Positions 1 through 64,000 of a stretch of DNA of 64,000 nt are shown here, one piece after another. The notes below the pieces were generated by a model. The model did no database searches and was not told where the DNA came from. It saw only the letters and a program-made list of their open reading frames with translations. The stretch spans positions 27,191 through 91,190 of IMG/VR virus record IMGVR_UViG_3300032236_000803, one strand, 5' to 3'. Every line of letters starts with the position of its first letter. The first letter of the stretch is position 1. Source of the DNA: a virus. Made by a program: the position numbers and the translations under genes.

Positions 1-2385
1 AGAGGATCATTTTATGCGCCAGGTTATCCAGTAGTTGTATACGGAGGGTTAGATTCTCCTTTGGGTATAGGCGCAACTGCAGTAGTAGCAAATACAACTG
101 CTGGCGGCGTGACTAGCGTATCAGTAGTCAATGGCGGATTTGGATACAGAAGCGATCCTAATACAATTATATCATTTTCTAATTTGAATGCTGGAGCAAA
201 AACTCCAATAGCAAATGTTGCTTCGTTGTCTCCGTTCACGTTACCGTTAGTTACAATAACTAATGGAGGTATTGGTTATCAAAATAATGATCCTGTTTAC
301 ACGATAATCAATTCAAATAAATACAAATTTGCATATGTTTCTTCTGTCGATGCGAATGGTAAAATATTAACTATAGCATATAATCCTGGAGTTAATCCTA
401 GTGCTGTAATGGGTATTTCTGCTAACGTTAGTTCTGCTAATGCTTATGCTAATGGAGCATCTTTAACTATAGCTAATAGCGTAAGTAGTGCAGTATCCAA
501 CGTAACTTATGCTCCTACAAATTCTATAGGGTTTTCTAAAAATGTAAAAATAGGAAATACTTACACTTTCCTTAGTTTACATCCTACTGCAAATGCTAAT
601 ACAACTTTGGCTAATAGTCTATCGTTTGCGTCATTCGCAACATATCCAATTTCTTCAATATTAGTAGCTAATGAAGGCGGCGGGATAACGCAAGAACCTT
701 CCGTTACTGCTTTATCAGTATATTCTACTGATGATATAACCCCAGCTTTAATTAGTTCTCTCGGCATACTTGGTCCTGTTCAGATTGTCAGTGGGGGCTA
801 TGGGTATGTTGCTAATGATAAAATAGTATTTTCTGGAGGTTCTGGATATGGCGCTTATGCTAACGTTTCTTCGGTAGATTCGCATGGTACAATTACTAGC
901 ATAACATATCAACAAGGAAATAAATTATATTCATTAGGAGGAATGGGATATGGAAGTGCTCTTCCAACTTTGTCTGTCAATTCTTCTAATAATTCTGCCT
1001 ATGGAGCGCAATTAGTTGTTACCGGAATATTAGGAGCAGGGGCACAATTCTCGGCAACAACAGATAGAGCAGGAGCAATATCAACAATTGCATTAGAAAC
1101 ATACGGAGAAGATTATGTCGCTACTCCAAACGTTTCGCTAAAGATACAAGATATTGTTGTTTCTGGATTGACTCTGGTAAATTTACCGCAAAAAGGAGAT
1201 TTGGTTTACCAAGGTATATCTGCAAATACATCAAGTTATCAATCATATGTTGATTCCGTTTCTTTATTGATTCCTTATGCTAATGCTACAAGTTCTTTAT
1301 ATAATTTAAGAGTTTATAATTACACATCAATACCAGACCCTGCCCTGAAGTTAAAAATAGACAGGAATAATATTGTAATTACAGTAGCAAACGAAATTCC
1401 AGTTGGGTTTGAATCAGTCTATCCGTACAATTATAATTTGAATATCCAAGGATTTAACGTATATGGCGATGGTACTGCTAAAGCAACTACGAAATTCTTA
1501 AATGGTCTTGTAATTGGACAAGGACAGTATCTTGATAGTCAAGGACAGCCAAGTTCATTTGACGTATTGCAAAGTACTGATTATAACAATTACACGTATC
1601 AGATTACAGTACAAAAAGAAATTGCAAAATATAGAGAAATATTATTGAATTTATTACATCCTTCAGGTACAAAACTGATAGGACGATATGCGATGGAAAC
1701 TCAAAACCATTTTGATTTCCATTCTCAAGACGCATTGTATACTGGAATACCATTGGATCAGCTTACAGGATATCCTGGTAGTACTGTTACAATGACTTCT
1801 GATTTCAATAACAAAAGTAATAATTTATTGAATTTCCAATATCTATTGGGAATAGATTTATCAAACATTATCACCACTAGCGATATTATAGAAGTAACTC
1901 CTCCAAATGGACCAACTATACGATCAGAAGTTGCTAACGTTTTCCCAATTATTAACACGATTGAATTAAAATCTAATACTTGGTTAACGTATCCAAATGT
2001 TGCTTACGTTACTGCAAATGCTGGATCCAATTCTATAAATATATTATCATTAACTGGTTCATACGATATAATAAATAACGGTATATACTCAGATCCAAAC
2101 TATCCGTTAAAAGACATTGTTTACGTAGGTGATACTGTAAAGATTACTGGAAACAATACTGTTTTCTCAGTAATTAATATGAATTATACAAATGGTAATA
2201 TAATAGTATCTCCGTTATTACCTGCTGTAACTAATTCAACCATAGCAGTAAACAGAACGTTTGGTCCAACAAGTTGTGTTAGAATATATGGTCCAATTGG
2301 AACCCAGTATTATAACCAGTTAACAACACAAGACGGCAAAATAATAACAACGCAAGATGGCACTACTATAATAGTGTTGGGGTAA
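1..2385 (+). CDS. gp7: Baseplate wedge protein, T4 gp7-like (5'-truncated by window edge)
   Basis: Frame is open from position 1 (RGSFYAPGYPVVVYGG...), so the TTG at 61 is not the real start. Contains YNNYTYQIT...KYREILLNLLHPSGTKLIG, matching the gp7 C-terminal HPxG motif. Has repeated GGxGY beta-repeats and lies upstream of gp8. Confidence 0.7.
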   Translation, partial: RGSFYAPGYPVVVYGGLDSPLGIGATAVVANTTAGGVTSVSVVNGGFGYRSDPNTIISFSNLNAGAKTPIANVASLSPFTLPLVTITNGGIGYQNNDPVYTIINSNKYKFAYVSSVDANGKILTIAYNPGVNPSAVMGISANVSSANAYANGASLTIANSVSSAVSNVTYAPTNSIGFSKNVKIGNTYTFLSLHPTANANTTLANSLSFASFATYPISSILVANEGGGITQEPSVTALSVYSTDDITPALISSLGILGPVQIVSGGYGYVANDKIVFSGGSGYGAYANVSSVDSHGTITSITYQQGNKLYSLGGMGYGSALPTLSVNSSNNSAYGAQLVVTGILGAGAQFSATTDRAGAISTIALETYGEDYVATPNVSLKIQDIVVSGLTLVNLPQKGDLVYQGISANTSSYQSYVDSVSLLIPYANATSSLYNLRVYNYTSIPDPALKLKIDRNNIVITVANEIPVGFESVYPYNYNLNIQGFNVYGDGTAKATTKFLNGLVIGQGQYLDSQGQPSSFDVLQSTDYNNYTYQITVQKEIAKYREILLNLLHPSGTKLIGRYAMETQNHFDFHSQDALYTGIPLDQLTGYPGSTVTMTSDFNNKSNNLLNFQYLLGIDLSNIITTSDIIEVTPPNGPTIRSEVANVFPIINTIELKSNTWLTYPNVAYVTANAGSNSINILSLTGSYDIINNGIYSDPNYPLKDIVYVGDTVKITGNNTVFSVINMNYTNGNIIVSPLLPAVTNSTIAVNRTFGPTSCVRIYGPIGTQYYNQLTTQDGKIITTQDGTTIIVLG

Positions 2386-2388
2386 AGG

Positions 2389-5208
2389 ATGGCAGAAGTA
2401 AAAATTACGCAGTTAAGTTCAGCATATTTTAACGCTAATACGGCTAACACCGTATTTCTAGTCGTTGATCTACCCACAGACATTACTGGGCAGATGACTG
2501 GTACTTCTTTAGCCAAAGGATTATATTCAAATAATCCGCTAAACGTTGGTAACAATCAAATATTATTCGCAAATACTATTGCTCAATTTTCGGGTAATAG
2601 TAATACGTTTATGCAACTTAATATTCAGAATTTCCAATCAAATGGATCTTCTGATGTTGTATTGACTTCAGATACCGGAACAAACGCCAACAATTACGTA
2701 GATTTGGGTATTAATAACTCAACGTTTAATGATCCAAATTATTCAGCAATGGGTGCTCTTGATGGTTATTTGTACGTTGCCGGTCCAAATGGAGGCTCCA
2801 ATCAAGCTAATCTTATGATTGGTACTGCTTCGTATGGAGCAAACATTAATTTCGTTGCTGGCGGTACTACTATTAATGATATAGTTGCAGTATTTAACGA
2901 AGATGTTATTACTTTTAACGAACCTACTATAATTAATCAGGCTCCAGTTGATCCTGATGATACCAGTTATGTTGCGTTACAAGTTAACAACTATGGTAAC
3001 GGTTATTCATTTGTTGTAAATGATGATGTTAATGATTATTCTCCATTCGCTATTGATCAAAGCGGTAACGTTTCGATTGGAGCGGTATCTGCGAATGGGT
3101 ATAAATTATTAGTAGTTGGTAATACATATATTTCCGGAAACGTAGTAACTGCCAATAATTTCGTTTTATCTGATGGGTCGTTTGCTGCGTCAAATAATTA
3201 TGTCAATGCTAATGATGCTTCTACATTAACTTCTGCCAAAAATTACACTAATTCGGCTAATCTTTGGTTACAAGCAAATGACTCATTGACTTTATCTACT
3301 GCCCAGGCGTTTTCTAATTCGGCTAATCTATGGTTACAAGCTAATGACGTTTTAACTTTAGCAACTGCTAAGAATTATGCTAATTCAGCAAATCTCTGGT
3401 TACAGGCAAATGACGTTTTAACTTTAGCAACTGCTAAGAATTATGCTAATTCAGCAAATCTCTGGTTACAGGCAAATGACTCATTGACTTTATCTACTGC
3501 TCAATCATATACAAATGCAGCTAATTTATTTGCTCAAAATACGTATATTGCAAAATCAAATAATTTAACTTTTAATAATGTATCCATCACTGGTAATTTA
3601 TTTGCAAATACTGTAGGAACTTCTGTTTCGGTTGATAGTATATCATCGAATAATGCAACATTTTCTAAAAATATAACCGTTCTAGGAACTTTGACTTGTA
3701 ATACGGCTCAAGGTAATGTATTCTTCGCTAATATTACAACAATAACTTCGCAAGCTAATGCAATTCAATGGGTTTCGCAACAAACCTCTCCTCCTCAGAC
3801 TTACGGTCAAATTTGGTTTTCTGCTAATGACGTTTCTTTAGTTGAAGATACTGATGTTACTAATGATAGGCCATTAATAGGTAAGGTATTATATGAAAAA
3901 GTATACAATGGTTCTGGTACAACTATTGCAGCTAATTCATGGGTAAGATTAGCTGGTGCCGTAACAAATACCGCAATTCCATATGTAGTATTAGCAGATG
4001 CTGGAAACGCGGCTAATTCATTTGTTTCTGGTTTTGTTAAAAATAGTATCGCAAATAATGCATACGGATACATTTATACGCAGGGAATTGTTAATAATTT
4101 AAATTCTTCAACATATAACGTTGGCGATATATTGTTCTTATCAACAACCCCTGGCGCATCGCAAAATACTCCTCCAACCGGAGCAAATGTTGTAATTCAG
4201 TTAGCGAAAGTTTTGAGCAATAGCTCGACAATGGGTAAATTACAAGTGAATATTTTACCTCAACCAGCTTGGGGAAAAACTTCCGGTTCCATAATCTATT
4301 CCAGTAATAATATACTTGTTTCTAGTAACACTATAACAATCAACGATTCCACACAAACATTGAATTTGAGTGGTAGTATTGTTATGAGCGGTTCAGTAAC
4401 AATGAACAACTCTACGTTTTCCGCAAATTCTGCAGCAGTTTCGATTATTGGTTCCTCTAATGGCGCAATCCAAGCACCTTCGGCAGATGGAACCATGTTA
4501 CAGATTACTGGTAAAGACGGAGTTAATGCTAAAGTAATAACGGATGCAGCAGGTGCTGGTGTTTATGCTTTATATAATGGCCGTTCTATGCGAGGAACTG
4601 CGCAAAATCCGACCGCTAGTTTGGCTGGTGATGTATTAGTACGCTTTGGCGGTACTGGATATGGTACTACCGGATTCGGACTGCTCTCTGGCGGCGCAAA
4701 AATGGATTATATTGCGTTAGAAAATTATACTGATACCTCAAAGGGAACGCAAATATTATTAGCGACTACCCCAGTTGGTTCAAACGCTTTAGTAAATGTC
4801 GTGACTTATGCTGCTAATTCAGCTACATATTCTCCTAATACAGCATTATTTGTTGCTAATACAATCCATTATAATGCAAATTATAATAACGCAAACGTAG
4901 CTCAAACAGGTACTAAAGCAACTGCGGTATATGCTAATGGACGTACTGGACAGATCACTACTGTAAATACCAATATAAACAAAGGCGCTGCAACATACTT
5001 CGTGATGTATAACACGTATATTACAAGTTCTAAAGATGTGGTCATATTGAATATATCCAGCGGAGCTAGTGTTAATTATGCATTAGCGGTAAATAACGTA
5101 ATTCCTGGAAGTTGTAATGTTGTAATAAACAATTGCGACGGTACTCCATCTGGATCTAATGCTGCAGATACGTTGACAATCAACTTCGCAATTATCAATG
5201 TAACTTAA
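2389..5208 (+). CDS. Fibre-like virion structural protein (939 aa)
   Basis: N-terminal VKITQL motif typical of phage fibres, a 22-aa helical repeat block, Asn/Thr/Ser-rich beta segments, and position between the gp7-like gene and gp8. Confidence 0.6.
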   Translation: MAEVKITQLSSAYFNANTANTVFLVVDLPTDITGQMTGTSLAKGLYSNNPLNVGNNQILFANTIAQFSGNSNTFMQLNIQNFQSNGSSDVVLTSDTGTNANNYVDLGINNSTFNDPNYSAMGALDGYLYVAGPNGGSNQANLMIGTASYGANINFVAGGTTINDIVAVFNEDVITFNEPTIINQAPVDPDDTSYVALQVNNYGNGYSFVVNDDVNDYSPFAIDQSGNVSIGAVSANGYKLLVVGNTYISGNVVTANNFVLSDGSFAASNNYVNANDASTLTSAKNYTNSANLWLQANDSLTLSTAQAFSNSANLWLQANDVLTLATAKNYANSANLWLQANDVLTLATAKNYANSANLWLQANDSLTLSTAQSYTNAANLFAQNTYIAKSNNLTFNNVSITGNLFANTVGTSVSVDSISSNNATFSKNITVLGTLTCNTAQGNVFFANITTITSQANAIQWVSQQTSPPQTYGQIWFSANDVSLVEDTDVTNDRPLIGKVLYEKVYNGSGTTIAANSWVRLAGAVTNTAIPYVVLADAGNAANSFVSGFVKNSIANNAYGYIYTQGIVNNLNSSTYNVGDILFLSTTPGASQNTPPTGANVVIQLAKVLSNSSTMGKLQVNILPQPAWGKTSGSIIYSSNNILVSSNTITINDSTQTLNLSGSIVMSGSVTMNNSTFSANSAAVSIIGSSNGAIQAPSADGTMLQITGKDGVNAKVITDAAGAGVYALYNGRSMRGTAQNPTASLAGDVLVRFGGTGYGTTGFGLLSGGAKMDYIALENYTDTSKGTQILLATTPVGSNALVNVVTYAANSATYSPNTALFVANTIHYNANYNNANVAQTGTKATAVYANGRTGQITTVNTNINKGAATYFVMYNTYITSSKDVVILNISSGASVNYALAVNNVIPGSCNVVINNCDGTPSGSNAADTLTINFAIINVT
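3250..3520 (+). repeat. 66-nt (22-aa) tandem coding repeat NSANLWLQANDxLTLxTAxxYx, 4 copies
   Basis: Copies start at 3250, 3316, 3382 and 3448. Confidence 0.9.
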
Positions 5209-5228
5209 TTTGAGAAATAAATAAACCT

Positions 5229-6596
5229 ATGGCAAGTACATCACTATTAACATATGCAGCTAAAGTTGCTTCAGTAGAACAGGTATATTATTCTCCTGTT
5301 GTCACGTTACCAACTACAAATGAAGTTTTGTCTTCTATGTATTGTGTTCTTGCAAAGGTTGATACCTGGATTAACGATGTAAGTCCCCCTTCTCCTACTC
5401 AAGATCAAAAAGCAGTTAAGAATTTTTTGAAAAATGTATTTGTTGCCAAGTTAGTAACAAGTAATGATATTTCTCCTGTTATTCCAAGAGTAGATTGGAC
5501 TTTGGATACTGTTTATGATCAATACGCAGACGATGTTGATATGTTTGCTCTGGATCCATTCGGTAATCAAGTTTATACATTTTACGTTAAAAATAGATAC
5601 GATCAAGTATTCAAATGTCTCTCCAACAACAACGGAGGACCATCATTATATGAACCTTATTTTGAACCCGGAACATATACGACAAATAATATCTACCAAA
5701 ACGTAGACGGATATAAATGGAAATATATTTTCACCGTTGATTTATCGTCTAAAGTTAAATTCATGGATCAATATTGGATCCCAGTTTTAGTTGGTCAAAA
5801 TACACCTAATCCTATTGCTTCTTCTGCAGGAACGGGAAGTCTTGATGTAATAAACGTTATTAGCGGAGGATCAGGATATGATCCAACAACCTCTGTCATA
5901 ACGTTAAATATTACAGGTGATGGAAGCGGCGCAAATGGCGTAGCAATTGTTGCTAATGGCGCAATTACTGATATATTAATGACTTCTCCTGGATCAAACT
6001 ATACATATGCAAATGCTAGTATAATTTCGGCAAATGGATCTGGTGCAATATTGGCTGCAAATACATCGTCTCCAATTGGAGGTCATGGATACGATCCAGT
6101 TTCCGATCTTGGTTGTATGCATGTTATGATATCTGTTGAATTTAATGGTTCAGAAAACCAAAATATACCGACTGATATCACATATCACCAAATAGGGCTT
6201 TTAATAAATCCGACTACAAACAGCCTGAGTCCATTATCTGCAAATGGATCCATATATAACACGAGTACAAGCGTAATTGTTGCGGGCGGTTTTGGTTCAT
6301 TCGTAAATGATGAATTAGTATTCCAAGGAGCGTCTTTGGCTTCTGCTACTTTTATAGGAACCGTATTAGATTTCAATACATCAAGTAATGAATTATCTCT
6401 AATAAATATAACTGGAACATTAACAGTCAATGCGCCAATTTTCGGAAATGGTTCTGGTACTGCTAGAACCGTATTAGCATATAACGAACCGGATTTTGTT
6501 CCTCTCTCCGGTTATCTTTCATATATGGAAAATAGGTCTGGTATAACAAGAAGTCCTGATGGAATTGAACAATTTAAAATAGTATTAGGTTATTAA
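5229..6596 (+). CDS. gp8: Baseplate wedge subunit gp8
   Basis: PRVDWTxxTVYDQY, FYVxNxxxQVFKCLSN, DGYKWKY and C-terminal ENRSGITRSPDGIEQFKIVL motifs of T4-like gp8. Confidence 0.85.
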   Translation: MASTSLLTYAAKVASVEQVYYSPVVTLPTTNEVLSSMYCVLAKVDTWINDVSPPSPTQDQKAVKNFLKNVFVAKLVTSNDISPVIPRVDWTLDTVYDQYADDVDMFALDPFGNQVYTFYVKNRYDQVFKCLSNNNGGPSLYEPYFEPGTYTTNNIYQNVDGYKWKYIFTVDLSSKVKFMDQYWIPVLVGQNTPNPIASSAGTGSLDVINVISGGSGYDPTTSVITLNITGDGSGANGVAIVANGAITDILMTSPGSNYTYANASIISANGSGAILAANTSSPIGGHGYDPVSDLGCMHVMISVEFNGSENQNIPTDITYHQIGLLINPTTNSLSPLSANGSIYNTSTSVIVAGGFGSFVNDELVFQGASLASATFIGTVLDFNTSSNELSLINITGTLTVNAPIFGNGSGTARTVLAYNEPDFVPLSGYLSYMENRSGITRSPDGIEQFKIVLGY

Positions 6597-6608
6597 GGTA
6601 AATAAAAT

Positions 6609-9600
6609 ATGTCACTAAATTTTAACGTTTCGCCATATTTCGATGACTTTGATTCATCAAAAAATTTCCACAGAATACTATTTAAACCTGGTGTTGCTGT
6701 ACAGGCTAGAGAATTAACTCAGTCTCAAACAATATTACAGAACCAAGTAACTTCTTTTGCTGACAATATTTTCAAACAAAATTCTCCGGTTACTGGTGGA
6801 CAAGTAACAACTAATTTTAATTGCTATTATATCAAGTTAGAACCAACCTATAATGGCGCATCTATTGACGTTACTCAATTTAATAATCTTCTTGTAACAA
6901 ACGCAGACGGGTCTGTTGTCGCTAGGGTCATTGCTGTCGTTCAAGGAACTGGGACCACTGGTCTTGGCGATCCTCCTACTATCATTATATCATATAAATC
7001 AGGAATACATTTCGTTGATAACGATATCATATATGATGTAAATTCAAATTTAGCAGCACAAGCAATTTCTCTATATTCTTCCGGATTATCTTCTGTTGCT
7101 TCAATTGCTAAAGGCGTTTTTTACGTATTAGGCAATTTCGTACAAGTATCTGATTCAACGGTAGTTTTGTCGAAATATAGTAACAATCCAAGCATAAGAA
7201 TCGGATTGACGATAACTGAAACGGTTTACGATTATATTAATGATTCTTCGTTATTAGATCCAGCCATTGGAGCATCTAATTATCAAGCACCTGGTGCTGA
7301 CAGATATTTAATTTCTCTTACTCTTGATACGAGAAATCTGCTATTAGGTGATGACCAAAACTTTATTGAATTGGTTAGAGTACAAGACGGAAATGTATAT
7401 AAAATGGTTGATGGTTCAGTTTATGCAACCATCGATGATTATTTCGCAAAAAGAGATTATGAAACTAACGGTGATTATATTGTAAATAACTTTAAATTAA
7501 CTCCTAAAGTTAATTCTAGTAATTCAAGTACGTATATTTTAAACGTTGGTAAAGGTCTTGCTTACGTAAGAGGATATAGAGTTGAGAATCCTTCTCCAGT
7601 AGAACTTATTTCTGATAAAGCAAGAACAACTGCGTCAATTACAAATGATCCTGTGTATACAGGATATGGTAGTTACTTCTACGTTAGTAATCTTCGTGGA
7701 GCAAATGGTTCGTTCTTCGACGTAACTACAGAACAAGCAATTGATCTTCATTGCGTTGCGCCTTCTAGCGTAAATGTATCAAGTTCAATTACATATAATT
7801 CTACTTTAGTAGCCTCTGGATATACTAGAGGATTGACTTTTAGCAACGCTTCTGATACAGCAAATGCTAATACATTTGTTTACAATCTTTATACTAATGA
7901 TTTACAGTATGCTACTTTATCTGGTAATTGTATATCTTCTACTGCTAATACAGTAACTTTACCTATCACGTTATCCGCTATCGACAGCGCTTATAATGGA
8001 GTATCAATCTCTATAACTAACGGGACTGATTACGGAGATTTTAAAACAATTATTGCATATAACGGATCAACCAGAGTAGCGACTGTTGATAGTAATTGGG
8101 CGATTAATCCAGATACTTCTTCTGTGTTCTCATTAAATTTCACTTCTGGTGACGTTGAGAGTATTCTAACAGTTAATAAAGCATCATATCCTGCTACGCT
8201 GTACGGTACTGCGAAAATTGACAACAGCGGGAAAGTCGGTGGATTATCAAATGGTTATAGTATTTTAGAGAACCCAGGTTCTCCTGAGTTACTGTTCACA
8301 ATAGGTAATCCTTTTGTACAATCCATTTCATCTGGTTCATATGTAACTACGCAAGAAATTAGAAATGTTGGATTCACTTCATCAGGTTCTACTCTCAGCG
8401 CACAGATTTCATATACTGGTAATTACAATGGTATCATCACACACATTGGTCCAACTACTGGTAATTTACCAATTAGTCAGGTGTTACAACAATATACAAT
8501 TGTAGTAACTAACGCAGGAACTAACACTAAAATTAAAGTTGGTGATATAATTCCTTGGACTACTACAGCAAATGCTAATCGCACAGTAGCGTTAAGTAGC
8601 GGTGGAATAACTGCAACATTTTCTACTACAACTTCGGATTTATCGCCTTTCACAGCTACTATTGTTGCTAAAGTATTTGTAGAAAACGCAGTCGATACAA
8701 ACCAAAACGCCATATTAAAATATAAAACTTTAGTTACTGCTAATAGTAACACTGTTAATATGGCCGGTACTCAAATTAACACATATACATTTGTTGATGA
8801 TTCAGCATCTTCTACTGGCCAGATTTATATTATAAATGCTGGTATTGTTTCTCCAGGATCAAAACAATCATTATATCTGTCAGACGTTTTAAAAATTAAT
8901 AAGATCATCGATACAGGATCACCTTCAGCTAATGCAACATTAGCTATGTTATCTAATCCTAATTATGACGTTACTGGTAATTATATATTTGATAACGGTC
9001 AAAGAGATAGCTATTACGATCACGCGTCAATAACTTTAAGACCAGGTGCTCCTAAACCTGCTGGTAATCTATTAGTCTTAGTAAATTATTTCAAACATAG
9101 CGGAGGAGATGGATACTTTAGTGTTGCATCTTATCCTACCGTAGTAAATGGACAGGATTTTTATAGACAGATTCCAGTATATCAAGCTAAATCTGGTACA
9201 TATTACAACCTACGCGATAGTTTGGATTTTAGACCAGCGAGATTAAATGCGCAAACAAGTTTTATTTTCCGATATGGTAATAACAACGTTTCAAATTATG
9301 GAGTTCTGTTACCAATAGATTCTGGATTATTCACTTGTAATTATTCGTATTATCTTGGTAGAAAAGACTTATTGGTAATAACAAAAGACAGAAACATTCA
9401 AATAATCGAAGGAACGCCTTCATTATCTCCGATCTTACCTAACGGTCCAGATGGATGTTTGATTCTTGCTAATTTGTTATTGAATCCATATACAGGATAT
9501 TTACCAACTGAAATTCAAAACGGAATTGCGGATTTATCAATCCAACCAGTTCAGCATAGAAGATATACTATGGCTGACATTGCCGGATTGGACGCAAGAT

Positions 9601-12600
9601 TAGGACAAGTTGAATACTATACTTCATTGTCTGCTTTAGAGCAATCAGCAACCGGAATGCAAATCACTGACGCGTTTGGATTAAATAGATTCAAAAACGG
9701 TATTTTGACTGATGATTTTTCAAGTTTCTCTACTGCAGATACTGTTAATTCAGATTACAATGCAGCAATTAATAAGAGAACTCGTCAAATGTCTGCGCCA
9801 CAGACAGTACAAAATTTCCCACTTAAAAACCTTGCATTAGTATACAATGATTCATCTCCTTCTGCGAGTTTAATTGCGTCGTTGAATTATAAGATTTCCA
9901 AAGATGGATCAATTAATTATTTTAGTTTACCTTATACTTCAGCAAATCTCGTAGTTCAACAGATTGCTAGTAGGGTAACTAATATCAACCCCTTCTCAGT
10001 ATCGTCATCTGTAGGAACTATATCTTTAACTCCTAATGTTGATACTTGGGTTGATACGAAATATGCTCCATCTCTGTTAATTACAGATCCATCTCTGCAG
10101 GTATTCAGACAGTCTAATAGCATTAATGTTTTAAGCGTTGGTGATTGGCAAACTATTTCCGGAACAACCTATCTATCAGGTTCTTCTTCATCATCATCTT
10201 CGTCTACCAGCTATGATTTAAATCACAATTGGACTGTTGATAGAGGGTTTGGTTTAGGCGTTGGTACTCAAACTACCACAACTACTACGTCTACGACAGA
10301 TACATATACAACAGTATTACAACAGCAACAGAATAATATTCTGGGACCATACAGCAGTATCAACAACACGTACTCATTAAATAATGGTTATATTACAGAC
10401 GTTAGTGTTGCTGCTTGGATTAGACCACAGGAAGTTGCGTTTAGAACTACTGGATTATTATTTAATTCTTATGTATCCAATTTCTTTGATAATACGAATG
10501 TTGATAACTATATCCGTAAACCAAATATCATTGAATTAACCAATGTCAGCGGCACTTTCAATCCTTTTGATATTATAGGATATCCAGTTAGCGGAGGATT
10601 TATTTCTACTGCTAAGATTTTGGATGTATATCCGCATCCCGGCACTAACAATGTTAGGTTATATGTTGCTGCTGATGGATATTCTTCTTTATATACCAAC
10701 GGTACTGTAATTTATAAAGGAACATTTGACGCTAGTGGAAACTGGATATTAACTTCAAGTACGCCACAGGGAACAATTTCAGTTTCTCAACATTTTGGCG
10801 GAGTTGTTCATAGTAATGCTAATTCAGCAACAAACATGGTACAATTGTCTTCTGTTGCTCCTGTTGTTACTAACTATTACGGAACAGATAGTTCAAATAC
10901 CATTTACATTCTATCCGGTACTGGCGCGGGACAATCTGCTAATATTGTTTCATATAATGCTGCGTCTAAAATGGTTACAATTTCTCCTTCTATTTACACA
11001 AAATACGGAGACATGTATTCCATTGGAAAGACAAAAGGAACTACTATAACTTCGTTTAAAGTTAATGAAGAAGGTAATTATTCTGGTGTTTTTGTTATTC
11101 CTAATGGCCAATTCCATACTGGACAAAGAGTATTTTCTGTTGATAACAGAATTAACAATGACGCGACCACAATAACAACTAGTGCCCAATCAGTATTTTA
11201 TGCAGAAGGGTTACAAACAACTGCTCAGAAATTGAATTTTGGCGCATCACCTGCTGGGGCAGCTGGAACATTTACGCAAACCAATTATCAAACAGTTTCG
11301 TTTACTACGACATCTAGTTCGTCGTCTAGTTCGTCTTCAACGTCTGCTTGGGATCCATTAGCGCAGACGTTTATTATAGATCCAACGAATTATCCTAATG
11401 GAGCGTTTTTAAGTTCTCTGAAAGTGTTTTTCTCATCAGCACCTACAAGCGATACGTCTACTGTTACTTTGTCTATTGTAGGAACTCTGAACGGATATCC
11501 TAACGGAGATGTTCTGGATCACTCTATTGTTACTTTGAAACCTTCTCAAGTTAATACTTCGCAGAATCCGCAATATCTTGATTCTACGACTTATACTGAG
11601 TTTGTTTTCTCTGCACCAGTTTATATTGCTTCTGGTACTTTATATGCGTTTATTTTGAAATCAAATTCAAATGAATATAAATTATGGACTGCTGCAAACG
11701 GTGATACTGCGATCCCGTCATCTGTTAAGAATTATCCAACAGACCCAACGCCAACTAACATAACTAAAATCACTACAGCACCTTATGTTGGTGGATTGTT
11801 CATATCACAGAATGCACAGACTTGGACTGCTGATCAAAATCAAAGTTTAATGTTTGTTATTAATCGTTGCGTATTTGATACAACCCAAAATCCGTTAATA
11901 AGAATGGTTGTTCCTCAAATGTTGCCTGGTAGAACTTTGATTGAACAAAGCGTTAATTATTTGAATAACGCCAATTCAATAGCAAATACAGTAGCAACAT
12001 ACTCAGCTAACAACGTTCTTGTTGATGCGTTTAATTTGACGACAACGGATTTTATTCCTACTGCCACTCAGATAAATTATGGATATCAAGCAACATTGGC
12101 TTCGTCTTTTGCTGCTACTGGAATACAAAACATTAATCCGGGTAGATACGGTACTAGTATTTTCGATCACATTTATCTTAATGATAACAATGGTGAAAGA
12201 GTGTTGATTTCTAATACATCAACTTCATTCTCTATGTATGCACAGTTAAGTTCAACTGATGATAAAGTGAGTCCAATTCTTTCTGATGCTGGATCAACTG
12301 TCTACACTATAACCTATAATATCAATAATTGTCCTTTATCAAATAGTTTAATTACTATTGCTAATGGCGGTAGCGGTTACAACGTGAATACAACAAGCGT
12401 ATCAATTTCTTCTCCTACAGGAAAGAACGGTTCGCAAGCATATGCCACTGCTAATATAGCAAATGGGTCAATTAACCGTATTGATATAATTGTTCCAGGT
12501 TCTGGTTATATTACTACGCCAACAATAACAATTACTGACGCTAATTCTTCGCCTGGTAATGGCGCTTCTGTTATAATTACTGGCGAAACTTCCGTACACG

Positions 12601-13034
12601 GAGGACCAGCTGCAACTAAATATTTCACTAAGAAAGTTGTATTAGCAGCAGGAAATGATTCTGGAGATTTAAACGTTTACTTAACTGCATATCGTCCAGT
12701 TAATACTGATATTCTTGTTTATTATAAAATTTTAAGTTCTTCTGATCCGCAAACTTTCGAAAGCGGATATTGGCAATTAATGACCAAGACCCAAAGTTCA
12801 GATACTTTATATTCAACAACAAGAACTGACCTACACGAATATGTATTTGCTCCAGGAGTAAATGGCACTGATCAAGGATATATATCGTATGTTAGTACGA
12901 ATGGTCAAACTTATTACAACTTTATACAGTTTGCTATAAAAGTTGTATTAGTTTCAACTGACAATACTAGCGTTCCTTTCCTGAGCGATTTAAGAGCAAT
13001 AGCATTACCTGCTAACGTTAATACTACATCATAA
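6609..13034 (+). CDS. Giant virion structural protein, VrlC/DUF4815-like (2141 aa)
   Basis: N-terminus NFNVSPYFDDFD...RILFKPGVAVQARELTQSQTILQNQ, plus APGADR, RFKNGILTDDF, DPLAQTF and C-terminal SDLRAIAL motifs, as in the large protein following gp8 in T4-like phages. Confidence 0.85.
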   Translation: MSLNFNVSPYFDDFDSSKNFHRILFKPGVAVQARELTQSQTILQNQVTSFADNIFKQNSPVTGGQVTTNFNCYYIKLEPTYNGASIDVTQFNNLLVTNADGSVVARVIAVVQGTGTTGLGDPPTIIISYKSGIHFVDNDIIYDVNSNLAAQAISLYSSGLSSVASIAKGVFYVLGNFVQVSDSTVVLSKYSNNPSIRIGLTITETVYDYINDSSLLDPAIGASNYQAPGADRYLISLTLDTRNLLLGDDQNFIELVRVQDGNVYKMVDGSVYATIDDYFAKRDYETNGDYIVNNFKLTPKVNSSNSSTYILNVGKGLAYVRGYRVENPSPVELISDKARTTASITNDPVYTGYGSYFYVSNLRGANGSFFDVTTEQAIDLHCVAPSSVNVSSSITYNSTLVASGYTRGLTFSNASDTANANTFVYNLYTNDLQYATLSGNCISSTANTVTLPITLSAIDSAYNGVSISITNGTDYGDFKTIIAYNGSTRVATVDSNWAINPDTSSVFSLNFTSGDVESILTVNKASYPATLYGTAKIDNSGKVGGLSNGYSILENPGSPELLFTIGNPFVQSISSGSYVTTQEIRNVGFTSSGSTLSAQISYTGNYNGIITHIGPTTGNLPISQVLQQYTIVVTNAGTNTKIKVGDIIPWTTTANANRTVALSSGGITATFSTTTSDLSPFTATIVAKVFVENAVDTNQNAILKYKTLVTANSNTVNMAGTQINTYTFVDDSASSTGQIYIINAGIVSPGSKQSLYLSDVLKINKIIDTGSPSANATLAMLSNPNYDVTGNYIFDNGQRDSYYDHASITLRPGAPKPAGNLLVLVNYFKHSGGDGYFSVASYPTVVNGQDFYRQIPVYQAKSGTYYNLRDSLDFRPARLNAQTSFIFRYGNNNVSNYGVLLPIDSGLFTCNYSYYLGRKDLLVITKDRNIQIIEGTPSLSPILPNGPDGCLILANLLLNPYTGYLPTEIQNGIADLSIQPVQHRRYTMADIAGLDARLGQVEYYTSLSALEQSATGMQITDAFGLNRFKNGILTDDFSSFSTADTVNSDYNAAINKRTRQMSAPQTVQNFPLKNLALVYNDSSPSASLIASLNYKISKDGSINYFSLPYTSANLVVQQIASRVTNINPFSVSSSVGTISLTPNVDTWVDTKYAPSLLITDPSLQVFRQSNSINVLSVGDWQTISGTTYLSGSSSSSSSSTSYDLNHNWTVDRGFGLGVGTQTTTTTTSTTDTYTTVLQQQQNNILGPYSSINNTYSLNNGYITDVSVAAWIRPQEVAFRTTGLLFNSYVSNFFDNTNVDNYIRKPNIIELTNVSGTFNPFDIIGYPVSGGFISTAKILDVYPHPGTNNVRLYVAADGYSSLYTNGTVIYKGTFDASGNWILTSSTPQGTISVSQHFGGVVHSNANSATNMVQLSSVAPVVTNYYGTDSSNTIYILSGTGAGQSANIVSYNAASKMVTISPSIYTKYGDMYSIGKTKGTTITSFKVNEEGNYSGVFVIPNGQFHTGQRVFSVDNRINNDATTITTSAQSVFYAEGLQTTAQKLNFGASPAGAAGTFTQTNYQTVSFTTTSSSSSSSSSTSAWDPLAQTFIIDPTNYPNGAFLSSLKVFFSSAPTSDTSTVTLSIVGTLNGYPNGDVLDHSIVTLKPSQVNTSQNPQYLDSTTYTEFVFSAPVYIASGTLYAFILKSNSNEYKLWTAANGDTAIPSSVKNYPTDPTPTNITKITTAPYVGGLFISQNAQTWTADQNQSLMFVINRCVFDTTQNPLIRMVVPQMLPGRTLIEQSVNYLNNANSIANTVATYSANNVLVDAFNLTTTDFIPTATQINYGYQATLASSFAATGIQNINPGRYGTSIFDHIYLNDNNGERVLISNTSTSFSMYAQLSSTDDKVSPILSDAGSTVYTITYNINNCPLSNSLITIANGGSGYNVNTTSVSISSPTGKNGSQAYATANIANGSINRIDIIVPGSGYITTPTITITDANSSPGNGASVIITGETSVHGGPAATKYFTKKVVLAAGNDSGDLNVYLTAYRPVNTDILVYYKILSSSDPQTFESGYWQLMTKTQSSDTLYSTTRTDLHEYVFAPGVNGTDQGYISYVSTNGQTYYNFIQFAIKVVLVSTDNTSVPFLSDLRAIALPANVNTTS

Positions 13035-13035
13035 T

Positions 13036-13266
13036 ATGACAATACTTAAAGTGCAGGGTACTCATCTGATAAGGGACACCAATAGCGGTGCCCTTATCAA
13101 CAGGGATATGAATGGCCTACAAGAATATAATAAAAAAAGACAAATGATGGCCAATCAAAAAGAAGAAATAAATACTATTAAAACAGATGTCGATAACATC
13201 AAAAAAGATTTGTCTGAAATAAAGCAAATGATGCTACAACTATTAGATAAAGGTCCAAATGTCTAA
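13036..13266 (+). CDS. Small conserved coiled-coil protein downstream of the VrlC-like gene
   Basis: LIRDTNSGALIN motif followed by a heptad coiled coil. Overlaps the start of the next gene. Confidence 0.7.
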   Translation: MTILKVQGTHLIRDTNSGALINRDMNGLQEYNKKRQMMANQKEEINTIKTDVDNIKKDLSEIKQMMLQLLDKGPNV

Positions 13267-16021
13267 CTTTACTCCAGCGCAACAATTTAATATTCTCAAC
13301 TATGCCAATACGTTTGGTGATTGGGTAGTAACAACTAACGCTTTAGTTCTGCAAAATAACGATCTTGCTGCTAATAACTTTACTAAAGCATCAGGAACGC
13401 TTTATCTTTCTGATCCATCTCTTGCTTTGCAAGCTAATACTGCTTCAATTTTCCAGAGTTCTGTACAGGTTATCGGCGTTGGTTCATATGCTTATATACA
13501 GAACAATTTAACTGTTGGTGCTCCGGGTACAACCAGTAACGGACAAGTATATTTAAATTATCTTGGTGCTGGTCCTGCGCTAACTTCATACGGTTCTATT
13601 TTCGCAGACGGGGCAAACACAGGACTTCTTGTAGCGAATACCGCAAATATTGGCGGTAAATTATACGTATCTAATACTGCATCGTTTTCTAATACAGTAA
13701 CAATATATGGTACTGCATACGTTGCGAATAATCTATTCTCTTCTAATACGGTATATGCCGATAAAATCCAAGGCAATACCAGCGTAAATACTTTAGTATT
13801 AACTGCGCTGACTGAAGTTTATACTAATCTGTTGCAGTCTAATACTGCTGTAAGTACGAATTACCTAGTTTCTGATAGAGTTCAAGCTAATACAAGCGTA
13901 ACAACAACTAGTGTTTATGCGTCTAATAGCGTAACTGCAATGACTGTATCTGCTGTAAGTAATGTATTTACAAATTCTATACAATCTAACAGCAGCATTA
14001 ATACAACCAATTCTATTGCAAATGTTGTACAAGCTAATTCGTATGTAAATACTGCTACATTAATAGCAACAAGTAATGTCTTCACTAATACATTACAAGC
14101 AAATGTTTCAGTTAATACTGCATCAGTTTATGCTAACAATATTCAAGCTAATACCATAAGTACGCTTGCGTTCATTGCAAACACTATACAATCGAATACT
14201 TCTGTTAATACTGCATCATTGACTGTAACTGGTATTGCTACTATCGGTAATGTAATGACTAATATTGTTACTGCAAACTCAGCGGTAATTGGGGCTGGTG
14301 GATTAACAATTGGCGGTAATTTCGTAATAAGTGGCGCAACAGTTTTCAATTCTCCTACTTTTACAATAAGCGCAAACAGTCCAAATCCTCCTGTAATATT
14401 AAATCCTGGATATGCTGTTTATAGATCAACCGCTAATGCTTTAATCCGTTGGAATGAAGCTAATACTTATTGGGATATGAACGATGTCAATAGCGGAGCA
14501 TTCTATAGAGTATTAACTGACAAATATTTAAGTAATTCTGGCGTATTGAATAGTTCTGGGAATGTTGCAACTTCTTCTGCGTTATATTATGCTAATAATT
14601 GGTTACAGGCAAACGATTCATTAACTTTATCTAATGCTGTAGCTTACGCAAACGCAGCTAATCTTTGGTTACAGGCAAATGACTCATTGACATTGGCAAC
14701 TGCCCAAACGTTTTCAAGTAATGCCAATAACATAACTTCTGGTATTTTATCTTTAACACGATTACCTACTTCTGGCGTTGTTGCTGGCGTTTATGGTAAT
14801 ACTGTTAGTATACCTACTGTTACGGTTGACCAATACGGAAGAGTAACTGCAGTAAGTAATAACGCAGTATCAACCACGATCAATTTAGCAGGTTCTATTG
14901 GAACTGGATCTGTTGCTGGCGGCGGGACATTAACTTTATCATCTTCTAATACAGCAATAACTAATGTAACTGCCTCTGGATCTACGTTAACAATTAATCC
15001 TCAATTATCAGGAGTTGTTTCAGGATCATATGGTAATGCTACGACTATACCAACAATTACAGTTGATCAATATGGTAGAGTTTTATCAGTTGCAAATAAT
15101 GCAGTATCAACCACGATCAATTTAACAGGTAATTCTGGAACTGGTTCTGTTGCTGGTGGTAATACTTTAATACTAAGTTCATCAAATTCTTCAGTAACAA
15201 ATGTAGCTGCTTCCGGAAATACGTTAACAATAAATCCGCAATTATCTGGTGTTACTCCCGGTTCGTATATAATATCTAGTATAACTGTTGACCAATATGG
15301 TCGCGTAACTAGCGCAAGTTCTGGATCTGTTGCTGGCGTAAGTATAAACAATGATACTACATCAGCTTATACTTTCTATCCTTTATTATCGCTTACTACT
15401 ACTGGAAGTTTGGCAACAACCAATACTTCAAGTACGAAGTTATCGTTTACTCCGTCCACAGGTATATTATCTGCAACAGGATTTTCTGGATCGGGAGCAG
15501 GGTTAACAGGAACTGGTATTAATTTCACAGCCAATACTGTGGCTAATATCACAGGAACTCAAGTTACTAATGCTCTTGGATATACTCCTTATAATTCAAG
15601 CAATCCAAATGGATATCTTGCAAATACTTCATCTGCTTCATTTTCAGGGTTAGCTGTAACTGGACAAACTACTTCAACAAAAGGCTACAGAGAAGGTGTG
15701 GTTGCAGTCGGTACAGTAACAGGAGCAACCAATTTAGATTTATCGCAAGGAAATATATTTACAATTACGTTGGGCGCAAGCGGTGTAGCATTTACATTCA
15801 CAAATCCTCCGGCATCTGGCGTTGCTTGTACAATAACGTTGATAATAACACAAGACGGTACTGGATCTAGAACGTTTGGATCAATTACTGGTTCTGTTTG
15901 GACAGATGGTAATAAACCAGTTTTAACAACCACTGCTAGTAAAACGGATATGTTATCATTAATGACTGTTAATGGCGGCAGTACTTATTATGGCTCATTC
16001 GCAGGAGCAAATTTCGGATAA
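13259..16021 (+). CDS. Tail fibre protein (920 aa)
   Basis: N-terminal NTFGDWVVTTN baseplate-attachment-like motif, three GxYxxxxxTVDQYGRV fibre repeats, and a C-terminal beta-sandwich (LDLSQGNIFTITL...TQDGTGSRT...KTDMLSL). Confidence 0.75.
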   Translation: MSNFTPAQQFNILNYANTFGDWVVTTNALVLQNNDLAANNFTKASGTLYLSDPSLALQANTASIFQSSVQVIGVGSYAYIQNNLTVGAPGTTSNGQVYLNYLGAGPALTSYGSIFADGANTGLLVANTANIGGKLYVSNTASFSNTVTIYGTAYVANNLFSSNTVYADKIQGNTSVNTLVLTALTEVYTNLLQSNTAVSTNYLVSDRVQANTSVTTTSVYASNSVTAMTVSAVSNVFTNSIQSNSSINTTNSIANVVQANSYVNTATLIATSNVFTNTLQANVSVNTASVYANNIQANTISTLAFIANTIQSNTSVNTASLTVTGIATIGNVMTNIVTANSAVIGAGGLTIGGNFVISGATVFNSPTFTISANSPNPPVILNPGYAVYRSTANALIRWNEANTYWDMNDVNSGAFYRVLTDKYLSNSGVLNSSGNVATSSALYYANNWLQANDSLTLSNAVAYANAANLWLQANDSLTLATAQTFSSNANNITSGILSLTRLPTSGVVAGVYGNTVSIPTVTVDQYGRVTAVSNNAVSTTINLAGSIGTGSVAGGGTLTLSSSNTAITNVTASGSTLTINPQLSGVVSGSYGNATTIPTITVDQYGRVLSVANNAVSTTINLTGNSGTGSVAGGNTLILSSSNSSVTNVAASGNTLTINPQLSGVTPGSYIISSITVDQYGRVTSASSGSVAGVSINNDTTSAYTFYPLLSLTTTGSLATTNTSSTKLSFTPSTGILSATGFSGSGAGLTGTGINFTANTVANITGTQVTNALGYTPYNSSNPNGYLANTSSASFSGLAVTGQTTSTKGYREGVVAVGTVTGATNLDLSQGNIFTITLGASGVAFTFTNPPASGVACTITLIITQDGTGSRTFGSITGSVWTDGNKPVLTTTASKTDMLSLMTVNGGSTYYGSFAGANFG
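14770..15330 (+). repeat. Three tail-fibre repeats (SGVxxGxY...TVDQYGRV)
   Basis: Seen in translation and DNA (gttgaccaatacgga / gttgatcaatatggt / gttgaccaatatggt). Confidence 0.8.
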
Positions 16022-16047
16022 TATATACTTTTATTTTATGGTATAGT

Positions 16048-17625
16048 ATGAAGAATCAAGTAGAATCTATTTTGATAGTGGGTGGAGGCAGCTCTGGTTG
16101 GATGACTGGAGCTGCTTTAGTAAAACATTTACCAAATGTTAAAATTTCTTTGGTTGAATCTCCTGATATTAAAACAATAGGAGTTGGAGAAAGTACGTTA
16201 GGACACATAAATGAATTTTTTCATTTTTTAGGATTGCGAGATGAGGATTGGATGAAGCATTGTAATGCTACATACAAAACTTCAATTAAGTTTACTGATT
16301 TTAGAGACAACCCAAAAGATAAACCTTATGTGTTTCATTATCCGTTTGGGCTTTGGGACTTAACAGACAAACCAAATGGGTTAATGGATTGGTTTGATTA
16401 TAAAGCAAAATATCCAGAAACTCCCTGTGAAAATTTCGCAGAATTTTATCATGACGCAGTATTAATGACTGATCATAATAAAATGACATATAACCAAAAT
16501 GGCGCAATAAGGAATTTTAATCCATTCAATGATGTGGCTTATCATATGAATGCTGCGTTATTTGGTGAGTATTTAAGAGATTACGTTTGTAAGCCAAATG
16601 GTTTAAATCATATATTGGCTACAGTTAAAGGCGCCAGTAAAGACGAATCCGGATGTATTTCAAAGATACATACAGATAAAGGGGATTTAACTGCCGATCT
16701 CTATATAGATTGTACTGGATTCAAATCATTTCTATTAGAAGAAATTATGGGAATTCAGTTTGAATCTTTTGATGACTTATTAATGAATGATAGAGCTATA
16801 GCAGCTCCTATTCAATACATTGATAAAAATAAAGAAATGGAATGTGTTACCAATTGTACTGCCATTGAAAATGGATGGGTATGGAATACCCCTTTATGGG
16901 ATAGGATTGGAACTGGGTATGTTTATTCCAGTCAATTTGTATCAGATGATGATGCGTTAGGACAGTTTAAAAAACATTTGAAGTCGAATCGTATGATTTG
17001 TCAAAATGATGCTAGAATAGATACAGCGGAATTTAGGCAACTTAAAATCAGACATGGTAAACACGAAAAGGCTTGGGAGAAAAATGTTGTTGCAGTAGGG
17101 TTATCAAATGGTTTTGTTGAACCTTTAGAATCAACAGGATTATTGATGACTCATGAAGCAATTATAAAATTAGTAAACATTTTAAAGGCAAGAAATAATT
17201 ATTATAATAAACTTGATGTTGATAGTTTTAATTTTTCTTTAAATAACCAAATAGATGGATTTAAAAATTTTATAGCTTTACATTATGCATTAAGTAAAAG
17301 GGATGACACGGAATATTGGAGACACGTCACGAATAATATTTCGTATAAAAATACAGGAATATTTGAATTTTTTTCGCATTCAATGATCAATTCTAGACGG
17401 TTTGCATCTAATGTAACTGAAGGATTATTTTATATAGCAGCTGGTATGGGATACAATCCTACTGATAGTAGTAGATTAGATTTTCATAACATGGTATATA
17501 ATGATGATCCATATATTCCAGAAAAAGTTATGGATGAATGGTTAAAACATAAAAGACTCGTTATGAAAATTATTGATAGACTACCTACTCATTATGAATT
17601 TTTGAAGAACAATATATATAAATAA
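16048..17625 (+). CDS. Flavin-dependent tryptophan-halogenase-family protein
   Basis: FAD-binding IVGGGSSG, IGVGEST, putative catalytic Lys in NATYKTSIKF, YIDCTGF, the WxWxIP-like GWVWNTP, and GFVEPLESTG. Confidence 0.9.
   Translation: MKNQVESILIVGGGSSGWMTGAALVKHLPNVKISLVESPDIKTIGVGESTLGHINEFFHFLGLRDEDWMKHCNATYKTSIKFTDFRDNPKDKPYVFHYPFGLWDLTDKPNGLMDWFDYKAKYPETPCENFAEFYHDAVLMTDHNKMTYNQNGAIRNFNPFNDVAYHMNAALFGEYLRDYVCKPNGLNHILATVKGASKDESGCISKIHTDKGDLTADLYIDCTGFKSFLLEEIMGIQFESFDDLLMNDRAIAAPIQYIDKNKEMECVTNCTAIENGWVWNTPLWDRIGTGYVYSSQFVSDDDALGQFKKHLKSNRMICQNDARIDTAEFRQLKIRHGKHEKAWEKNVVAVGLSNGFVEPLESTGLLMTHEAIIKLVNILKARNNYYNKLDVDSFNFSLNNQIDGFKNFIALHYALSKRDDTEYWRHVTNNISYKNTGIFEFFSHSMINSRRFASNVTEGLFYIAAGMGYNPTDSSRLDFHNMVYNDDPYIPEKVMDEWLKHKRLVMKIIDRLPTHYEFLKNNIYK
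17617..17624 (+). promoter_or_regulatory. T4-type late promoter TATAAATA
   Basis: Exact consensus overlapping the halogenase stop codon, 34 nt before the next ATG. Confidence 0.7.
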
Positions 17626-17657
17626 TTAAAGATAACATTTTATAAGGGTTTGTAAAG

Positions 17658-17960
17658 ATGAAACAAAACATTTTCCTATTTCATAGATTTGACAAACATG
17701 CGTCAGATCATTTTAACATTAAAAACGTTATATTAAGAAATAAGAATATCCAAGTTCAAACTAGAGGTTATGGAACAGAAGCATCTTGGTCTGAATTTGT
17801 CAGTTCATTTATTACTTCTTATAGCAAAATCATACTTGAAAATAACATTAAAATAGACCCTAATTTTGATGGATTTATTTTAATGTACGATGATACTATT
17901 TTAGAACAAAGAGTCATTTTAACTGATCTCAACGCAATAATCGCAGAATTATCAAGCTAA
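17658..17960 (+). CDS. Hypothetical protein (100 aa)
   Basis: ORF fills the gap between the late promoter and the Gly-rich gene, with an AAGGG SD-like sequence upstream. Confidence 0.7.
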   Translation: MKQNIFLFHRFDKHASDHFNIKNVILRNKNIQVQTRGYGTEASWSEFVSSFITSYSKIILENNIKIDPNFDGFILMYDDTILEQRVILTDLNAIIAELSS

Positions 17961-17964
17961 AACT

Positions 17965-19320
17965 ATGCCAGGGTTTTTCAGAACATTAGCTCCAGCAGGA
18001 TCGCAGACGCATAATTCTGGTACATCCGGTTCATGGGCAGCACCGTTTCGCGTAAGAACCGTTAATATTTCAGTATTAGGCCAACCGGGAAATTCAGGTA
18101 ATCCTGGAAATCCTGGAAATGGCGGATCAGGAGGAAGCGCAGGTAATCCTGGAAATTCAGGTAATCCTGGAAGCCAAGGTAATTCTGGAAATCCAGGAGG
18201 ACATGCTGGTGGCGGCGGTGGCGGCGGTGGCGGTGGCGGTGGTGTAGCGCACGTTGTAGTTAGAAATTACCCATATGGTAATTGTAGGGCTACTAATTCT
18301 ATAGGACAAATTAGTGGAAATTACGGGTGTGGTTCTGGCGGGCACTGCAGTAATGCTCCATATGGCGGAGGATGGGGAGGTAGCGGAGCGTCACACCAAG
18401 GCCAAGGGAACAATTTCGGATGTTACGGAAAAGCTGGTGTGGGCGGTTCTGGCGGAAGCCACGGAAGAGCAGGAACTTTTTGCAGCAATTGTCATTCTCA
18501 CTGCGGATTTAGTGGAAATCCAGGGACTGGCGGTCAACCAGGTGCTGCTGGTAATTCGGGAAATTACGGAGCTAGTGGGTCTAATGGTAATAGCGGTAAT
18601 GGAGGAGGATCAGGAAATCCAGGTAATGCAGGATCAGCAGGATCAACAGGAAATAGAGGAGCCAACACTAGTTTTAATATAGTAAATCAGACATATGTTG
18701 GTAGCGGGGGTTCTGGAGGTTCAGCAGGAAACGCAGGCAATCCTGGAAATGCAGGCAATCCAGGTTATGCTGGAAACGGCGGTTCTGCTGGAAACGGAGG
18801 CGCTGGAGGAAACGGAGGCAGCGGAGGATACAGCGTAACAGGAAATGCTGGCGGTGGCGGTAGTGGCATTGGCTTTCCTGGTAATCCAGGCCAACAAGGA
18901 GGAAGTATTAATGGAAACTGGGGAGGCGGTGGACACGCAAATGCTGGCGTATCTTGGAATTCTGGTTCTGGCGGCGGAAGTGGCGGTGCTGGTGGACATG
19001 CTGGCGCAGGTATATGGTGTTTTCTTTATGGAAATGGACTTAACGCAGGTGGTACTGGCGGTCCAGGCGGTGCTGGCGGTGCTGGTGGGGGAACTTATGG
19101 TAATGGAGGTAACGGAGGTTCGCCAGGTAATTCAGGTTCAGGAGGAAATCCAGGAGGAGCTGGTTCTAACGGAAATGCTGGATCTGGAGCAGGTTCAGGA
19201 GGAAGCGGAAGCCCTGCATCAACATCTAATTATGGTTCACAAAATATAACATACAGAGTAGCCTACCCATATAGCGTAGCGCCATCTGGTTCAGTAACAA
19301 TAAGTTGGAGTAGACAATAA
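17965..19320 (+). CDS. Glycine-rich (Gly-X-X / polyglycine II) adhesin-like protein with Cys/His-rich inserts
   Basis: Long GNP/GNS/GSA/GNG triplet runs, a G12 run, 8 Cys, and beta-strand-like termini (SGSWAAPFRVRTVNISVLG ... YSVAPSGSVTISW). Locally GC-richer than the window. Confidence 0.7.
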   Translation: MPGFFRTLAPAGSQTHNSGTSGSWAAPFRVRTVNISVLGQPGNSGNPGNPGNGGSGGSAGNPGNSGNPGSQGNSGNPGGHAGGGGGGGGGGGGVAHVVVRNYPYGNCRATNSIGQISGNYGCGSGGHCSNAPYGGGWGGSGASHQGQGNNFGCYGKAGVGGSGGSHGRAGTFCSNCHSHCGFSGNPGTGGQPGAAGNSGNYGASGSNGNSGNGGGSGNPGNAGSAGSTGNRGANTSFNIVNQTYVGSGGSGGSAGNAGNPGNAGNPGYAGNGGSAGNGGAGGNGGSGGYSVTGNAGGGGSGIGFPGNPGQQGGSINGNWGGGGHANAGVSWNSGSGGGSGGAGGHAGAGIWCFLYGNGLNAGGTGGPGGAGGAGGGTYGNGGNGGSPGNSGSGGNPGGAGSNGNAGSGAGSGGSGSPASTSNYGSQNITYRVAYPYSVAPSGSVTISWSRQ

Positions 19321-19745
19321 TGACAGAAGATAATTACAGTTATACGTATCAAGTAACAGGAACTAATATAGAAACTGGAACTTTTGTAGTAGAATATATG
19401 CCAGTTAGCACAAATCTAACACCAATCAGCGTTAATTTACAATTAATTCCTTTATATTATACAGATATTGTTGACGCTAACAATGCTCCCATATATACAT
19501 CTCAAGATGCAATCCCATTTGAATTACACCTAGAAAGCACTATTAATAGATATGCTCCTCTTATTCAATGGAGGAATCAATATATGATGAGCGATAACAT
19601 TTCTAATATTGAATCAGCAAATGGAGCATTTAATCTTAGCGCAAATACTGTTTCTTATCCAAGCGGATTAACTGTGGTAAGAAATCCTAACGATGTAATA
19701 TTTTCAACAGCATACAGTATTAAAGTTGTGGAATCTTCTAATTAA
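19320..19745 (+). CDS. Hypothetical protein, possible fibre/adhesin assembly partner
   Basis: Translationally coupled (TAATG) to the Gly-rich gene. Confidence 0.6.
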   Translation: MTEDNYSYTYQVTGTNIETGTFVVEYMPVSTNLTPISVNLQLIPLYYTDIVDANNAPIYTSQDAIPFELHLESTINRYAPLIQWRNQYMMSDNISNIESANGAFNLSANTVSYPSGLTVVRNPNDVIFSTAYSIKVVESSN

Positions 19746-19760
19746 TTATAAAACAAATTT

Positions 19761-20357
19761 ATGAAATTGAGTACTATTCGTATTGAAGATTCATTCTGTT
19801 CTTGGAATGATTTATTTACTGAAGATGAAATTGATGAAATAGTAAAATATTGCGAAGAAGCACCTAGAATAGACGGTCAAATAGGTGCTGGTGCTGGTGA
19901 AAAATTAGATATTGATATAAGAAAATCAAAAGTTTCTTTTATTGAAAGAAACGAAGAAAATAATTGGTTTTTTTCTAGAATACAAGCAGCAAGTAATAAG
20001 TTAAATTCAAAATTTTTTGGATTTGACATCGAAGTTTTAAATACTATGCAATACACTGTTTATGATGAAGAAGGCAGTCATTATGATTGGCATTGGGATA
20101 TATACACAGGAAACGCTTTAAATAATTTAGAAGATATTAAACAAAGAAAACTTACATCCGTTTTACAATTAGATAATCCTGATGATTATGAAGAAGGATT
20201 TCTTCAATTGAATTCTTGCGGTACAATATCAGAAGTTGATCGTAAAAAAGGATATATGGTTTGTTTTCCGTCTTTTCTTGTGCACAGAGTTACTCCAGTG
20301 AAATCTGGAAAAAGAAGAACTTTGGTTGCTTGGTTTAATGGTCCTGATTGGAGATAG
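19761..20357 (+). CDS. 2OG-Fe(II) oxygenase, prolyl-4-hydroxylase/PKHD-like
   Basis: HxD motif (YDWHWD), RKLTSVLQL, FPSFLVHRVTPV and distal Arg (RRTLVAW). Confidence 0.9.
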   Translation: MKLSTIRIEDSFCSWNDLFTEDEIDEIVKYCEEAPRIDGQIGAGAGEKLDIDIRKSKVSFIERNEENNWFFSRIQAASNKLNSKFFGFDIEVLNTMQYTVYDEEGSHYDWHWDIYTGNALNNLEDIKQRKLTSVLQLDNPDDYEEGFLQLNSCGTISEVDRKKGYMVCFPSFLVHRVTPVKSGKRRTLVAWFNGPDWR

Positions 20358-20359
20358 TA

Positions 20360-20962
20360 ATGATTGATGAATATTATGGTTATCCTGAAGATTTTATAAG
20401 AGCATATCCTAAAGCAGTTAGTAGAGAATTTTGTAGGGGTATGATTGATTATTTTGAATGGTGTAATAAAAACAATAGAACATTCAAAAGAACTGAAGCT
20501 ACCAAATTGTTCAAGGATGATGAATCTTGTACAGTCCAACCTTTGGACTATTGGGATATTACATTTTCTAATGACAATCTTGGAGGATATGTTCAAGAAT
20601 TTAATAATTCTTTTTGGAATGAATGTTGGCCTTCGTATATTTCTGAAGTAGATATTCTAAGACAAATAAATAGCTGTACAATTTTTTCATATAAAATACA
20701 GAAAACTATACCTTCTGGCGGTTATCATGTATGGCATTTTGAACAGTCAGAAAGACATTCAAGAAGAATTGCTGCATATGTTCTTTATTTAAATGATGTT
20801 CCTGAGGGTGGTGAAACGGAATTTCTTTATCAACAAAAGAGAATTCCTCCAAGTGAAGGTACATTAGTTATTTTTCCAGCATCATATACGCATACGCATA
20901 GAGGAAATCCACCACTACGTGGAGTCAAATATATTATGACTGGTTGGATTGAATACGGATAA
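20360..20962 (+). CDS. 2OG-Fe(II) oxygenase
   Basis: HxE motif (YHVWHFE), YLND..EGGETEF, HTHRGNPP, KYIMTGW. ATG at 20360 is preferred over the TTG at 20348 that overlaps the upstream gene. Confidence 0.9.
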   Translation: MIDEYYGYPEDFIRAYPKAVSREFCRGMIDYFEWCNKNNRTFKRTEATKLFKDDESCTVQPLDYWDITFSNDNLGGYVQEFNNSFWNECWPSYISEVDILRQINSCTIFSYKIQKTIPSGGYHVWHFEQSERHSRRIAAYVLYLNDVPEGGETEFLYQQKRIPPSEGTLVIFPASYTHTHRGNPPLRGVKYIMTGWIEYG

Positions 20963-20966
20963 ATAG

Positions 20967-20989
20967 AAACCCTCGAAAGAGGGTTTTTT
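20967..20989 (+). terminator. Rho-independent terminator
   Basis: AAACCCTC-GAAA-GAGGGTTT stem with GNRA loop followed by a T tract. Confidence 0.9.
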
Positions 20990-20995
20990 AATAAA

Positions 20996-21003
20996 TATAA
21001 ATA
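20996..21003 (+). promoter_or_regulatory. T4-type late promoter TATAAATA
   Basis: Exact consensus just after the terminator and upstream of the AGGA SD and the ATG at 21032. Confidence 0.85.
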
Positions 21004-21031
21004 ATACTATAACTAAAATTAGGATTGTGTA

Positions 21032-21370
21032 ATGGCCGCAGGATATTTAGACCTTTTTATCGACCAAGGACAAGATTTTTCCGCAACAATAACTTTGGAT
21101 AATATGAATGGTGGAAGTTATAATACAGCAGGATATTTTGCAGAAGGTACAATAAAATCTTCGTATATTTCAGCCAATGCTGCTGCTTATTTCAATACAA
21201 CCATCGATGCGACTGGTGATTTGACAATATCGCTTGATTATCTGACAACCCAAAATTTATCATATGGCCGATATGTTTATGATGTATTTCTAATCAATCC
21301 AGCAAATACCCATTCTAAAGTATTAGAAGGAATTGTTTATTTGAACCCTAGCGCAACGACATTTACCTAA
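21032..21370 (+). CDS. Small virion structural/adaptor protein (BppU N-terminal-like)
   Basis: LFIDQGQDF...LTISL...GRYVYDV...KVLEG pattern. First gene of the late fibre operon. Confidence 0.7.
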   Translation: MAAGYLDLFIDQGQDFSATITLDNMNGGSYNTAGYFAEGTIKSSYISANAAAYFNTTIDATGDLTISLDYLTTQNLSYGRYVYDVFLINPANTHSKVLEGIVYLNPSATTFT

Positions 21371-21382
21371 TAGGATATTTTT

Positions 21383-21586
21383 ATGGGAATAAATAATAGT
21401 ATCAGTGTTAGAGTCAATAATCAACAAGATTACAAAGTTAAAACTGTAAATCTACAATCCGTTAGACTCCAAAATTTAGTAGATGTCTCCTCAGTAAATC
21501 CTCAAGACGGAGACACCTTGGTATATAATGCTACGACTCAATTATATGAAGCTAAACAGATAAATTTAGACTTCGGAGAATATTAA
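21383..21586 (+). CDS. Small fibre-associated protein (67 aa)
   Basis: LxxLxDV...DGDTLVYN fibre repeat, C-terminal LDFGEY, and AGGA SD. Confidence 0.65.
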   Translation: MGINNSISVRVNNQQDYKVKTVNLQSVRLQNLVDVSSVNPQDGDTLVYNATTQLYEAKQINLDFGEY

Positions 21587-21593
21587 TATACCA

Positions 21594-24500
21594 ATGGCAA
21601 ATACAGCTCCAATTCAATTTATAAGGTCATTTACGCCAGGTAAAGTACCTGATGCGGCAAATGTAGCAGTTGGCGGTCTTGCTTTAAATCTAGCAGATAG
21701 AATAATTTATTCTAAAGATCCAACTGGTAATGTGATTTATTTCATTGATCCAGATGTTAATTCTCTGGCAAACATTGCGAACTCATTATTAGCTGCAGCT
21801 AATTCTATTACCCCTGCATATACGCAAGCCAATTCAGCATATGCTCAGGCCAATTTAGCGCTGTCTGTAGGTCAACAAGCATATAATACTGCAAATATAG
21901 TTTGGAAAGAAGCTAATTCTGCTTGGATTGAAGCAAACAACGCTTATAATACCGCTAACGCTGCATGGATTCAGGCTAATTCAGCATATAACATAGCAAA
22001 TTCAATATGGTCTGAAGCAAATAGTGCTTACATACAAGCAAATAACGCATATAATTTAGCGAGTTACACCTATAGTTTTGCCGCTAATGCTTATATATTT
22101 GCATCAAGTATAGCTAATAATGCATACAACACTGCTAATTCTGCTTGGTTTACTGCTAACACAGCAAACGCAACTGCTAATATAGCATTAACAAATTCAA
22201 AATCAGCATATAACACAGCCAATGCTGGATATAATGTTGCTAATCTAGCTTTTGCTTCTGCTAATTCAGCTTGGAATACTGCTAACGCTGGATATAACGT
22301 AGCAAATCTTTCATTCTCGGTTGCCAATGCTGGATTCAATACCGCTAACGCTGGATACAATGTTGCTAATCTAGCTTTTGCTTCTGCTAATTCAGCTTGG
22401 AATACTGCTAACACTGCTAATGGTACAGCTAATATTGCACTCAGTACAGCACAAGCTGGATACAACAACGCTAATAATGCATATAATAGGGCTAATACAG
22501 CATACGCTCAAGCAAATAGCGCATACACATATGCTTCTAATACTGCAAATAGTGCATTTATTTCAGCTAACTCTGCTTGGAATACAGCTAACGCTGGATA
22601 TAACGTAGCGAACCTTTCTTTTGCTGTTGCTAATGCTGGATTCAATACGGCTAATGCTGGATATAATGTAGCTAATCTTTCCTATGTTGTAGCAAATTCA
22701 GGTTGGAATACAGCTAACGCTGGATACAATGTTGCTAATTTATCGTTTGTTGTCGCTAATTCTGCTTGGAATACTGCAAATACTGCAAACGGTACAGCTA
22801 ATATTGCTCTAAGTGTTGCTCAATCCGGATACAATACTGCCAATGCTGGTTATAACACTGCAAATGCAGCGTACAACGTAGCTAATTTATCGTTCAACGT
22901 AGCAAATAGTGCTTGGAATACTGCTAACGCTTCATACGGAGTTGCTAATCTTTCTTATGTTGTAGCAAATAGTGCATGGAATACAGCTAACGCTGCATAT
23001 GGAGTTGCTAATTTATCGTTTGTTGTCGCTAATTCTGCTTGGAATACAGCTAACACCGCTAACGGTACAGCTAATATTGCACTTAGCGTTGCTCAATCGG
23101 CATATGGACAAGCCAATAATGAACCAAAGGGCACAGCTGCGTATGGCGTAGCTAATCTAGCGTTTGCTTCTGCTAACTCTGCTTGGAATACAGCTAACGC
23201 AGGATATAATGTTGCTAATCTATCATTTGTTGTCGCTAATTCTGCTTGGAATACAGCTAACACCGCAAACGGTACAGCTAATATTGCTTTAAGCGTTGCT
23301 CAATCAGCATATAATAATTCAAATTCTGCATTTAATACAGCTAATGCTGGATATAATGTTGCTAATTTATCGTTCAACGTAGCTAACAATGCGTACAATA
23401 CAGCTAATGCTGCTTGGGCTGGCGCAAACGCTTCTTATACATATGCATCAAGTACCGCTAACAATGCGTACAATACAGCTAATGCTGCTTGGAGCACGGC
23501 TAATTCTAAATTTAATACTTCTGGCGGAACTATAACTGGTCCAGTTGTCATTAGTTCATCGTTAAATGTTACAGGAAACGTATATTTTGGAGGTAATGTT
23601 ACTACGATTAATGCTAATAATTTAGCTATCGAAGATAACATGATCTATTTAAACAATGGATCAAACGTTGCTAATCCAGATTTAGGGTTTGCTGGTAATT
23701 ATAATGACGGCATTTACCATCATGCTGGTTTTTTCAGAAAAGCATCTGATGGAATTTGGAGAGTTTTTGATAGTTATTTACCAGAACCAGATGCGTCCCC
23801 GTACATTGACACGAGTAATTCGTCATTCAGGATTGCTGATTTCCAAGCTAATACAGTATACGCAAATACATTAATAATTTCTTCTAATACGTTAATTACC
23901 AATTTAAATTCAACGTTATTAGGTAATCAACCAAGAAGTTATTACGAAAATTTATCGATTGCTGCGTACGCTACTGGGAATTCTGCATATAATACCGCAA
24001 ATGCAGGGTACAACGTTGCTAATCTCTCATTCAACGTAGCTAATTCTGCGTACAATACAGCTAACGCGGGATACAATGTTGCTAACTTATCTTTTGCAGT
24101 TGCCAACGCAGCATTTAATACAGCCAATGCAGGGTACAATGTTGCTAATCTTTCTTTCAACGTAGCTAATTCAGCTTGGAACACTGCGAATACAGCGAAC
24201 GGTACTGCTAATGTTGCATTAAGTGTTGCTCAATCAAGTTACAATACAGCTAACTCTGGTTATAATGTCGCCAACCTATCTTTTAACGTTGCGAATTCAG
24301 CTTGGAATACTGCAAATACTGCTAATGGTACTGCTAATATAGCATTAAGCGTTGCTCAATCAAGTTACAATACAGCTAACGCTGGATACAACGTTGCTAA
24401 TTTAGCATTTAATTCTGCTAATAACGCATATAGTTACGCGTCAAGTACAGCAAACAACGCTTACATCACCGCGAATTCAGCTTGGGATACTGCTAACACT

Positions 24501-26144
24501 GCTAACGGTACTGCAAATGTAGCATTAAGCGTTGCGCAATCAAGTTATAATACCGCCAATGCAGGTTATAACGTTGCTAATCTTTCGTTTAACGTAGCTA
24601 ATTCAGCTTGGTTTACTGCGAATACTGCTAACGGTACTGCTAACATAGCATTAACAAATGCATCATCAGCGTACAATACTGCCAACGCCGGATACAATGT
24701 TGCTAATCTGTCATTCAATATTGCAAATTCAGCTTGGTTTACTGCGAATACTGCTAACGGAACAGCTAACATTGCGTTGTCTGTTGCTCAGGCAGGATAC
24801 AATTTAACAAATCTTTCGTTTAACGTAGCTAACTCTGCTTGGAATACTGCTAATACTGCTAACGGCACGGCTAACGTTGCATTAAGCGTTGCGCAATCTG
24901 GATACAATACTGCCAACGCAGGATATAATGTAGCCAATCTATCGTTTGTTGTAGCAAATAACGCTTGGTTTACCGCTAACACAGCTAACGGAACAGCTAA
25001 CATTGCATTAAGCGTTGCTCAAGCAGCATATAATCAAGCTAATACAGGCGGCGGTAATACAGTATATGCTGCCTATAACCAAGCAAATGCGGCATATTTG
25101 ACTGCTAATACTGCGAACGGTACAGCTAATATTGCATTAAGCGTTGCTCAAGCAGCATATAATCAAGCTAATACAGGCGGTGGTAATACAGTATATGCTG
25201 CTTATAATCAAGCAAATATTGCATATTTAACTGCCAACACTAAAGTTTACAATTTCAGACAAAATACTGCTCCAACGTCAGCAAATACTAGTGATACTTG
25301 GACAAATATTGATACAGGAGTTATATACGAAAATTGGGGAAATACATCAAATCCTGTTTGGGCAGAATTTGGTCCAACTGGAGTTATGTCTAATTCTGCT
25401 CCTGGTATATTTTCCGCAATAAGCATTACGTCTGCAAATGGCATATATTCTAACGGACAGATAATAACAAATTATCTACCTACAACGACAACTGGGGCAG
25501 CAATACAAATTACTTCCGCCAATACAAAAGGCGGTACTGGTTATGCGGATTTTTTACAATTTACAAACCTCTCTGGTGGCGTAACCAATCCGAATAAATG
25601 GATTCGTTTAGATTCTATTGGAAATTTACAAATTGTTAATAGTGCATATCAATCAACATCATTGTCGTTGTCCGATGGAGGAGATTTAACGCTTGCTGGT
25701 AATACAACAGTTAATGGTATAGCTGCTGGATATGCTCCGAATCGTCCTGCATTCCGTATAACAGGTAATGGCGGTTCGATTAGTGCTACTACAACAGTTG
25801 CTGGCGGATACATGGTTGTCGATTTTAATCAAGGTAGTTATTTGAATACGACAACAGGTATATTTACTGCTCCAGTTGCTGGTTTATATCAAGTCAATGT
25901 TGTGGTTAGAACACAATCAAACGCTAATCCAACGATTAACCAAATTATCATTAGAAAAACTACATCGGGTAATACTGTTACATCAATCATTATGGTTGAA
26001 TTTGGAGTTAATACTTCGATGAATCACGCTGGCGGTTCTACAATAGTAAAACTGTCGGCTGGAGATACTTTAAAATTTGACGTAACTAGTGGTACAATTA
26101 GTTTCGACGGTAATGATAATTGGTCAGTAGCATACATAGGTTAA
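21594..26144 (+). CDS. Long Ala/Asn heptad-repeat fibre with C-terminal C1q-like domain (1516 aa)
   Basis: N-terminal IQFIRS...GGLALNLADRIIY (Mtd-N/hyaluronidase-N-like), a very long AN-heptad array, and C-terminal PAF...FNQGSYLNTTTGIFTAPVAGLYQV...IVKLSAGD C1q signature. Confidence 0.75.
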   Translation: MANTAPIQFIRSFTPGKVPDAANVAVGGLALNLADRIIYSKDPTGNVIYFIDPDVNSLANIANSLLAAANSITPAYTQANSAYAQANLALSVGQQAYNTANIVWKEANSAWIEANNAYNTANAAWIQANSAYNIANSIWSEANSAYIQANNAYNLASYTYSFAANAYIFASSIANNAYNTANSAWFTANTANATANIALTNSKSAYNTANAGYNVANLAFASANSAWNTANAGYNVANLSFSVANAGFNTANAGYNVANLAFASANSAWNTANTANGTANIALSTAQAGYNNANNAYNRANTAYAQANSAYTYASNTANSAFISANSAWNTANAGYNVANLSFAVANAGFNTANAGYNVANLSYVVANSGWNTANAGYNVANLSFVVANSAWNTANTANGTANIALSVAQSGYNTANAGYNTANAAYNVANLSFNVANSAWNTANASYGVANLSYVVANSAWNTANAAYGVANLSFVVANSAWNTANTANGTANIALSVAQSAYGQANNEPKGTAAYGVANLAFASANSAWNTANAGYNVANLSFVVANSAWNTANTANGTANIALSVAQSAYNNSNSAFNTANAGYNVANLSFNVANNAYNTANAAWAGANASYTYASSTANNAYNTANAAWSTANSKFNTSGGTITGPVVISSSLNVTGNVYFGGNVTTINANNLAIEDNMIYLNNGSNVANPDLGFAGNYNDGIYHHAGFFRKASDGIWRVFDSYLPEPDASPYIDTSNSSFRIADFQANTVYANTLIISSNTLITNLNSTLLGNQPRSYYENLSIAAYATGNSAYNTANAGYNVANLSFNVANSAYNTANAGYNVANLSFAVANAAFNTANAGYNVANLSFNVANSAWNTANTANGTANVALSVAQSSYNTANSGYNVANLSFNVANSAWNTANTANGTANIALSVAQSSYNTANAGYNVANLAFNSANNAYSYASSTANNAYITANSAWDTANTANGTANVALSVAQSSYNTANAGYNVANLSFNVANSAWFTANTANGTANIALTNASSAYNTANAGYNVANLSFNIANSAWFTANTANGTANIALSVAQAGYNLTNLSFNVANSAWNTANTANGTANVALSVAQSGYNTANAGYNVANLSFVVANNAWFTANTANGTANIALSVAQAAYNQANTGGGNTVYAAYNQANAAYLTANTANGTANIALSVAQAAYNQANTGGGNTVYAAYNQANIAYLTANTKVYNFRQNTAPTSANTSDTWTNIDTGVIYENWGNTSNPVWAEFGPTGVMSNSAPGIFSAISITSANGIYSNGQIITNYLPTTTTGAAIQITSANTKGGTGYADFLQFTNLSGGVTNPNKWIRLDSIGNLQIVNSAYQSTSLSLSDGGDLTLAGNTTVNGIAAGYAPNRPAFRITGNGGSISATTTVAGGYMVVDFNQGSYLNTTTGIFTAPVAGLYQVNVVVRTQSNANPTINQIIIRKTTSGNTVTSIIMVEFGVNTSMNHAGGSTIVKLSAGDTLKFDVTSGTISFDGNDNWSVAYIG
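21800..25240 (+). repeat. Degenerate 21-nt (heptad) coding repeat array
   Basis: Words ANSAWNT/ANAGYNV/ANLSFNV/ANTANGT/ANIALSV/AQSxYNT, interrupted by a globular block at about 23510-23970. Confidence 0.9.
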
Positions 26145-26147
26145 ACG

Positions 26148-27329
26148 ATGTCTATAATTCAATTTCCAAGTAATCCATTTTTATACCAAACATTTACAGT
26201 CGGTAGTAAGACTTGGATATGGAACGGGTATGCTTGGGATTTACAAACAGCCAATAATTCAAGTTTAACTACAAACATTACAGCAGCTTGGAATACGGCT
26301 AATACTGCAAATGCTACTGCTAACATTGCATTAAGCGTTGCGCAAGCAGCATATAACCAAGCGAATATTGGCGGTGGTGGGGGAAGCAGCACAGCTAATG
26401 CAGCATACAGCGTTGCTAATACTGCATATTTAACAGCTAACTCTGCTTGGTTTACTGCGAATACGGCTAATGCTACTGCTAATATAGCTCTATCCGTTTC
26501 TCAATCCGCGTATAACAATTCTAATGCGGCATTTAATACAGCCAATGCAGGATACAACGTAGCAAATCTTTCATTCAATGTAGCTAATTCAGCTTGGAAC
26601 ACTGCAAATACAGCGAACGGTACTGCTAATATTGCATTAAGTGTTGCTCAATCTGGATATAATAATTCTAATGCGGCATTTAATACAGCCAATGCAGCGT
26701 ATAACGTTGCTAATTTAGCGTTTGTTGTAGCAAACTCTGCTTGGTTTACTGCGAATACAGCAAACGCTACTGCTAATATCGCCCTATCCATTTCTCAATC
26801 TGCATATAACCAAGGAAACGCTGCATACTCCCAAGCTAATTCTAAAATATATGCATTTTTCCAGAATACGGCTCCAACTTCAGCAAATTCTCATGATTTA
26901 TGGATAAACAATGATACCGGAAGCGTTTATGAAAATTTCGGAAATACTTCCGCTCCTATATGGGCAGAATTTGGTCCAACAGGCATATCTATCAGTTCAA
27001 CCACGACTAGAATACAAACTATTTCTGATTCAACTTCTATAACAATTAATACAGATATAACTGATATTGCTATACAAGTAAATACGCAAGCAGCAGGAAC
27101 TTTGACAATTAATTCTCCAACTGGATCTTTTATCGAAGGACAAAAATTTATATTAAGACTGAAATGTACCAATTCACAAACATTATCTTGGAATCCTATA
27201 TTTGTTGGATCATCGGACGTGGCTCTTCCATCAACTACAACTGGAAGTTCAAAAACGGATTATCTTGGATTCGTATATAACGCTATAGACAGTAAATGGA
27301 ACTTATTGGCAAAGAATTTTGGTTATTAA
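26148..27329 (+). CDS. Short AN-heptad fibre with C-terminal beta-sandwich (393 aa)
   Basis: N-terminal FPxxP...KTWxWNGxAW motif, AN heptads, APTSAN..D.W...W motif, and C-terminal domain ending SKTDYLGFVYN..KW. Confidence 0.7.
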   Translation: MSIIQFPSNPFLYQTFTVGSKTWIWNGYAWDLQTANNSSLTTNITAAWNTANTANATANIALSVAQAAYNQANIGGGGGSSTANAAYSVANTAYLTANSAWFTANTANATANIALSVSQSAYNNSNAAFNTANAGYNVANLSFNVANSAWNTANTANGTANIALSVAQSGYNNSNAAFNTANAAYNVANLAFVVANSAWFTANTANATANIALSISQSAYNQGNAAYSQANSKIYAFFQNTAPTSANSHDLWINNDTGSVYENFGNTSAPIWAEFGPTGISISSTTTRIQTISDSTSITINTDITDIAIQVNTQAAGTLTINSPTGSFIEGQKFILRLKCTNSQTLSWNPIFVGSSDVALPSTTTGSSKTDYLGFVYNAIDSKWNLLAKNFGY

Positions 27330-27346
27330 TTGGCGGTATTTTTTAG

Positions 27347-27547
27347 ATGAACGAATTACATATTTTAGAAAATGGATGGTATAAAATAGATTTTGAAGCT
27401 GGTATTTATCCTTACATATGCAAAGATTCTATAATTTTGCCTCCTGAAAAATACAACCAATTATCAAAAGATGATATTAATGCATTAATATCAGAAAAAT
27501 ATAATATTTGGATTGATTACATTAACAACTTAAATTCTGAAAATTAA
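27347..27547 (+). CDS. Hypothetical protein (66 aa), possible chaperone
   Basis: Fills the gap between the fibre and the beta-helix gene; plausible globular composition. Confidence 0.6.
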   Translation: MNELHILENGWYKIDFEAGIYPYICKDSIILPPEKYNQLSKDDINALISEKYNIWIDYINNLNSEN

Positions 27548-27549
27548 TT

Positions 27550-30273
27550 ATGACTACTTATTATTGGGTCGGAGGATCAGGAACTTGGGATAATGCCAAT
27601 ACAATTAATTGGTCAACTAGCTCTGGCGGAGCTGGTTCTGCGGGAATACCGACTGGTTCAGATGATGTATTTTTTGACGCTAATTCTAATTCTAGCTCAT
27701 ACATAATAACTCTTGCTTCCAGTACTTTAACGGCAGGAAATTGCAGAAACCTAACTATTTCAGGGCCATCGAGTGGAAACGTAAGTTTCGGTACTTCAGC
27801 TTTTGGGTATCTTAATTTAACTGGATCAATGTACATGAGTTCCTCTGGAATATTAGTTGGTAGCGGATATAAACAAATAACACATTCGCCTTATGCTAAT
27901 TCAACTATAGCAGTTTCTCTCCCATACAATACTCTTTATATAAATTACATATTAAATCCAAATCAATATGAAATAACATTAGCGTCTGCTTTTATGGCTG
28001 GAGGAAGTTGGACTATTAATAGTAGTTTAAATACCGCTGGATATGCTATATCCACGTTAGGATTTACTAATACAGGAACCGCGACAAGATCATTAAAATT
28101 AGGTTCTAGTATCATATACATGAACGGTAACGCTTTTGCATTAAACGGTACTGGATTGATATTAGATGCTGGGACTTCGACAATAATACAAACATCAACA
28201 ACGGGATATCCTATAACGTTAACAGGAACATCTGTAAATTTATATAATCTCGTCTATATCGCAAATGCTACTAACTATAATATAACAACAGTAAATCCTG
28301 CGACTTTTAATACAATCAGTTTAGGGAGAAGCGACAACTCTACTGTATCTACTAAATGGGCAGGTAGAATAAATGCCAATACGTTAGACTTAGGATCACC
28401 TTTAAATCCGTCGTCAAGAATATTTTTCGAAGGATTATATGGAACCCCAGCGACAATAAATGCTAATGTCGTTAATAATTTTTCATATTTGGATTTTTTC
28501 AATATTAATGGATCTGGTGGCTTATCGTCAACAGCAAACAGTATTGGTGATTGGGGAGGAAATAGTGGAATAACTTTCGACCCGCCAATGACTCTTTATT
28601 GGGCAGGTCCAATTAATGGTGGGACTTTACAAGATAGTAATGTTTGGGCTTCTTTTGATGGCGGTTCTGCAAATTCCGCATTATATCCATTAGCACAACA
28701 TACGATAAACGTTACAGACACTATATTAAGTAATACTGCTAATTTATATTTAGGAAAAATTGGTACGGTAGTTCCAACTTATAAAAATACTATTGGATCA
28801 ATTAATACGCTATCTAGATCATTACCATTAACTATTGGAACAGGCGTTTCGACTTATACCACAATTTGGTGTTCTGGTGATATGATATTCGGCCCATCGA
28901 TATCATATAAAAGCATAGTCGGTTCATCATCCATTGTGTTCTATGGTAATAATAATCAATTTTATTATTATTCGAATACGTCTGGTCCAAACGTATCATT
29001 TATTAATGTGGACAAATATTCCGGTAAGTTGACGTTGGGCAGTAATTTAAATTCAACCGCGTCAATTTCTTTCAGTTCAGGAATTATAGATTTAAATGCA
29101 AAATCATTAACCACATCATCTTTTAGTGGATATGATTCAGCCAACACATCTAAACCAGTAACTATAATATCAAACGGAGCAAATATAACTGTTACCGGAG
29201 CAGGAACTACGATATCGTCACCTTTCGATCTATCGTACACGACTCCTTCTAATTTCAATTTAAACGGTCTTTTAAACGTTAGCGTAGTTAATCCAACTTC
29301 TACTCCTACTGGCGTATATACTGGATCGGCTCAATCGGTATCAACTAATGTTAATATAAGGTTTGTAAGCGGATCATACCCGTTAACGTTTACAACTTCC
29401 GCTAACAACGTGACATTCTCCGGATTTTCTGGTTCATTAGTTGCTGGCACTAGAACAATTTATGGTTCATTAACGTTGTCACCTAATATGACTGTAGCGC
29501 CTACTACGTTAGTGACTACTTTCAGCACTGGTAGTAATACCTTTATAAAAACGTCAAACGTAGCGATGCCAATACCTATAACAATATTTACACAAGGGTC
29601 AGGGTCTTTTACAGCGTTGGACAATCTTAATATGGGAACTTCGGCATTTACCATATCTCCTTATGGAACGTTTAACGCAAACAACAACAATATAATTTGC
29701 GGTAGCGTTAATGTCCCAGCTGCATGTGCCGCTCCAAAAATAATTACAATGGGAAATGGAACTTGGAATATAACAGGAAATGCTTGGAATATGTTAGGTA
29801 GTAACATAACCATATATCCGAATAATTCCACCATCATTTTAAGTAATAATACAATAAGTAAAACGTTTGTTGGCGGGTCTAGCCAAACCTATTACAATTT
29901 AGTCATAGGAGGAATTGGAAATACTACAATATCGGGAAATAATACGTTTAATAACATAACAAATACCATAGCTCCTGCTAACGTAATTTTCACTTCCAAC
30001 ACCATACAAACAGTTTCTAATTTCGGATTATCTGGTAATTCTGGGAATTTAATATCAATATATTCAACTTCTCCGAATTACAAATCGACGTTAGTTAAAT
30101 CTGGCGCAGGAACAATAACAGTAAATTATTTGAACATTTCTTCTAGTAATGCTTACCCAACATTAACTTGGTATGCTAATAATTCATCTAACGTTTCTAA
30201 TGTAATTGGATGGATTTTTAACGCTAATCCAATCACAATGGTTACGACTGGGAATTTCTTTGCTTTCTTCTGA
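27550..30273 (+). CDS. Beta-helix adhesin-like protein (907 aa)
   Basis: YYWVGGSGTWD...NWSTSSGG...PTGSDDVFFD cap, repeated near residue 350 (LYWAG...VWAS.DGG). Ser/Thr/Asn-rich solenoid pattern and hydrophobic C-terminal GNFFAFF. Confidence 0.65.
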   Translation: MTTYYWVGGSGTWDNANTINWSTSSGGAGSAGIPTGSDDVFFDANSNSSSYIITLASSTLTAGNCRNLTISGPSSGNVSFGTSAFGYLNLTGSMYMSSSGILVGSGYKQITHSPYANSTIAVSLPYNTLYINYILNPNQYEITLASAFMAGGSWTINSSLNTAGYAISTLGFTNTGTATRSLKLGSSIIYMNGNAFALNGTGLILDAGTSTIIQTSTTGYPITLTGTSVNLYNLVYIANATNYNITTVNPATFNTISLGRSDNSTVSTKWAGRINANTLDLGSPLNPSSRIFFEGLYGTPATINANVVNNFSYLDFFNINGSGGLSSTANSIGDWGGNSGITFDPPMTLYWAGPINGGTLQDSNVWASFDGGSANSALYPLAQHTINVTDTILSNTANLYLGKIGTVVPTYKNTIGSINTLSRSLPLTIGTGVSTYTTIWCSGDMIFGPSISYKSIVGSSSIVFYGNNNQFYYYSNTSGPNVSFINVDKYSGKLTLGSNLNSTASISFSSGIIDLNAKSLTTSSFSGYDSANTSKPVTIISNGANITVTGAGTTISSPFDLSYTTPSNFNLNGLLNVSVVNPTSTPTGVYTGSAQSVSTNVNIRFVSGSYPLTFTTSANNVTFSGFSGSLVAGTRTIYGSLTLSPNMTVAPTTLVTTFSTGSNTFIKTSNVAMPIPITIFTQGSGSFTALDNLNMGTSAFTISPYGTFNANNNNIICGSVNVPAACAAPKIITMGNGTWNITGNAWNMLGSNITIYPNNSTIILSNNTISKTFVGGSSQTYYNLVIGGIGNTTISGNNTFNNITNTIAPANVIFTSNTIQTVSNFGLSGNSGNLISIYSTSPNYKSTLVKSGAGTITVNYLNISSSNAYPTLTWYANNSSNVSNVIGWIFNANPITMVTTGNFFAFF

Positions 30274-30274
30274 T

Positions 30275-30282
30275 TATAAATA
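30275..30282 (+). promoter_or_regulatory. T4-type late promoter TATAAATA
   Basis: Exact consensus in the intergenic gap before 30308. Confidence 0.85.
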
Positions 30283-30307
30283 ATAAAAACCACAGAGTAT
30301 AGTATAA

Positions 30308-33300
30308 ATGGCTATAAATTTCCCACTATCCCCAGCGTTAAATCAACTATATACATATGGGTCAAAAACTTGGTATTGGAATGGTAGCGCATGGAATTTA
30401 TCCACTATAGATGCTACCCCAATATCCACTACGGCAAATTTAGCATTCGTACAAGCAAATAACGCTTGGTTAGCTGCTAACACCGCTAATGCTACTGCTA
30501 ACATTGCGTTGTCTGTTGCACAATCAGCATATGGACAAGCGAATTCTGAACCTGCTGGTACTGCTGCATATAGAACAGCTAATGCAGGATACAACGTTGC
30601 TAACTTATCGTTCTCTGTCGCTAACTCTGCTTGGTTTACAGCCAATACTGCTAACGGTACAGCTAATATTGCGTTAAGCGTTGCGCAGTCAGCATATAAC
30701 AATTCAAATTCTGGATACAATACCGCTAACGCAGCGTATAACGTTGCTAACTTGGCATTTGCTTCTGCCAATTCCGCTTGGAACACTGCTAATACTGCTA
30801 ATACAACAGCTAATATCGCATTGTCTGTTGCCCAATCCGGATACAACACTGCTAATGCAGGATACAACGTTGCTAACTTGGCATTTGCTTCTGCCAATTC
30901 CGCTTGGAACACTGCTAACGCAGGATATAATGTAGCGAATCTTTCATTCAATGTAGCTAACTCTGCTTGGAACACTGCCAATACTGCTAATGGAACTGCA
31001 AATATAGCATTGAGCGTTGCGCAGTCAGCGTATAATAATTCAAATTCTGGATACAATACAGCTAACGCAGGATACAATGTTGCTAATTTATCATTTGCAG
31101 CTGCTAATTCTGCTTGGAACACCGCTAACGCAGCGTATAATGTTGCTAATAACGCTTGGGCTGGAGCTAATGCTGCATATACATACGCTTCTAGTACAGC
31201 AAATAATGCTTACAATACAGCTAACTCTGCTTGGAGCACTGCTAATTCCAAATTTAATACTTCTGGCGGTAATATAACTGGACCAGTAACTATTAATTCT
31301 ACGTTGACTGTAACAGGAAACGTAACTTTCGGCGGTAATGTATTTAATTTAAACGCAAATAATTTAACTATTGAAGATAATATGATTTATCTCAATAGTA
31401 CATCGAATGTTGCTAATCCCGATCTTGGGTTTGCTGGTAATTATAATGACGGTATTTACCATCATGCTGGTTTTTTCAGAAAAGCATCTGACGGTATTTG
31501 GAGAGTTTTTGACAGTTATCTTCCAGAACCTGACGCTTCGCCTTATATCGATACCAGTAATTCTTCGTTTAGAATTGCTGATTTCCAAGCTAACACGGTT
31601 TATGCTAACACTTTAATAATTTCTTCTAATACGCTAATAGCAAATTTAAATTCAACATTATTAGGAAATCAGCCAAGAAGTTATTACGAAAATTTATCAA
31701 TTGCTGCGTATAACACCGCTAATGCTGGCTATAGCGTTGCTAATTCCGCATTTAATACGGCAAATGCTGGATACAATGTAGCTAATTTATCGTTCAGCGT
31801 AGCAAATAGTGCATATAATACTGCAAATGCTGGATACAATGTAGCTAATTTATCGTTCAGCGTAGCAAATAGTGCATATAATACAGCTAACGCTGGATAC
31901 AATGTAGCAAATCTTTCATTCAACGTAGCTAACTCTGCTTGGAACACAGCTAACACCGCTAATGGTACAGCTAACATTGCATTAAGCATTGCTCAATCAG
32001 GTTACAATACTGCTAACGCTGGTTATAATGTAGCTAATTTATCGTTCAGCGTAGCAAATAGTGCATATAATACAGCTAACGCTGGATACAATGTTGCGAA
32101 CAATGCTTGGTTTACTGCCAATACAGCCAATTCCACAGCTAATATAGCATTAAGCGTTTCTCAATCTGGATATAATACAGCTAACGCAGGGTATAATGTA
32201 GCAAATCTTTCATTCAATGTAGCTAACTCTGCTTGGAATACTGCTAACACGGCTAATGGTACAGCTAATATAGCATTGTCTGTCGCGCAAGCAGCATACG
32301 GACAAGCAAATACAGAACCAACTGGTACAGCCGCATATAAAACCGCTAATGCTGCATATAATGTTGCAAATAGCGCTTGGTTTACTGCTAATACAGCTAA
32401 TGCAACTGCTAATATTGCGTTGAGCATTGCCCAATCAGGATATAACGCGGCTAATAACGCTTTATCAAACACAGGGAATATCATAACAGTAAATTCCCAA
32501 TCGATATTATTTGTATCAAACACAACTCCATCTAACGCAATCAATAATGGCGCATTAGTCGTTTCTGGCGGTGTTGGTATTGCTGGTAACGCTTATCATG
32601 GCGGTCTTGTATCTGCAAATAATGGATTATATTCAAGTAACAATTTCACTGGTTCATATACAGACGGTATTGTCGTTGATTACGTAACTGGTAATGGTAG
32701 AATTTCAGTTGGTACTGCTGACGGCATTACTTTCTATAACGGCGGTGTTGCTAATAACCAATTATTAGCTATTTCATCTAACGGCGTTATGTTTGCCGGA
32801 CAGATATATTCGTCTAATACGATAACTGCAAACACGTTTACAGGGTCCGGAGCTGGATTAACCGGAACAGCGTCAAATTTAACGGCTAACGTCGCAACGT
32901 ATGTAACAATATCAAATACAACCAACGGAATATATTATCCGCAGTTGACAAATAATGTATCCGGTAACAACCAAACGTATGCTAATAGTGCATATGTGTT
33001 TGATGTTGCTAATAGTTACTTTGGCGTTGGTAATGCTCCTCAAGCGGCATTAGACGTTACTGGAGCTATCCGATCAAATGGTCTTTCCGTAATTTCAATA
33101 ACTACAAATACAGGAGCTAACGCTACAGTATACGCTGGGGCAGTAATCCAGAATCAAGTATCTGCGAATATTACTGGAGCTGTAGGAGTAGGTGGTTTTT
33201 ATGGTTCTTCAAATGCGGTTACTGGCTTGTATGTCGCACCCCAAGTAATTACAAGTTATCAAATTAACGGACCATCGAAATTAGTTGGAATATATGTCGC

Positions 33301-34399
33301 TCCTCATTACGCAAATACTACCGGACAGGGAGCTGCATCAACGTTATATGGTGGTTATTTCGATGCCTCAAAAAATGATGCATTGGATTCTGGAGGCAAC
33401 TTTAATGTCAATGCGGCGCAATACGGCGTATACAACAATGTTACTACAGGAAGAAATAGAACCAATACTGGTCCTTTATATGGAACATATAATAATATAG
33501 CAGCCAGTGGAAATAACGCATCGGGAGTAACTACAGGTACTTTATACGGTACATATAACTCTATATCTAGAACAACTGCAAATACCGGCGTTACCGGAAA
33601 CGTCTATTCTACTTACAGCACAACAAGTATAAATGCTAATAATGATGTATTGGGTGTTTTTGGAACGTCAAATTTCATAACAATTAAAGCCAATTCTGTA
33701 CAATCTATTGTTGGGTACGATACCAAAATATCCGTTCAACCGTATGATACCAACTCCAATAACGTCATATCAAACATATATGAAATTTATTCCGAAGGTA
33801 CTACTATCTCTGGAACGGGGACAACGTATGCTATCGCAAATAATAGATACGGATTGTATTTAGGACCGTTATCTGGAAATAATTCGATATACGTTGCTAA
33901 CAATTATGGAATTTATTCCTCAGATAGCGCAGCAAATAATTATTTTGCCGGATCAATATATTGTGTGAATACAATAACGTCAAATGCGTTTTCTGGTAAC
34001 GTATATGCTACTAGCGTAAACGCAAATAAGATTTATGTAAATGGAACGTCATCAGATATTTATGATTTAGATGATATTTCGTATGCAACTGACGGAAGAA
34101 AAAATACTTTTGCATTAAAATATAATCAAACAACTGTTTCTGCAAATAGCCCATTTAATTTAATGGTTACTATTAATGGATTAGTACAACCAGCATTTGA
34201 TTATAAATATGATACATTCTGGTTGGCTAATGTATTGACAGCTTCAAAGGGATATTGCCTAGATAATTCTGGAAATATTAAATTCGCAGATAGCCCACCG
34301 CAAGGTTCACAAATATTGATTAGGACCGTTTTTGGAAGTGTACCAGCAAATAAAAAAGTATATCCATTTAAGCCATTGGATATATTAATGGGTTACTAA
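30308..34399 (+). CDS. AN-heptad fibre with beta-rich C-terminal half (1363 aa)
   Basis: N-terminal FPxxP...KTWYWNGSAW motif, AN heptads, a 114-aa block shared with the 1516-aa fibre, GALVVSGGVGI fibre motif, and C-terminal LDDIS...DG...F.L...INGLVQ.P domain. Confidence 0.7.
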   Translation: MAINFPLSPALNQLYTYGSKTWYWNGSAWNLSTIDATPISTTANLAFVQANNAWLAANTANATANIALSVAQSAYGQANSEPAGTAAYRTANAGYNVANLSFSVANSAWFTANTANGTANIALSVAQSAYNNSNSGYNTANAAYNVANLAFASANSAWNTANTANTTANIALSVAQSGYNTANAGYNVANLAFASANSAWNTANAGYNVANLSFNVANSAWNTANTANGTANIALSVAQSAYNNSNSGYNTANAGYNVANLSFAAANSAWNTANAAYNVANNAWAGANAAYTYASSTANNAYNTANSAWSTANSKFNTSGGNITGPVTINSTLTVTGNVTFGGNVFNLNANNLTIEDNMIYLNSTSNVANPDLGFAGNYNDGIYHHAGFFRKASDGIWRVFDSYLPEPDASPYIDTSNSSFRIADFQANTVYANTLIISSNTLIANLNSTLLGNQPRSYYENLSIAAYNTANAGYSVANSAFNTANAGYNVANLSFSVANSAYNTANAGYNVANLSFSVANSAYNTANAGYNVANLSFNVANSAWNTANTANGTANIALSIAQSGYNTANAGYNVANLSFSVANSAYNTANAGYNVANNAWFTANTANSTANIALSVSQSGYNTANAGYNVANLSFNVANSAWNTANTANGTANIALSVAQAAYGQANTEPTGTAAYKTANAAYNVANSAWFTANTANATANIALSIAQSGYNAANNALSNTGNIITVNSQSILFVSNTTPSNAINNGALVVSGGVGIAGNAYHGGLVSANNGLYSSNNFTGSYTDGIVVDYVTGNGRISVGTADGITFYNGGVANNQLLAISSNGVMFAGQIYSSNTITANTFTGSGAGLTGTASNLTANVATYVTISNTTNGIYYPQLTNNVSGNNQTYANSAYVFDVANSYFGVGNAPQAALDVTGAIRSNGLSVISITTNTGANATVYAGAVIQNQVSANITGAVGVGGFYGSSNAVTGLYVAPQVITSYQINGPSKLVGIYVAPHYANTTGQGAASTLYGGYFDASKNDALDSGGNFNVNAAQYGVYNNVTTGRNRTNTGPLYGTYNNIAASGNNASGVTTGTLYGTYNSISRTTANTGVTGNVYSTYSTTSINANNDVLGVFGTSNFITIKANSVQSIVGYDTKISVQPYDTNSNNVISNIYEIYSEGTTISGTGTTYAIANNRYGLYLGPLSGNNSIYVANNYGIYSSDSAANNYFAGSIYCVNTITSNAFSGNVYATSVNANKIYVNGTSSDIYDLDDISYATDGRKNTFALKYNQTTVSANSPFNLMVTINGLVQPAFDYKYDTFWLANVLTASKGYCLDNSGNIKFADSPPQGSQILIRTVFGSVPANKKVYPFKPLDILMGY
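30430..32460 (+). repeat. Degenerate 21-nt (heptad) coding repeat array
   Basis: Same heptad vocabulary as 21800-25240, interrupted at about 31250-31710. Confidence 0.9.
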
Positions 34400-34402
34400 A
34401 TA
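34395..34402 (+). promoter_or_regulatory. Probable late promoter variant ACTAAATA
   Basis: TAAATA core overlapping a stop codon, upstream of a strong AGGAG SD and the ATG at 34435. Confidence 0.45.
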
Positions 34403-34434
34403 GAAATAAACCGCTTTAAACTTAGGAGTTAATA

Positions 34435-37400
34435 ATGGCGCGTAAGACCATACTTGATACTTATTATACATTTACACCATCGACCCGGACGATTGTGATT
34501 CCGCGTGCCGTTCCAAGAGAAAAATTGGTGTTAATTACCGATGTTACGACAAATCAGGTCATTTACAATTTCTCTGATCCAAACTTAACAGCATCATCTT
34601 ATACAATTGCTCAATCTGCTGATAATACACAGATTTTCACGACAATTGTTCTAAGTTACAATACTGCTTCTTTATCTGCTACAGATAAATTACAGATTGT
34701 TATTGACGAATATGATGAAAAGTTTTCGCCATCTGAATCATATCTAGATCCAATCAATAAACTGAGAGTATCAACTCCTCAGTCATTGATTGATACTGAC
34801 TATGAGTATTCGATTCAGACAACCAAATGGGAACAGCTGTCATTATTAAATAATACTCCATATGCGTATTATGTTACTGCTACTGGTAACTTAAACGTTG
34901 GCGGTATTACAGCAACAAACGGTTCTAGAACATACATTGCTACCACAGGAAGCTATCCTGCTCCTGCTAATGGTTCGCCAATTGTAATTCTTGATAGTTT
35001 ATATTCAGGAGCTGATGGACTTTATATTGTTGATGCTAATAGTATTGTCAATGGCGCAAATACTTTCTCATATACTGGTAAGTTCTTCTATACTGGCGGT
35101 AATCCAACGTCTAATATTATCAATACTGGCGTAACTATTGGGTATCAAGGTTATACCTTCAGCAATTCTTCTATTGCTATGACGTCAGCATCTGTTTCTG
35201 GTAACGTTGTAACTGTACAGACAGTAAATCCTCATAATTTAGCCATTGGTAATGAAATTGCTTTAACTGGCGCTTCATCTGCGAATGGTTCATGGACGGT
35301 ATGTACGGTACAATCTGCAAATACTTTCAGTTTCTATGCAAATACATTCTCTACTGGCGCATTAACGTTAACAAACGCTAATCTATACGTTAGACCACAG
35401 GGTTTAGCTGTTCATAGACCATTTGACGGTGGCGTTCGTTTCTCAACTAATGCTTCTAGTCATAATCAACAGTATATTCGTCAGACTCGTAGATATTTCC
35501 GTTACCAATCAGGTAAAGGTATTCAGATGTCTACTGGTACTATCTTAAAACCTCAATTAAATCTTGATGGTATTACGTATAATGCCACGACAAATCTTGT
35601 TACTGTTGTAACTAAAGACCCCCATAATATCAATTACCCAACAAATATTGCTATTTCTGGTGCAAATGAATCTGGATTTAATGGAACGTTTACTGTTCAG
35701 AACGTTATTAACCCTTATTCATTTACATACACCCCTACGACAACTCCTGGTAATACAACCGCATCTGGTCAGATTTACGGTTCAGTAGTATCTTGGTCTG
35801 GAGCAGAAAATCGTATTGGTATTTTCGATTCTCAGAATGGTCTTTTCTGGAAATTTGACGGAACAACTTTATCGGCTGTAAGACGTAGTTCAACTTATCA
35901 GATTTCTGGACAGGTTACAGTAACTCCAGGTTCTGCGATTGTAAACGCAGCTTCTGGATATCCTACAACTTTCAATAAGCAATTATTGGTTAATGATTTC
36001 ATCGTAATCAAGGGTATGTCTTATCGCGTAACAAATATCATGTCTGATACGCAGCTGACAATTTCTCCTGCTTATCGCGGATTAACTACGCAAACCAATG
36101 CAGTTGTCAGTAGAACAGTTGATACAGTAATTCCATCAACTTCTTTCAATATTGATCGTTTGGATGGCACTGGTCCTTCTGGATATACTATTGACTTGTC
36201 CAAAATGCAAATGTTCTATATCGATTACTCTTGGTATGGTGCAGGGTTCATTCGTTGGGGCGTAAGAGGTCCAGACGGTAACGTAATTTATTGCCATAAG
36301 TTAATTAACAACAACGTTAATTACATGGCTTATATGCGTTCTGGTAACTTACCTGGCCGTTATGAAACTCATACATTTGCTAAGACCACTTATATGGTTG
36401 GTGGCGCATCTGGTCCAGCTACTAACTTCTTATCGACAGATGGAACGATATACGTTGCGAATACGTCCGGTTTCCCCTCATCTGGTACTATCTGGGTCAG
36501 GAATATGGCTAATAGTGAGTATATTACATATAATTCTACAACGTCAAATACTTTCAGCGGATTGACTAGAGGACAACCCGGATTAACTACAACAGGTAAT
36601 TTGGTATACGGTAACAATTATGTCACAGGTCTTGCGTCTACTACTGGCGTACAAGTTAATCAGTATGTATTCGGTGCTGGTATTCCTAACCAAGCGTTCG
36701 TAACTTCTATTCCTAATAGTAGCACTGTTGTATTATCACAAGCATCTATTGGCGTTGGAACAGGTAATACAATTTACTTTGCTCCTATGGGTAATACTGC
36801 TCAGACATTTATTTACTCAGCAACTGCTCAAACTGCGATTGAATTACATTCACCAATGTTTGCGCCAGAAGTTAATCACTGGGGTACATCTGCTATCATG
36901 GATGGCGGTTTCACTAACGATAAATCGTTCATCTTCACCAAAGGTATGACTTCTACTATTTCTGTACCGCAAGGATCGTCTCAGGCTGTCATGAGTTTCA
37001 GAATTGCTCCTTCTGCCAGTAACGGTATTCCCGCTTCTGGTCCGGGTATTCGCGAAATCATTAATCGTATGCAGATGTTACCGTTCGAAACAGACATGTA
37101 TTCAAATGGTTCGTTCTTGATTACTTGTACTTTGAATGGAACAACGTCAAATACAGCAGAAAACTGGACTAACGTTGGTGGATCAAGTTTATCACAATAC
37201 ATTTTCCATGCTCCTGGTACAACAGTATCTGGCGGCGAAGCTGTATTCGGATTCTACTTGAACGTTAATCAGGGTACATATTCTACAACCCAGCAGGATT
37301 TAACTCAGTTACTTGCATTAGGTTCTAGTATTCTTGGCGGTGGTACTGCAAATGCGGCAGTTGGTATCTATCCTAATGGTCCTGACGTAATCACTTTCCA

Positions 37401-37470
37401 AGCTCAGAACATTGATACTGCGGCAAGAGCAATTCAAGCACGTTATTCTTGGAACGAAGCACAGGCATAA
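34435..37470 (+). CDS. Large virion structural protein (1011 aa)
   Basis: YTFTPS...LVLITDVTTNQVIYNFSD N-terminus, RQTRRYFRYQSGKG, IDYSWYGAGFIRWG and C-terminal SWNEAQA, as seen in T4-like structural proteins. Strong SD. Confidence 0.7.
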   Translation: MARKTILDTYYTFTPSTRTIVIPRAVPREKLVLITDVTTNQVIYNFSDPNLTASSYTIAQSADNTQIFTTIVLSYNTASLSATDKLQIVIDEYDEKFSPSESYLDPINKLRVSTPQSLIDTDYEYSIQTTKWEQLSLLNNTPYAYYVTATGNLNVGGITATNGSRTYIATTGSYPAPANGSPIVILDSLYSGADGLYIVDANSIVNGANTFSYTGKFFYTGGNPTSNIINTGVTIGYQGYTFSNSSIAMTSASVSGNVVTVQTVNPHNLAIGNEIALTGASSANGSWTVCTVQSANTFSFYANTFSTGALTLTNANLYVRPQGLAVHRPFDGGVRFSTNASSHNQQYIRQTRRYFRYQSGKGIQMSTGTILKPQLNLDGITYNATTNLVTVVTKDPHNINYPTNIAISGANESGFNGTFTVQNVINPYSFTYTPTTTPGNTTASGQIYGSVVSWSGAENRIGIFDSQNGLFWKFDGTTLSAVRRSSTYQISGQVTVTPGSAIVNAASGYPTTFNKQLLVNDFIVIKGMSYRVTNIMSDTQLTISPAYRGLTTQTNAVVSRTVDTVIPSTSFNIDRLDGTGPSGYTIDLSKMQMFYIDYSWYGAGFIRWGVRGPDGNVIYCHKLINNNVNYMAYMRSGNLPGRYETHTFAKTTYMVGGASGPATNFLSTDGTIYVANTSGFPSSGTIWVRNMANSEYITYNSTTSNTFSGLTRGQPGLTTTGNLVYGNNYVTGLASTTGVQVNQYVFGAGIPNQAFVTSIPNSSTVVLSQASIGVGTGNTIYFAPMGNTAQTFIYSATAQTAIELHSPMFAPEVNHWGTSAIMDGGFTNDKSFIFTKGMTSTISVPQGSSQAVMSFRIAPSASNGIPASGPGIREIINRMQMLPFETDMYSNGSFLITCTLNGTTSNTAENWTNVGGSSLSQYIFHAPGTTVSGGEAVFGFYLNVNQGTYSTTQQDLTQLLALGSSILGGGTANAAVGIYPNGPDVITFQAQNIDTAARAIQARYSWNEAQA

Positions 37471-37475
37471 ACTAA

Positions 37476-38417
37476 ATGCTAACATTAACTAAGTTACCAG
37501 TAGTAACATCCCTTAACGAAGCATCGACATTCTATATGTCGATGCAACCTTCGGGGATACAATCAACAAATGATATCTACTCAAATCAAAATGTATATTA
37601 TTATGCAAATAATGGTGTAGGGACTTTTAATGTTAATGGAACTATAAACGCTTCTTCTGTATTGGTTAATGGTGCACCATTAACCGCTTCTGGAGGAAGC
37701 AGCGGTCCAACAGTCACTGTCACAGCAACTAATGGATTATATTCTATTGGTAATTTCACTGGATCGTATACGGACGGTATAGTTGTTGATTACGTAACTG
37801 GTAATGGCAGAATTTCAGTTGGCCCAGCTGATGGATTGACAATTTATAATGGCGGCGTTGCTAATACTGCATTAGTTACAATTACAAATACTGGTAATTT
37901 TAGTATAGGAACAGCAAGTAATACGTACGCGTTGAATGTTGGCGGTACAGCAAACGTTGGAGCATTATTAATTAATGGAGCACCTCTTTCGGTAGGCGCT
38001 ACGATTACTGATGATACGTCAACTAATGCAACCAGATATATTATGTTAGGTTCTGCAACTTCTGGTACATATTCAGCTGCAAATACTTCATCTTCTAAAT
38101 TGTATTTTAATCCAAGTACAGGTACAACATATTCAACTGTTTTTCAATCATTATCTGATGAAACGCAGAAGACAAATGTTGAACCTATTGTTAATGCAAC
38201 CGATACTCTTAAACAGATTATTGGATATGAATTCGATTGGAAAGATAACGGTTTAAAATCTGCTGGCGTTATTGCTCAGCAATTAGAGAAGATATTACCT
38301 TGGTTAGTCTCTGAAACTGATGGAATTAAAAGCGTCAACTATGCAGGTTTACTTGCGTATCTCATACAATCTAATAAGGAATTAGCAGATAGAATAGAGA
38401 AGTTGGAGAGTAAGTAA
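37476..38417 (+). CDS. Tail fibre with C-terminal intramolecular chaperone (Peptidase S74) domain
   Basis: SLSDETQKTNVEPI...FDWK...GVIAQQLEKILPWLV...VNYAGLLAYLIQSNKEL plus terminal coiled coil. Confidence 0.85.
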   Translation: MLTLTKLPVVTSLNEASTFYMSMQPSGIQSTNDIYSNQNVYYYANNGVGTFNVNGTINASSVLVNGAPLTASGGSSGPTVTVTATNGLYSIGNFTGSYTDGIVVDYVTGNGRISVGPADGLTIYNGGVANTALVTITNTGNFSIGTASNTYALNVGGTANVGALLINGAPLSVGATITDDTSTNATRYIMLGSATSGTYSAANTSSSKLYFNPSTGTTYSTVFQSLSDETQKTNVEPIVNATDTLKQIIGYEFDWKDNGLKSAGVIAQQLEKILPWLVSETDGIKSVNYAGLLAYLIQSNKELADRIEKLESK

Positions 38418-39637
38418 TGGCTACTGGTAATCCTAGTAATTATTGGAAAGATGATCCAATATTTGGAAGTATTGATCTAGATGATGAATATATTACCGAC
38501 CAATGGTTAGTTGATCAGTTTGTTGGGAATAATTTATTTACTTGGGGAAACGACAACCTTGGTCAACTAGGTAATGGAGTGCCCTCAGTAACCGCTTTAT
38601 CGTATTCGTCTCCAATTCAAGTAGGATCATTAACTAATTGGAAACAAGTTGCTGCGGGGGATTCACATACATCAGCAATTAAAACTGATGGTACATTATG
38701 GACATGGGGATGGAATAATTTTGGACAATTAGGTAATGGAACAACAGTATATTATTCATCTCCCATTCAAGTTGGATCATTAACCAATTGGAAACAAGTT
38801 TCCGCCGGATATATTATTACATCAGCAATCAAAACAGATGGAACATTATGGACATGGGGATTGAATCAATATGGTGAATTAGGTAATGGAACAGCAACGC
38901 CTTATTCATCTCCGATTCAAGTAGGTTCTTTGACTAATTGGAAACAGGTATCTTGTGGAGCAAGTACAATAGCAGCAATCAAGACCGATGGAACATTGTG
39001 GACATGGGGATGGTCTAATAATGGAGGACTGGGTAACGGAACAGCATCAGCATCGTTAAATTATTCCTCGCCACTCCAAATCGGAGCACTAACTAATTGG
39101 AAGCAAGTTAGTGCAGGAAACGCACAAACTGCAGCAATCAAAACTGACGGTACTTTATGGGTGTGGGGAAGTAATAATGGAGGACAATTAGGTAATCAGA
39201 ATATAATAAATTATTCCTCGCCAATCCAAGTAGGATCTTTGAATAATTGGAAACAGGTCAGTGTTAATGGTTCTGCTACGGCAGCTATTAAAACTGATGG
39301 TACTTTATGGACATGTGGTTATAACATTCAGATAAGCACACCAATAGGAATATTAGGTAATGGAACAGGAGTATCCTATTCATCCCCGATTCAAGTAGGA
39401 TCTTTGACTAATTGGAAAATCGTTGTATTTTCCGGTTCACAGGGCACCGCTGGAGCAATTAAAACCGATGGTACTTTATGGACATGGGGAATTAATGCAT
39501 CTGGTCAATTAGGTAATGGAACCAATTTAAGATATTCTTCTCCGATTCAAGTAGGTACATTAACTAATTGGAAACAAGTTTCCGGCGGGAACCTTGGAAT
39601 CCATCTAGCAGCAATCACATTCGCAGATATAACATAA
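38417..39637 (+). CDS. RCC1/BLIP-II repeat beta-propeller protein (7 repeats)
   Basis: Seven ~50-aa repeats TLWTWGxNxxGQLGNG...YSSPIQVGSLTNWKQV..G...AIKTDG. TAATG-coupled to the S74 fibre. Confidence 0.9.
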   Translation: MATGNPSNYWKDDPIFGSIDLDDEYITDQWLVDQFVGNNLFTWGNDNLGQLGNGVPSVTALSYSSPIQVGSLTNWKQVAAGDSHTSAIKTDGTLWTWGWNNFGQLGNGTTVYYSSPIQVGSLTNWKQVSAGYIITSAIKTDGTLWTWGLNQYGELGNGTATPYSSPIQVGSLTNWKQVSCGASTIAAIKTDGTLWTWGWSNNGGLGNGTASASLNYSSPLQIGALTNWKQVSAGNAQTAAIKTDGTLWVWGSNNGGQLGNQNIINYSSPIQVGSLNNWKQVSVNGSATAAIKTDGTLWTCGYNIQISTPIGILGNGTGVSYSSPIQVGSLTNWKIVVFSGSQGTAGAIKTDGTLWTWGINASGQLGNGTNLRYSSPIQVGTLTNWKQVSGGNLGIHLAAITFADIT

Positions 39638-39646
39638 GGAAAAATA

Positions 39647-40312
39647 ATGGCACAGTATCTTTTAGTACAAAATAAACAAATAGTACACCTTGGACCATTT
39701 AATTGGAAACAACGTTATATCCAATCAGAATTTGATGACTTACATGACCAAGGAGAAATCTCATTTCAATACCAAGTTCCACCAGTAGACAATGGTTATA
39801 TTGATGTTGGTGAAGGGTTTGAAATCTTTCCTCTTACTGCTATTATTTCTCCAGAGATCAATCCTAATTTCGATCAACCTATTGGTCCATTCTATACCTA
39901 TGATAATAATGAAGCAACTGCAACTTATGAGAAGACTGATAGAAATGTTATTGATATAAAAAATACTGTAAAAACTGTTGCTGCTTCATTGAGATATACC
40001 AAAGAGAATTCTGGAACTAAAGCAATAGTTCAAGGCATAGAAGTTAGTGTAGATACTTCCAGAGAAGGTAGAGCAATCTTTGTTCAAGCATATACCACAA
40101 TGTCCGATTCAGATGTTATTGGATGGAAATTCCCAGAATGTTGGTTGAATTTAACCAAATCCGATTTGGGCATTTGCGTTAATGCTGGAGTTACTCATGT
40201 ACAATCACAATTCGCATGGGAACAAGATATTGATACTCAGACAAATAATGCACAAACAGTTGACGAATTAAAAACCATTTATACCAGTATGTTTCCTGTT
40301 AAAGAGGAATAA
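39647..40312 (+). CDS. DUF4376-like tail fibre assembly protein
   Basis: LRYTKENSG...VDTSREGR...WKF...W.NLT..DL......HVQSQFAWE pattern. AAGGA SD. Confidence 0.65.
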   Translation: MAQYLLVQNKQIVHLGPFNWKQRYIQSEFDDLHDQGEISFQYQVPPVDNGYIDVGEGFEIFPLTAIISPEINPNFDQPIGPFYTYDNNEATATYEKTDRNVIDIKNTVKTVAASLRYTKENSGTKAIVQGIEVSVDTSREGRAIFVQAYTTMSDSDVIGWKFPECWLNLTKSDLGICVNAGVTHVQSQFAWEQDIDTQTNNAQTVDELKTIYTSMFPVKEE

Positions 40313-40315
40313 TCA

Positions 40316-43300
40316 ATGCCTAGTAATTTTGGACCATATCAACCATATACTGGATTTAATACCGCATATCAGACTAATACTTTATGGACATGTGGATATA
40401 ACAGTTCTGGTCAATTAGGTAATGGAAATATTGTAAACTATTCTTCGCCAATTCAGGTTGGAGCATTAACTAATTGGACTCAAGTCGTTGGAGGACTACT
40501 CCAGACAGCAGCAATTAAAACTGACGGTACTTTATGGACATGGGGAAATAATAGTTATGGAGCATTAGGTAATGGAACGGTAAATATAAATTATTCATCA
40601 CCAATCCAAGTAGGCGCTTTAACCAATTGGAAACAGGTTGCTGTAGGAGATTATGCTACAGCAGCAATTAAAACAGATGGCACTTTATGGACATGGGGAC
40701 AGAATAATTTCGGACAATTGGGTAATGGAACGGTAAATATAAATTATTCTTCACCAATTCAAGTAGGCACATTAACCAATTGGAAACAAGTTGCTTTCGG
40801 AGATTATCATGTATCAGCAATTAAAACAGACGGCACTTTATGGACATGCGGATATAATACTTATGGTCAATTAGGTAATGGAACAGGAGTATATTATTCC
40901 TCTCCGATTCAAATAGGATCATTAACCAATTGGAAACAAGTCGGTTGCGGGTATGGCCACACCGCATCTATTAAAACCGATGGTACGTTATGGACATGGG
41001 GAAGTAATGGTAGTGGTCAATTAGGAACAATTTCGGTTTCATTTAACACTAATAACTCATATTCTCCAGTATTGGTTGCAGGAGGGAATACTTGGGCAAC
41101 AACAGACCCAGCTTCGAAAATAAACGTAACCTCAACTTCATTTAGACAATCATATTTCATAGGAAATAACGGTACTTTATGGTCATGTGGATATAATAGG
41201 TACGCGCAATTAGGTAATGGAACAACAACTAATTATTCTTCACCTATTCAAGTAGGAACATTAACTAATTGGAGTCAAATTTCCGGACAATATCACACAG
41301 CAGCAATTAAAACCGATGGTACGTTATGGACATGGGGGGATAATATCGCCGGAGAATTAGGTAATGGAACAACAGCAGGGTATTCCTCTCCAATCCAAGT
41401 AGGAGCATTAACCAATTGGAAACAAGTTGCTTGTGGATTTTATTATACGACAGCAATTAAAACCGATGGAACTTTATGGACATTAGGTTATGGCGGTTAT
41501 GGTTCATTAGGAAATGGAACAACAGCATGGTATTCCTCACCAATTCAAGTAGGATCATTAACTAATTGGAAACAAGTTGCTTGCGGGTATGGCCACACAA
41601 CAGCTATTAAAACCGATGGTACGTTATGGACATGTGGATATAATAATAATGGCCAATTAGGTAATGTAACAACAGCAGGGTATTCCTCTCCAATTCAAGT
41701 TGGTGCATTAACAAATTGGTCTCAGGTTGCTGCTGGATATTATCACACAGCAGCAATTAAAACCGATGGTACTTTATGGACATGGGGAAATAATAGTTAT
41801 GGAGCATTAGGTAATGGAACCAATATTAATTATTCTTCCCCAATCCAAGTAGGCGCTTTAACCAATTGGAAACAAGTTGCTTGTGGACAATACCAAATAG
41901 CAGCAATTAAAACCGATGGTACTTTATGGATGTGCGGATACAATACGGGTAATGGAACCAATATTAATTATTCTTCTCCAATACAAGTAGGCGCTTTAAC
42001 CAATTGGAAACAAGTTGCTTGTGGACAATGGCATACTTATGCTGTTTATGGGGATGGAACGGTATGGTCATGGGGCGATAATTCATATGGAGGGCTAGGC
42101 GCAGCGACATTAGGTAACAACAACACAAGTTCTCCAACCCAAGTAGGTACATTAACCAATTGGACTCAAGTTGCTTGTAGAGGATATCACACAACAGCAG
42201 TCAAAACAGATGGTACTTTATGGGCTTGTGGAAATAATAATTATGGCCAATTAGGTAATGGAACAACAACATTATATTCTTCTCCAATACAAGTAGGCGC
42301 TTTAACTAATTGGATTCAGGTAGCAACAAATCAATACCTCACTTCGGCAATTAAAACTGATGGTACTTTATGGAGATGGGGAGGAAATTTATGGGGAGAC
42401 TTAGGTAATCAGACAACTATAAATTATTCCTCACCAATCCAAGTAGGATCATTAACTAATTGGACTCAAGTTACCAATGTTGCAGCAATTCAAACTACCA
42501 ATTACAACCAAGATTTGGGTCAAAGATATACCACTAAATCATATTTACTTGATGTTTATCCTAATATTGCAAGTCAGATAGGCAATAGAACAAGTCCGGG
42601 ATTGTTTACGTGGGGAAATGATGCGTATGGACAATTAGGTAACGGAACAACCGTATCTTATTCATCACCTATTCAAGTAGGATCATTAACCAATTGGAAA
42701 CAAGTTGGGTGCGGCAGAACAAACTTTATATATTTTACCGCAGCAATTAAAACTGATGGTACTTTATGGACTTGTGGATATAACAGTAAAGGACAATTAG
42801 GTAATGGAACATCGATAAAATACTCTTCCCCAGTTCAAGTAGGAGCATTAACCAATTGGAAACAAGTTGATTGTGGACCATCTGTCGCAGCAATTAAAAC
42901 TGATGGTACTCTATGGACATGGGGACAGAATACAAATGGAGCAATAGGAAATGGTTCAAACAATGTTGCATATTCCTCACCAATTCAAGTAGGAGCACTA
43001 ACCAATTGGAAACAGGTGACTTGTGGCCAAGGCTATACAGCAGCAATCAAAACCGATGGTACTTTATGGACTTGGGGAAATAATCAATTTGGTACATTAG
43101 GAAATGCAACAACTGTATCTTATTCTTCACCAATTCAAGTAGGATCATTAACCAATTGGAAACAGGTTTCGGCTGGACAACATATAGCAGCAGTTAAAAC
43201 TGATGGTACTCTATGGACTTGTGGATATAACGGTAAAGGACAATTAGGTAATGGAACAACAATAAATTACTCTTCTCCAATCCAAGTAGGAGCATTAACA

Positions 43301-43663
43301 AATTGGAGTCAAGTTGCTTGTGGATATAGACATACATTATCAATTAAGACCGATGGCACTTTATGGACATGGGGGAATAATGCCGCAGGAGGGTTAGGTA
43401 ATGGAAAAACTACCGATTACTCCTCGCCAATCCAAATAGGTTCATTAACGAATTGGAAAAGGGTTTCTGGAGGAATATATCATTCATTATCAATCAAAAC
43501 CGATGGTACTTTATGGACATGGGGCGACAATTCACAAGGACAATTGGGCAATTCGTCAATAACGCAATCCAATTCACCTATACAGATAGGAACTCTAACT
43601 ACATGGAAACAAGTTGCTTGCGGATATAGATTCTCATCAGCAATTTCAGACGGATACATTTAA
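40316..43663 (+). CDS. RCC1 repeat protein (21 repeats, three propellers)
   Basis: Counted 14 repeats, a linker, then 7 repeats. GAGG SD. Confidence 0.9.
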   Translation: MPSNFGPYQPYTGFNTAYQTNTLWTCGYNSSGQLGNGNIVNYSSPIQVGALTNWTQVVGGLLQTAAIKTDGTLWTWGNNSYGALGNGTVNINYSSPIQVGALTNWKQVAVGDYATAAIKTDGTLWTWGQNNFGQLGNGTVNINYSSPIQVGTLTNWKQVAFGDYHVSAIKTDGTLWTCGYNTYGQLGNGTGVYYSSPIQIGSLTNWKQVGCGYGHTASIKTDGTLWTWGSNGSGQLGTISVSFNTNNSYSPVLVAGGNTWATTDPASKINVTSTSFRQSYFIGNNGTLWSCGYNRYAQLGNGTTTNYSSPIQVGTLTNWSQISGQYHTAAIKTDGTLWTWGDNIAGELGNGTTAGYSSPIQVGALTNWKQVACGFYYTTAIKTDGTLWTLGYGGYGSLGNGTTAWYSSPIQVGSLTNWKQVACGYGHTTAIKTDGTLWTCGYNNNGQLGNVTTAGYSSPIQVGALTNWSQVAAGYYHTAAIKTDGTLWTWGNNSYGALGNGTNINYSSPIQVGALTNWKQVACGQYQIAAIKTDGTLWMCGYNTGNGTNINYSSPIQVGALTNWKQVACGQWHTYAVYGDGTVWSWGDNSYGGLGAATLGNNNTSSPTQVGTLTNWTQVACRGYHTTAVKTDGTLWACGNNNYGQLGNGTTTLYSSPIQVGALTNWIQVATNQYLTSAIKTDGTLWRWGGNLWGDLGNQTTINYSSPIQVGSLTNWTQVTNVAAIQTTNYNQDLGQRYTTKSYLLDVYPNIASQIGNRTSPGLFTWGNDAYGQLGNGTTVSYSSPIQVGSLTNWKQVGCGRTNFIYFTAAIKTDGTLWTCGYNSKGQLGNGTSIKYSSPVQVGALTNWKQVDCGPSVAAIKTDGTLWTWGQNTNGAIGNGSNNVAYSSPIQVGALTNWKQVTCGQGYTAAIKTDGTLWTWGNNQFGTLGNATTVSYSSPIQVGSLTNWKQVSAGQHIAAVKTDGTLWTCGYNGKGQLGNGTTINYSSPIQVGALTNWSQVACGYRHTLSIKTDGTLWTWGNNAAGGLGNGKTTDYSSPIQIGSLTNWKRVSGGIYHSLSIKTDGTLWTWGDNSQGQLGNSSITQSNSPIQIGTLTTWKQVACGYRFSSAISDGYI

Positions 43664-43667
43664 AAAC

Positions 43668-44174
43668 ATGAAAAACATTATAATTTGCGACTCTTTTTAT
43701 TCTGATATTGATTCTTTATATAATATCATTTCTACAATGGAATTTGAACAGAATTTATATGGAGAAGAAATCAAAGACTTCTCATATATTCCAGAACCAT
43801 TAACTAATATGTTCAAATCCATTCTACTTGAACCTGTAGAAATTCAACCCAATTCTGGAGTATTCAGAAAACCAAATTCTGGTGTTCTATTTGAGAATTT
43901 CTACCAACACGCATTATGGAAATGTATTGTAGCTCTTGAAGATACCACATTACATATTCATGAACAGGAAAATGTTAAGACTTTCTTTAACGTAGAGAAT
44001 GTTGAAGATTTTGTATTGAATAATTCATTTGATAAATCTAAATGGACTACGGTTAATTCGATAAATATTAAGAAAAATGACTTTGTTTTCATAAGACCTT
44101 GGTTTTGGCATTCTATGGAAGAAAATAAGTTAATACAAGTATTTCTATTAAATCAGGAAATTAAGGAAGAATAA
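43668..44174 (+). CDS. Hypothetical protein, possibly a degenerate DUF6445/2OG-oxygenase-fold protein
   Basis: IIICDSFYSD start and late FIRPWFWHS motif. ATG at 43668 follows the upstream stop and is preferred over 43614. Confidence 0.5.
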   Translation: MKNIIICDSFYSDIDSLYNIISTMEFEQNLYGEEIKDFSYIPEPLTNMFKSILLEPVEIQPNSGVFRKPNSGVLFENFYQHALWKCIVALEDTTLHIHEQENVKTFFNVENVEDFVLNNSFDKSKWTTVNSINIKKNDFVFIRPWFWHSMEENKLIQVFLLNQEIKEE

Positions 44175-47119
44175 TGGCATCTCCATCTGGTTATAAGTTT
44201 CCAATATTACAATCCGCTTTGTTTGGTACAAATTCTGCGGTGTTTAGTAATAGTGATCTTAATTTCCCAGGAACCTATTTTCATTTAACGGGACAGCCTC
44301 AGTTTACAATTGAATGTTTTATAAACTTTACAGGATATCCTTCTTCTTACGGTAATGGTTATGCGGCTTGTATATTTTCGACAGAAAGTATATCTGGCGG
44401 AGCTGGACTTTATCTCGGAACATTAGGCACTGCATCTTCGTATACTGGAATGCAACTGTATTTGAATAATGGAACTATTAATCTTAATATGACGTATGCG
44501 TTTGCGATTAATACTTGGTATCATATTGCATTAGTAAGAGATGTCGGAGGCGTATTTAATTTTTATGTAAATGGTGTTAGTATAGGAACAACAACCAACA
44601 CAACAACATGGACAGACAATTCACCATATTGGATAGGCCAAAACGCAAATAATGGTGGATCTCATGATTATATGGTCGGATACATCAGTAATTTTAGAAT
44701 AACAACAACTGCTGTATATACCAGTACATTCTCCCCGCCTGTCGCTCCGTTAACAGCAATAGCAGGAACTCAAATATTAACTTGCCAAGATACAACTGCT
44801 ATAGATCGAGGACCGAATAATATAACAATAACAAATGATGGTACAACATTTTCGGCAGTAACTGTCGCATCACCGACTTTTGTAGCATCATCAACTATCG
44901 TTGATATGGCAGATATGTTTGTTCGTAAGGAATTGTTTTTAAATGCTGGCTTATGGGAATGGGGATATAATGGATATGGTCAATTAGGTAATGGAACAAC
45001 AATAAATTACTCTTCTCCAATCCAAGTAGGAGCATTAACAAATTGGAAACAAGTAGCAGCTGGACAAGGTCACACAGCATCTATTAAAACTGATGGTACT
45101 TTATGGACATGTGGATATAACGGAAATGGTCAATTAGGTAATGGAACAGGAGTATATTATTCCTCTCCGATTCAAGTAGGTTCATTAACCAATTGGAGAC
45201 AAGTGGCATGTGGATATTCACAGACAGCAGCAATCAAAACTGATGGTACTTTATGGACGTGGGGATATAATAATCTAGGACAATTAGGTAATGGAAACAC
45301 CACCAATTATTCCTCACCAATCCAAGTAGGCGCTTTAACCAATTGGAAACAGGTTGCTGTAGGAGATTATGCTACAGCAGCAATTAAAACTGATGGTACT
45401 TTATGGACATGGGGATGGAATAATTATGGACAATTGGGTAATGGAACAGTAAATATAAATTATTCCTCACCAATCCAAGTAGGCACATTAACCAATTGGA
45501 AACAAGTAGCATCTGGACAATATCACACAGTAGCAATTAAAACTGATGGCACCCTATGGGGATGTGGATATAATTCTTATGGTCAATTAGCTTACACATC
45601 TGTGAATTTTGGAAATTTATATCAATCTTCGCCTGTACAGGTAGCGGGAGGAAACGTTTGGTCAACAGTTGATCCAAATACACAATTATTAACCATTGGT
45701 GGCGGTTACCATAAGGCAGCAATTCAATCCAATGGTACTTTATGGACGTGTGGTTATAATAGTGCCGGACAATTAGGTAATGGAACATCATTAATAAATT
45801 ATTCCTCACCAATCCAAGTAGGATCATTAACTAATTGGAAACAAGTTGCATGTGGATATTTACATACAGCAGCAATCAAAACTGATGGTACATTATGGGC
45901 TTGGGGATGGAATACTTTTGGTCAATTAGGTAATGGAACAAACGGAAATAATTACTCTTCTCCAATCCAAGTAGGTGCATTAACCAATTGGAAACAAGTA
46001 GCATGTGGATATTTACAGACAGCAGCAATCAAAACTGATGGTACTTTATGGACATGTGGATATAATGCTAATGGTCAACTAGGTAATGGAAACACCACCA
46101 ATTATTCCTCACCAATCCAAGTAGGATCACTAACTAATTGGAAACAGGTTGCTGGAGGATTAAGTCATACAGCAGCAATTAAGACTGATGGTACATTATG
46201 GGCATGTGGATATAATGGCCAAGGGCAATTAGGTAATGGAACAACAACACCATATTCCTCACCAATCCAAGTTGGTGCATTAACAAACTGGAAACAAGTA
46301 GCATCTGGACAATATCACACAGTAGCAATTAAAACTGATGGCACCCTATGGGGATGTGGATATAATTATGATGGTCAATTGGGTAATGGAACTGTAACTA
46401 ATTATTCCTCACCAATCCAAGTAGGAACATTAACCAATTGGAAACAAGTAGCAGCTGGACAAGGTTGCACAGTAGCAGTTAAAACTGATGGCACCCTATG
46501 GGCTTGGGGCGGAAACTACGACGGACAATTGGGTAATGGAACTGTAACTAATTATTCCTCGCCAATTCAAGTAGGATCGTTAACTAATTGGACACAAGTT
46601 GCTTCTTGCGGCGGCCATGCAGGTACGACAATTGTTGCTTATAACAATACGGGAAATTTATGGTCGTGGGGAAGTAATATTTATGGGCAATTGGGCGCAG
46701 CGGTATTAGGAAATTATAATCAATCTTCTCCAATCCAAGTGGGTACATTAACAAATTGGAAACAGGTTGCTGGTCGATCAAATAATACAGCAGCAATCAA
46801 AACTGATGGTACATTATGGACATGGGGATTTAATCCAAATGGTCAATTGGGTAATGGAACAGTAAATATAAATTATTCCTCTCCAATTCAAGTAGGATCA
46901 TTAACCAATTGGAAACAGGTTGCTAGTGGACAAGCGTATATAGCAGCAATTAAGACTGATGGTACATTATGGGCTTGGGGATATAATGGCCAAGGGCAAT
47001 TAGGTAATGGAACAACAACACCATATTCCTCACCAATCCAAGTTGGTGCATTAACAAACTGGAAACAAGTCGTTGCAATCAATCATACCTTAGCAATATC
47101 CTCACCAGACCTTCCATAA
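44174..47119 (+). CDS. LamG/ConA-like lectin domain plus RCC1 repeat protein (14 repeats)
   Basis: FTIECFI...NTWYHIALVR...FYVNG...GYISNFRIT LamG-3 motif followed by 14 RCC1 repeats. AAGGAAG SD. Confidence 0.9.
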   Translation: MASPSGYKFPILQSALFGTNSAVFSNSDLNFPGTYFHLTGQPQFTIECFINFTGYPSSYGNGYAACIFSTESISGGAGLYLGTLGTASSYTGMQLYLNNGTINLNMTYAFAINTWYHIALVRDVGGVFNFYVNGVSIGTTTNTTTWTDNSPYWIGQNANNGGSHDYMVGYISNFRITTTAVYTSTFSPPVAPLTAIAGTQILTCQDTTAIDRGPNNITITNDGTTFSAVTVASPTFVASSTIVDMADMFVRKELFLNAGLWEWGYNGYGQLGNGTTINYSSPIQVGALTNWKQVAAGQGHTASIKTDGTLWTCGYNGNGQLGNGTGVYYSSPIQVGSLTNWRQVACGYSQTAAIKTDGTLWTWGYNNLGQLGNGNTTNYSSPIQVGALTNWKQVAVGDYATAAIKTDGTLWTWGWNNYGQLGNGTVNINYSSPIQVGTLTNWKQVASGQYHTVAIKTDGTLWGCGYNSYGQLAYTSVNFGNLYQSSPVQVAGGNVWSTVDPNTQLLTIGGGYHKAAIQSNGTLWTCGYNSAGQLGNGTSLINYSSPIQVGSLTNWKQVACGYLHTAAIKTDGTLWAWGWNTFGQLGNGTNGNNYSSPIQVGALTNWKQVACGYLQTAAIKTDGTLWTCGYNANGQLGNGNTTNYSSPIQVGSLTNWKQVAGGLSHTAAIKTDGTLWACGYNGQGQLGNGTTTPYSSPIQVGALTNWKQVASGQYHTVAIKTDGTLWGCGYNYDGQLGNGTVTNYSSPIQVGTLTNWKQVAAGQGCTVAVKTDGTLWAWGGNYDGQLGNGTVTNYSSPIQVGSLTNWTQVASCGGHAGTTIVAYNNTGNLWSWGSNIYGQLGAAVLGNYNQSSPIQVGTLTNWKQVAGRSNNTAAIKTDGTLWTWGFNPNGQLGNGTVNINYSSPIQVGSLTNWKQVASGQAYIAAIKTDGTLWAWGYNGQGQLGNGTTTPYSSPIQVGALTNWKQVVAINHTLAISSPDLP

Positions 47120-47166
47120 AACAAGACTATATACTATTGTTATGAACATATTATTAGGAGTTTGCA

Positions 47167-47940
47167 ATGAAAAAATATCATTTTATCGGTGGTCTTCCTA
47201 GAAGCGGGACCACCCTTCTTTCTACTATCCTCAAACAAAATCCAAAGTTTGAGGCTTCAATTTCTGGTCCTTTAGCCAGATTCACCAGAGCAATTATTCA
47301 AGAATCCTCTTCTCAAGGCGGATATCGTTTTGAATGTCCTCCAGAAAAACGTAAGAATCTTATCAACGGATTGTTTGAAAATTATTATGATGATCCAACA
47401 AAAGAAGTTGCGTTTAACACCAACAGAGGTTGGGGATTATTACTCCCAACCGTCAAAGATTTATATCCTGACTCAAAGTTGATTCTTTGCGTTCGTGATA
47501 TTTCTCAAATTTTAAATTCATTTGAGTGGTTATTAAGAAAACAACCTTATGTTTTTTCTTCCATGTTTTCTCCGGAAGAAAATACCAACGTTTATACTCG
47601 TTGCGAAACATTGATGAATCCAGGAAGAACTCTAGGATTTGCTTATAATGCAGTAAAACAGGCAATTACATCAGAACACAAATCATCTATTATGATTATC
47701 GAATACGATAAACTAGCCAAGAATCCAGAATTTATGATGAAAACTCTGTATAACTTTATTGGCGAACCATATTTTGAACATGATTTTAATAGCGTAGAAG
47801 CATCTTACACCGATTTTGATGAAGACGTTCAAATTGAAAATTTACATACTACCAGAAAAAAAGTAGAATTCAAACCGCAAGAAATGATTATTCCTCCAGA
47901 TATTCTTCAAATGGTGAAAAATATGGAAGTTTGGCGTTAA
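47167..47940 (+). CDS. PAPS-dependent sulfotransferase family protein
   Basis: 5'-PSB loop [10 protein letters not shown] and 3'-PB motif [18 protein letters not shown]. Confidence 0.85.
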
Positions 47941-47941
47941 T

Positions 47942-48637
47942 ATGAATTCTTTTTACATTTATGCTTATCTGAGAAAAGACGGAACACCATATTATATAGG
48001 AAAAGGAAAAGATAATAGAATCAAAAAACGACACAGAATTTCTATACCTAAAGATGACAATAAAATAGTGATAATGGAAAATAATTTAACAGAACTTGGA
48101 GCATTCGCATTAGAAAGAAGATACATTCGTTGGTACGGAAGAAAAGATAATGGTACAGGAATATTAAGAAACCTTACTGATGGAGGAGAAGGTACTATTA
48201 ATATATCCGAAAAGACAAAAATTAAAATATCTTTATCCAAAAAAGGCATGGTTGCTTGTAAAGACGAATTCGGTAATAATTTTTTAATTTCAAAAGAAGA
48301 ATTTGATTCAAATGAAAAATTAATAGGAATAACTAAAAACGAGAAAAAAACGGAATCATCTAAAACAAAATTATCAGAAGTTCGTAAAAATTTAGTTTCT
48401 TGTAAAGATATTGATGGTAATATTTTCGTAATACCAAAAGAAGAATTTGATTCAAACCCAAACTTGGTAGGAATAAACAAAGGAATTAAATTTTCAAAAG
48501 AAAGTAATTTAAAAAAATCAATAGCATCAAAAGGAATACCTAAAGGAAAACAAAAAATAGTAACTTGCGACAAATGCGGAAAATCTGGAGGAATTTCAAA
48601 CATGAAAAGACACCATTTTGAGAATTGTAAATCATGA
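47942..48637 (+). CDS. GIY-YIG-type free-standing homing endonuclease
   Basis: FYIYAYLR...[24 protein letters not shown], Lys-rich NUMOD-like repeats and C-terminal CxxCGK...RHHFENC. Confidence 0.8.
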
Positions 48638-49362
48638 TTTATAATATAACTAAATCCACATTTGGTACCATGGGTACTAGGTGTGGAGATTTGATTGCTA
48701 TCTGTAATATTATTGAGTATTTGAGAAAAACAAAAAATCCAAATATTCAATTTTATATTCCAAAATCTGTATTAAACCAAGACGATTATATCCATAAGTT
48801 TTATGATTATCTTTGTGAAATTACAGACTACTTTTCCAAAGAAGAAGGGTACTTAGAATTACCTTTCTTTAATGTTTCTGTTTGGGATTTCAGATCAATT
48901 ATTGGTGATCATGTAGTTATTAAAAATCCAATGGATAATATAGATTATAAGGTCGTTGTATTCCCATTGTATGATGCGGAATACAATAACCAAAGGAACT
49001 GGTCTATTGAATGTCTCAATGATATTCTAAATGAGTGCAGAGAAAAATATCCAAATCATCGAAAAATACTTTGTGCAAAAGAACAACCGCCTGAAGGACT
49101 GTTTAATTATGATAGGTTTGAAATATCAACAGATTTCATATCAAATATAAATCATATAACAACTGCAGAAGTATTTTACGGAGGAGATACAGGGGTATCT
49201 CATTTTGCTTCGGTTCTAGACAAGGGTCCAGAATTGAATTATATATATTCAAACAGGTGCTTGATACACACGATACCTTTTTATTGCTTAAGTAAAGGAA
49301 AAGGTAATTTAAAAACATTTTGGTTAGATTTTATGGGTAATGCGACATGGGACTTAAAATAA
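48634..49362 (+). CDS. Putative glycosyltransferase, GT9/RfaF-like (GT-B)
   Basis: N-terminal RCGDLI and C-terminal [12 protein letters not shown] resemble the GT9 GD...DSG..HxA signature. Confidence 0.55.
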
Positions 49363-49940
49363 ATTTAGGCGGCGGTTTAAAGAAATTTGAAGGATTTCTT
49401 AGTTTAGATTATGATGAGCTAGTGAATCCTGATTATGTTGTCAATTTAGATGATGTTAATATTCGTCTACCATTTGACGATAATACAGTAGAAGAAATTA
49501 AAGCGCATCATATTTTTGAACACATTGGTGATGGATTCATCCCATTAATGAAAGAATTATATCGCGTTGCAGAACATGGTTGTATTCTTGACACCATTGT
49601 TCCCCATCATTTCCACGAAGTATATTATGGCGATCCAACGCATAAACGACCAATCACTGTAAATGGTATGTTGATGTTTGGAAAGAAATTCAATAGAGAT
49701 CACATCGCAACGATCAATTCAAGTTCCGGTATGGGATTACAGTTTGATATTGACTTTGATATGATTCATTATGAATTTGAATATGATCAATTCTATGTTC
49801 CTATGTTGGAAGATTTCTTTAAGAGAAAAGACGAAGGTAATGTTACCCCAGAAGAAGATTTCTCTATTCAGAGATTACTCAGAGAAGCAACAAATGTTTG
49901 TATGAATACAAAAATGAAAATGGTTGCGATTAAAGAATAA
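49347..49940 (+). CDS. Class I SAM-dependent methyltransferase-like protein
   Basis: [26 protein letters not shown] and DPTH motifs. Confidence 0.75.
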   Translation: MGLKINLGGGLKKFEGFLSLDYDELVNPDYVVNLDDVNIRLPFDDNTVEEIKAHHIFEHIGDGFIPLMKELYRVAEHGCILDTIVPHHFHEVYYGDPTHKRPITVNGMLMFGKKFNRDHIATINSSSGMGLQFDIDFDMIHYEFEYDQFYVPMLEDFFKRKDEGNVTPEEDFSIQRLLREATNVCMNTKMKMVAIKE

Positions 49941-50476
49941 TGTCTCACAAACAACAAAGAGAATTTATAGAAAGAGTCAGAGGTAATTTTAGTTTCTATT
50001 TTGGCGGTAAGAAAGTTCTTGAGGTTGGTAGTCTTATAATTAATGGTACTATTAGAGATTTCTTTATACAATGCCAATATACTGGAATTGACGTTGGCGA
50101 AGGTTGGGGAGTCGATATTGTTTGTCAAGGACAAGATTATTCAGAACCTGATAATACTTTTGACGTTACTTGTTCTGGAGAGTGTTTTGAACATAATCCT
50201 TATTGGTTAGAAACATTTCAAAATATGATCAGAATGACCAAAAGCGGAGGTTTAATATTCTTCACTTGCGCCACAACAGGAAGAGAAGAACACGGAACTG
50301 CAAGAAATCTCCCAGAAGATTCTTCTTTAACAATAGGTCTAGGTTGGGATTATTATAAAAATTTAACTGAACAAGATTTTAGAGACAACTTGGATTTCGA
50401 TGATTTATTCAGTTATTACGGATTTGAAGTAAATGATGAAGCTCATGATTTATATTTTTGGGGGATTAAGAGATAA
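49940..50476 (+). CDS. Class I SAM-dependent methyltransferase
   Basis: KVLEVGS, YTGID, FDVTCSGECFEH, MIRMTKSGG. Confidence 0.85.
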   Translation: MSHKQQREFIERVRGNFSFYFGGKKVLEVGSLIINGTIRDFFIQCQYTGIDVGEGWGVDIVCQGQDYSEPDNTFDVTCSGECFEHNPYWLETFQNMIRMTKSGGLIFFTCATTGREEHGTARNLPEDSSLTIGLGWDYYKNLTEQDFRDNLDFDDLFSYYGFEVNDEAHDLYFWGIKR

Positions 50477-51888
50477 TGGACCAGAATGATACTTATGGTG
50501 AAAACGATCCTTTAGTATTTGTTTGTAAACAATTAATCAAAGGACAACGCGAAGATTTAGCAGAACAAGTAATTGACGCTTTTGCTCCTGTAGCAACACA
50601 CATTGAATCGGTCAATTGTATTGCCAAGTTATATTATGACGTAAGAAATTATGATAAAGCAGAATCGTATACTTTAAAAACATTAGATATGTGTGAATCA
50701 AACGAACAGAAATATAATGTTCGCGCAAATCTAGGTAAGATGTATAACAACTTTAACGAACCTGTTAAGTCCCTTTTCTATTCTAAACAGAATCTAGCGG
50801 TAACTCCAAATAATCCAGATACTTTATTGGAAATGGTGTTCTCGTATTTTCTAAACGGACAAAAAGAACCTGCAGAAAAGATTCTAAGAGAATTAAAAGA
50901 AAGAGAACATGAACTAGCAGAAAGACACAGAAATATAGTGAATTTCAATCTTGGCACTTACGACATGGAGGCTGGACATTTCCTAAAAGGACTGGGCGGT
51001 TTCTTAATCAACGTTAAAAAGTTAGACCTATGGTTCAACAACGCAGAAATTCCTTTAAAGTATTGGGATGGCGGATTATATCCCGGTAGAACTCTGGTCT
51101 TTTATATGTCTGGCGGAGGGTTTGGCGATTCGTTTATTGCTATTTCATATTGGAATAAATTGAAAGCAGCAGGATTTAATCCAGTTTATTGTAATGCGAA
51201 TCAAGATATTGTAGACATTTTCAATCGTTGCGGATATAGGTCGGTTACAGATTGGAAAGACGTACAAGACGAAGATCCATTATGGTGCTTTGCGTTTGAA
51301 GTTCCGCTATATCTTAATATGAAACCCGAACAGATGTTGACAGAGAATTATCTCTGGGCGTCTGACGAAGCAAGAGAAAAATGGTCTTGGTTAAAAGAAC
51401 GTAAGAAACTTAAAGTTGGCGTAAGGTTTATTGGTAACAAAAGAAATAATCAATTACTTTATAGACACATTGAACTGGATAATATGATGAATTTCCTTCA
51501 TCAGACTTTTGAGGGACAAGACGTAGAATATTATTCGTTACAGAAAGGAGATGGCGAAGAAGAAGCAAGAACCTGTTCTGAACTTATTGACGTTGCGGAT
51601 CAAATCAATTCGTTTGATGATACGTTAGCATTGATTGAAAATCTTGATATTGTTATCTCTACATGTACTTCTGTAGTCCATTTAGCAGGTGCTGTTGGGA
51701 CAAAGACCGTTGTGTTCGTACCTATTGCCGCATATTTCACATATCTAACTCCAACGCTAGAGGGAAGACCTCCTCATACAAGTCCTTGGTATGGCGATAA
51801 CTTTAGATTCTTTAGACAAGCAAAACCTAAAGTTTGGGACGAACCAATGTTAGAAGCTAAAGAATTTATACGATCAGAATTTCTATGA
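50476..51888 (+). CDS. TPR-domain plus GT9 (heptosyltransferase-like) glycosyltransferase
   Basis: N-terminal TPR helices, GGFGD, YSLQKG, and FDDTLALIENLDIVISTCTSVVHLAGAVG...SPWY signature. Confidence 0.8.
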   Translation: MDQNDTYGENDPLVFVCKQLIKGQREDLAEQVIDAFAPVATHIESVNCIAKLYYDVRNYDKAESYTLKTLDMCESNEQKYNVRANLGKMYNNFNEPVKSLFYSKQNLAVTPNNPDTLLEMVFSYFLNGQKEPAEKILRELKEREHELAERHRNIVNFNLGTYDMEAGHFLKGLGGFLINVKKLDLWFNNAEIPLKYWDGGLYPGRTLVFYMSGGGFGDSFIAISYWNKLKAAGFNPVYCNANQDIVDIFNRCGYRSVTDWKDVQDEDPLWCFAFEVPLYLNMKPEQMLTENYLWASDEAREKWSWLKERKKLKVGVRFIGNKRNNQLLYRHIELDNMMNFLHQTFEGQDVEYYSLQKGDGEEEARTCSELIDVADQINSFDDTLALIENLDIVISTCTSVVHLAGAVGTKTVVFVPIAAYFTYLTPTLEGRPPHTSPWYGDNFRFFRQAKPKVWDEPMLEAKEFIRSEFL

Positions 51889-52607
51889 TAAATGATTTTT
51901 ATACTTTTATAATAACTTCGTGTATTAATGCTCCGAAAATGGACGCAATTAATGTTTTTGATTCTGATAATAGATTTCAAGAAACTTTAAAGACTATCGA
52001 ATCCATAAAAAATAAAGTTCCGAATTCTAAAATCATCCTTATTGATAATTCATCAATTCCGTTGAAAAAAGATTGGGCAGAAACTATAGAAAAAGAAGTT
52101 GATATTTTTAGAACAGTTGATCATAATATTTTCACATTATTCGTAAATGATATTGGTTCTAAAGGATTAGGAGAAGCATATTTGATGCATGAAGCGTTGA
52201 ATATTATTGACGAATGTGATTTACTTGGAAAAAGAGTATTTAAAATAACTGGAAGATATTTCCTTGCAGATACTTTCGATATTGGATATTATGATAACCC
52301 AGAATTAATTGGTAAATTTGCACATAAAATAAACCAGTGGGATGTCAGTAAAGATAATTTCGTAACTCATAGAGAACGAGTTGTCTATTTTGAAACAAGA
52401 TTATGGTCTTTTTGTGGAACTATCTTAGAAGATTACAAAGAATTATTAAAAAATATATTCAAATTAATGGTTTCAAGCATAGGAGAACCTATGTGTAATT
52501 TAGAAATGAGTCATTGGCAATTAACTCCAAGAGATAAGGTTTTCGAGATCGAAACAATTCACGTCCAAGGATATACTGCTGACAATGGAATTTATAAATT
52601 CGAATGA
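51885..52607 (+). CDS. Hypothetical protein, putative glycosyltransferase-like
   Basis: FIITS...RFQETLKTIESI...IILIDNS...KGLGE...FKITGRY pattern, and context among glycan-modifying genes. Confidence 0.5.
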   Translation: MINDFYTFIITSCINAPKMDAINVFDSDNRFQETLKTIESIKNKVPNSKIILIDNSSIPLKKDWAETIEKEVDIFRTVDHNIFTLFVNDIGSKGLGEAYLMHEALNIIDECDLLGKRVFKITGRYFLADTFDIGYYDNPELIGKFAHKINQWDVSKDNFVTHRERVVYFETRLWSFCGTILEDYKELLKNIFKLMVSSIGEPMCNLEMSHWQLTPRDKVFEIETIHVQGYTADNGIYKFE

Positions 52608-53431
52608 TCCATAATAGCGCATGAGTATGTTTGGTAATGTTCTTTTAGATTATCAGGCATCGGCATCCATTCAATAAGATCAGGAGAACCGCAAATTTCT
52701 ATAGCAACATCATAGAATGATTTAGGTTTTCCTGTTCCAACATCATAAATGCCTGATTTTTTATCAAGTAGAGTAATAATTTTTTTATCAATTACTTCGT
52801 CTACTGAAATAAAATCTCTATAAAAATCTTTAGACCCTTCAAATAATTGTATCTTTCCAGTTTTTTCTAATTGTTTTTTAAACTTATGGTATGGACTTGC
52901 TTGATCGCCTTTATGATCTTCGTTTGGACCATAAACGTTGAAGTATCTCATTCCTTGTAATAATTTTGGCGGTTTCTTACTGTTGATAATTAAATCAACC
53001 ACATAATCAATTTGAGTTTTGCTTCTAGCATACTCGTTTAAAGGTCTTAAAGGTTTATCAGGATTATTCCATTCTTTTATAGATGGATTTCCGTACACAG
53101 AAGCGGAAGAAGCGTATTGTAAAGGTATATTATTATCCCTGCAATAATAAATCAAATTCCAAGTACATTCAATATTGTATTTGTATAATTTCTTTACATC
53201 AGTTTCTGTTGTTGATGATATTGCGCCTTCATGGAATATAGCATTAATACCTTTGTAATTTTTCGTATGTTTATAAAACTCATCAGCTGGAGTGAATAAA
53301 ACAGGCAGATTTTTGAAATATTCATATCGATATTCATAATCCACGCAAAGAATATTCTTTTCGCCCATTTCCATTAATCTTCTGACAAGATTAGAACCAA
53401 TAAATCCAGATGCACCAGTTACAACTATCAT
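52592..53431 (-). CDS. rfaD: ADP-L-glycero-D-manno-heptose-6-epimerase
   Basis: MIVVTGASGFIGSNLV, IFHEGAISSTTE, YASSASVYG, PLNEYARSK (YxxxK), RYFNVYGPNEDHKG, RDFI and PDNLKEHYQ closely track E. coli HldD/RfaD motifs. Confidence 0.85.
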   Translation of the reverse strand: MIVVTGASGFIGSNLVRRLMEMGEKNILCVDYEYRYEYFKNLPVLFTPADEFYKHTKNYKGINAIFHEGAISSTTETDVKKLYKYNIECTWNLIYYCRDNNIPLQYASSASVYGNPSIKEWNNPDKPLRPLNEYARSKTQIDYVVDLIINSKKPPKLLQGMRYFNVYGPNEDHKGDQASPYHKFKKQLEKTGKIQLFEGSKDFYRDFISVDEVIDKKIITLLDKKSGIYDVGTGKPKSFYDVAIEICGSPDLIEWMPMPDNLKEHYQTYSCAIMDHSNL

Positions 53432-53433
53432 AT

Positions 53434-53441
53434 TATAAATA
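53434..53441 (+). promoter_or_regulatory. T4-type late promoter TATAAATA for gp13
   Basis: Exact consensus 35 nt upstream of the gp13 ATG. Confidence 0.85.
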
Positions 53442-53475
53442 ATAAATAAAACTATATATAACAGAAATTACTAAT

Positions 53476-54225
53476 ATGGCTAGAGTATCATCAAGAGAAC
53501 AATTAAAGCAGTATTGCCTAAGACGATTAGGTTATCCGATTATTGAAATTCCTGTAGAGGATACTCAATTGGAAGATCGTATCAGCGATGCAATTCTGTT
53601 CTATATCGATTATCATTATGACGCAGTTTCTTCTGTGTATTATCAATATACAGTAAATGACGATGATGTTAATAACAGATACGTAACCGTTCCTGATTCA
53701 ATTATTGGCGTATCCAGATTACTTCCTATAAATGCGTTGATGACGCAAAGTTATATGTGGGACATTAGATACCAATTAGTATTGAATAACCTTTGGGATT
53801 TAACATCAACCCAAATGACTTCATACTATATGTCAATGCAACATATTAGTTTGCTAGAACAAATGTTCGAAGGACAAGTTCCTATTAGGTTCGAACGCCA
53901 TCAAAATAGAGTTTATATTGATGCTGCTTGGGGTACAGATGAATTACCTTCTGGAACAGTTATCGTATTAGAAGCTTACCAAGTAATTGATCCTGATGAA
54001 TTTACTGATGTTTGGAATGATCGTGTTCTTAAAGAACTCGCAACTGCATATATTAAAAGACAATATGGTGAAAATCTGATCAAATATAAAGGCGATTTAA
54101 ATCTGCCTGGCGGATTAACTCTAAATGGTCAGAAAATATACGATGACGCAGTACAAGAAATTGAAAGAATAGAAGCAGAGTTTCAGGATTTGTACAGCGA
54201 ACCTGCGATTTTTTTCACAGGCTAG
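53476..54225 (+). CDS. gp13: Neck protein gp13
   Basis: SREQLKQYCLRRLGYPIIEI.V...QLEDRI, KRQYGENLIKY, LPGGLTLNG. Confidence 0.92.
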   Translation: MARVSSREQLKQYCLRRLGYPIIEIPVEDTQLEDRISDAILFYIDYHYDAVSSVYYQYTVNDDDVNNRYVTVPDSIIGVSRLLPINALMTQSYMWDIRYQLVLNNLWDLTSTQMTSYYMSMQHISLLEQMFEGQVPIRFERHQNRVYIDAAWGTDELPSGTVIVLEAYQVIDPDEFTDVWNDRVLKELATAYIKRQYGENLIKYKGDLNLPGGLTLNGQKIYDDAVQEIERIEAEFQDLYSEPAIFFTG

Positions 54226-54227
54226 GC

Positions 54228-54320
54228 GTATAAATAATAAATGCAAGTCGCGGAACTGCAATTCCCACTTGCACTAACATTAATACTAAGAGAGGTAATG
54301 TCAGCTATGGATATTTATAC
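54228..54320 (+). promoter_or_regulatory. Putative structured RNA leader of the endonuclease gene
   Basis: Stems TGCAAGT/ACTTGCA, GGAA/TTCC, CTAACATTA/TAATGTCAG (one mismatch) and GTATAAATA/TATTTATAC. Confidence 0.55.
54229..54236 (+). promoter_or_regulatory. T4-type late promoter TATAAATA ahead of the homing endonuclease
   Basis: Exact consensus just after the gp13 stop. Confidence 0.8.
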
Positions 54321-55143
54321 TATATATCGAGCAATAAACAAAGTCAATGGTAAGTCGTACATAGGATTCGATTCGAATTGGCCAAATAGAAAAAGAGATC
54401 ATAGAAGAGATCATCCAAAAGATTCTAAATATGCTCAATCTTCTGCATTTTATAAAGCATTAAGAAAATACAGTTGGGATAATTTCGAATGGGAAATATT
54501 ATATCAATCATACGAATTTAATCATACAAAAAATGTAATGGAAAATTATTTTATATGCGAATATAGAACTTATACAAGATTTGATGATTGTAACGGTTAT
54601 AATATGACTCTTGGCGGAGACGGTATTACAGGATATTCGTATTCTGAAAAACAAAAAGAAGCAAACAGACAAAGAACGTCAGAAAGATTTTCTTGTAAAG
54701 AAGTAAGAGATAAACATTCCGAAATAATGATAAATTGGAGTAAAAGTAGAACGGAAGAACAGAAAAAAATAACTTCAGAAAAATTATCATTGACTGCAAA
54801 AAGTAAAACAGAAGAACAGAAAAAAATAACTTCAGAAAAATTATCAAAATCGCTAAAAGGATTAAAAAGAAGCGAAGAAACCAGACAAAAAATATCTAAA
54901 GGAAAAAAAGGAAAAAAACAAACAAAAGAACACGCGGAAAAAGCTGCAGCATCAAGAAAAGCAAATGGCGTAAATATCGGGGAAAGAAACGGAATGGCTA
55001 ACCCGGATAACAGAAAAAAAGTAGCAGCTTCTAAAATCGGAAGAAAAAAATATATAAATCCAATATCCAATATTGGAAAATATTGTTTTCCTGGAACAGA
55101 ACCGGAAGGATTTATTTTAGCAAAAGAATACAAACTAGCATGA
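54307..55143 (+). CDS. GIY-YIG homing endonuclease (Seg-like) with NUMOD3-like repeats
   Basis: TIYRAINKVNGKSYIG, ALRKYSWDNFEWEIL, GYNMTLGGDG, KRSEETRQKIS and a 19-aa tandem repeat. Start could be 54298 or 54307 rather than 54241. Confidence 0.85.
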   Translation: MDIYTIYRAINKVNGKSYIGFDSNWPNRKRDHRRDHPKDSKYAQSSAFYKALRKYSWDNFEWEILYQSYEFNHTKNVMENYFICEYRTYTRFDDCNGYNMTLGGDGITGYSYSEKQKEANRQRTSERFSCKEVRDKHSEIMINWSKSRTEEQKKITSEKLSLTAKSKTEEQKKITSEKLSKSLKGLKRSEETRQKISKGKKGKKQTKEHAEKAAASRKANGVNIGERNGMANPDNRKKVAASKIGRKKYINPISNIGKYCFPGTEPEGFILAKEYKLA

Positions 55144-56015
55144 CTGTATCACCATTTTTTAATTTCTATAAAAGTAAACCAGAACAATCTCTAGTAGAAG
55201 ATTTGGTTAATGAATCATTAAACATTTTCGGTTTCAATGGATATTATATTCCAAGAAATGGCGATATTGATCTAATTTACGGCGAAGATGTTTTAAAAAC
55301 GTTTCCTGTCGCGTATATTTGCGCAATGAGATTGGAAAATCAAGTAGACCCAGGAATGAATCAAGATTTCTTCTCTAAGTTTGGTCTTGAAATACGCAAT
55401 TCAATAAAGATGCAAATTTCAAGAAGAGAATTCATGAAACAAGTGTCGCAAACAGATACCAATTATGACAGACCAAAAGAAGGCGATTTAATCTTTGTTC
55501 CTCATTTATCAATAAATGGTGAATTATATGAAATTAAATATGTTAATGATTCCGTTGATTTTTTCACATTAGGTAGAAAATATCCTTATTATTGGGAACT
55601 TGATTTAGAATTATTCAAATATTCAAACGAAGAAATCAATACTGGCATTCCAGATATTGATAGCGTTAATGGATTGGATGCATATACTATTGTTTATACA
55701 ATGGGAACTGGAGAAGGCGATTATATCATATCAGAAACAGCGTATCAAGGAACTAGTGCTAATACCGCAACCGCTTACGGAACCGTACAAAATTGGGATG
55801 AATCTACGCTAGAATTAACGTTATCTAATATTGTTGGGGAATTTTCTAATACAGGTACTATTGTTGGTGAAATTAGTAATACAACATACTCGTTGGTTGT
55901 TTATGATCCGTTAAATTATCCAGCATATGAAAATGCTTGGGACAATAAAGAAATCGAAACAGAATCTGAGCAAGTAATAGATACTTCTGAATCAAATCCA
56001 TTTGGCTTATTATAA
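55140..56015 (+). CDS. gp14: Neck protein gp14
   Basis: EQSLVEDLVNESL, YYIPR, FFSKFGLEIR, RPKEGDLI, ESNPFG. ATG at 55140 overlaps the endonuclease stop (ATGA). Confidence 0.92.
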   Translation: MTVSPFFNFYKSKPEQSLVEDLVNESLNIFGFNGYYIPRNGDIDLIYGEDVLKTFPVAYICAMRLENQVDPGMNQDFFSKFGLEIRNSIKMQISRREFMKQVSQTDTNYDRPKEGDLIFVPHLSINGELYEIKYVNDSVDFFTLGRKYPYYWELDLELFKYSNEEINTGIPDIDSVNGLDAYTIVYTMGTGEGDYIISETAYQGTSANTATAYGTVQNWDESTLELTLSNIVGEFSNTGTIVGEISNTTYSLVVYDPLNYPAYENAWDNKEIETESEQVIDTSESNPFGLL

Positions 56016-57034
56016 TGGCAACAAATACGCAATACTTTAAAGTTATTAGAAAAATTACGACTGCATTTGCTAGTTTATTTTCTAACATCACTATAATAAG
56101 ATACAACGAAGACGGAAGCGAAAATCAAAGATTTATAGTTCCAGTAGATTTTGCAGATAAAGAGAAATGGGTAAAACGGTTACAGGGAGATATAAATCTT
56201 AATAAAAAAGTGCAACTAGCATTACCTAGAATTTCTTACCAGTTAACTGGTTTTAAATATGATTCCTCAAGAAAACTGAATACTAATAATATGAATTTTG
56301 GTAATTCGGGTTCTGCGGGTACTGTTTTATCACAATATAATCCAGTACCCTATGATTTTGATTTCGGAGTAACCATTTATACTAGAACAATTGAAGATGG
56401 TAATCAAATTCTTGAACATATTCTTCCATATTTCTGTCCGGATTATTCATTAAGATTAAATTTGATTCCTGAAATGGGAATAACAAAAACGGTTCCTATT
56501 GTACTAAATTCGGTACAACAAATAATAGATTCAGAAGGAGCATTTGATTCTGAAGTCAGAACTGTTATGTGGACATTAGGATTTACCGTAAAAGCGTTTA
56601 TATTTGGAGCAGTTAAAGAATCTCCTATTATTAATAACGTTGATGTTAATCTGTTAAACGGATTCAATTCTCTTAATAAAGAAAGTTCCTGTTGTTCAAC
56701 TGGGCTAAATTCGGCGTTTGTCACGTTACCAAACGGCAACGGCGACTATATTAATCAGGAATTCGTTTATCAAGGATTTAATTATGATAATGCATATGCC
56801 ACTGGTAAAGTAACCAGCTGGGATAATACTTCAAATACTATTTTTATTGGCGATGTTTGCGGAGACTTTAAATTAAATCAACCAATAGTTGGCGTTGATT
56901 CTTTGGCAATTCATATACCCGATTCATATGCGTCTAATAACGTAATAGAAGTAACAACAATAACAACACCTAATCCTAATACTGCTTCAGCTAATTCTTA
57001 TTGGACACCTAATACAGTAACAATATACTATTAA
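56015..57034 (+). CDS. gp15: Tail sheath stabiliser/terminator gp15
   Basis: IRKITTAFASLF, LPRISY, YDSSRK, PVPYDF, QILEHILPYF, WTLGFTVK. Confidence 0.9.
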   Translation: MATNTQYFKVIRKITTAFASLFSNITIIRYNEDGSENQRFIVPVDFADKEKWVKRLQGDINLNKKVQLALPRISYQLTGFKYDSSRKLNTNNMNFGNSGSAGTVLSQYNPVPYDFDFGVTIYTRTIEDGNQILEHILPYFCPDYSLRLNLIPEMGITKTVPIVLNSVQQIIDSEGAFDSEVRTVMWTLGFTVKAFIFGAVKESPIINNVDVNLLNGFNSLNKESSCCSTGLNSAFVTLPNGNGDYINQEFVYQGFNYDNAYATGKVTSWDNTSNTIFIGDVCGDFKLNQPIVGVDSLAIHIPDSYASNNVIEVTTITTPNPNTASANSYWTPNTVTIYY

Positions 57035-57038
57035 TTTT

Positions 57039-57497
57039 ATGAGCAAATTTGATAAAAAAATGTCAGAATTTTTTGACGTAGAACCAACGTCAAATACCGG
57101 AAATTCCCTGACAACTTCTAATCCAACAGATATTATTCCTCACGAAACTCTTGACGTGGATTTTAAAAATGATTACGTCAAAGTTCGCGAGAACATGCAT
57201 GAATTGATTCAGAAAGGAAACGATGCTATTGATGATATTCTAAGCATTGCTAGAGAATCCGAAAAAGCCAGAGATTTTGAAGTTGCTGCAAACCTGTTAA
57301 AAAGCATGTTAGACGCTAATGAACAGATGATAAACGTACATAAGAAGGTCAGAGATATTGCGAATTATAAACAATCGCTAGAAACATCCGACCAACCCAC
57401 GACTACTATTAAAAACGCTCTATTCGTAGGAAGTACAACTGAACTTACTAAAATAGTAAAAGAATTGAATGAAAAAGATATTATAGAAGGTAAATGA
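57039..57497 (+). CDS. gp16: Terminase small subunit gp16
   Basis: DYVKVRENM..LI.KG...ARDFEVA and ALFVGSTTEL motifs, located directly before gp17. Confidence 0.9.
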   Translation: MSKFDKKMSEFFDVEPTSNTGNSLTTSNPTDIIPHETLDVDFKNDYVKVRENMHELIQKGNDAIDDILSIARESEKARDFEVAANLLKSMLDANEQMINVHKKVRDIANYKQSLETSDQPTTTIKNALFVGSTTELTKIVKELNEKDIIEGK

Positions 57498-59617
57498 TGA
57501 AAGATACTTCTTATCGATCTAATCCCAATCTTAAACGCGAAGGGATTCAAATACAATTTACTGAAGATCAAGTACAAGAAATAGTAAAATGTTCTAACGA
57601 TCCAGTATATTTTGCGGCAAAATACATAAAAATCATAAGTCTTGACCACGGTATTGTTCCTTTTGAAATGTATGATTTTCAAAAGGATATGATACGAAAT
57701 TTCCAAGAACAAAGATATAATATCGTAAAATGTCCAAGACGTGTTGGTAAGAGTACAGTATCAATTGCATTCGTTTTATGGCTTTCTCTATTTAACGCTA
57801 ATCAAAATATTGTTATTCTAGCTAATAAAGAGAAATTGGCGCAGAAACTTCTTTATATGTACCAATTAGCGTATGAAAATTTACCTATTTGGATGCAACA
57901 AGGCATTAAAGAATGGAATAAAACGTCCGTTGAATTGGAAAATGGTTCAATCGTCACGTCAGCCCCAACATCATCAAGCGGTGTTCGCGGAGAAGGTTTC
58001 AATCTAGTTCTACTCGATGAATTTGCATTCGTACCTAATAACATTGCTGAAAATTTCTATACTTCAGTTTATCCCGTAATTACTTCAGGTAAAACCACCA
58101 AGATTATCATAACATCTACTCCTAATGGAATGAATCTGTTTTATAAGTTATGGACAGAAGCAGTAACTAAACGAAATAATTATACGCCATTTAATATTCA
58201 TTGGTCATTAGTACCTGGAAGAGATGAACAATGGAAAGAAGAATTCATTAAGAACACTAGTTTGAGACAATGGTCTCAAGAAATGGAATGCGTTTCTGGT
58301 AATACAATTATCGAATTAGAAAACAAAGAAGGAAAAGTAGTTCATACAAAAATAAAAGATTTCTATGAATATTTGGGACCAAATCAAGAATTCCTTTATA
58401 GTAGAAATACCGATTATAGAGTAAAAACTTCTCTTGGATATGAGTATTTTGCAGGAGTAAAAAAGAGCGTAAACAGAAAACTCTATACAGTATTCACGCA
58501 AAATGGATTTGTATTGGACTGCACGGAAGAACATAAATTAAAAACGCCAGCTGGATGGATGGAACTTCACCGTTTAACTGATGGAGATGTTATTGAAACA
58601 GTTAGAGGCGATGATAAAATAGTAGCAATCAAACCAAACGTAACTTATGAAGATGTTTTTGATCTGATTAACGCTGGAGAGAAAAGATCATACTTTACCA
58701 ATGGTATTTTATCGCATAATTGCGAATTCTTAGGTTCTTCGAATACGCTTATTTCCGGTGAAAAGATAGGAATGTTGACTTATAGAGAACCTATCGGTAA
58801 ATATTTCAATATGTTAGTTTACGACGATCCCGTTAAAGAAACGTTTGATGATGAAACAGGTAAGCAATTAACAACTGATCATTTATATGCAATGACTGTT
58901 GACGTTGCGGAAGGTAAAAACCTAGACTATTCAGCATTTTCCGTTTTCGATATTTCAGTAGTTCCTTATAAGCAAGTAGCGGTTTACAGAAATAATGAAA
59001 TTGCTCCCATCTTATTCCCAACAGTAATTAAACACTGTGCAGAATATTATAATAATGCTCATGTATTAATAGAAATCAATAACAGTCCTCAAGTAGCGCA
59101 AATTCTACAAGAAGATTTAGAATATGAAAACGTATTGAAAGTTACTTCTGGTAATAAAAAAGGACAAACAATAACATTAGGATTTGGAAGAAACGTAGCA
59201 ATGGGGCTTAAAATGACTCCATTGGTTAAAAGAAACGGTTGTTCATCTTTGAAGACTTTAATTGAAAATGATAAACTTATAATCCAAGATTTTGAAACGT
59301 ATTCTGAATTAACGACTTTTATTCAAACGGGTCCAAGTTTCGCAGCGGAAGAAGGTTGTAACGATGACTTAGCGATGACTCTTGTTATATTCGCTTGGTT
59401 GGCTGTACAGAAACTATTTAAAGAAATTGTTGATCATGATATTAGAAAACAATTACAACTAGAACATTTTGAATTTGCAGAAGAAGATCAATTACCGACT
59501 GGCGAATATAATATGGGATTTGATACCCAATATTTTATCGAAGATGGTACTGTTTGGATAGAAACGAATAACAAAAGTCCATACGATAGCTTACTCAAGG
59601 AGATGTTCGATTTTTAG
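57494..59617 (+). CDS. gp17: Terminase large subunit gp17 (intein-containing)
   Basis: YRSNPNLK, Walker A PRRVGKST, Walker B LLDEFAF, STPNG, and nuclease DVAEG...DYS and NDDLAM motifs. Confidence 0.95.
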   Translation: MMKDTSYRSNPNLKREGIQIQFTEDQVQEIVKCSNDPVYFAAKYIKIISLDHGIVPFEMYDFQKDMIRNFQEQRYNIVKCPRRVGKSTVSIAFVLWLSLFNANQNIVILANKEKLAQKLLYMYQLAYENLPIWMQQGIKEWNKTSVELENGSIVTSAPTSSSGVRGEGFNLVLLDEFAFVPNNIAENFYTSVYPVITSGKTTKIIITSTPNGMNLFYKLWTEAVTKRNNYTPFNIHWSLVPGRDEQWKEEFIKNTSLRQWSQEMECVSGNTIIELENKEGKVVHTKIKDFYEYLGPNQEFLYSRNTDYRVKTSLGYEYFAGVKKSVNRKLYTVFTQNGFVLDCTEEHKLKTPAGWMELHRLTDGDVIETVRGDDKIVAIKPNVTYEDVFDLINAGEKRSYFTNGILSHNCEFLGSSNTLISGEKIGMLTYREPIGKYFNMLVYDDPVKETFDDETGKQLTTDHLYAMTVDVAEGKNLDYSAFSVFDISVVPYKQVAVYRNNEIAPILFPTVIKHCAEYYNNAHVLIEINNSPQVAQILQEDLEYENVLKVTSGNKKGQTITLGFGRNVAMGLKMTPLVKRNGCSSLKTLIENDKLIIQDFETYSELTTFIQTGPSFAAEEGCNDDLAMTLVIFAWLAVQKLFKEIVDHDIRKQLQLEHFEFAEEDQLPTGEYNMGFDTQYFIEDGTVWIETNNKSPYDSLLKEMFDF
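58289..58720 (+). mobile_element. Mini-intein (144 aa) in gp17
   Basis: Starts CVSGNT, block B CTEEH, block F VFDL, ends SHN with +1 Cys. Removal restores QEME-CEFLGS. No endonuclease domain. Confidence 0.92.
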
Positions 59618-59630
59618 AAAACGGGTTTTT

Positions 59631-59638
59631 TATAAATA
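59631..59638 (+). promoter_or_regulatory. T4-type late promoter TATAAATA for gp18
   Basis: Exact consensus followed by GGGAG SD and the ATG at 59681. Confidence 0.85.
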
Positions 59639-59680
59639 ATATTATAAAAAAATGATCTTTTTCAAAGGGAGAATTAACTC

Positions 59681-61432
59681 ATGAGTATAATTAATCAAGT
59701 AAGCCCTGGATTTCAAGTTAATGAAATTGAGGTGAATTCTGTAGTAGCTGGGGTATCTACTTCTATTGGCGCATTTGTAGGCCAGTTTGGATGGGGACCA
59801 TGCGACACACCAATGCTTGTTACAGACGAAGGCAGTTTAGTAAGGATTTTCGGCGCACCAACTGCTAATGTAACCGAATCTTTTATTGGAACATCTTTCT
59901 TTTCTGCTGCAAATTTCCTTTCATATTCTAATGGTTTATATAATGTTAGAACTGTAAGCGCAAATACTGCAGGAAACGCAACTGTTAATGCTGCGAGTAT
60001 TTTAATTAAAAACGAATCTGTTTTTGCTAACGTATACCTAAACGTTAATAATAATAACACATACGGAGCTTTTGCTGCAAAATATCCAGGAAAATATGGA
60101 AACAGTTTATCAGTTTCTGTTTGTGCTAATACACAACAATTTTCTGGATGGAATTATGCTAAATATTTCTCATCTGCACCAAACACTTCTAATTATATCA
60201 CTTCTACATTAGGAAGAAGCGGCGTAAACGACGAATTACACGTAATTGTAATCGATACATTAGGCCAGTTTACCGGAACTGCTAATACCATTTTAGAAAT
60301 TTGGCCATTCCTTTCTAAAGCATACGACGCAGTTGATGTTAATGGTAATAGTTCTTATTATAAGAACTTCTTAATGAATAACTCAAATTATATCTATGCA
60401 TTAGATCCAGTAGATTATGCAAATACTGCTACGGGTAATACTGCATGGGGTCTGATTTCAACCGATGTTACATCGTTTGCTACTCCTTTAAATTACACCA
60501 CTACATTATCAGGTGGCGCTAATGGTACTGTTCCTAACGATGGCGAATTAGAAAACAATTGGTCTAAATTAATTAATAGACAGATTTACAATTATTCATT
60601 AGCATTTACTGGTGCATCTTCTCCAGCGGTAACGAATTATGTATTAAATAACATTATTTTATCTGGAGACGTCAGAAGTGCAGTATTATTTGCTTCTCCA
60701 AGATACAGCGATGTAGTTTTCAATTCAGGAAGCGAATTAAATACAGTAATCAATAGTTTCTTACCAGCGCTTAATTCCACGTCATCTTATCTGATACTGG
60801 ATAACAATTGGAAATATCAATATGATAAATATTCTAACATTTATCGTTGGATTCCTTTGAACGCTGATATAGCAGGTCTTTGCGCGTATACTGATAGCGT
60901 TACTGGCGGTCCTTGGTATTCTCCTGCTGGCGTTAACAGAGGAAATGTTAAGAATGTTACGAAATTAGCTTGGAATGCAGCTAAAGCTGATAGAGATGTA
61001 TTATATTCAAACGGAATTAATCCAGTAATTTCATTACAGGGACAAGGTACTGTTCTTTTCGGTGACAAAACTTCTCTTACAAGACCGTCAGTATTTGACA
61101 GAATTGGAGTTCGTAGAATGTTCTGCACAATTGAACAAGCTATTGAAAATGCTTCTATCAATCAAATGTTTGAATTTAATGACGCATTTAGTCAAGCAAG
61201 TTTCGTTTCTTTGATTGAGCCATATTTAAGAACTGTACAAGGAGGAAGAGGTATCGCTAACTTCAAAGTTGTTTGCGATAGTACAAACAACACTCCTGCT
61301 GTGGTTGCTGCAAATGGTTTCGTTGGAGATATCTTTATTTTACCAAATAACAGTATCAATTACATCCAGCTTAATTTCTACGGAACTAAGTCTTCCACCG
61401 TATTCAACTATATTACTGGACAGACCATTTAA
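59681..61432 (+). CDS. gp18: Tail sheath protein gp18
   Basis: SPGFQVNEI, FGWGP, AKYPGKYGN, WYSPAG..RG, GDKT...FDRIGVRR, SINYIQLNF. Confidence 0.95.
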   Translation: MSIINQVSPGFQVNEIEVNSVVAGVSTSIGAFVGQFGWGPCDTPMLVTDEGSLVRIFGAPTANVTESFIGTSFFSAANFLSYSNGLYNVRTVSANTAGNATVNAASILIKNESVFANVYLNVNNNNTYGAFAAKYPGKYGNSLSVSVCANTQQFSGWNYAKYFSSAPNTSNYITSTLGRSGVNDELHVIVIDTLGQFTGTANTILEIWPFLSKAYDAVDVNGNSSYYKNFLMNNSNYIYALDPVDYANTATGNTAWGLISTDVTSFATPLNYTTTLSGGANGTVPNDGELENNWSKLINRQIYNYSLAFTGASSPAVTNYVLNNIILSGDVRSAVLFASPRYSDVVFNSGSELNTVINSFLPALNSTSSYLILDNNWKYQYDKYSNIYRWIPLNADIAGLCAYTDSVTGGPWYSPAGVNRGNVKNVTKLAWNAAKADRDVLYSNGINPVISLQGQGTVLFGDKTSLTRPSVFDRIGVRRMFCTIEQAIENASINQMFEFNDAFSQASFVSLIEPYLRTVQGGRGIANFKVVCDSTNNTPAVVAANGFVGDIFILPNNSINYIQLNFYGTKSSTVFNYITGQTI

Positions 61433-61442
61433 TAACATAGCA

Positions 61443-61470
61443 TCAGGAGGCTATTAATTTAGCCTCCTGA
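61443..61470 (+). terminator. Perfect 11-bp hairpin between gp18 and gp19 (terminator or mRNA-stability element)
   Basis: TCAGGAGGCTA-TTAATT-TAGCCTCCTGA, with no clear T tract. Confidence 0.5.
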
Positions 61471-61476
61471 ATATTA

Positions 61477-61484
61477 TATAAATA
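61477..61484 (+). promoter_or_regulatory. T4-type late promoter TATAAATA for gp19
   Basis: Exact consensus, then GGAG SD and the ATG at 61516. Confidence 0.85.
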
Positions 61485-61515
61485 TTAAAAGAATATAAAA
61501 TTTTCGGAGAAAAAA

Positions 61516-62049
61516 ATGTTTGATGTAAATCAATTTTTATATGCTATGAAGAGCGATGGGGTAAGACCTAATCTATTCGAAGTATACATTCCACAAATAA
61601 ACGATCTTAGCTTCAGATTTAAAGCAAAGGCGACAGCAATTCCTGCTTCCACCTTAGGCATTGCTCCTGTCAATTATTTTGGACGTCAAGTTAAACTTGC
61701 CGGTAATAGAGTATTTGATAATTGGACAATCAGCGTATTGCTTGATGAAACTGATTTTGCCAATGGCGGAACAAGATATGGATTTGAACAATGGTCTAAT
61801 GCTATTAATAATCACGTTAATAATGTCAGATCACCAGGTTACGTACCTCCACTATCTTACATGGCTGATGCATATATTAACCAATATTCCAAAAGCGGCA
61901 CTATCAATGCAACATATAAAATGGTACAGTGCTGGCCAGTTGATATCGGTCCCATTAATCTTGATTGGGCTGCTGATAATCAAATTGCAGAATTTAATGT
62001 AACATTTGCATTACAATGGTGGGAATCTAGTTTCGGATCAACCACCTAA
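61516..62049 (+). CDS. gp19: Tail tube protein gp19
   Basis: RPNLFEV, YFGRQVKLAGNRVFDNW, WPVDIGPINLDW, EFNVTFALQWW. Confidence 0.95.
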   Translation: MFDVNQFLYAMKSDGVRPNLFEVYIPQINDLSFRFKAKATAIPASTLGIAPVNYFGRQVKLAGNRVFDNWTISVLLDETDFANGGTRYGFEQWSNAINNHVNNVRSPGYVPPLSYMADAYINQYSKSGTINATYKMVQCWPVDIGPINLDWAADNQIAEFNVTFALQWWESSFGSTT

Positions 62050-62068
62050 TAATAGGAAATAATTTATT

Positions 62069-63700
62069 ATGAGTGATAAAAATCGCTTTAGTTTGTTCGG
62101 TTTCAAAATAGGTAAAAAAGAAACCGATAAGAAAGAAGATACAAATTCGTCTTTTACCCCACCGTCTGCTGATGATGGTTCCATTACTATATCATCATCA
62201 GCATTCATGGGAACGTCTATCGATCAAGACGGTTCAGTTAAAAATGAAGTTGAACTTATTTCTCGTTATAGAGAAATGTCAACTCAGCCCGAAATTGAGG
62301 CAGCTATCGAAGACGTTATTAACGAAGCAATTGTACAAGATGATGATGGAAATAATGTACATATTGTCTTAGATGATTTAAAACAACCAGATAAAGTTAA
62401 AGATGCAATCAGAGAAGAATTTAACAATACTTTGAGATTGTTAAATTTCAACAATATGGCATCTGATATTTTTAGAAGATTCTATATCGACGGTAGGTTA
62501 TTTTATCATGCTATCATTGATATCAATAATCCCCAAAGAGGAATTCTTGAATTAAGATATATTGATCCTAGAAAGATTAAAAAGATTAAAGAAATCAAGA
62601 AGAAGAAAGATGAAATTACTGGCGTAGAAATGATTCTAGACGTTAATGAGTTTTATCTCTATAACGATAAAGTTTCTGCTGTACAATCGTCATTAACAGG
62701 CGTAAAAATCGCCCCAGATTCTATTATTAACATTAATTCAGGATTAATGGATACTCGTAGATCAATGGTTTTAAGTTATTTACATAAAGCAATTAAACCA
62801 TTGAATCAATTAAGAATGATCGAAGACGCTTCTGTAATTAATAAACTTGCAAGAGCGCCACAAAGAAGAATTTTCTATATTGACGTAGGAAGTCTTCCTA
62901 AAGCAAAGGCAGAACAGTACGTTAGAGATATTATGACCAAGTATAAAAACAAGGTCAATTATAATCCAACAACTGGCGAAGTTCAAGATTCAAGAACTTT
63001 CATGACTATGCTTGAAGATTACTGGTTACCAAGAAGGTCTGATGGTAAGTCCACTGAAATCAGAACTCTTGAATCAGCAGATACGTTTAACGATATGTCT
63101 ATGGTGGAATATTTTGAAAAGAAACTTTATAAGTCTCTTAATGTTCCAGTAACCAGATTAGACCCCCAACAGGCATTTAGTGTTGGTAGAACTGCAGAAA
63201 TTACCAGAGACGAATTAAAGTTCGCTAAATTTATCGATAAGCTTAGAAATAAGTTTGCAGAAATATTCGATCAAATTTTAAGAATTCAATTAGTTCTTAA
63301 AGGTATTTGTACTGAAGAAGAATGGAAAGAATATAAAGAACACGTTTATTTTGATTTCATCAAAGACAATAACTTTGTAGAATTAAAAGAAGCAGAATTA
63401 ATGCAAGAAAGATTAGGTCTTCTTGTTAGTATCGATCCTTATGTCGGTAAGTATTTTTCATTAGAATGGGTCAGAAGGAAAGTTCTCCGTTTGGACGAAG
63501 AAGAAATTAAAGAAATGGAGAAACAGATTGAACAAGAAACGCAAGACAACTTTAAAAAGGCTCAGCAGCAAGTATTGATACAGTCGCAACTCCAACAATA
63601 TCAGGCGCAATTAAATCCTAAAGCGGCTCAAGAAGAACCGCAACCTATGCAGCCTATTGGAACGCCAATCAATCCAATGAATCCATACGGACAACAATAA
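62069..63700 (+). CDS. gp20: Portal protein gp20
   Basis: LFGF, ELISRYREM, YIDPRKI, SYLHKAIKPLNQLRMIED, RRIFYIDVG, EDYWLPRR, ITRDELKF. Confidence 0.96.
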   Translation: MSDKNRFSLFGFKIGKKETDKKEDTNSSFTPPSADDGSITISSSAFMGTSIDQDGSVKNEVELISRYREMSTQPEIEAAIEDVINEAIVQDDDGNNVHIVLDDLKQPDKVKDAIREEFNNTLRLLNFNNMASDIFRRFYIDGRLFYHAIIDINNPQRGILELRYIDPRKIKKIKEIKKKKDEITGVEMILDVNEFYLYNDKVSAVQSSLTGVKIAPDSIININSGLMDTRRSMVLSYLHKAIKPLNQLRMIEDASVINKLARAPQRRIFYIDVGSLPKAKAEQYVRDIMTKYKNKVNYNPTTGEVQDSRTFMTMLEDYWLPRRSDGKSTEIRTLESADTFNDMSMVEYFEKKLYKSLNVPVTRLDPQQAFSVGRTAEITRDELKFAKFIDKLRNKFAEIFDQILRIQLVLKGICTEEEWKEYKEHVYFDFIKDNNFVELKEAELMQERLGLLVSIDPYVGKYFSLEWVRRKVLRLDEEEIKEMEKQIEQETQDNFKKAQQQVLIQSQLQQYQAQLNPKAAQEEPQPMQPIGTPINPMNPYGQQ

Positions 63701-63727
63701 ATACTAAATCAAATTTGGAGAAATTAA

Positions 63728-64000
63728 ATGAGTAATGTAAAAGACACAATCGATTATGCCTTAGAAGGAAATCTTGCTGATATGACTGCAAGTTTAGAAG
63801 CGGCAATCAAAGATAAAGTTCTTGGCGCAATTGAAGCTAAGAAAGCTGAAGTAGCACAATCAATGTTCAATCCTGTTGCTGAATCTGTTGAATCACGCGA
63901 TTTAAACGGACCATCTCATGGAGGCGTAATCGCGTACACTGATACTGTAGGAAATCCCGCGATTGCATCGCATAACCATGGACACGCAATCCACCGAAGC
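63728..64000 (+). CDS. Prohead core protein, gp67-like (3'-truncated by window edge; not in ORF track)
   Basis: GGAG SD, then MSNVKDTIDYALEGNLADMTASLEAAIKDKVLGAIEAKKAEVAQSMF, open to the window end. Located directly after the portal gene. Confidence 0.65.
   Translation, partial: MSNVKDTIDYALEGNLADMTASLEAAIKDKVLGAIEAKKAEVAQSMFNPVAESVESRDLNGPSHGGVIAYTDTVGNPAIASHNHGHAIHRS

Follow-up and report, generated by a model that had tools for sequence, protein, structure and literature searches.

VirX1 of cyanophage Syn10 (PDB 6qgm) is a trimeric halogenase whose active site is large and accessible, and no natural substrate is known for it. It halogenates many small aromatics in vitro, and discussion of its natural substrate has been confined to small molecules (PMC8407142). 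In cyanophage Pam3, Gly-rich domains of gp24 form the fibre tips, with a chaperone gene downstream (PMC9608196). Among 2OG-Fe(II) oxygenases, bacterial PiuC/YbiX proteins are tied to iron uptake (PMC12004947), and purified virions of S-SCSM2R were found to contain an Ofd1-like 2OG oxygenase (PMC12801897). Of the 20 genes mutated in S-TIM4 during host adaptation, 14 coded for particle-associated proteins, and a 2OG gene was among the six others (PMC6224464).

The locus considered here lies in a window of 64,000 nucleotides (the whole stretch of DNA that was analysed) from an uncultured freshwater T4-superfamily myovirus, a T4 relative that is not cyanophage-like. It contains a real six-gene cassette, with all ORFs on the + strand and tightly packed (Table 1). 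From 5' to 3' the fibre gene comes first, then the halogenase, a late promoter, the 100-aa, Gly-rich and 141-aa genes, the two oxygenases and a terminator; a second late promoter, the LtfC-like gene and another fibre gene follow. A sequence-only reading had described the gene content and the terminator correctly, but the start that it gave for the cassette, 15690, falls inside the fibre gene. The C-terminal 105–160 aa of the 920-aa fibre match phrog_7760 and phrog_9017 ('tail fiber protein', E ~3e-12), and the LtfC-like protein matches phrog_3304 ('L-shaped tail fiber protein assembly', E 1e-16). The late promoter motif has nine + strand copies in the window, eight of them just 5' of gene starts. 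The terminator hairpin itself spans 20967–20986, is followed by the T-run and makes a good + strand terminator. The last five cassette genes are one late unit, framed by the promoter at 17617 and the terminator at 20967–20990; the halogenase gene lies outside it, 5' of the late promoter driving the other five. A diverged relative, L009, carries the whole cassette in the same order, with a homologue of the 920-aa fibre at the equivalent place and promoter motifs at matching sites (11573–11580 for that at 17617). Its halogenase is only 62% identical to that of the window.

Table 1. Features of the halogenase–oxygenase locus (window coordinates)
Feature	Coordinates	Strand	Remarks
920-aa tail-fibre-like protein	13259..16021	+	directly 5' of halogenase, 26-nt gap
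Flavin-dependent halogenase, VirX1 clade, 525 aa	16048..17625	+	Pfam, PHROG, VirX1 alignment
T4-type late promoter motif TATAAATA	17617..17624	+	33 nt 5' of 100-aa ORF
Conserved 100-aa protein	17658..17960	+	possibly thioredoxin/KaiB-like fold without Cys
451-aa Gly-rich protein	17965..19320	+	36% Gly, four Gly-X-Y runs, conserved N- and C-terminal strands
Hypervariable patch	18868..18971	+	Gly-rich protein residues 302–336, non-repeat loop with Trp and His
141-aa protein	19320..19745	+	start overlaps Gly-rich stop (TAATG: TAA stop, ATG start)
Oxygenase A, 198 aa, PiuC/YbiX (PKHD)-like, HxD	19761..20357	+	PF13640, 51.8 bits
Oxygenase B, 204 aa, prolyl-4-hydroxylase-like, HxE	20348..20962	+	PF13640, 54.0 bits
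Intrinsic terminator	20967..20990	+	closes unit; 8-bp GC-containing stem, GAAA loop, T-run
Next late promoter motif	20996..21003	+	starts following unit; L009 equivalent at 14636
LtfC-like 112-aa gene	start 21032		first gene of following unit, then 1516-aa fibre

The halogenase matches Pfam PF04820 Trp_halogenase (E 2e-105) and phrog_2928 (E 5e-154), and aligns over its full length with VirX1 (E 7e-140). Its motifs include GGGSSG, the Lys in NATYK, EPLES and GWVWNTPL. The FAD motif, catalytic Lys and EPLES Glu are shared with VirX1, whereas the last motif reads GWVWNIPL there. The enzyme is thus full length with its motifs kept, as had been proposed, except that the supposed WxWxIP motif is actually GWVWNTPL. 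The match in the Syn10 genome is only 44.6% identical, and VirX1 is a cyanophage enzyme while the window derives from a freshwater phage of another kind. In Syn10 and in Syn9 the gene is likewise near Gly-rich fibre genes, at a distance of 1.5–4 kb.

The Gly-rich protein contains in-register Gly-X-Y runs (n=4) of 14, 18, 15 and 11 triplets, and 11 Asn-Pro-Gly motifs. Gly follows 17 of its 24 Pro residues (binomial P 5e-4), and every Pro within the runs occupies an X-Pro-Gly position. Its 6 Trp, 15 Tyr, 10 His and 8 Cys are mostly outside the runs, so that the composition described in the sequence-only reading was borne out. Classical collagen is unlikely because the 451 residues include no Asp or Glu and many Gly stand in X and Y positions; the Pfam Collagen model scores 26.6 bits, under its cut-off of 27.2. 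Both termini are conserved in metagenome fragments, L009 has a syntenic homologue of 368 aa, and an AF2 model is confident only at residues 11–70 and 431–450, which it pairs as strands. A strand-bracketed Gly-rich domain with variable distal loops is shared with Pam3 gp24/gp25 (7ypx) and Salmonella phage S16 gp38, and a small gene directly 3' of the Gly-rich gene is shared with Pam3 gp24 and its chaperone gp25 (PMC9608196). Unlike the Pam3/S16 type, the window protein lacks an N-terminal attachment domain and contains long, strict runs of Gly-X-Y/Asn-Pro-Gly. The Gly-rich proteins adjoining cyanophage halogenases are members of PF21722 (Gly_rich_2); the window protein does not match this family, and hhalign pairs the two over a 21-residue N-terminal strand only, at 4.6% probability. 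We regard the Gly-rich protein as a candidate distal fibre or adhesin component, presumably located in the virion, and as a candidate enzyme substrate. Its previously proposed place at the receptor-binding tip is likewise something that we infer.

Two small ORFs flank the Gly-rich gene. The eight homologues of the 100-aa protein are each exactly 100 aa long (55–73% identity), two of them on contigs equal in nucleotide count to those bearing homologues of the 141-aa ORF, and L009 carries a syntenic homologue. Its Atlas model reaches a TM of 0.5–0.6 to viral thioredoxin clusters at a pLDDT of only 0.57, so the suggested fold is a lead only. The 141-aa protein has three homologues (55–97% identity), that of L009 being syntenic. 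The coupling to the Gly-rich gene noticed earlier is confirmed by the stop/start overlap, and the protein is a candidate partner or chaperone of the Gly-rich protein.

Both oxygenases are intact and score well above the PF13640 (2OG-FeII_Oxy_3) cut-off of 27 bits, and they are of different subtype, as first read. The closest solved relatives of oxygenase A are PiuC structures (9ghl/9qn1, E 8e-6). Its HxD...H...R motifs align with those of PiuC/YbiX PKHD-type hydroxylases (9ghl, 9qn1, 3dkq), but the match spans 87 residues at an E of only ~1e-5, and NCBIfam scores fall far short of the cut-offs. His111 and His175 are invariant among homologues, the closer of which also retain Asp113 and Arg185. 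To our knowledge, no substrate has been defined for the bacterial PiuC/YbiX proteins. Oxygenase B, which perhaps starts at ATG 20360 rather than TTG 20348, is closest to the collagen P4H of Bacillus anthracis (3itq, 5hv0; E 7e-7), with other P4Hs and LH3 next in rank; the weak matches include a Pseudomonas enzyme whose structure was determined with EF-Tu (4iw3). It shares the DSBH core, the His-x-acid...His triad and a Lys 10 residues past the distal His with collagen-type P4Hs (3itq/5hv0, 5c5t) and LH3. However, the match covers only ~76 C-terminal residues and the triad acid is Glu rather than Asp. Invariant residues are His130-x-Glu132, His182/His184, Arg185 and Lys194. The operon also encodes a Gly-X-Y protein that places Pro at Y, a further parallel to the P4H systems, and prolyl hydroxylation at X-Pro-Gly, an idea already put forward from the sequence, would fit both partners. 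Hydroxylation of Asn, proposed alongside it, is without family-level support, since neither enzyme is AspH- or FIH-like. Mimivirus reportedly encodes a collagen hydroxylase/glycosyltransferase for its own collagen-like structural proteins. It resembles the window phage in combining a Gly-X-Y structural protein with a potential modifying oxygenase in one virus; mimivirus, however, is a giant eukaryotic virus that uses lysyl hydroxylation and is not known to have a halogenase.

Linkage was assessed for VirX1-clade halogenases (at least 39% identity to that of the window) and Gly-rich ORFs (Gly 0.18 or more). All clade loci with enough flank, except S-B64, have Gly-rich ORFs within 8 kb; the positive loci are the window, 11 IMG/VR loci and 8 isolate phages. 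They span five different gene orders, in one of which the Gly-rich genes are on the opposite strand, and in another the enzymes are sandwiched between two Gly-rich genes. Ten control loci (~165 kb) with distant halogenases or 2OG genes only contain no Gly-rich ORF. The S-B64 halogenase, 42% identical, belongs to the replication module, and its neighbourhood has no Gly-rich gene. Only 20 of 50,697 phage records contain the Syn9 gp38-type Gly_rich_2 protein; these 20, and no others, also contain its chaperone-like neighbour, and every one of them carries the halogenase. None of these genes is present in ~430 other cyanomyovirus records with the 2OG family (Fisher P 5e-30 per record, the records not being independent). 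Among S-RIM44/Syn1 isolates with gp13 at least 99.6% identical, alternative cassettes are found. The 197-kb genomes combine a fibre and a chaperone-like gene with three Gly_rich_2 genes, two halogenases and a 2OG array. Those of 191–193 kb lack any VirX1-type halogenase; their fibre is a different one, their tip protein is of a non-Gly kind, and they have a 121-aa gene and a single 2OG gene. The halogenase is thus gained or lost together with Gly-rich and chaperone-like genes among near-identical isolates. The co-occurrence anticipated in the sequence-only reading is therefore found for the halogenase by position, presence/absence and cassette contrast. For the hydroxylases the link is weaker: members of the 2OG family are spread through cyanophage genomes, usually at a distance from Gly-rich genes, and the 457 phage records with the family of oxygenase B mostly have it next to capsid, UvsW or primase genes. 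Across phages the VirX1-type halogenase is almost always beside Gly-rich proteins, which points to a candidate protein substrate that can be tested.

Tentatively, and at somewhat less than even probability, we favour a late-expressed module for tailoring the fibre tip, a plausible, unpublished and testable function. Gene content, intact catalytic motifs, the promoter–terminator frame, conservation of the cassette and linkage of the halogenase clade to Gly-rich genes are directly supported; the enzyme–substrate relation and the chemistry are what we infer. The Gly-rich protein would be a distal fibre or adhesin-like component whose short N- and C-terminal strands make a small beta domain. For its long Gly-X-Y stretches a lattice of the polyglycine-II/glycine-rich-domain type would be likelier than a collagen triple helix, and its non-repeat loops would present Trp, Tyr, His and Cys, with the 141-aa protein as a likely partner or chaperone. 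The flanking enzymes may modify this or adjacent fibre proteins post-translationally, either ahead of fibre assembly or in the course of it. Oxygenase B would hydroxylate Pro at the repeated X-Pro-Gly (mostly Asn-Pro-Gly) sites, the halogenase, of a type with a large open active site in its solved homologue, could halogenate exposed aromatic or His side chains, and the PiuC-like oxygenase A might add one further hydroxylation. The interleaving of enzymes with structural genes supports such tailoring, as do the cassette in L009, the linkage of the halogenase clade to Gly-rich genes and the P4H-type relatives of oxygenase B. Against it count the non-conservation of Trp24 and Trp319, the absence of the N-terminal fibre-attachment domain of cyanophage proteins and of a PF21722 match, the place of the halogenase outside the late unit, the S-B64 locus, the spread of the oxygenase B family, the low halide levels of fresh water, and the hydroxylation of translation factors and ribosomal proteins by other P4H-type enzymes, of which 4iw3 is an example. 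The region from the fibre genes to gp13 is a known plastic slot, which also weighs against tailoring. The earlier interpretation is thus partly supported: the halogenase linkage and the fit to P4H find support, and the RiPP-like label, Asn hydroxylation and 2OG linkage do not.

A functional link is not required by the co-occurrence or the cassette contrast, since contiguous genes travel together by recombination. The enzymes could instead be accessory AMG or host-takeover genes lodged in a recombination-prone fibre region, their linkage reflecting co-transfer and a permissive slot; this is a serious possibility, though on balance a doubtful one. The halogenase would then act on a free aromatic metabolite, and the oxygenases on small molecules or host proteins, or would consume 2OG. 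The capsid, recombination and replication contexts of the 457 2OG records agree with this, as do distant halogenases among AMGs or beside RNR genes, the S-B64 halogenase away from any fibre gene, and the activity of VirX1 on small aromatics (PMC8407142). Published readings (nitrogen stress/2OG, DNA repair or antibiotic synthesis; PMC3037559, PMC2984593) favour it too. However, several observations speak against it: the VirX1 clade is kept near Gly-rich genes in five gene orders; the Gly-rich family, chaperone-like protein and halogenase share one identical set of 20 records; in the window and L009 the enzyme genes are intermixed with structural ones, with a late promoter ahead of them; and partner genes that would suggest biosynthesis of a small molecule are lacking.

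It is also conceivable, but unlikely, that the link is functional and the Gly-rich protein unmodified, serving only as an adhesin co-adapted with the rest of one host-range cassette. The targets would then be large fibres or RCC1-repeat proteins, or the host surface or receptor at adsorption or exit. Near-identical S-RIM44/Syn1 isolates differ in the entire block, giant fibre gene included, the alternative non-Gly tip cassette also has a 2OG oxygenase, and S-SCSM2R virions contained an Ofd1-like one (PMC12801897); yet the halogenase tracks the Gly-rich family specifically and is missing from that alternative cassette, and X-Pro-Gly sites are concentrated in the Gly-rich protein. In a true RiPP-like system the Gly-rich ORF would be a precursor from which, after tailoring, a peptide product is cleaved and set free. 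In its favour, tailoring-type enzymes do adjoin a repetitive ORF, and peptidyl halogenases occur in RiPP pathways. Such a system is highly improbable for an ORF of 451 aa in a late structural context. The operon has no RRE/PqqD-like domain, protease or exporter, and the RiPP-like label is unsupported because there is no leader/core layout either and the conserved termini are modelled as the paired beta strands of a folded domain.

Tailoring of the fibre tip also gains support from variation in natural populations. In contigs from two freshwater studies, the hypervariable loop of the Gly-rich protein carries 18 nucleotide changes that lead to 10 amino acid changes, including W319Q. Contig pieces elsewhere on the stretch have at most 16 differences each, mostly 0–3, and 20 differences are reached only in the two pieces that cover this patch.

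The window covers the right-hand 64 kb of an IMG/VR contig 91 kb long, whose completeness is estimated at ~55%. Its genes encode baseplate, fibre, neck, terminase, sheath, tube and portal proteins, and point to a myovirus of the T4 superfamily. The tail sheath is at most 40–43% identical to that of any isolate, with top matches in phages of Stenotrophomonas, Rhizobium, Pelagibacter, Methylophilales and Caulobacter, and near-identical contigs are found in several freshwater metagenome studies. Based on these three observations, the phage is not a typical marine cyanophage. The cyanomyovirus identity of a first reading was dropped on account of the divergent sheath, the closest relatives of which belong to phages of Proteobacteria.

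All six cassette ORFs are found on the plus strand where the sequence-only reading had placed them. The gene ahead of them encodes a 920-aa protein with matches to PHROG tail-fibre families at its C-terminus; an LtfC-like gene (112 aa) and a 1516-aa fibre come after them. The halogenase gene starts 26 nt past the end of the upstream fibre gene and lies 5' of a late promoter. Nine copies of the T4 late-promoter word TATAAATA are present on the plus strand of the window, eight of them just 5' of a gene start. One copy sits within the end of the halogenase gene, 33 nt ahead of the 100-aa ORF, and the next is directly past a terminator formed by a hairpin and a T-run, ahead of the LtfC-like gene. 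The promoter word and the terminator together indicate that the 100-aa, glycine-rich and 141-aa genes and both oxygenases form a single late unit. Within this predicted unit a 4-nt gap precedes the glycine-rich gene, whose stop codon overlaps the start of the 141-aa gene (TAATG), a 15-nt gap precedes oxygenase A, and oxygenases A and B either overlap or are 2 nt apart. The complete order (fibre, halogenase, 100-aa, glycine-rich, 141-aa, oxygenase A, oxygenase B, LtfC-like) is kept in L009, an IMG/VR relative with a halogenase of only 62% identity, and the promoter word is present there at both equivalent sites. A megablast search with the cassette found no match in phage records.

The entire halogenase aligns with VirX1, the flavin-dependent halogenase of cyanophage Syn10 (PDB 6qgm, E 7e-140). 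The FAD-binding GxGxxG motif (GGGSSG, residues 12–17) aligns with those of VirX1 and Th-Hal, and NATYK, containing the catalytic lysine (K79 of VirX1, PMC8407142), and FVEPLESTG, containing the EPLES glutamate, match VirX1 column by column. The WxWxIP motif reads GWVWNTPL, with both tryptophans and the proline retained and the isoleucine replaced by threonine. NCBIfam matches to the protein-modifying flavoenzymes LodB/QhpG were rejected, as they cover the FAD-binding end only and score far under the cut-offs. The oxygenases score 51.8 (A) and 54.0 bits (B) against PF13640, where the gathering cut-off is 27, and both carry the iron triad as well as a basic 2-oxoglutarate (2OG)-binding residue ~10 residues past the distal histidine. 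Oxygenase A has PiuC/YbiX PKHD hydroxylases as its closest solved structures (E 8e-6) and the residues H111-x-D113, H175 and R185; among its homologues H111 and H175 are invariant, and D113 and R185 are retained in the closer ones. Oxygenase B is closest to the collagen prolyl-4-hydroxylase (P4H) of Bacillus anthracis (E 7e-7), followed by other P4Hs and the collagen lysyl hydroxylase LH3, and H130-x-E132, H182/H184, R185 and K194 are all invariant among its homologues. The division into an HxD (A) and an HxE (B) subtype, made in the sequence-only reading, is borne out by these residues; likeness to Asp/Asn hydroxylases is seen in neither enzyme. The halogenase and both oxygenases look catalytically competent, and peptidyl-proline (X-Pro-Gly) is a candidate substrate of oxygenase B, judging by its nearest solved relatives only.

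The 451-aa glycine-rich ORF is evidently a real, conserved gene. Its syntenic homologue in L009 (368 aa) is 48% identical, and the first ~35 and last ~20 residues are conserved in metagenome fragments. The protein consists of 36% Gly, 13% Ser, 12% Asn and 5% Pro, with Asp and Glu absent, and contains four in-register, uninterrupted Gly-X-Y runs of 14, 18, 15 and 11 triplets in which every proline occupies the Y position. Seventeen of its 24 prolines precede glycine (P 5e-4), 11 of them as Asn-Pro-Gly. The Pfam Collagen family PF01391 scores 26.6 bits, under its gathering cut-off of 27.2, and a profile made from two sequences, the window and L009 proteins, matches collagens (E 1e-6) through periodicity alone. 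Triplets such as GGG, GSG, GNG and GGS are numerous, and the composition does not fit one that stabilises a triple helix (Pro in X, Hyp or charged pairs, few Gly in X and Y). A stable classical triple helix is disfavoured by the many glycines in X and Y and by the lack of charged residues; the composition would be more typical of a polyglycine-II lattice, as in phage Gly-rich receptor-binding domains (PMC9608196). The AF2 model has a mean pLDDT of 46 and is confident only at residues 11–70 and 431–450, modelled as paired strands, with the Gly-rich core below 50; a wide fold search gave a best Z of 4.0, the Pam3 fibre reaching 3.9. Given this low mean pLDDT and the absence of any fold-search row above Z 4.0, the fold is left unassigned.

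Pfam shows no Gly_rich_2 (PF21722) match at E 0.01, and the entry strand only weakly resembles the start of that domain (hhalign, 21 residues, probability 4.6%); the Gly_rich_2 profile itself matches no PDB sequence. Tblastn against phage records found no match, a word-indexed protein search scored nothing as candidates were swamped by Gly-rich words, and an exhaustive search of representatives returned only short N- and C-terminal fragments and generic collagen-like proteins. Variation between near relatives is concentrated in a non-repeat loop, residues 302–336, with 10 amino-acid differences between the window and contigs from two freshwater studies; contig pieces over the rest of the stretch show fewer, mostly 0–3. 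In these low-depth contigs, such a distribution is what a loop in contact with a receptor would be expected to show. Neither Trp24 nor Trp319 is conserved.

The two small proteins are less easily characterized. Eight homologues of the 100-aa protein are each exactly 100 aa long, and some are on contigs equal in length to ones with homologues of the 141-aa protein; contigs of 19.9, 3.8 and 178 kb hold homologues of one or the other. The Atlas model of the 100-aa protein is similar to thioredoxin/KaiB folds but Cys-less, and can serve as a lead only. For the 141-aa protein the AF2 model (pLDDT 39) is unusable, the Atlas neighbours are uninformative and a pattern scan of IMG/VR found no locus. 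The overlap of its start with the stop of the glycine-rich gene suggests a partner or chaperone of the glycine-rich protein. This order would parallel that in Pam3, where the fibre gp24 is followed downstream by its chaperone gp25 (PMC9608196).

Phage halogenases at least 39% identical to that of the window (VirX1 clade) were compared with more distant ones (at most 30% identical, plus one at 37%), counting Gly-rich ORFs within 8 kb. Clade halogenases have one to four such ORFs (Gly 0.18–0.37) in S-CREM1, Syn9, S-RIM44, P-TIM40, P-RSM6, S-WAM1, S-SZBM1 and Sf-CH11 as well as 11 IMG/VR loci, and the cyanophage neighbours tested are Pfam Gly_rich_2 proteins. The distant halogenases are located among auxiliary metabolic genes (AMGs), beside RNR genes or between terminase genes, with no Gly-rich neighbours. 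Apart from the order in the window and L009, the clade linkage takes four forms: fibre, n Gly-rich genes, a chaperone-like gene, one or two halogenases and a 2OG oxygenase array; n Gly-rich genes, a chaperone-like gene, a 414-aa protein and a halogenase; halogenases and 2OG oxygenases divergent from Gly-rich genes on the opposite strand (IMG/VR locus L020); and, in Sf-CH11, Gly-rich, 2OG, 2OG, halogenase, 2OG, 2OG, Gly-rich. The 20 phage records with a Gly_rich_2 protein of the Syn9 gp38 type are exactly those with the chaperone-like gp40, and every one of them has a clade halogenase (Fisher P 5e-30, counting records and not independent events). By gp13 similarity, phages bearing this module are interspersed with module-less ones. 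A human-faecal 'Bacteriophage sp.' scaffold with a halogenase was left out, as its high GC and a 1083-aa ORF 5' of the halogenase look bacterial.

The most telling case of linkage is the contrast among S-RIM44 and Syn1 isolates, whose gp13 is at least 99.6% identical. Genomes of 197 kb carry the fibre, three Gly_rich_2 genes, the chaperone-like gene, two halogenases and the 2OG array. In those of 191–193 kb the end of the fibre is non-homologous, the tip protein (294 aa) is not rich in glycine, a 121-aa gene is present, there is only one 2OG oxygenase (PhyH-like), and the VirX1-type halogenase is absent. All isolates compared retain a distant halogenase elsewhere in the genome. Between S-RIM44 NC_047734 on the one hand and S-RIM44 KX349295 and Syn1 on the other, the cassettes 5' of gp13 are non-homologous over at least 13 kb each, and both take in the end of the giant fibre gene and have their own tip protein, small chaperone-like gene and oxygenase(s).

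Based on these observations the likeliest reading, though a tentative one, is a fibre-tip tailoring cassette. The glycine-rich protein would serve as a distal part of the fibre or as an adhesin-like component, expressed late along with its partner protein. Its X-Pro-Gly prolines would be hydroxylation targets of the P4H-like oxygenase, and exposed aromatic or histidine residues would be targets of the halogenase. The sequences show the anatomy, the motifs, the frame of promoter and terminator, the conservation and the linkage, whereas the virion location, the substrate and the chemistry are what we infer here. The main rival, only a little less likely, is that accessory genes are merely riding in a plastic, swappable host-range region; contiguous genes co-transfer with or without joint function. 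The co-occurrence with Gly-rich genes that the sequence-only reading had proposed to test holds for the clade halogenases, in five gene orders and 20/20 records. It does not extend to the oxygenase B family, which lies mostly elsewhere: genes of this type are present in 457 phage records, beside the major capsid gene, UvsW or primase and without a Gly-rich neighbour, and this favours the passenger explanation. So does the clade halogenase of S-B64 (after gp46), which has no Gly-rich gene within 8 kb. The poor conservation of Trp24 and Trp319 in the glycine-rich protein also counts against tailoring. Published data fit the fibre-tailoring reading in three respects. VirX1, in use as a biocatalyst, forms a trimer, its active site is large and open, and no natural substrate is known for it (PMC8407142). 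In host adaptation of S-TIM4, 14 of 20 mutated genes encode particle-associated proteins, mostly tail-fibre or baseplate parts, and a 2OG gene is among the six others (PMC6224464). An Ofd1-like 2OG oxygenase was detected in purified S-SCSM2R virions (PMC12801897). The RiPP-like system first suggested for the cassette fails in its defining features: the 451-aa protein has structured termini and is not a short leader/core precursor, and RRE, peptidase or transporter families are found in none of the cassette proteins.

Since ~2005, genes for tryptophan halogenases and 2OG-Fe(II) oxygenases have appeared in lists of cyanophage AMGs, with no substrate known for them. Among the papers searched, the explanations offered are antibiotic synthesis, DNA repair and nitrogen-stress/2OG sensing (PMC2984593, PMC3037559). 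A fibre substrate is proposed in none of the searched papers combining phage, halogenase or prolyl-4-hydroxylase and tail fibre, and the link between halogenase and Gly-rich protein appears to be unpublished. The linkage names a concrete class of candidate substrates, the Gly-rich fibre-tip proteins. A bolder reading, less likely than not, is that a virion protein is the natural substrate of VirX1-type halogenases and of at least part of the 2OG arrays of T4-like aquatic phages, with the Gly-rich receptor-binding tips of tail fibres halogenated and hydroxylated. If so, no structural protein of a virus would have been known to be halogenated before, post-translational tailoring would join the ways in which phages diversify or harden receptor-binding proteins, enzymatic tuning of host range or stability would travel with the adhesin as one swappable cassette, and a share of the 'AMGs' would be reassigned to virion morphogenesis. 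If not, what the linkage points to is still a mobile host-range cassette with cargo to explain. S-RIM44 isolates with and without the module, Syn9, S-CREM1 and P-TIM40 provide natural test material; with such cultured phages, a question that has stood for twenty years can be tested directly.

Positions of the cassette, of other features of the window and its contig, and of conserved proteins at compared IMG/VR and cyanophage loci
Feature	Position	Strand	Remarks
Second variant cluster, C-terminal part of 920-aa fibre protein	15811-15838		8 nt / 2 aa changes; two freshwater studies
Cassette	16048-20962	+	
Hairpin and T-run terminator	20967-20990		
313-aa protein with Peptidase_S74 intramolecular-chaperone domain	37476-38417		part of fibre region
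RCC1-repeat (beta-propeller) proteins, 406, 1115 and 981 aa	38417-39637, 40316-43663, 44174-47119		within fibre region; Pfam RCC1/WD40_RLD, E down to 1e-224
221-aa DUF4376 protein	39647-40312		part of fibre region; matches phrog_10508 'tail fiber protein'
186-aa ORF	43614-44174		unassigned; between two RCC1-repeat proteins
Tailoring-type enzyme block	47167-53431		between fibre region and neck genes
Sulfotransferase	47167-47940		
Two methyltransferases	49347-50476		
Rossmann-type ORF	52592-53431	-	NAD-dependent epimerase-like by N-terminal motif only
Weak 2OG-oxygenase-like ORF, 218 aa	G000:C1:11782-12438		upstream of window, early/middle-gene part; jackhmmer E 8e-6 to oxygenase A
414-aa Cys-rich protein	L010 3773-5017; L017, L018 8760-10004		between chaperone-like gene and halogenase, in one group of IMG/VR phages
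phrog_7084 protein, 235-290 aa	L002 8574-9362		equivalents in L001, L003, L004

The tailoring-type enzyme block of the window also holds two proteins with no assigned function. The halogenase/2OG arrays of cyanophages occupy a slot just 5' of gp13. Two halogenase families are present in cyanophages (Syn1, S-RIM44, S-PM2, S-MbCM6 and P-SSM2 records). One is the VirX1 clade, of the fibre-module type and found only alongside Gly-rich tip genes; the other is 25–30% identical, lies in AMG or nucleotide-metabolism regions and is present regardless. The conserved 414-aa Cys-rich protein has no Pfam family and matches phrog_1458, whose function is not annotated; it could be a further tailoring enzyme. 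In cassettes of the Syn9 type, the conserved phrog_7084 protein, likewise without an annotated function, is always located between the halogenase(s) and the 2OG array.

Follow-up and report, generated by a model that had tools for sequence, protein, structure and literature searches.

RCC1-like domains occur in UVR8, the RLDs of HERC2 and HERC1, RPGR, human RCC1 and BLIP-II, which share one repeat family and a closed seven-bladed propeller; in BLIP-II the fold does nothing but bind a protein partner tightly with one of its faces. Phage tail fibers and receptor-binding proteins evolve in a modular fashion, with a conserved N-terminal attachment region and a distal binding part that is exchanged between relatives. 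The vlsE, pilE/pilS and lamprey VLR systems each combine a silent donor library with a single expression site, to which the VLR system adds dedicated deaminases, AID/APOBEC-like enzymes from which a plain family-level search would have trouble telling a T4-like dCMP deaminase. For propellers, exchange of repeats is described in the HNWD/NWD family of WD40 genes from Podospora anserina (het-d, het-e, het-r); according to Paoletti et al. 2007 (PMC1805685) and Chevanne et al. 2010 (PMC2873952), repeats are exchanged within and between paralogues, variation is focused on a few interaction-face positions, and repeat rearrangements make new unit variants. The jumbo phage phAPEC6 encodes eleven RCC1-like proteins, and its virion proteome table includes ~40 kDa proteins annotated as 'DNA condensation protein' (PMC7247149); judging by the annotation, these entries would be its RCC1-like proteins. 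Our literature search found no paper on an RCC1 propeller as an exchanged phage fiber head.

The window analyzed here is a 64,000-nucleotide stretch of a short-read metagenome contig (91 kb in full, ~55% of the genome) from an uncultured freshwater lake myophage, kin of the T4-like cyanophages. Its tail-fiber module contains three adjacent RCC1 genes, A, B and C, with 7, 21 and 14 blades (Table 1), so that the 42 blades counted in the initial annotation are borne out; the flanking tail-fiber and virion structural genes are common to T4-like cyanophages at ~43% identity, and a fiber gene ending in Peptidase_S74 directly precedes gene A. The DUF4376 gene is kept between RCC1 genes in all relatives, with the same gene order. 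The N-terminal motifs of the three RCC1 genes are also kept across relatives; the two motif parts of gene B adjoin each other in relatives with seven blades, and the motif of gene C is uninterrupted in relatives. The 186-aa protein encoded between genes B and C has no Pfam or PHROG match; an ESM Atlas lead points to DUF6445-like phage clusters. We consider genes A, B and C to encode modular host-binding propellers of a T4-like lake phage, diversified by ordinary recombination, with a probability of about 0.6.

Table 1. Features of the RCC1 locus and its longest shared tracts (window coordinates)
Feature	Position	Strand	Details
Fiber protein, C-terminal intramolecular chaperone domain Peptidase_S74	37476..38417	+	PF13884 E 7.7e-12; many PHROG tail-fiber families
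Gene A	38417..39637	+	40-residue N-terminal anchor 38417-38536, then one 7-blade RCC1 propeller (blades 38534-39634)
DUF4376 protein, tail-fiber-associated family	39647..40312	+	PF14301 E 1.3e-5; PHROG 10508 'tail fiber protein'
Gene B	40316..43663	+	21 blades in two modules split by N-terminal motif part 2
Gene B layout			motif part 1 40316-40357; 14-blade module 40382-~42505; motif part 2 42506-42601; 7-blade propeller 42602-43660
186-aa protein between RCC1 genes 2 and 3	43614..44174	+	83-89% identical in relatives
Gene C	44174..47119	+	motif part 1, ConA-like lectin domain, motif part 2, 14 blades
Gene C layout			Laminin_G_3 ~44285-44713 (PF13385 E 2.1e-16); motif part 2 ~44879-44950; blades 44951-47116
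77-nt exact tract	40598..40674 (B02) = 45314-45390 (C03)	+	maximal exact match
67-nt exact tract	43241..43307 (B19) = 44981-45047 (C01)	+	contains post-GNG loop
92-nt exact tract	46208..46299 (C09) = 46979-47070 (C14)	+	contains first two loops
79-nt exact tract	46289..46367 (C09/C10) = 45497-45575 (C04/C05)	+	11-nt overlap with 92-nt tract

All three genes score far above the Pfam cut-offs, with RCC1 (PF00415) at 232, 716 and 504 bits for A, B and C against 21.7 bits and WD40_RLD (PF25390) at 228-744 bits against 150; there are 41 RCC1 matches in the contig and none outside these genes. A phmmer search reaches Arabidopsis UVR8 at E 5e-53. AF2 models, which are of moderate confidence (pLDDT 69-70), predict a closed seven-blade RCC1-like propeller with four strands per blade. 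The model of gene A (pLDDT 69, pTM 0.75) aligns by Foldseek with HERC2 RLD2 and UVR8 at TM 0.76-0.86, the central part of gene C gives a VIA-align Z of 44.8 (rmsd 1.8 Å, 325 residues), and BLIP-II of Streptomyces is reached at Z 26; a GEF-type function is not implied for these propellers. Each blade contains three variable windows, which follow W-x-W/C-G, GNG and KQV as the initial annotation had placed them, with ~10 variable positions per blade; the other columns are near-invariant at the protein level. By the strand topology of the model, the three windows all lie on one propeller face, the one that the D-to-A and B-to-C connections form, as had been anticipated. Blades 5 and 12 are atypical in B and again in C, and in three pairs (B05/C05, B06/C06 and B12/C12) each blade is the closest match of the other.

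A search for exact matches of at least 40 nt within 38417-47119 returned ten, and the four tract pairs of Table 1, all reported at first inspection, are 100% identical, cannot be extended by one base and are the longest four of the ten. Around the 77-nt tract, 95% identity extends over a 203-nt segment (40589-40791 = 45305-45507) that is off register by one blade between the B and C modules, and the 92-nt tract lies within a 200-nt segment of 92.5% identity; the run length for B19/C01 has P 1.3e-5 (Bonferroni 0.008). Because the 92-nt and 79-nt tracts overlap in C09, this blade (46196-46345) is a two-parent mosaic, with 21 of 22 informative sites like C14 followed by 25 of 25 like C04 (Fisher 1.8e-12), and the claim that one repeat combines two donors therefore stands. 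Mosaic triplets are present among the blades; all-against-all run-length tests, which had been proposed for detecting exchange, find identity clustering beyond site heterogeneity (six pairs at P<0.001, with 0.6 expected), and loops common to different blades always have identical codons. Copying has moved DNA segments with one or two loops from blade to blade, where the two blades need not adjoin each other and may belong to different genes. Distances of 5' and 3' blade segments are almost uncorrelated (Mantel r 0.18, p 0.09), and the two segments agree on the nearest neighbor in only 3 of 30 blades; these unlinked halves could in part reflect saturation and not many exchanges.

It is highly improbable that the assembler created the tracts, the mosaic blades or the order of the blades as chimeras within a repeat array. 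Although the window is a metagenome contig, contigs built at k=31 cannot span the repeats, and five of six contigs of a related phage lack one 150-nt blade inside a 215-nt exact repeat in a manner that resembles repeat collapse, the parental tracts of C09 overlap by just 11 nt; at the usual k a de Bruijn graph would need a longer overlap to switch between them, so that reads must contain the junction. Each of the three ORFs is intact, the blades number 7, 21 and 14, and the placement of the atypical blades is the same in B and C, which also speaks against an artifact. Contigs from a source-like run (X1) match the window at 99% or better with even depth over the unique parts, a contig from another study (X4) is identical to the window over 46277-46448, and exact tracts of like kind, up to 82-215 nt, occur in 6 of 6 independently assembled relatives examined.

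The framework of the repeats had been described as near-invariant DNA, a description that holds for the protein only. Half of the framework synonymous sites differ (pS 0.51, similar to 0.47 in loop codons), pairs among the 42 blades have a mean nucleotide identity of 0.69, and the longest common exact run per blade pair has a median of 15 nt. Blade identity is 0.695 within and 0.694 between genomes, and the blades of relatives have the same consensus scaffold; with a framework dN/dS of 0.04, it is protein-level purifying selection, and not DNA homogenization, that seems to preserve the scaffold. In the dN/dS comparison suggested earlier, the loop value of ~0.9 was computed on columns picked for variability and cannot tell positive selection from relaxed constraint. 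In the relative L017, a 5-SNP patch produces four amino-acid changes, all in loops. Without homogenization, the framework DNA can guide homologous recombination only poorly, and the diverged synonymous sites together with the 15-nt median runs mean that exchange cannot be frequent.

Reverse transcriptase was sought as RVT_1, with no match in the 91-kb contig (~55% of the genome); the 120 mismatches in high-identity segments include every type and direction with no adenine bias, and no template/variable repeat pair differing at adenines was found. The contig holds no silent cassette store, as 42 of 42 blades lie within three ORFs that are complete from start to stop. Of the gene-conversion scheme first put forward, segment copying and independence from reverse transcriptase appear to hold for blade diversification; guidance by the framework does not, and a dedicated or programmed VLR-like system is not supported. 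It is very doubtful that the locus is a dedicated generator, in which high-rate targeted gene conversion from a library of blade cassettes would produce new binding faces within the population. Loop-bearing tracts do recur between blades and genes with loops in differing combinations, the pattern repeats in relatives and variation is limited to one face; however, silent cassettes and an incomplete expression gene are lacking in the contig, the framework is diverged as described, and the source-like run shows one sequence at ~75x, as read from Logan contigs (k=31) that drop rare variants and break at repeats, so that the loop reassortment once proposed for the population was not seen in it. Furthermore, six contigs of one related phage from six metagenomes are 99.9% identical in the RCC1 genes, setting aside a single blade indel and a patch of five SNPs.

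It is also conceivable, and quite unlikely, that genes A, B and C form a combinatorial binder repertoire from which general T4-type recombination yields host-range-shifting blade recombinants in populations. The 42 blades with their short framework homologies would be the recombination substrate, and selection would keep the scaffold and the sevenfold count so that exchange stays productive; if true, phages would have in such a repertoire a functional equivalent of DGRs that works by recombination.

Comparison with relatives points to larger units of change. Against the closest relative (L022), gene A is 95% identical at its N-terminus and 69% in its propeller; at the nucleotide level the anchor is 90-98% identical, the DUF4376 gene 85-97% and the propeller 35-78%, and dS is 0.25-0.28 in the flanks versus 1.3 in the propeller framework. 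The entire gene-A propeller has thus been replaced between conserved anchors, and among relatives such whole-propeller replacement, rather than loop reassortment, is the dominant change. Blade counts in relatives are 7/14/7, 7/21/7 and 7/7/7, with one relative having nine consecutive seven-blade genes, which extends the multiples of seven first noticed in the window.

The conserved-anchor and swapped-head pattern, typical of receptor-binding proteins, is apparent in genes A, B and C, which are probably adhesins or receptor-binding proteins of the tail-fiber module. The same mode of evolution could serve another role, that of intracellular effectors or decoration proteins such as BLIP-II-like host-protein binders or 'DNA condensation' proteins; RCC1, HERC2, UVR8 and BLIP-II all use an RCC1-like propeller to bind proteins, phage annotations name RCC1-like proteins chromosome-condensation regulators, and the virion link of A, B and C is itself inferential. 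We regard this role as unlikely, given that the genes lie within the fiber block right after the S74 fiber gene and are interleaved with the DUF4376 gene, that heads are swapped on conserved anchors, and that gene C includes a lectin-type domain.

As modular host-binding propellers, the proteins would each be anchored to the virion by the short conserved N-terminal motif, followed by one to three closed seven-blade propellers, to which gene C adds its ConA-like lectin domain. Purifying selection would keep the consensus-like scaffold while three loops per blade vary freely on one face. Related phages would swap whole propeller modules at the conserved anchors, and propellers would be gained or inserted seven blades at a time, because only closed seven-blade rings fold. 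Occasionally, copying or unequal crossing-over would carry tracts of 50-200 nt from one blade to another, in the same gene or in another of the three, giving mosaic blades with new loop combinations; the enzymes responsible would presumably be those of ordinary recombination.

In this locus and its relatives, RCC1 propellers seem to behave as exchangeable receptor-binding heads, with an anchor, swaps, units of seven and one variable face. Should binding be confirmed, T4-like lake phages would have a receptor-binding architecture that is built from repeats and is not trimeric, and the propellers would provide a naturally occurring consensus-repeat scaffold in which each blade has ~10 variable positions. 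The phage harboring the locus would be highly recombinogenic, and the locus offers a clean case in which to gauge the frequency with which new specificities arise by ectopic recombination of diverged repeats.

Among known systems, DGRs resemble the locus in having a phage binding protein (predicted here) with a constant scaffold and few hypervariable positions; unlike DGRs, the contig is without reverse transcriptase, a template/variable pair or adenine-specific mismatches. With VLR, vlsE and pilE the locus would share the making of new binding surfaces through copying of short repeat modules guided by short homologies, whereas every blade here lies in an intact gene and there is no donor/expression-site layout. 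The HNWD genes are alike in that the window repeats have also been exchanged within a gene (C09/C14, C04/C09) and between genes (B02/C03, B19/C01). They differ in fold and host, being WD40 proteins of a fungus rather than RCC1 proteins of a phage; they also evolve in concert with a variable repeat number, whereas the window shows occasional patches without homogenization (identity 0.69, pS 0.51) and is confined to sevens. Compared with the cellular RLDs, the window blades are far more alike, on a consensus-like scaffold, and they come 7, 14 or 21 to a chain within a phage fiber module and behind a phage-specific N-terminal motif. Tail-fiber mosaicism is matched by the sharp breaks of identity at domain borders in the window, where the head is an RCC1 propeller, or several, in place of the usual trimeric fiber tip.

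Blades of the three RCC1 genes A, B and C are segmental mosaics, and the first observation made on this array is largely confirmed. Segmentation reproduces the blade counts of 7, 21 and 14 proposed in the initial annotation, and the blade alignment displays three variable windows or loops (after W-x-W/C-G, after GNG and after KQV) set in an almost invariant protein scaffold. The four reported tract pairs are exact and maximal: 77 nt in B02/C03 (gene B blade 2 and gene C blade 3), 67 nt in B19/C01, 92 nt in C09/C14 and 79 nt in C09-C10/C04-C05; they rank as the four longest among ten exact matches of at least 40 nt. The exact tracts are the cores of longer segments at 90-95% identity, for example 40589-40791 versus 45305-45507 (203 nt, 95%).

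Four lines of evidence establish that this mosaicism is real. Clustering of identity was assessed by a run-length test with exact probabilities on 35 gap-free blades, the per-site match frequency and the overall identity of each pair being held fixed; B19/C01 gives P=1.3e-5 (Bonferroni 0.008), B02/C03 gives P=4.6e-4, and six pairs have P<0.001 where 0.6 are expected. For C09/C14, P is <=2e-4 by simulation in a first version of the test, which was inflated by gapped blades. Triplet comparisons bear out the two-donor origin claimed for C09, which is C14-like at 21 of 22 informative sites and then C04-like at 25 of 25 (Fisher 1.8e-12); B02 is B10-like at 10/10 sites, then C03-like at 12/12. Recurring loops are encoded by identical codons every time across the blades that share them, which rules out convergence and indicates that these loops were copied. 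Lastly, distances between blades in the 5' third show hardly any correlation with those in the 3' third (Mantel r 0.18, p 0.09), and the nearest neighbours of the two thirds agree in only 3/30 blades.

The arrays lie among fibre and other structural genes, as listed in the table. Their source is a linear 91 kb contig from IMG/VR with an estimated completeness of 55%, of which the window covers bases 27191-91190; structural genes in the window have a protein identity of ~43% to those of T4-like cyanophages. Megablast against GenBank phages finds no near-identical phage and no match for the fibre genes; the sole match of the RCC1 array is 220 nt in S-SRM01. Of the region's words, 91% occur in a sequencing run whose label says no more than 'metagenome', and 6-10% in runs that are freshwater metagenomes. 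An identical copy of the gene A protein is carried by another contig of 156,782 bases, and similar proteins number >7,900 in metagenomes, some of them fused to fibre-type domains. The 186-aa ORF has neither a Pfam nor a PHROG match; it is conserved, has TTG as its listed start with a 50-nt overlap with the end of B, and a weak ESM Atlas pointer leads to DUF6445-like phage clusters. Products of the genes downstream of C could modify the virion or host surface.

Genes of the RCC1 locus and its surroundings, in window coordinates
Feature	Position	Remark
Long Ala/Asn-rich fibre gene	30308-34399	
Virion structural protein	34435-37470	
Fibre protein	37476-38417	C-terminal S74 chaperone domain
RCC1 gene A	38417-39637	7 blades by segmentation
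DUF4376 protein	39647-40312	
RCC1 gene B	40316-43663	21 blades by segmentation
186-aa protein	43614-44174	no assigned function; between B and C
RCC1 gene C	44174-47119	14 blades by segmentation
Sulfotransferase (PF13469, E 1.8e-15), SAM methyltransferase (PF13489), TPR-containing protein	47167-51888	directly downstream of C

Misassembly is probably not the source of the mosaics. The parental tracts of C09 overlap by just 11 nt, less than a graph switch would need; each ORF is intact, and in B and C alike the atypical blades are numbers 5 and 12. Contigs assembled separately from the source-like run at k=31 agree with the window at >=99%, with an even depth of ~75x in unique parts, a contig of another study matches 46277-46448 exactly, and the same kind of tracts is present in all six independently assembled relatives examined. 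The blade order inside the arrays rests on a single short-read contig; Logan contigs (k=31) break at repeats and have no bearing on this order or on rare recombinants. Three further runs contain relatives at 90-95% similarity, and apparent joints in them were rejected as evidence of reassortment, being relatives' blades with other loops.

That arrays can collapse is suggested by a relative recovered as six contigs from six different metagenomes, whose first 12 kb, RCC1 genes included, agree at 99.9%; in these genes the contigs differ only by one blade indel and one 5-SNP patch. A 150-nt blade within L015:11845-12145 is absent from five of the six contigs (L016-L020), at a site that is a 215-nt exact tandem repeat. 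The resulting 6-blade gene is either a real variant or an assembly collapse of the repeat; collapse is the simplest account, albeit unproven, and the gene was not counted against the sevenfold blade numbers. The patch, in contig L017, spans 59 nt of RCC1 gene 1 (7671-7729 in L015 coordinates) and leads to four amino-acid changes, all at loop positions; a donor blade was not found within L017's own locus.

The initial annotation also described the framework DNA as near-invariant, and this is contradicted at the nucleotide level. In a set of 30 canonical blades, pS is 0.51 and dN/dS 0.04 for framework codons, and pS 0.47 and dN/dS ~0.9 for loop codons; mean blade identity is 0.69, and the longest exact run common to two blades is typically <=15 nt. 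The scaffold is thus kept by protein-level selection rather than by DNA homogenisation, and tract copying has been rare and recent, over an old, diverged background. Genome-wide concerted evolution is excluded by the framework pS together with equal blade identity within (0.695) and between (0.694) genomes of the window and its relatives. Homologous recombination requires some tens of identical bases; at this requirement, with runs of ~15 nt, the framework would be a poor guide for the exchange it was supposed to direct.

The model of gene A is a propeller of seven blades, each four-stranded (pLDDT 69, pTM 0.75); it aligns to HERC2 RLD2 and UVR8 with TM scores of 0.76-0.86, and by sequence the E value to UVR8 is 5e-53. 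Variable windows 1 and 2 map to the D-to-A strand connection and window 3 to the B-to-C one, with LTNW and TDGT, both invariant, as the A-B and C-D turns. From the topology of an up-down four-strand blade, all variable windows are predicted to lie on one face of the propeller and the invariant turns on the opposite face, in agreement with the surface envisaged earlier. The AF2 model of the propeller part of gene C (pLDDT 70.5, pTM 0.49) features a complete RLD aligned to central residues 258-600, corresponding to blades 5'-12' (Z 44.8, rmsd 1.8 A over 325 residues); confidence is low precisely at the two atypical blades (5, 12), which would be the junctions. The model fits a 14-blade module that looks like a propeller nested in a propeller, with 4+3 outer and 7 inner blades, rather than a tandem pair. 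This putative nested module occupies 44951-47116, its inner part about 45650-46678, and by homology also 40382-42505 in B.

The gene order RCC1, DUF4376, RCC1, 186-aa gene, RCC1 is common to 13 loci, with blade counts in relatives of 7/14/7, 7/21/7 and 7/7/7 and the same scaffold consensus throughout. A more distant relative (L013:7256-20122) has a row of nine RCC1 genes with seven blades apiece, all of them extended at the N-terminus by ~100 residues; the nine have 33 exact tracts of at least 40 nt in common. In another relative the third RCC1 gene (L012:11892-13910) extends past the propeller with ~280 residues of Thr/Ser-rich tandem repeats of Ig- or fn3-like look. Three N-terminal motifs define three paralogue classes; those of classes 2 and 3 are contiguous in relatives and split in the window. 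The gene B motif (class 2) lies at 40316-40357 and 42506-42601 with the first 14 blades between, and the gene C motif (class 3) at 44174-44209 and 44879-44950 with a ConA-like lectin domain between (PF13385, E 2e-16).

Comparison with the closest relative, L022 (91% identity in the DUF4376 protein), bears on how the A propeller changed. Nucleotide identity is 90-98% in the A anchor, 35-78% in the A propeller, and back at 85-97% in DUF4376 and at the very start of the B coding sequence; flanking dS is 0.25-0.28, and that of the propeller framework 1.3. The A propeller was thus replaced as a module, as opposed to loops merely mutating in place. In the upstream fibre gene, the C-terminal portion (37995-38417) has a dS of 0.94 against L022 and the adjacent A anchor 0.28, which makes the locus a patchwork of segments differing in age.

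The contig contains no reverse transcriptase and mismatches between its blades have no adenine bias, which together rule out a diversity-generating retroelement (DGR). The dedicated diversifier resembling lamprey VLR assembly that was first proposed is likewise unsupported: every blade is within an intact gene, leaving no silent cassettes in store of the VLR, vlsE or pilE kind. Homologous recombination is very active in T4-like phages, and the process left over would be general homologous recombination at three scales, in which modules may be replaced between phages, whole propellers gained, and short tracts copied or unequally crossed over between blades; closed seven-blade rings would be kept by selection.

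No publication was found in which RCC1 propellers are described as exchangeable heads of phage fibres, most 'RCC1' hits being culture-collection strain numbers. The paper on phage phAPEC6 states that functional information is lacking for prokaryotic RCC1 proteins, and its virion proteome includes similarly annotated proteins of ~40 kDa (PMC7247149). The closest published analogue of the RCC1 locus is the HNWD family of WD40 proteins in Podospora; two reports describe exchange of propeller repeats inside genes and from gene to gene, along with diversifying surface positions (PMC1805685, PMC2873952). Compared with HNWD, the RCC1 repeats of this locus are not homogenised, and their counts are fixed in sevens.
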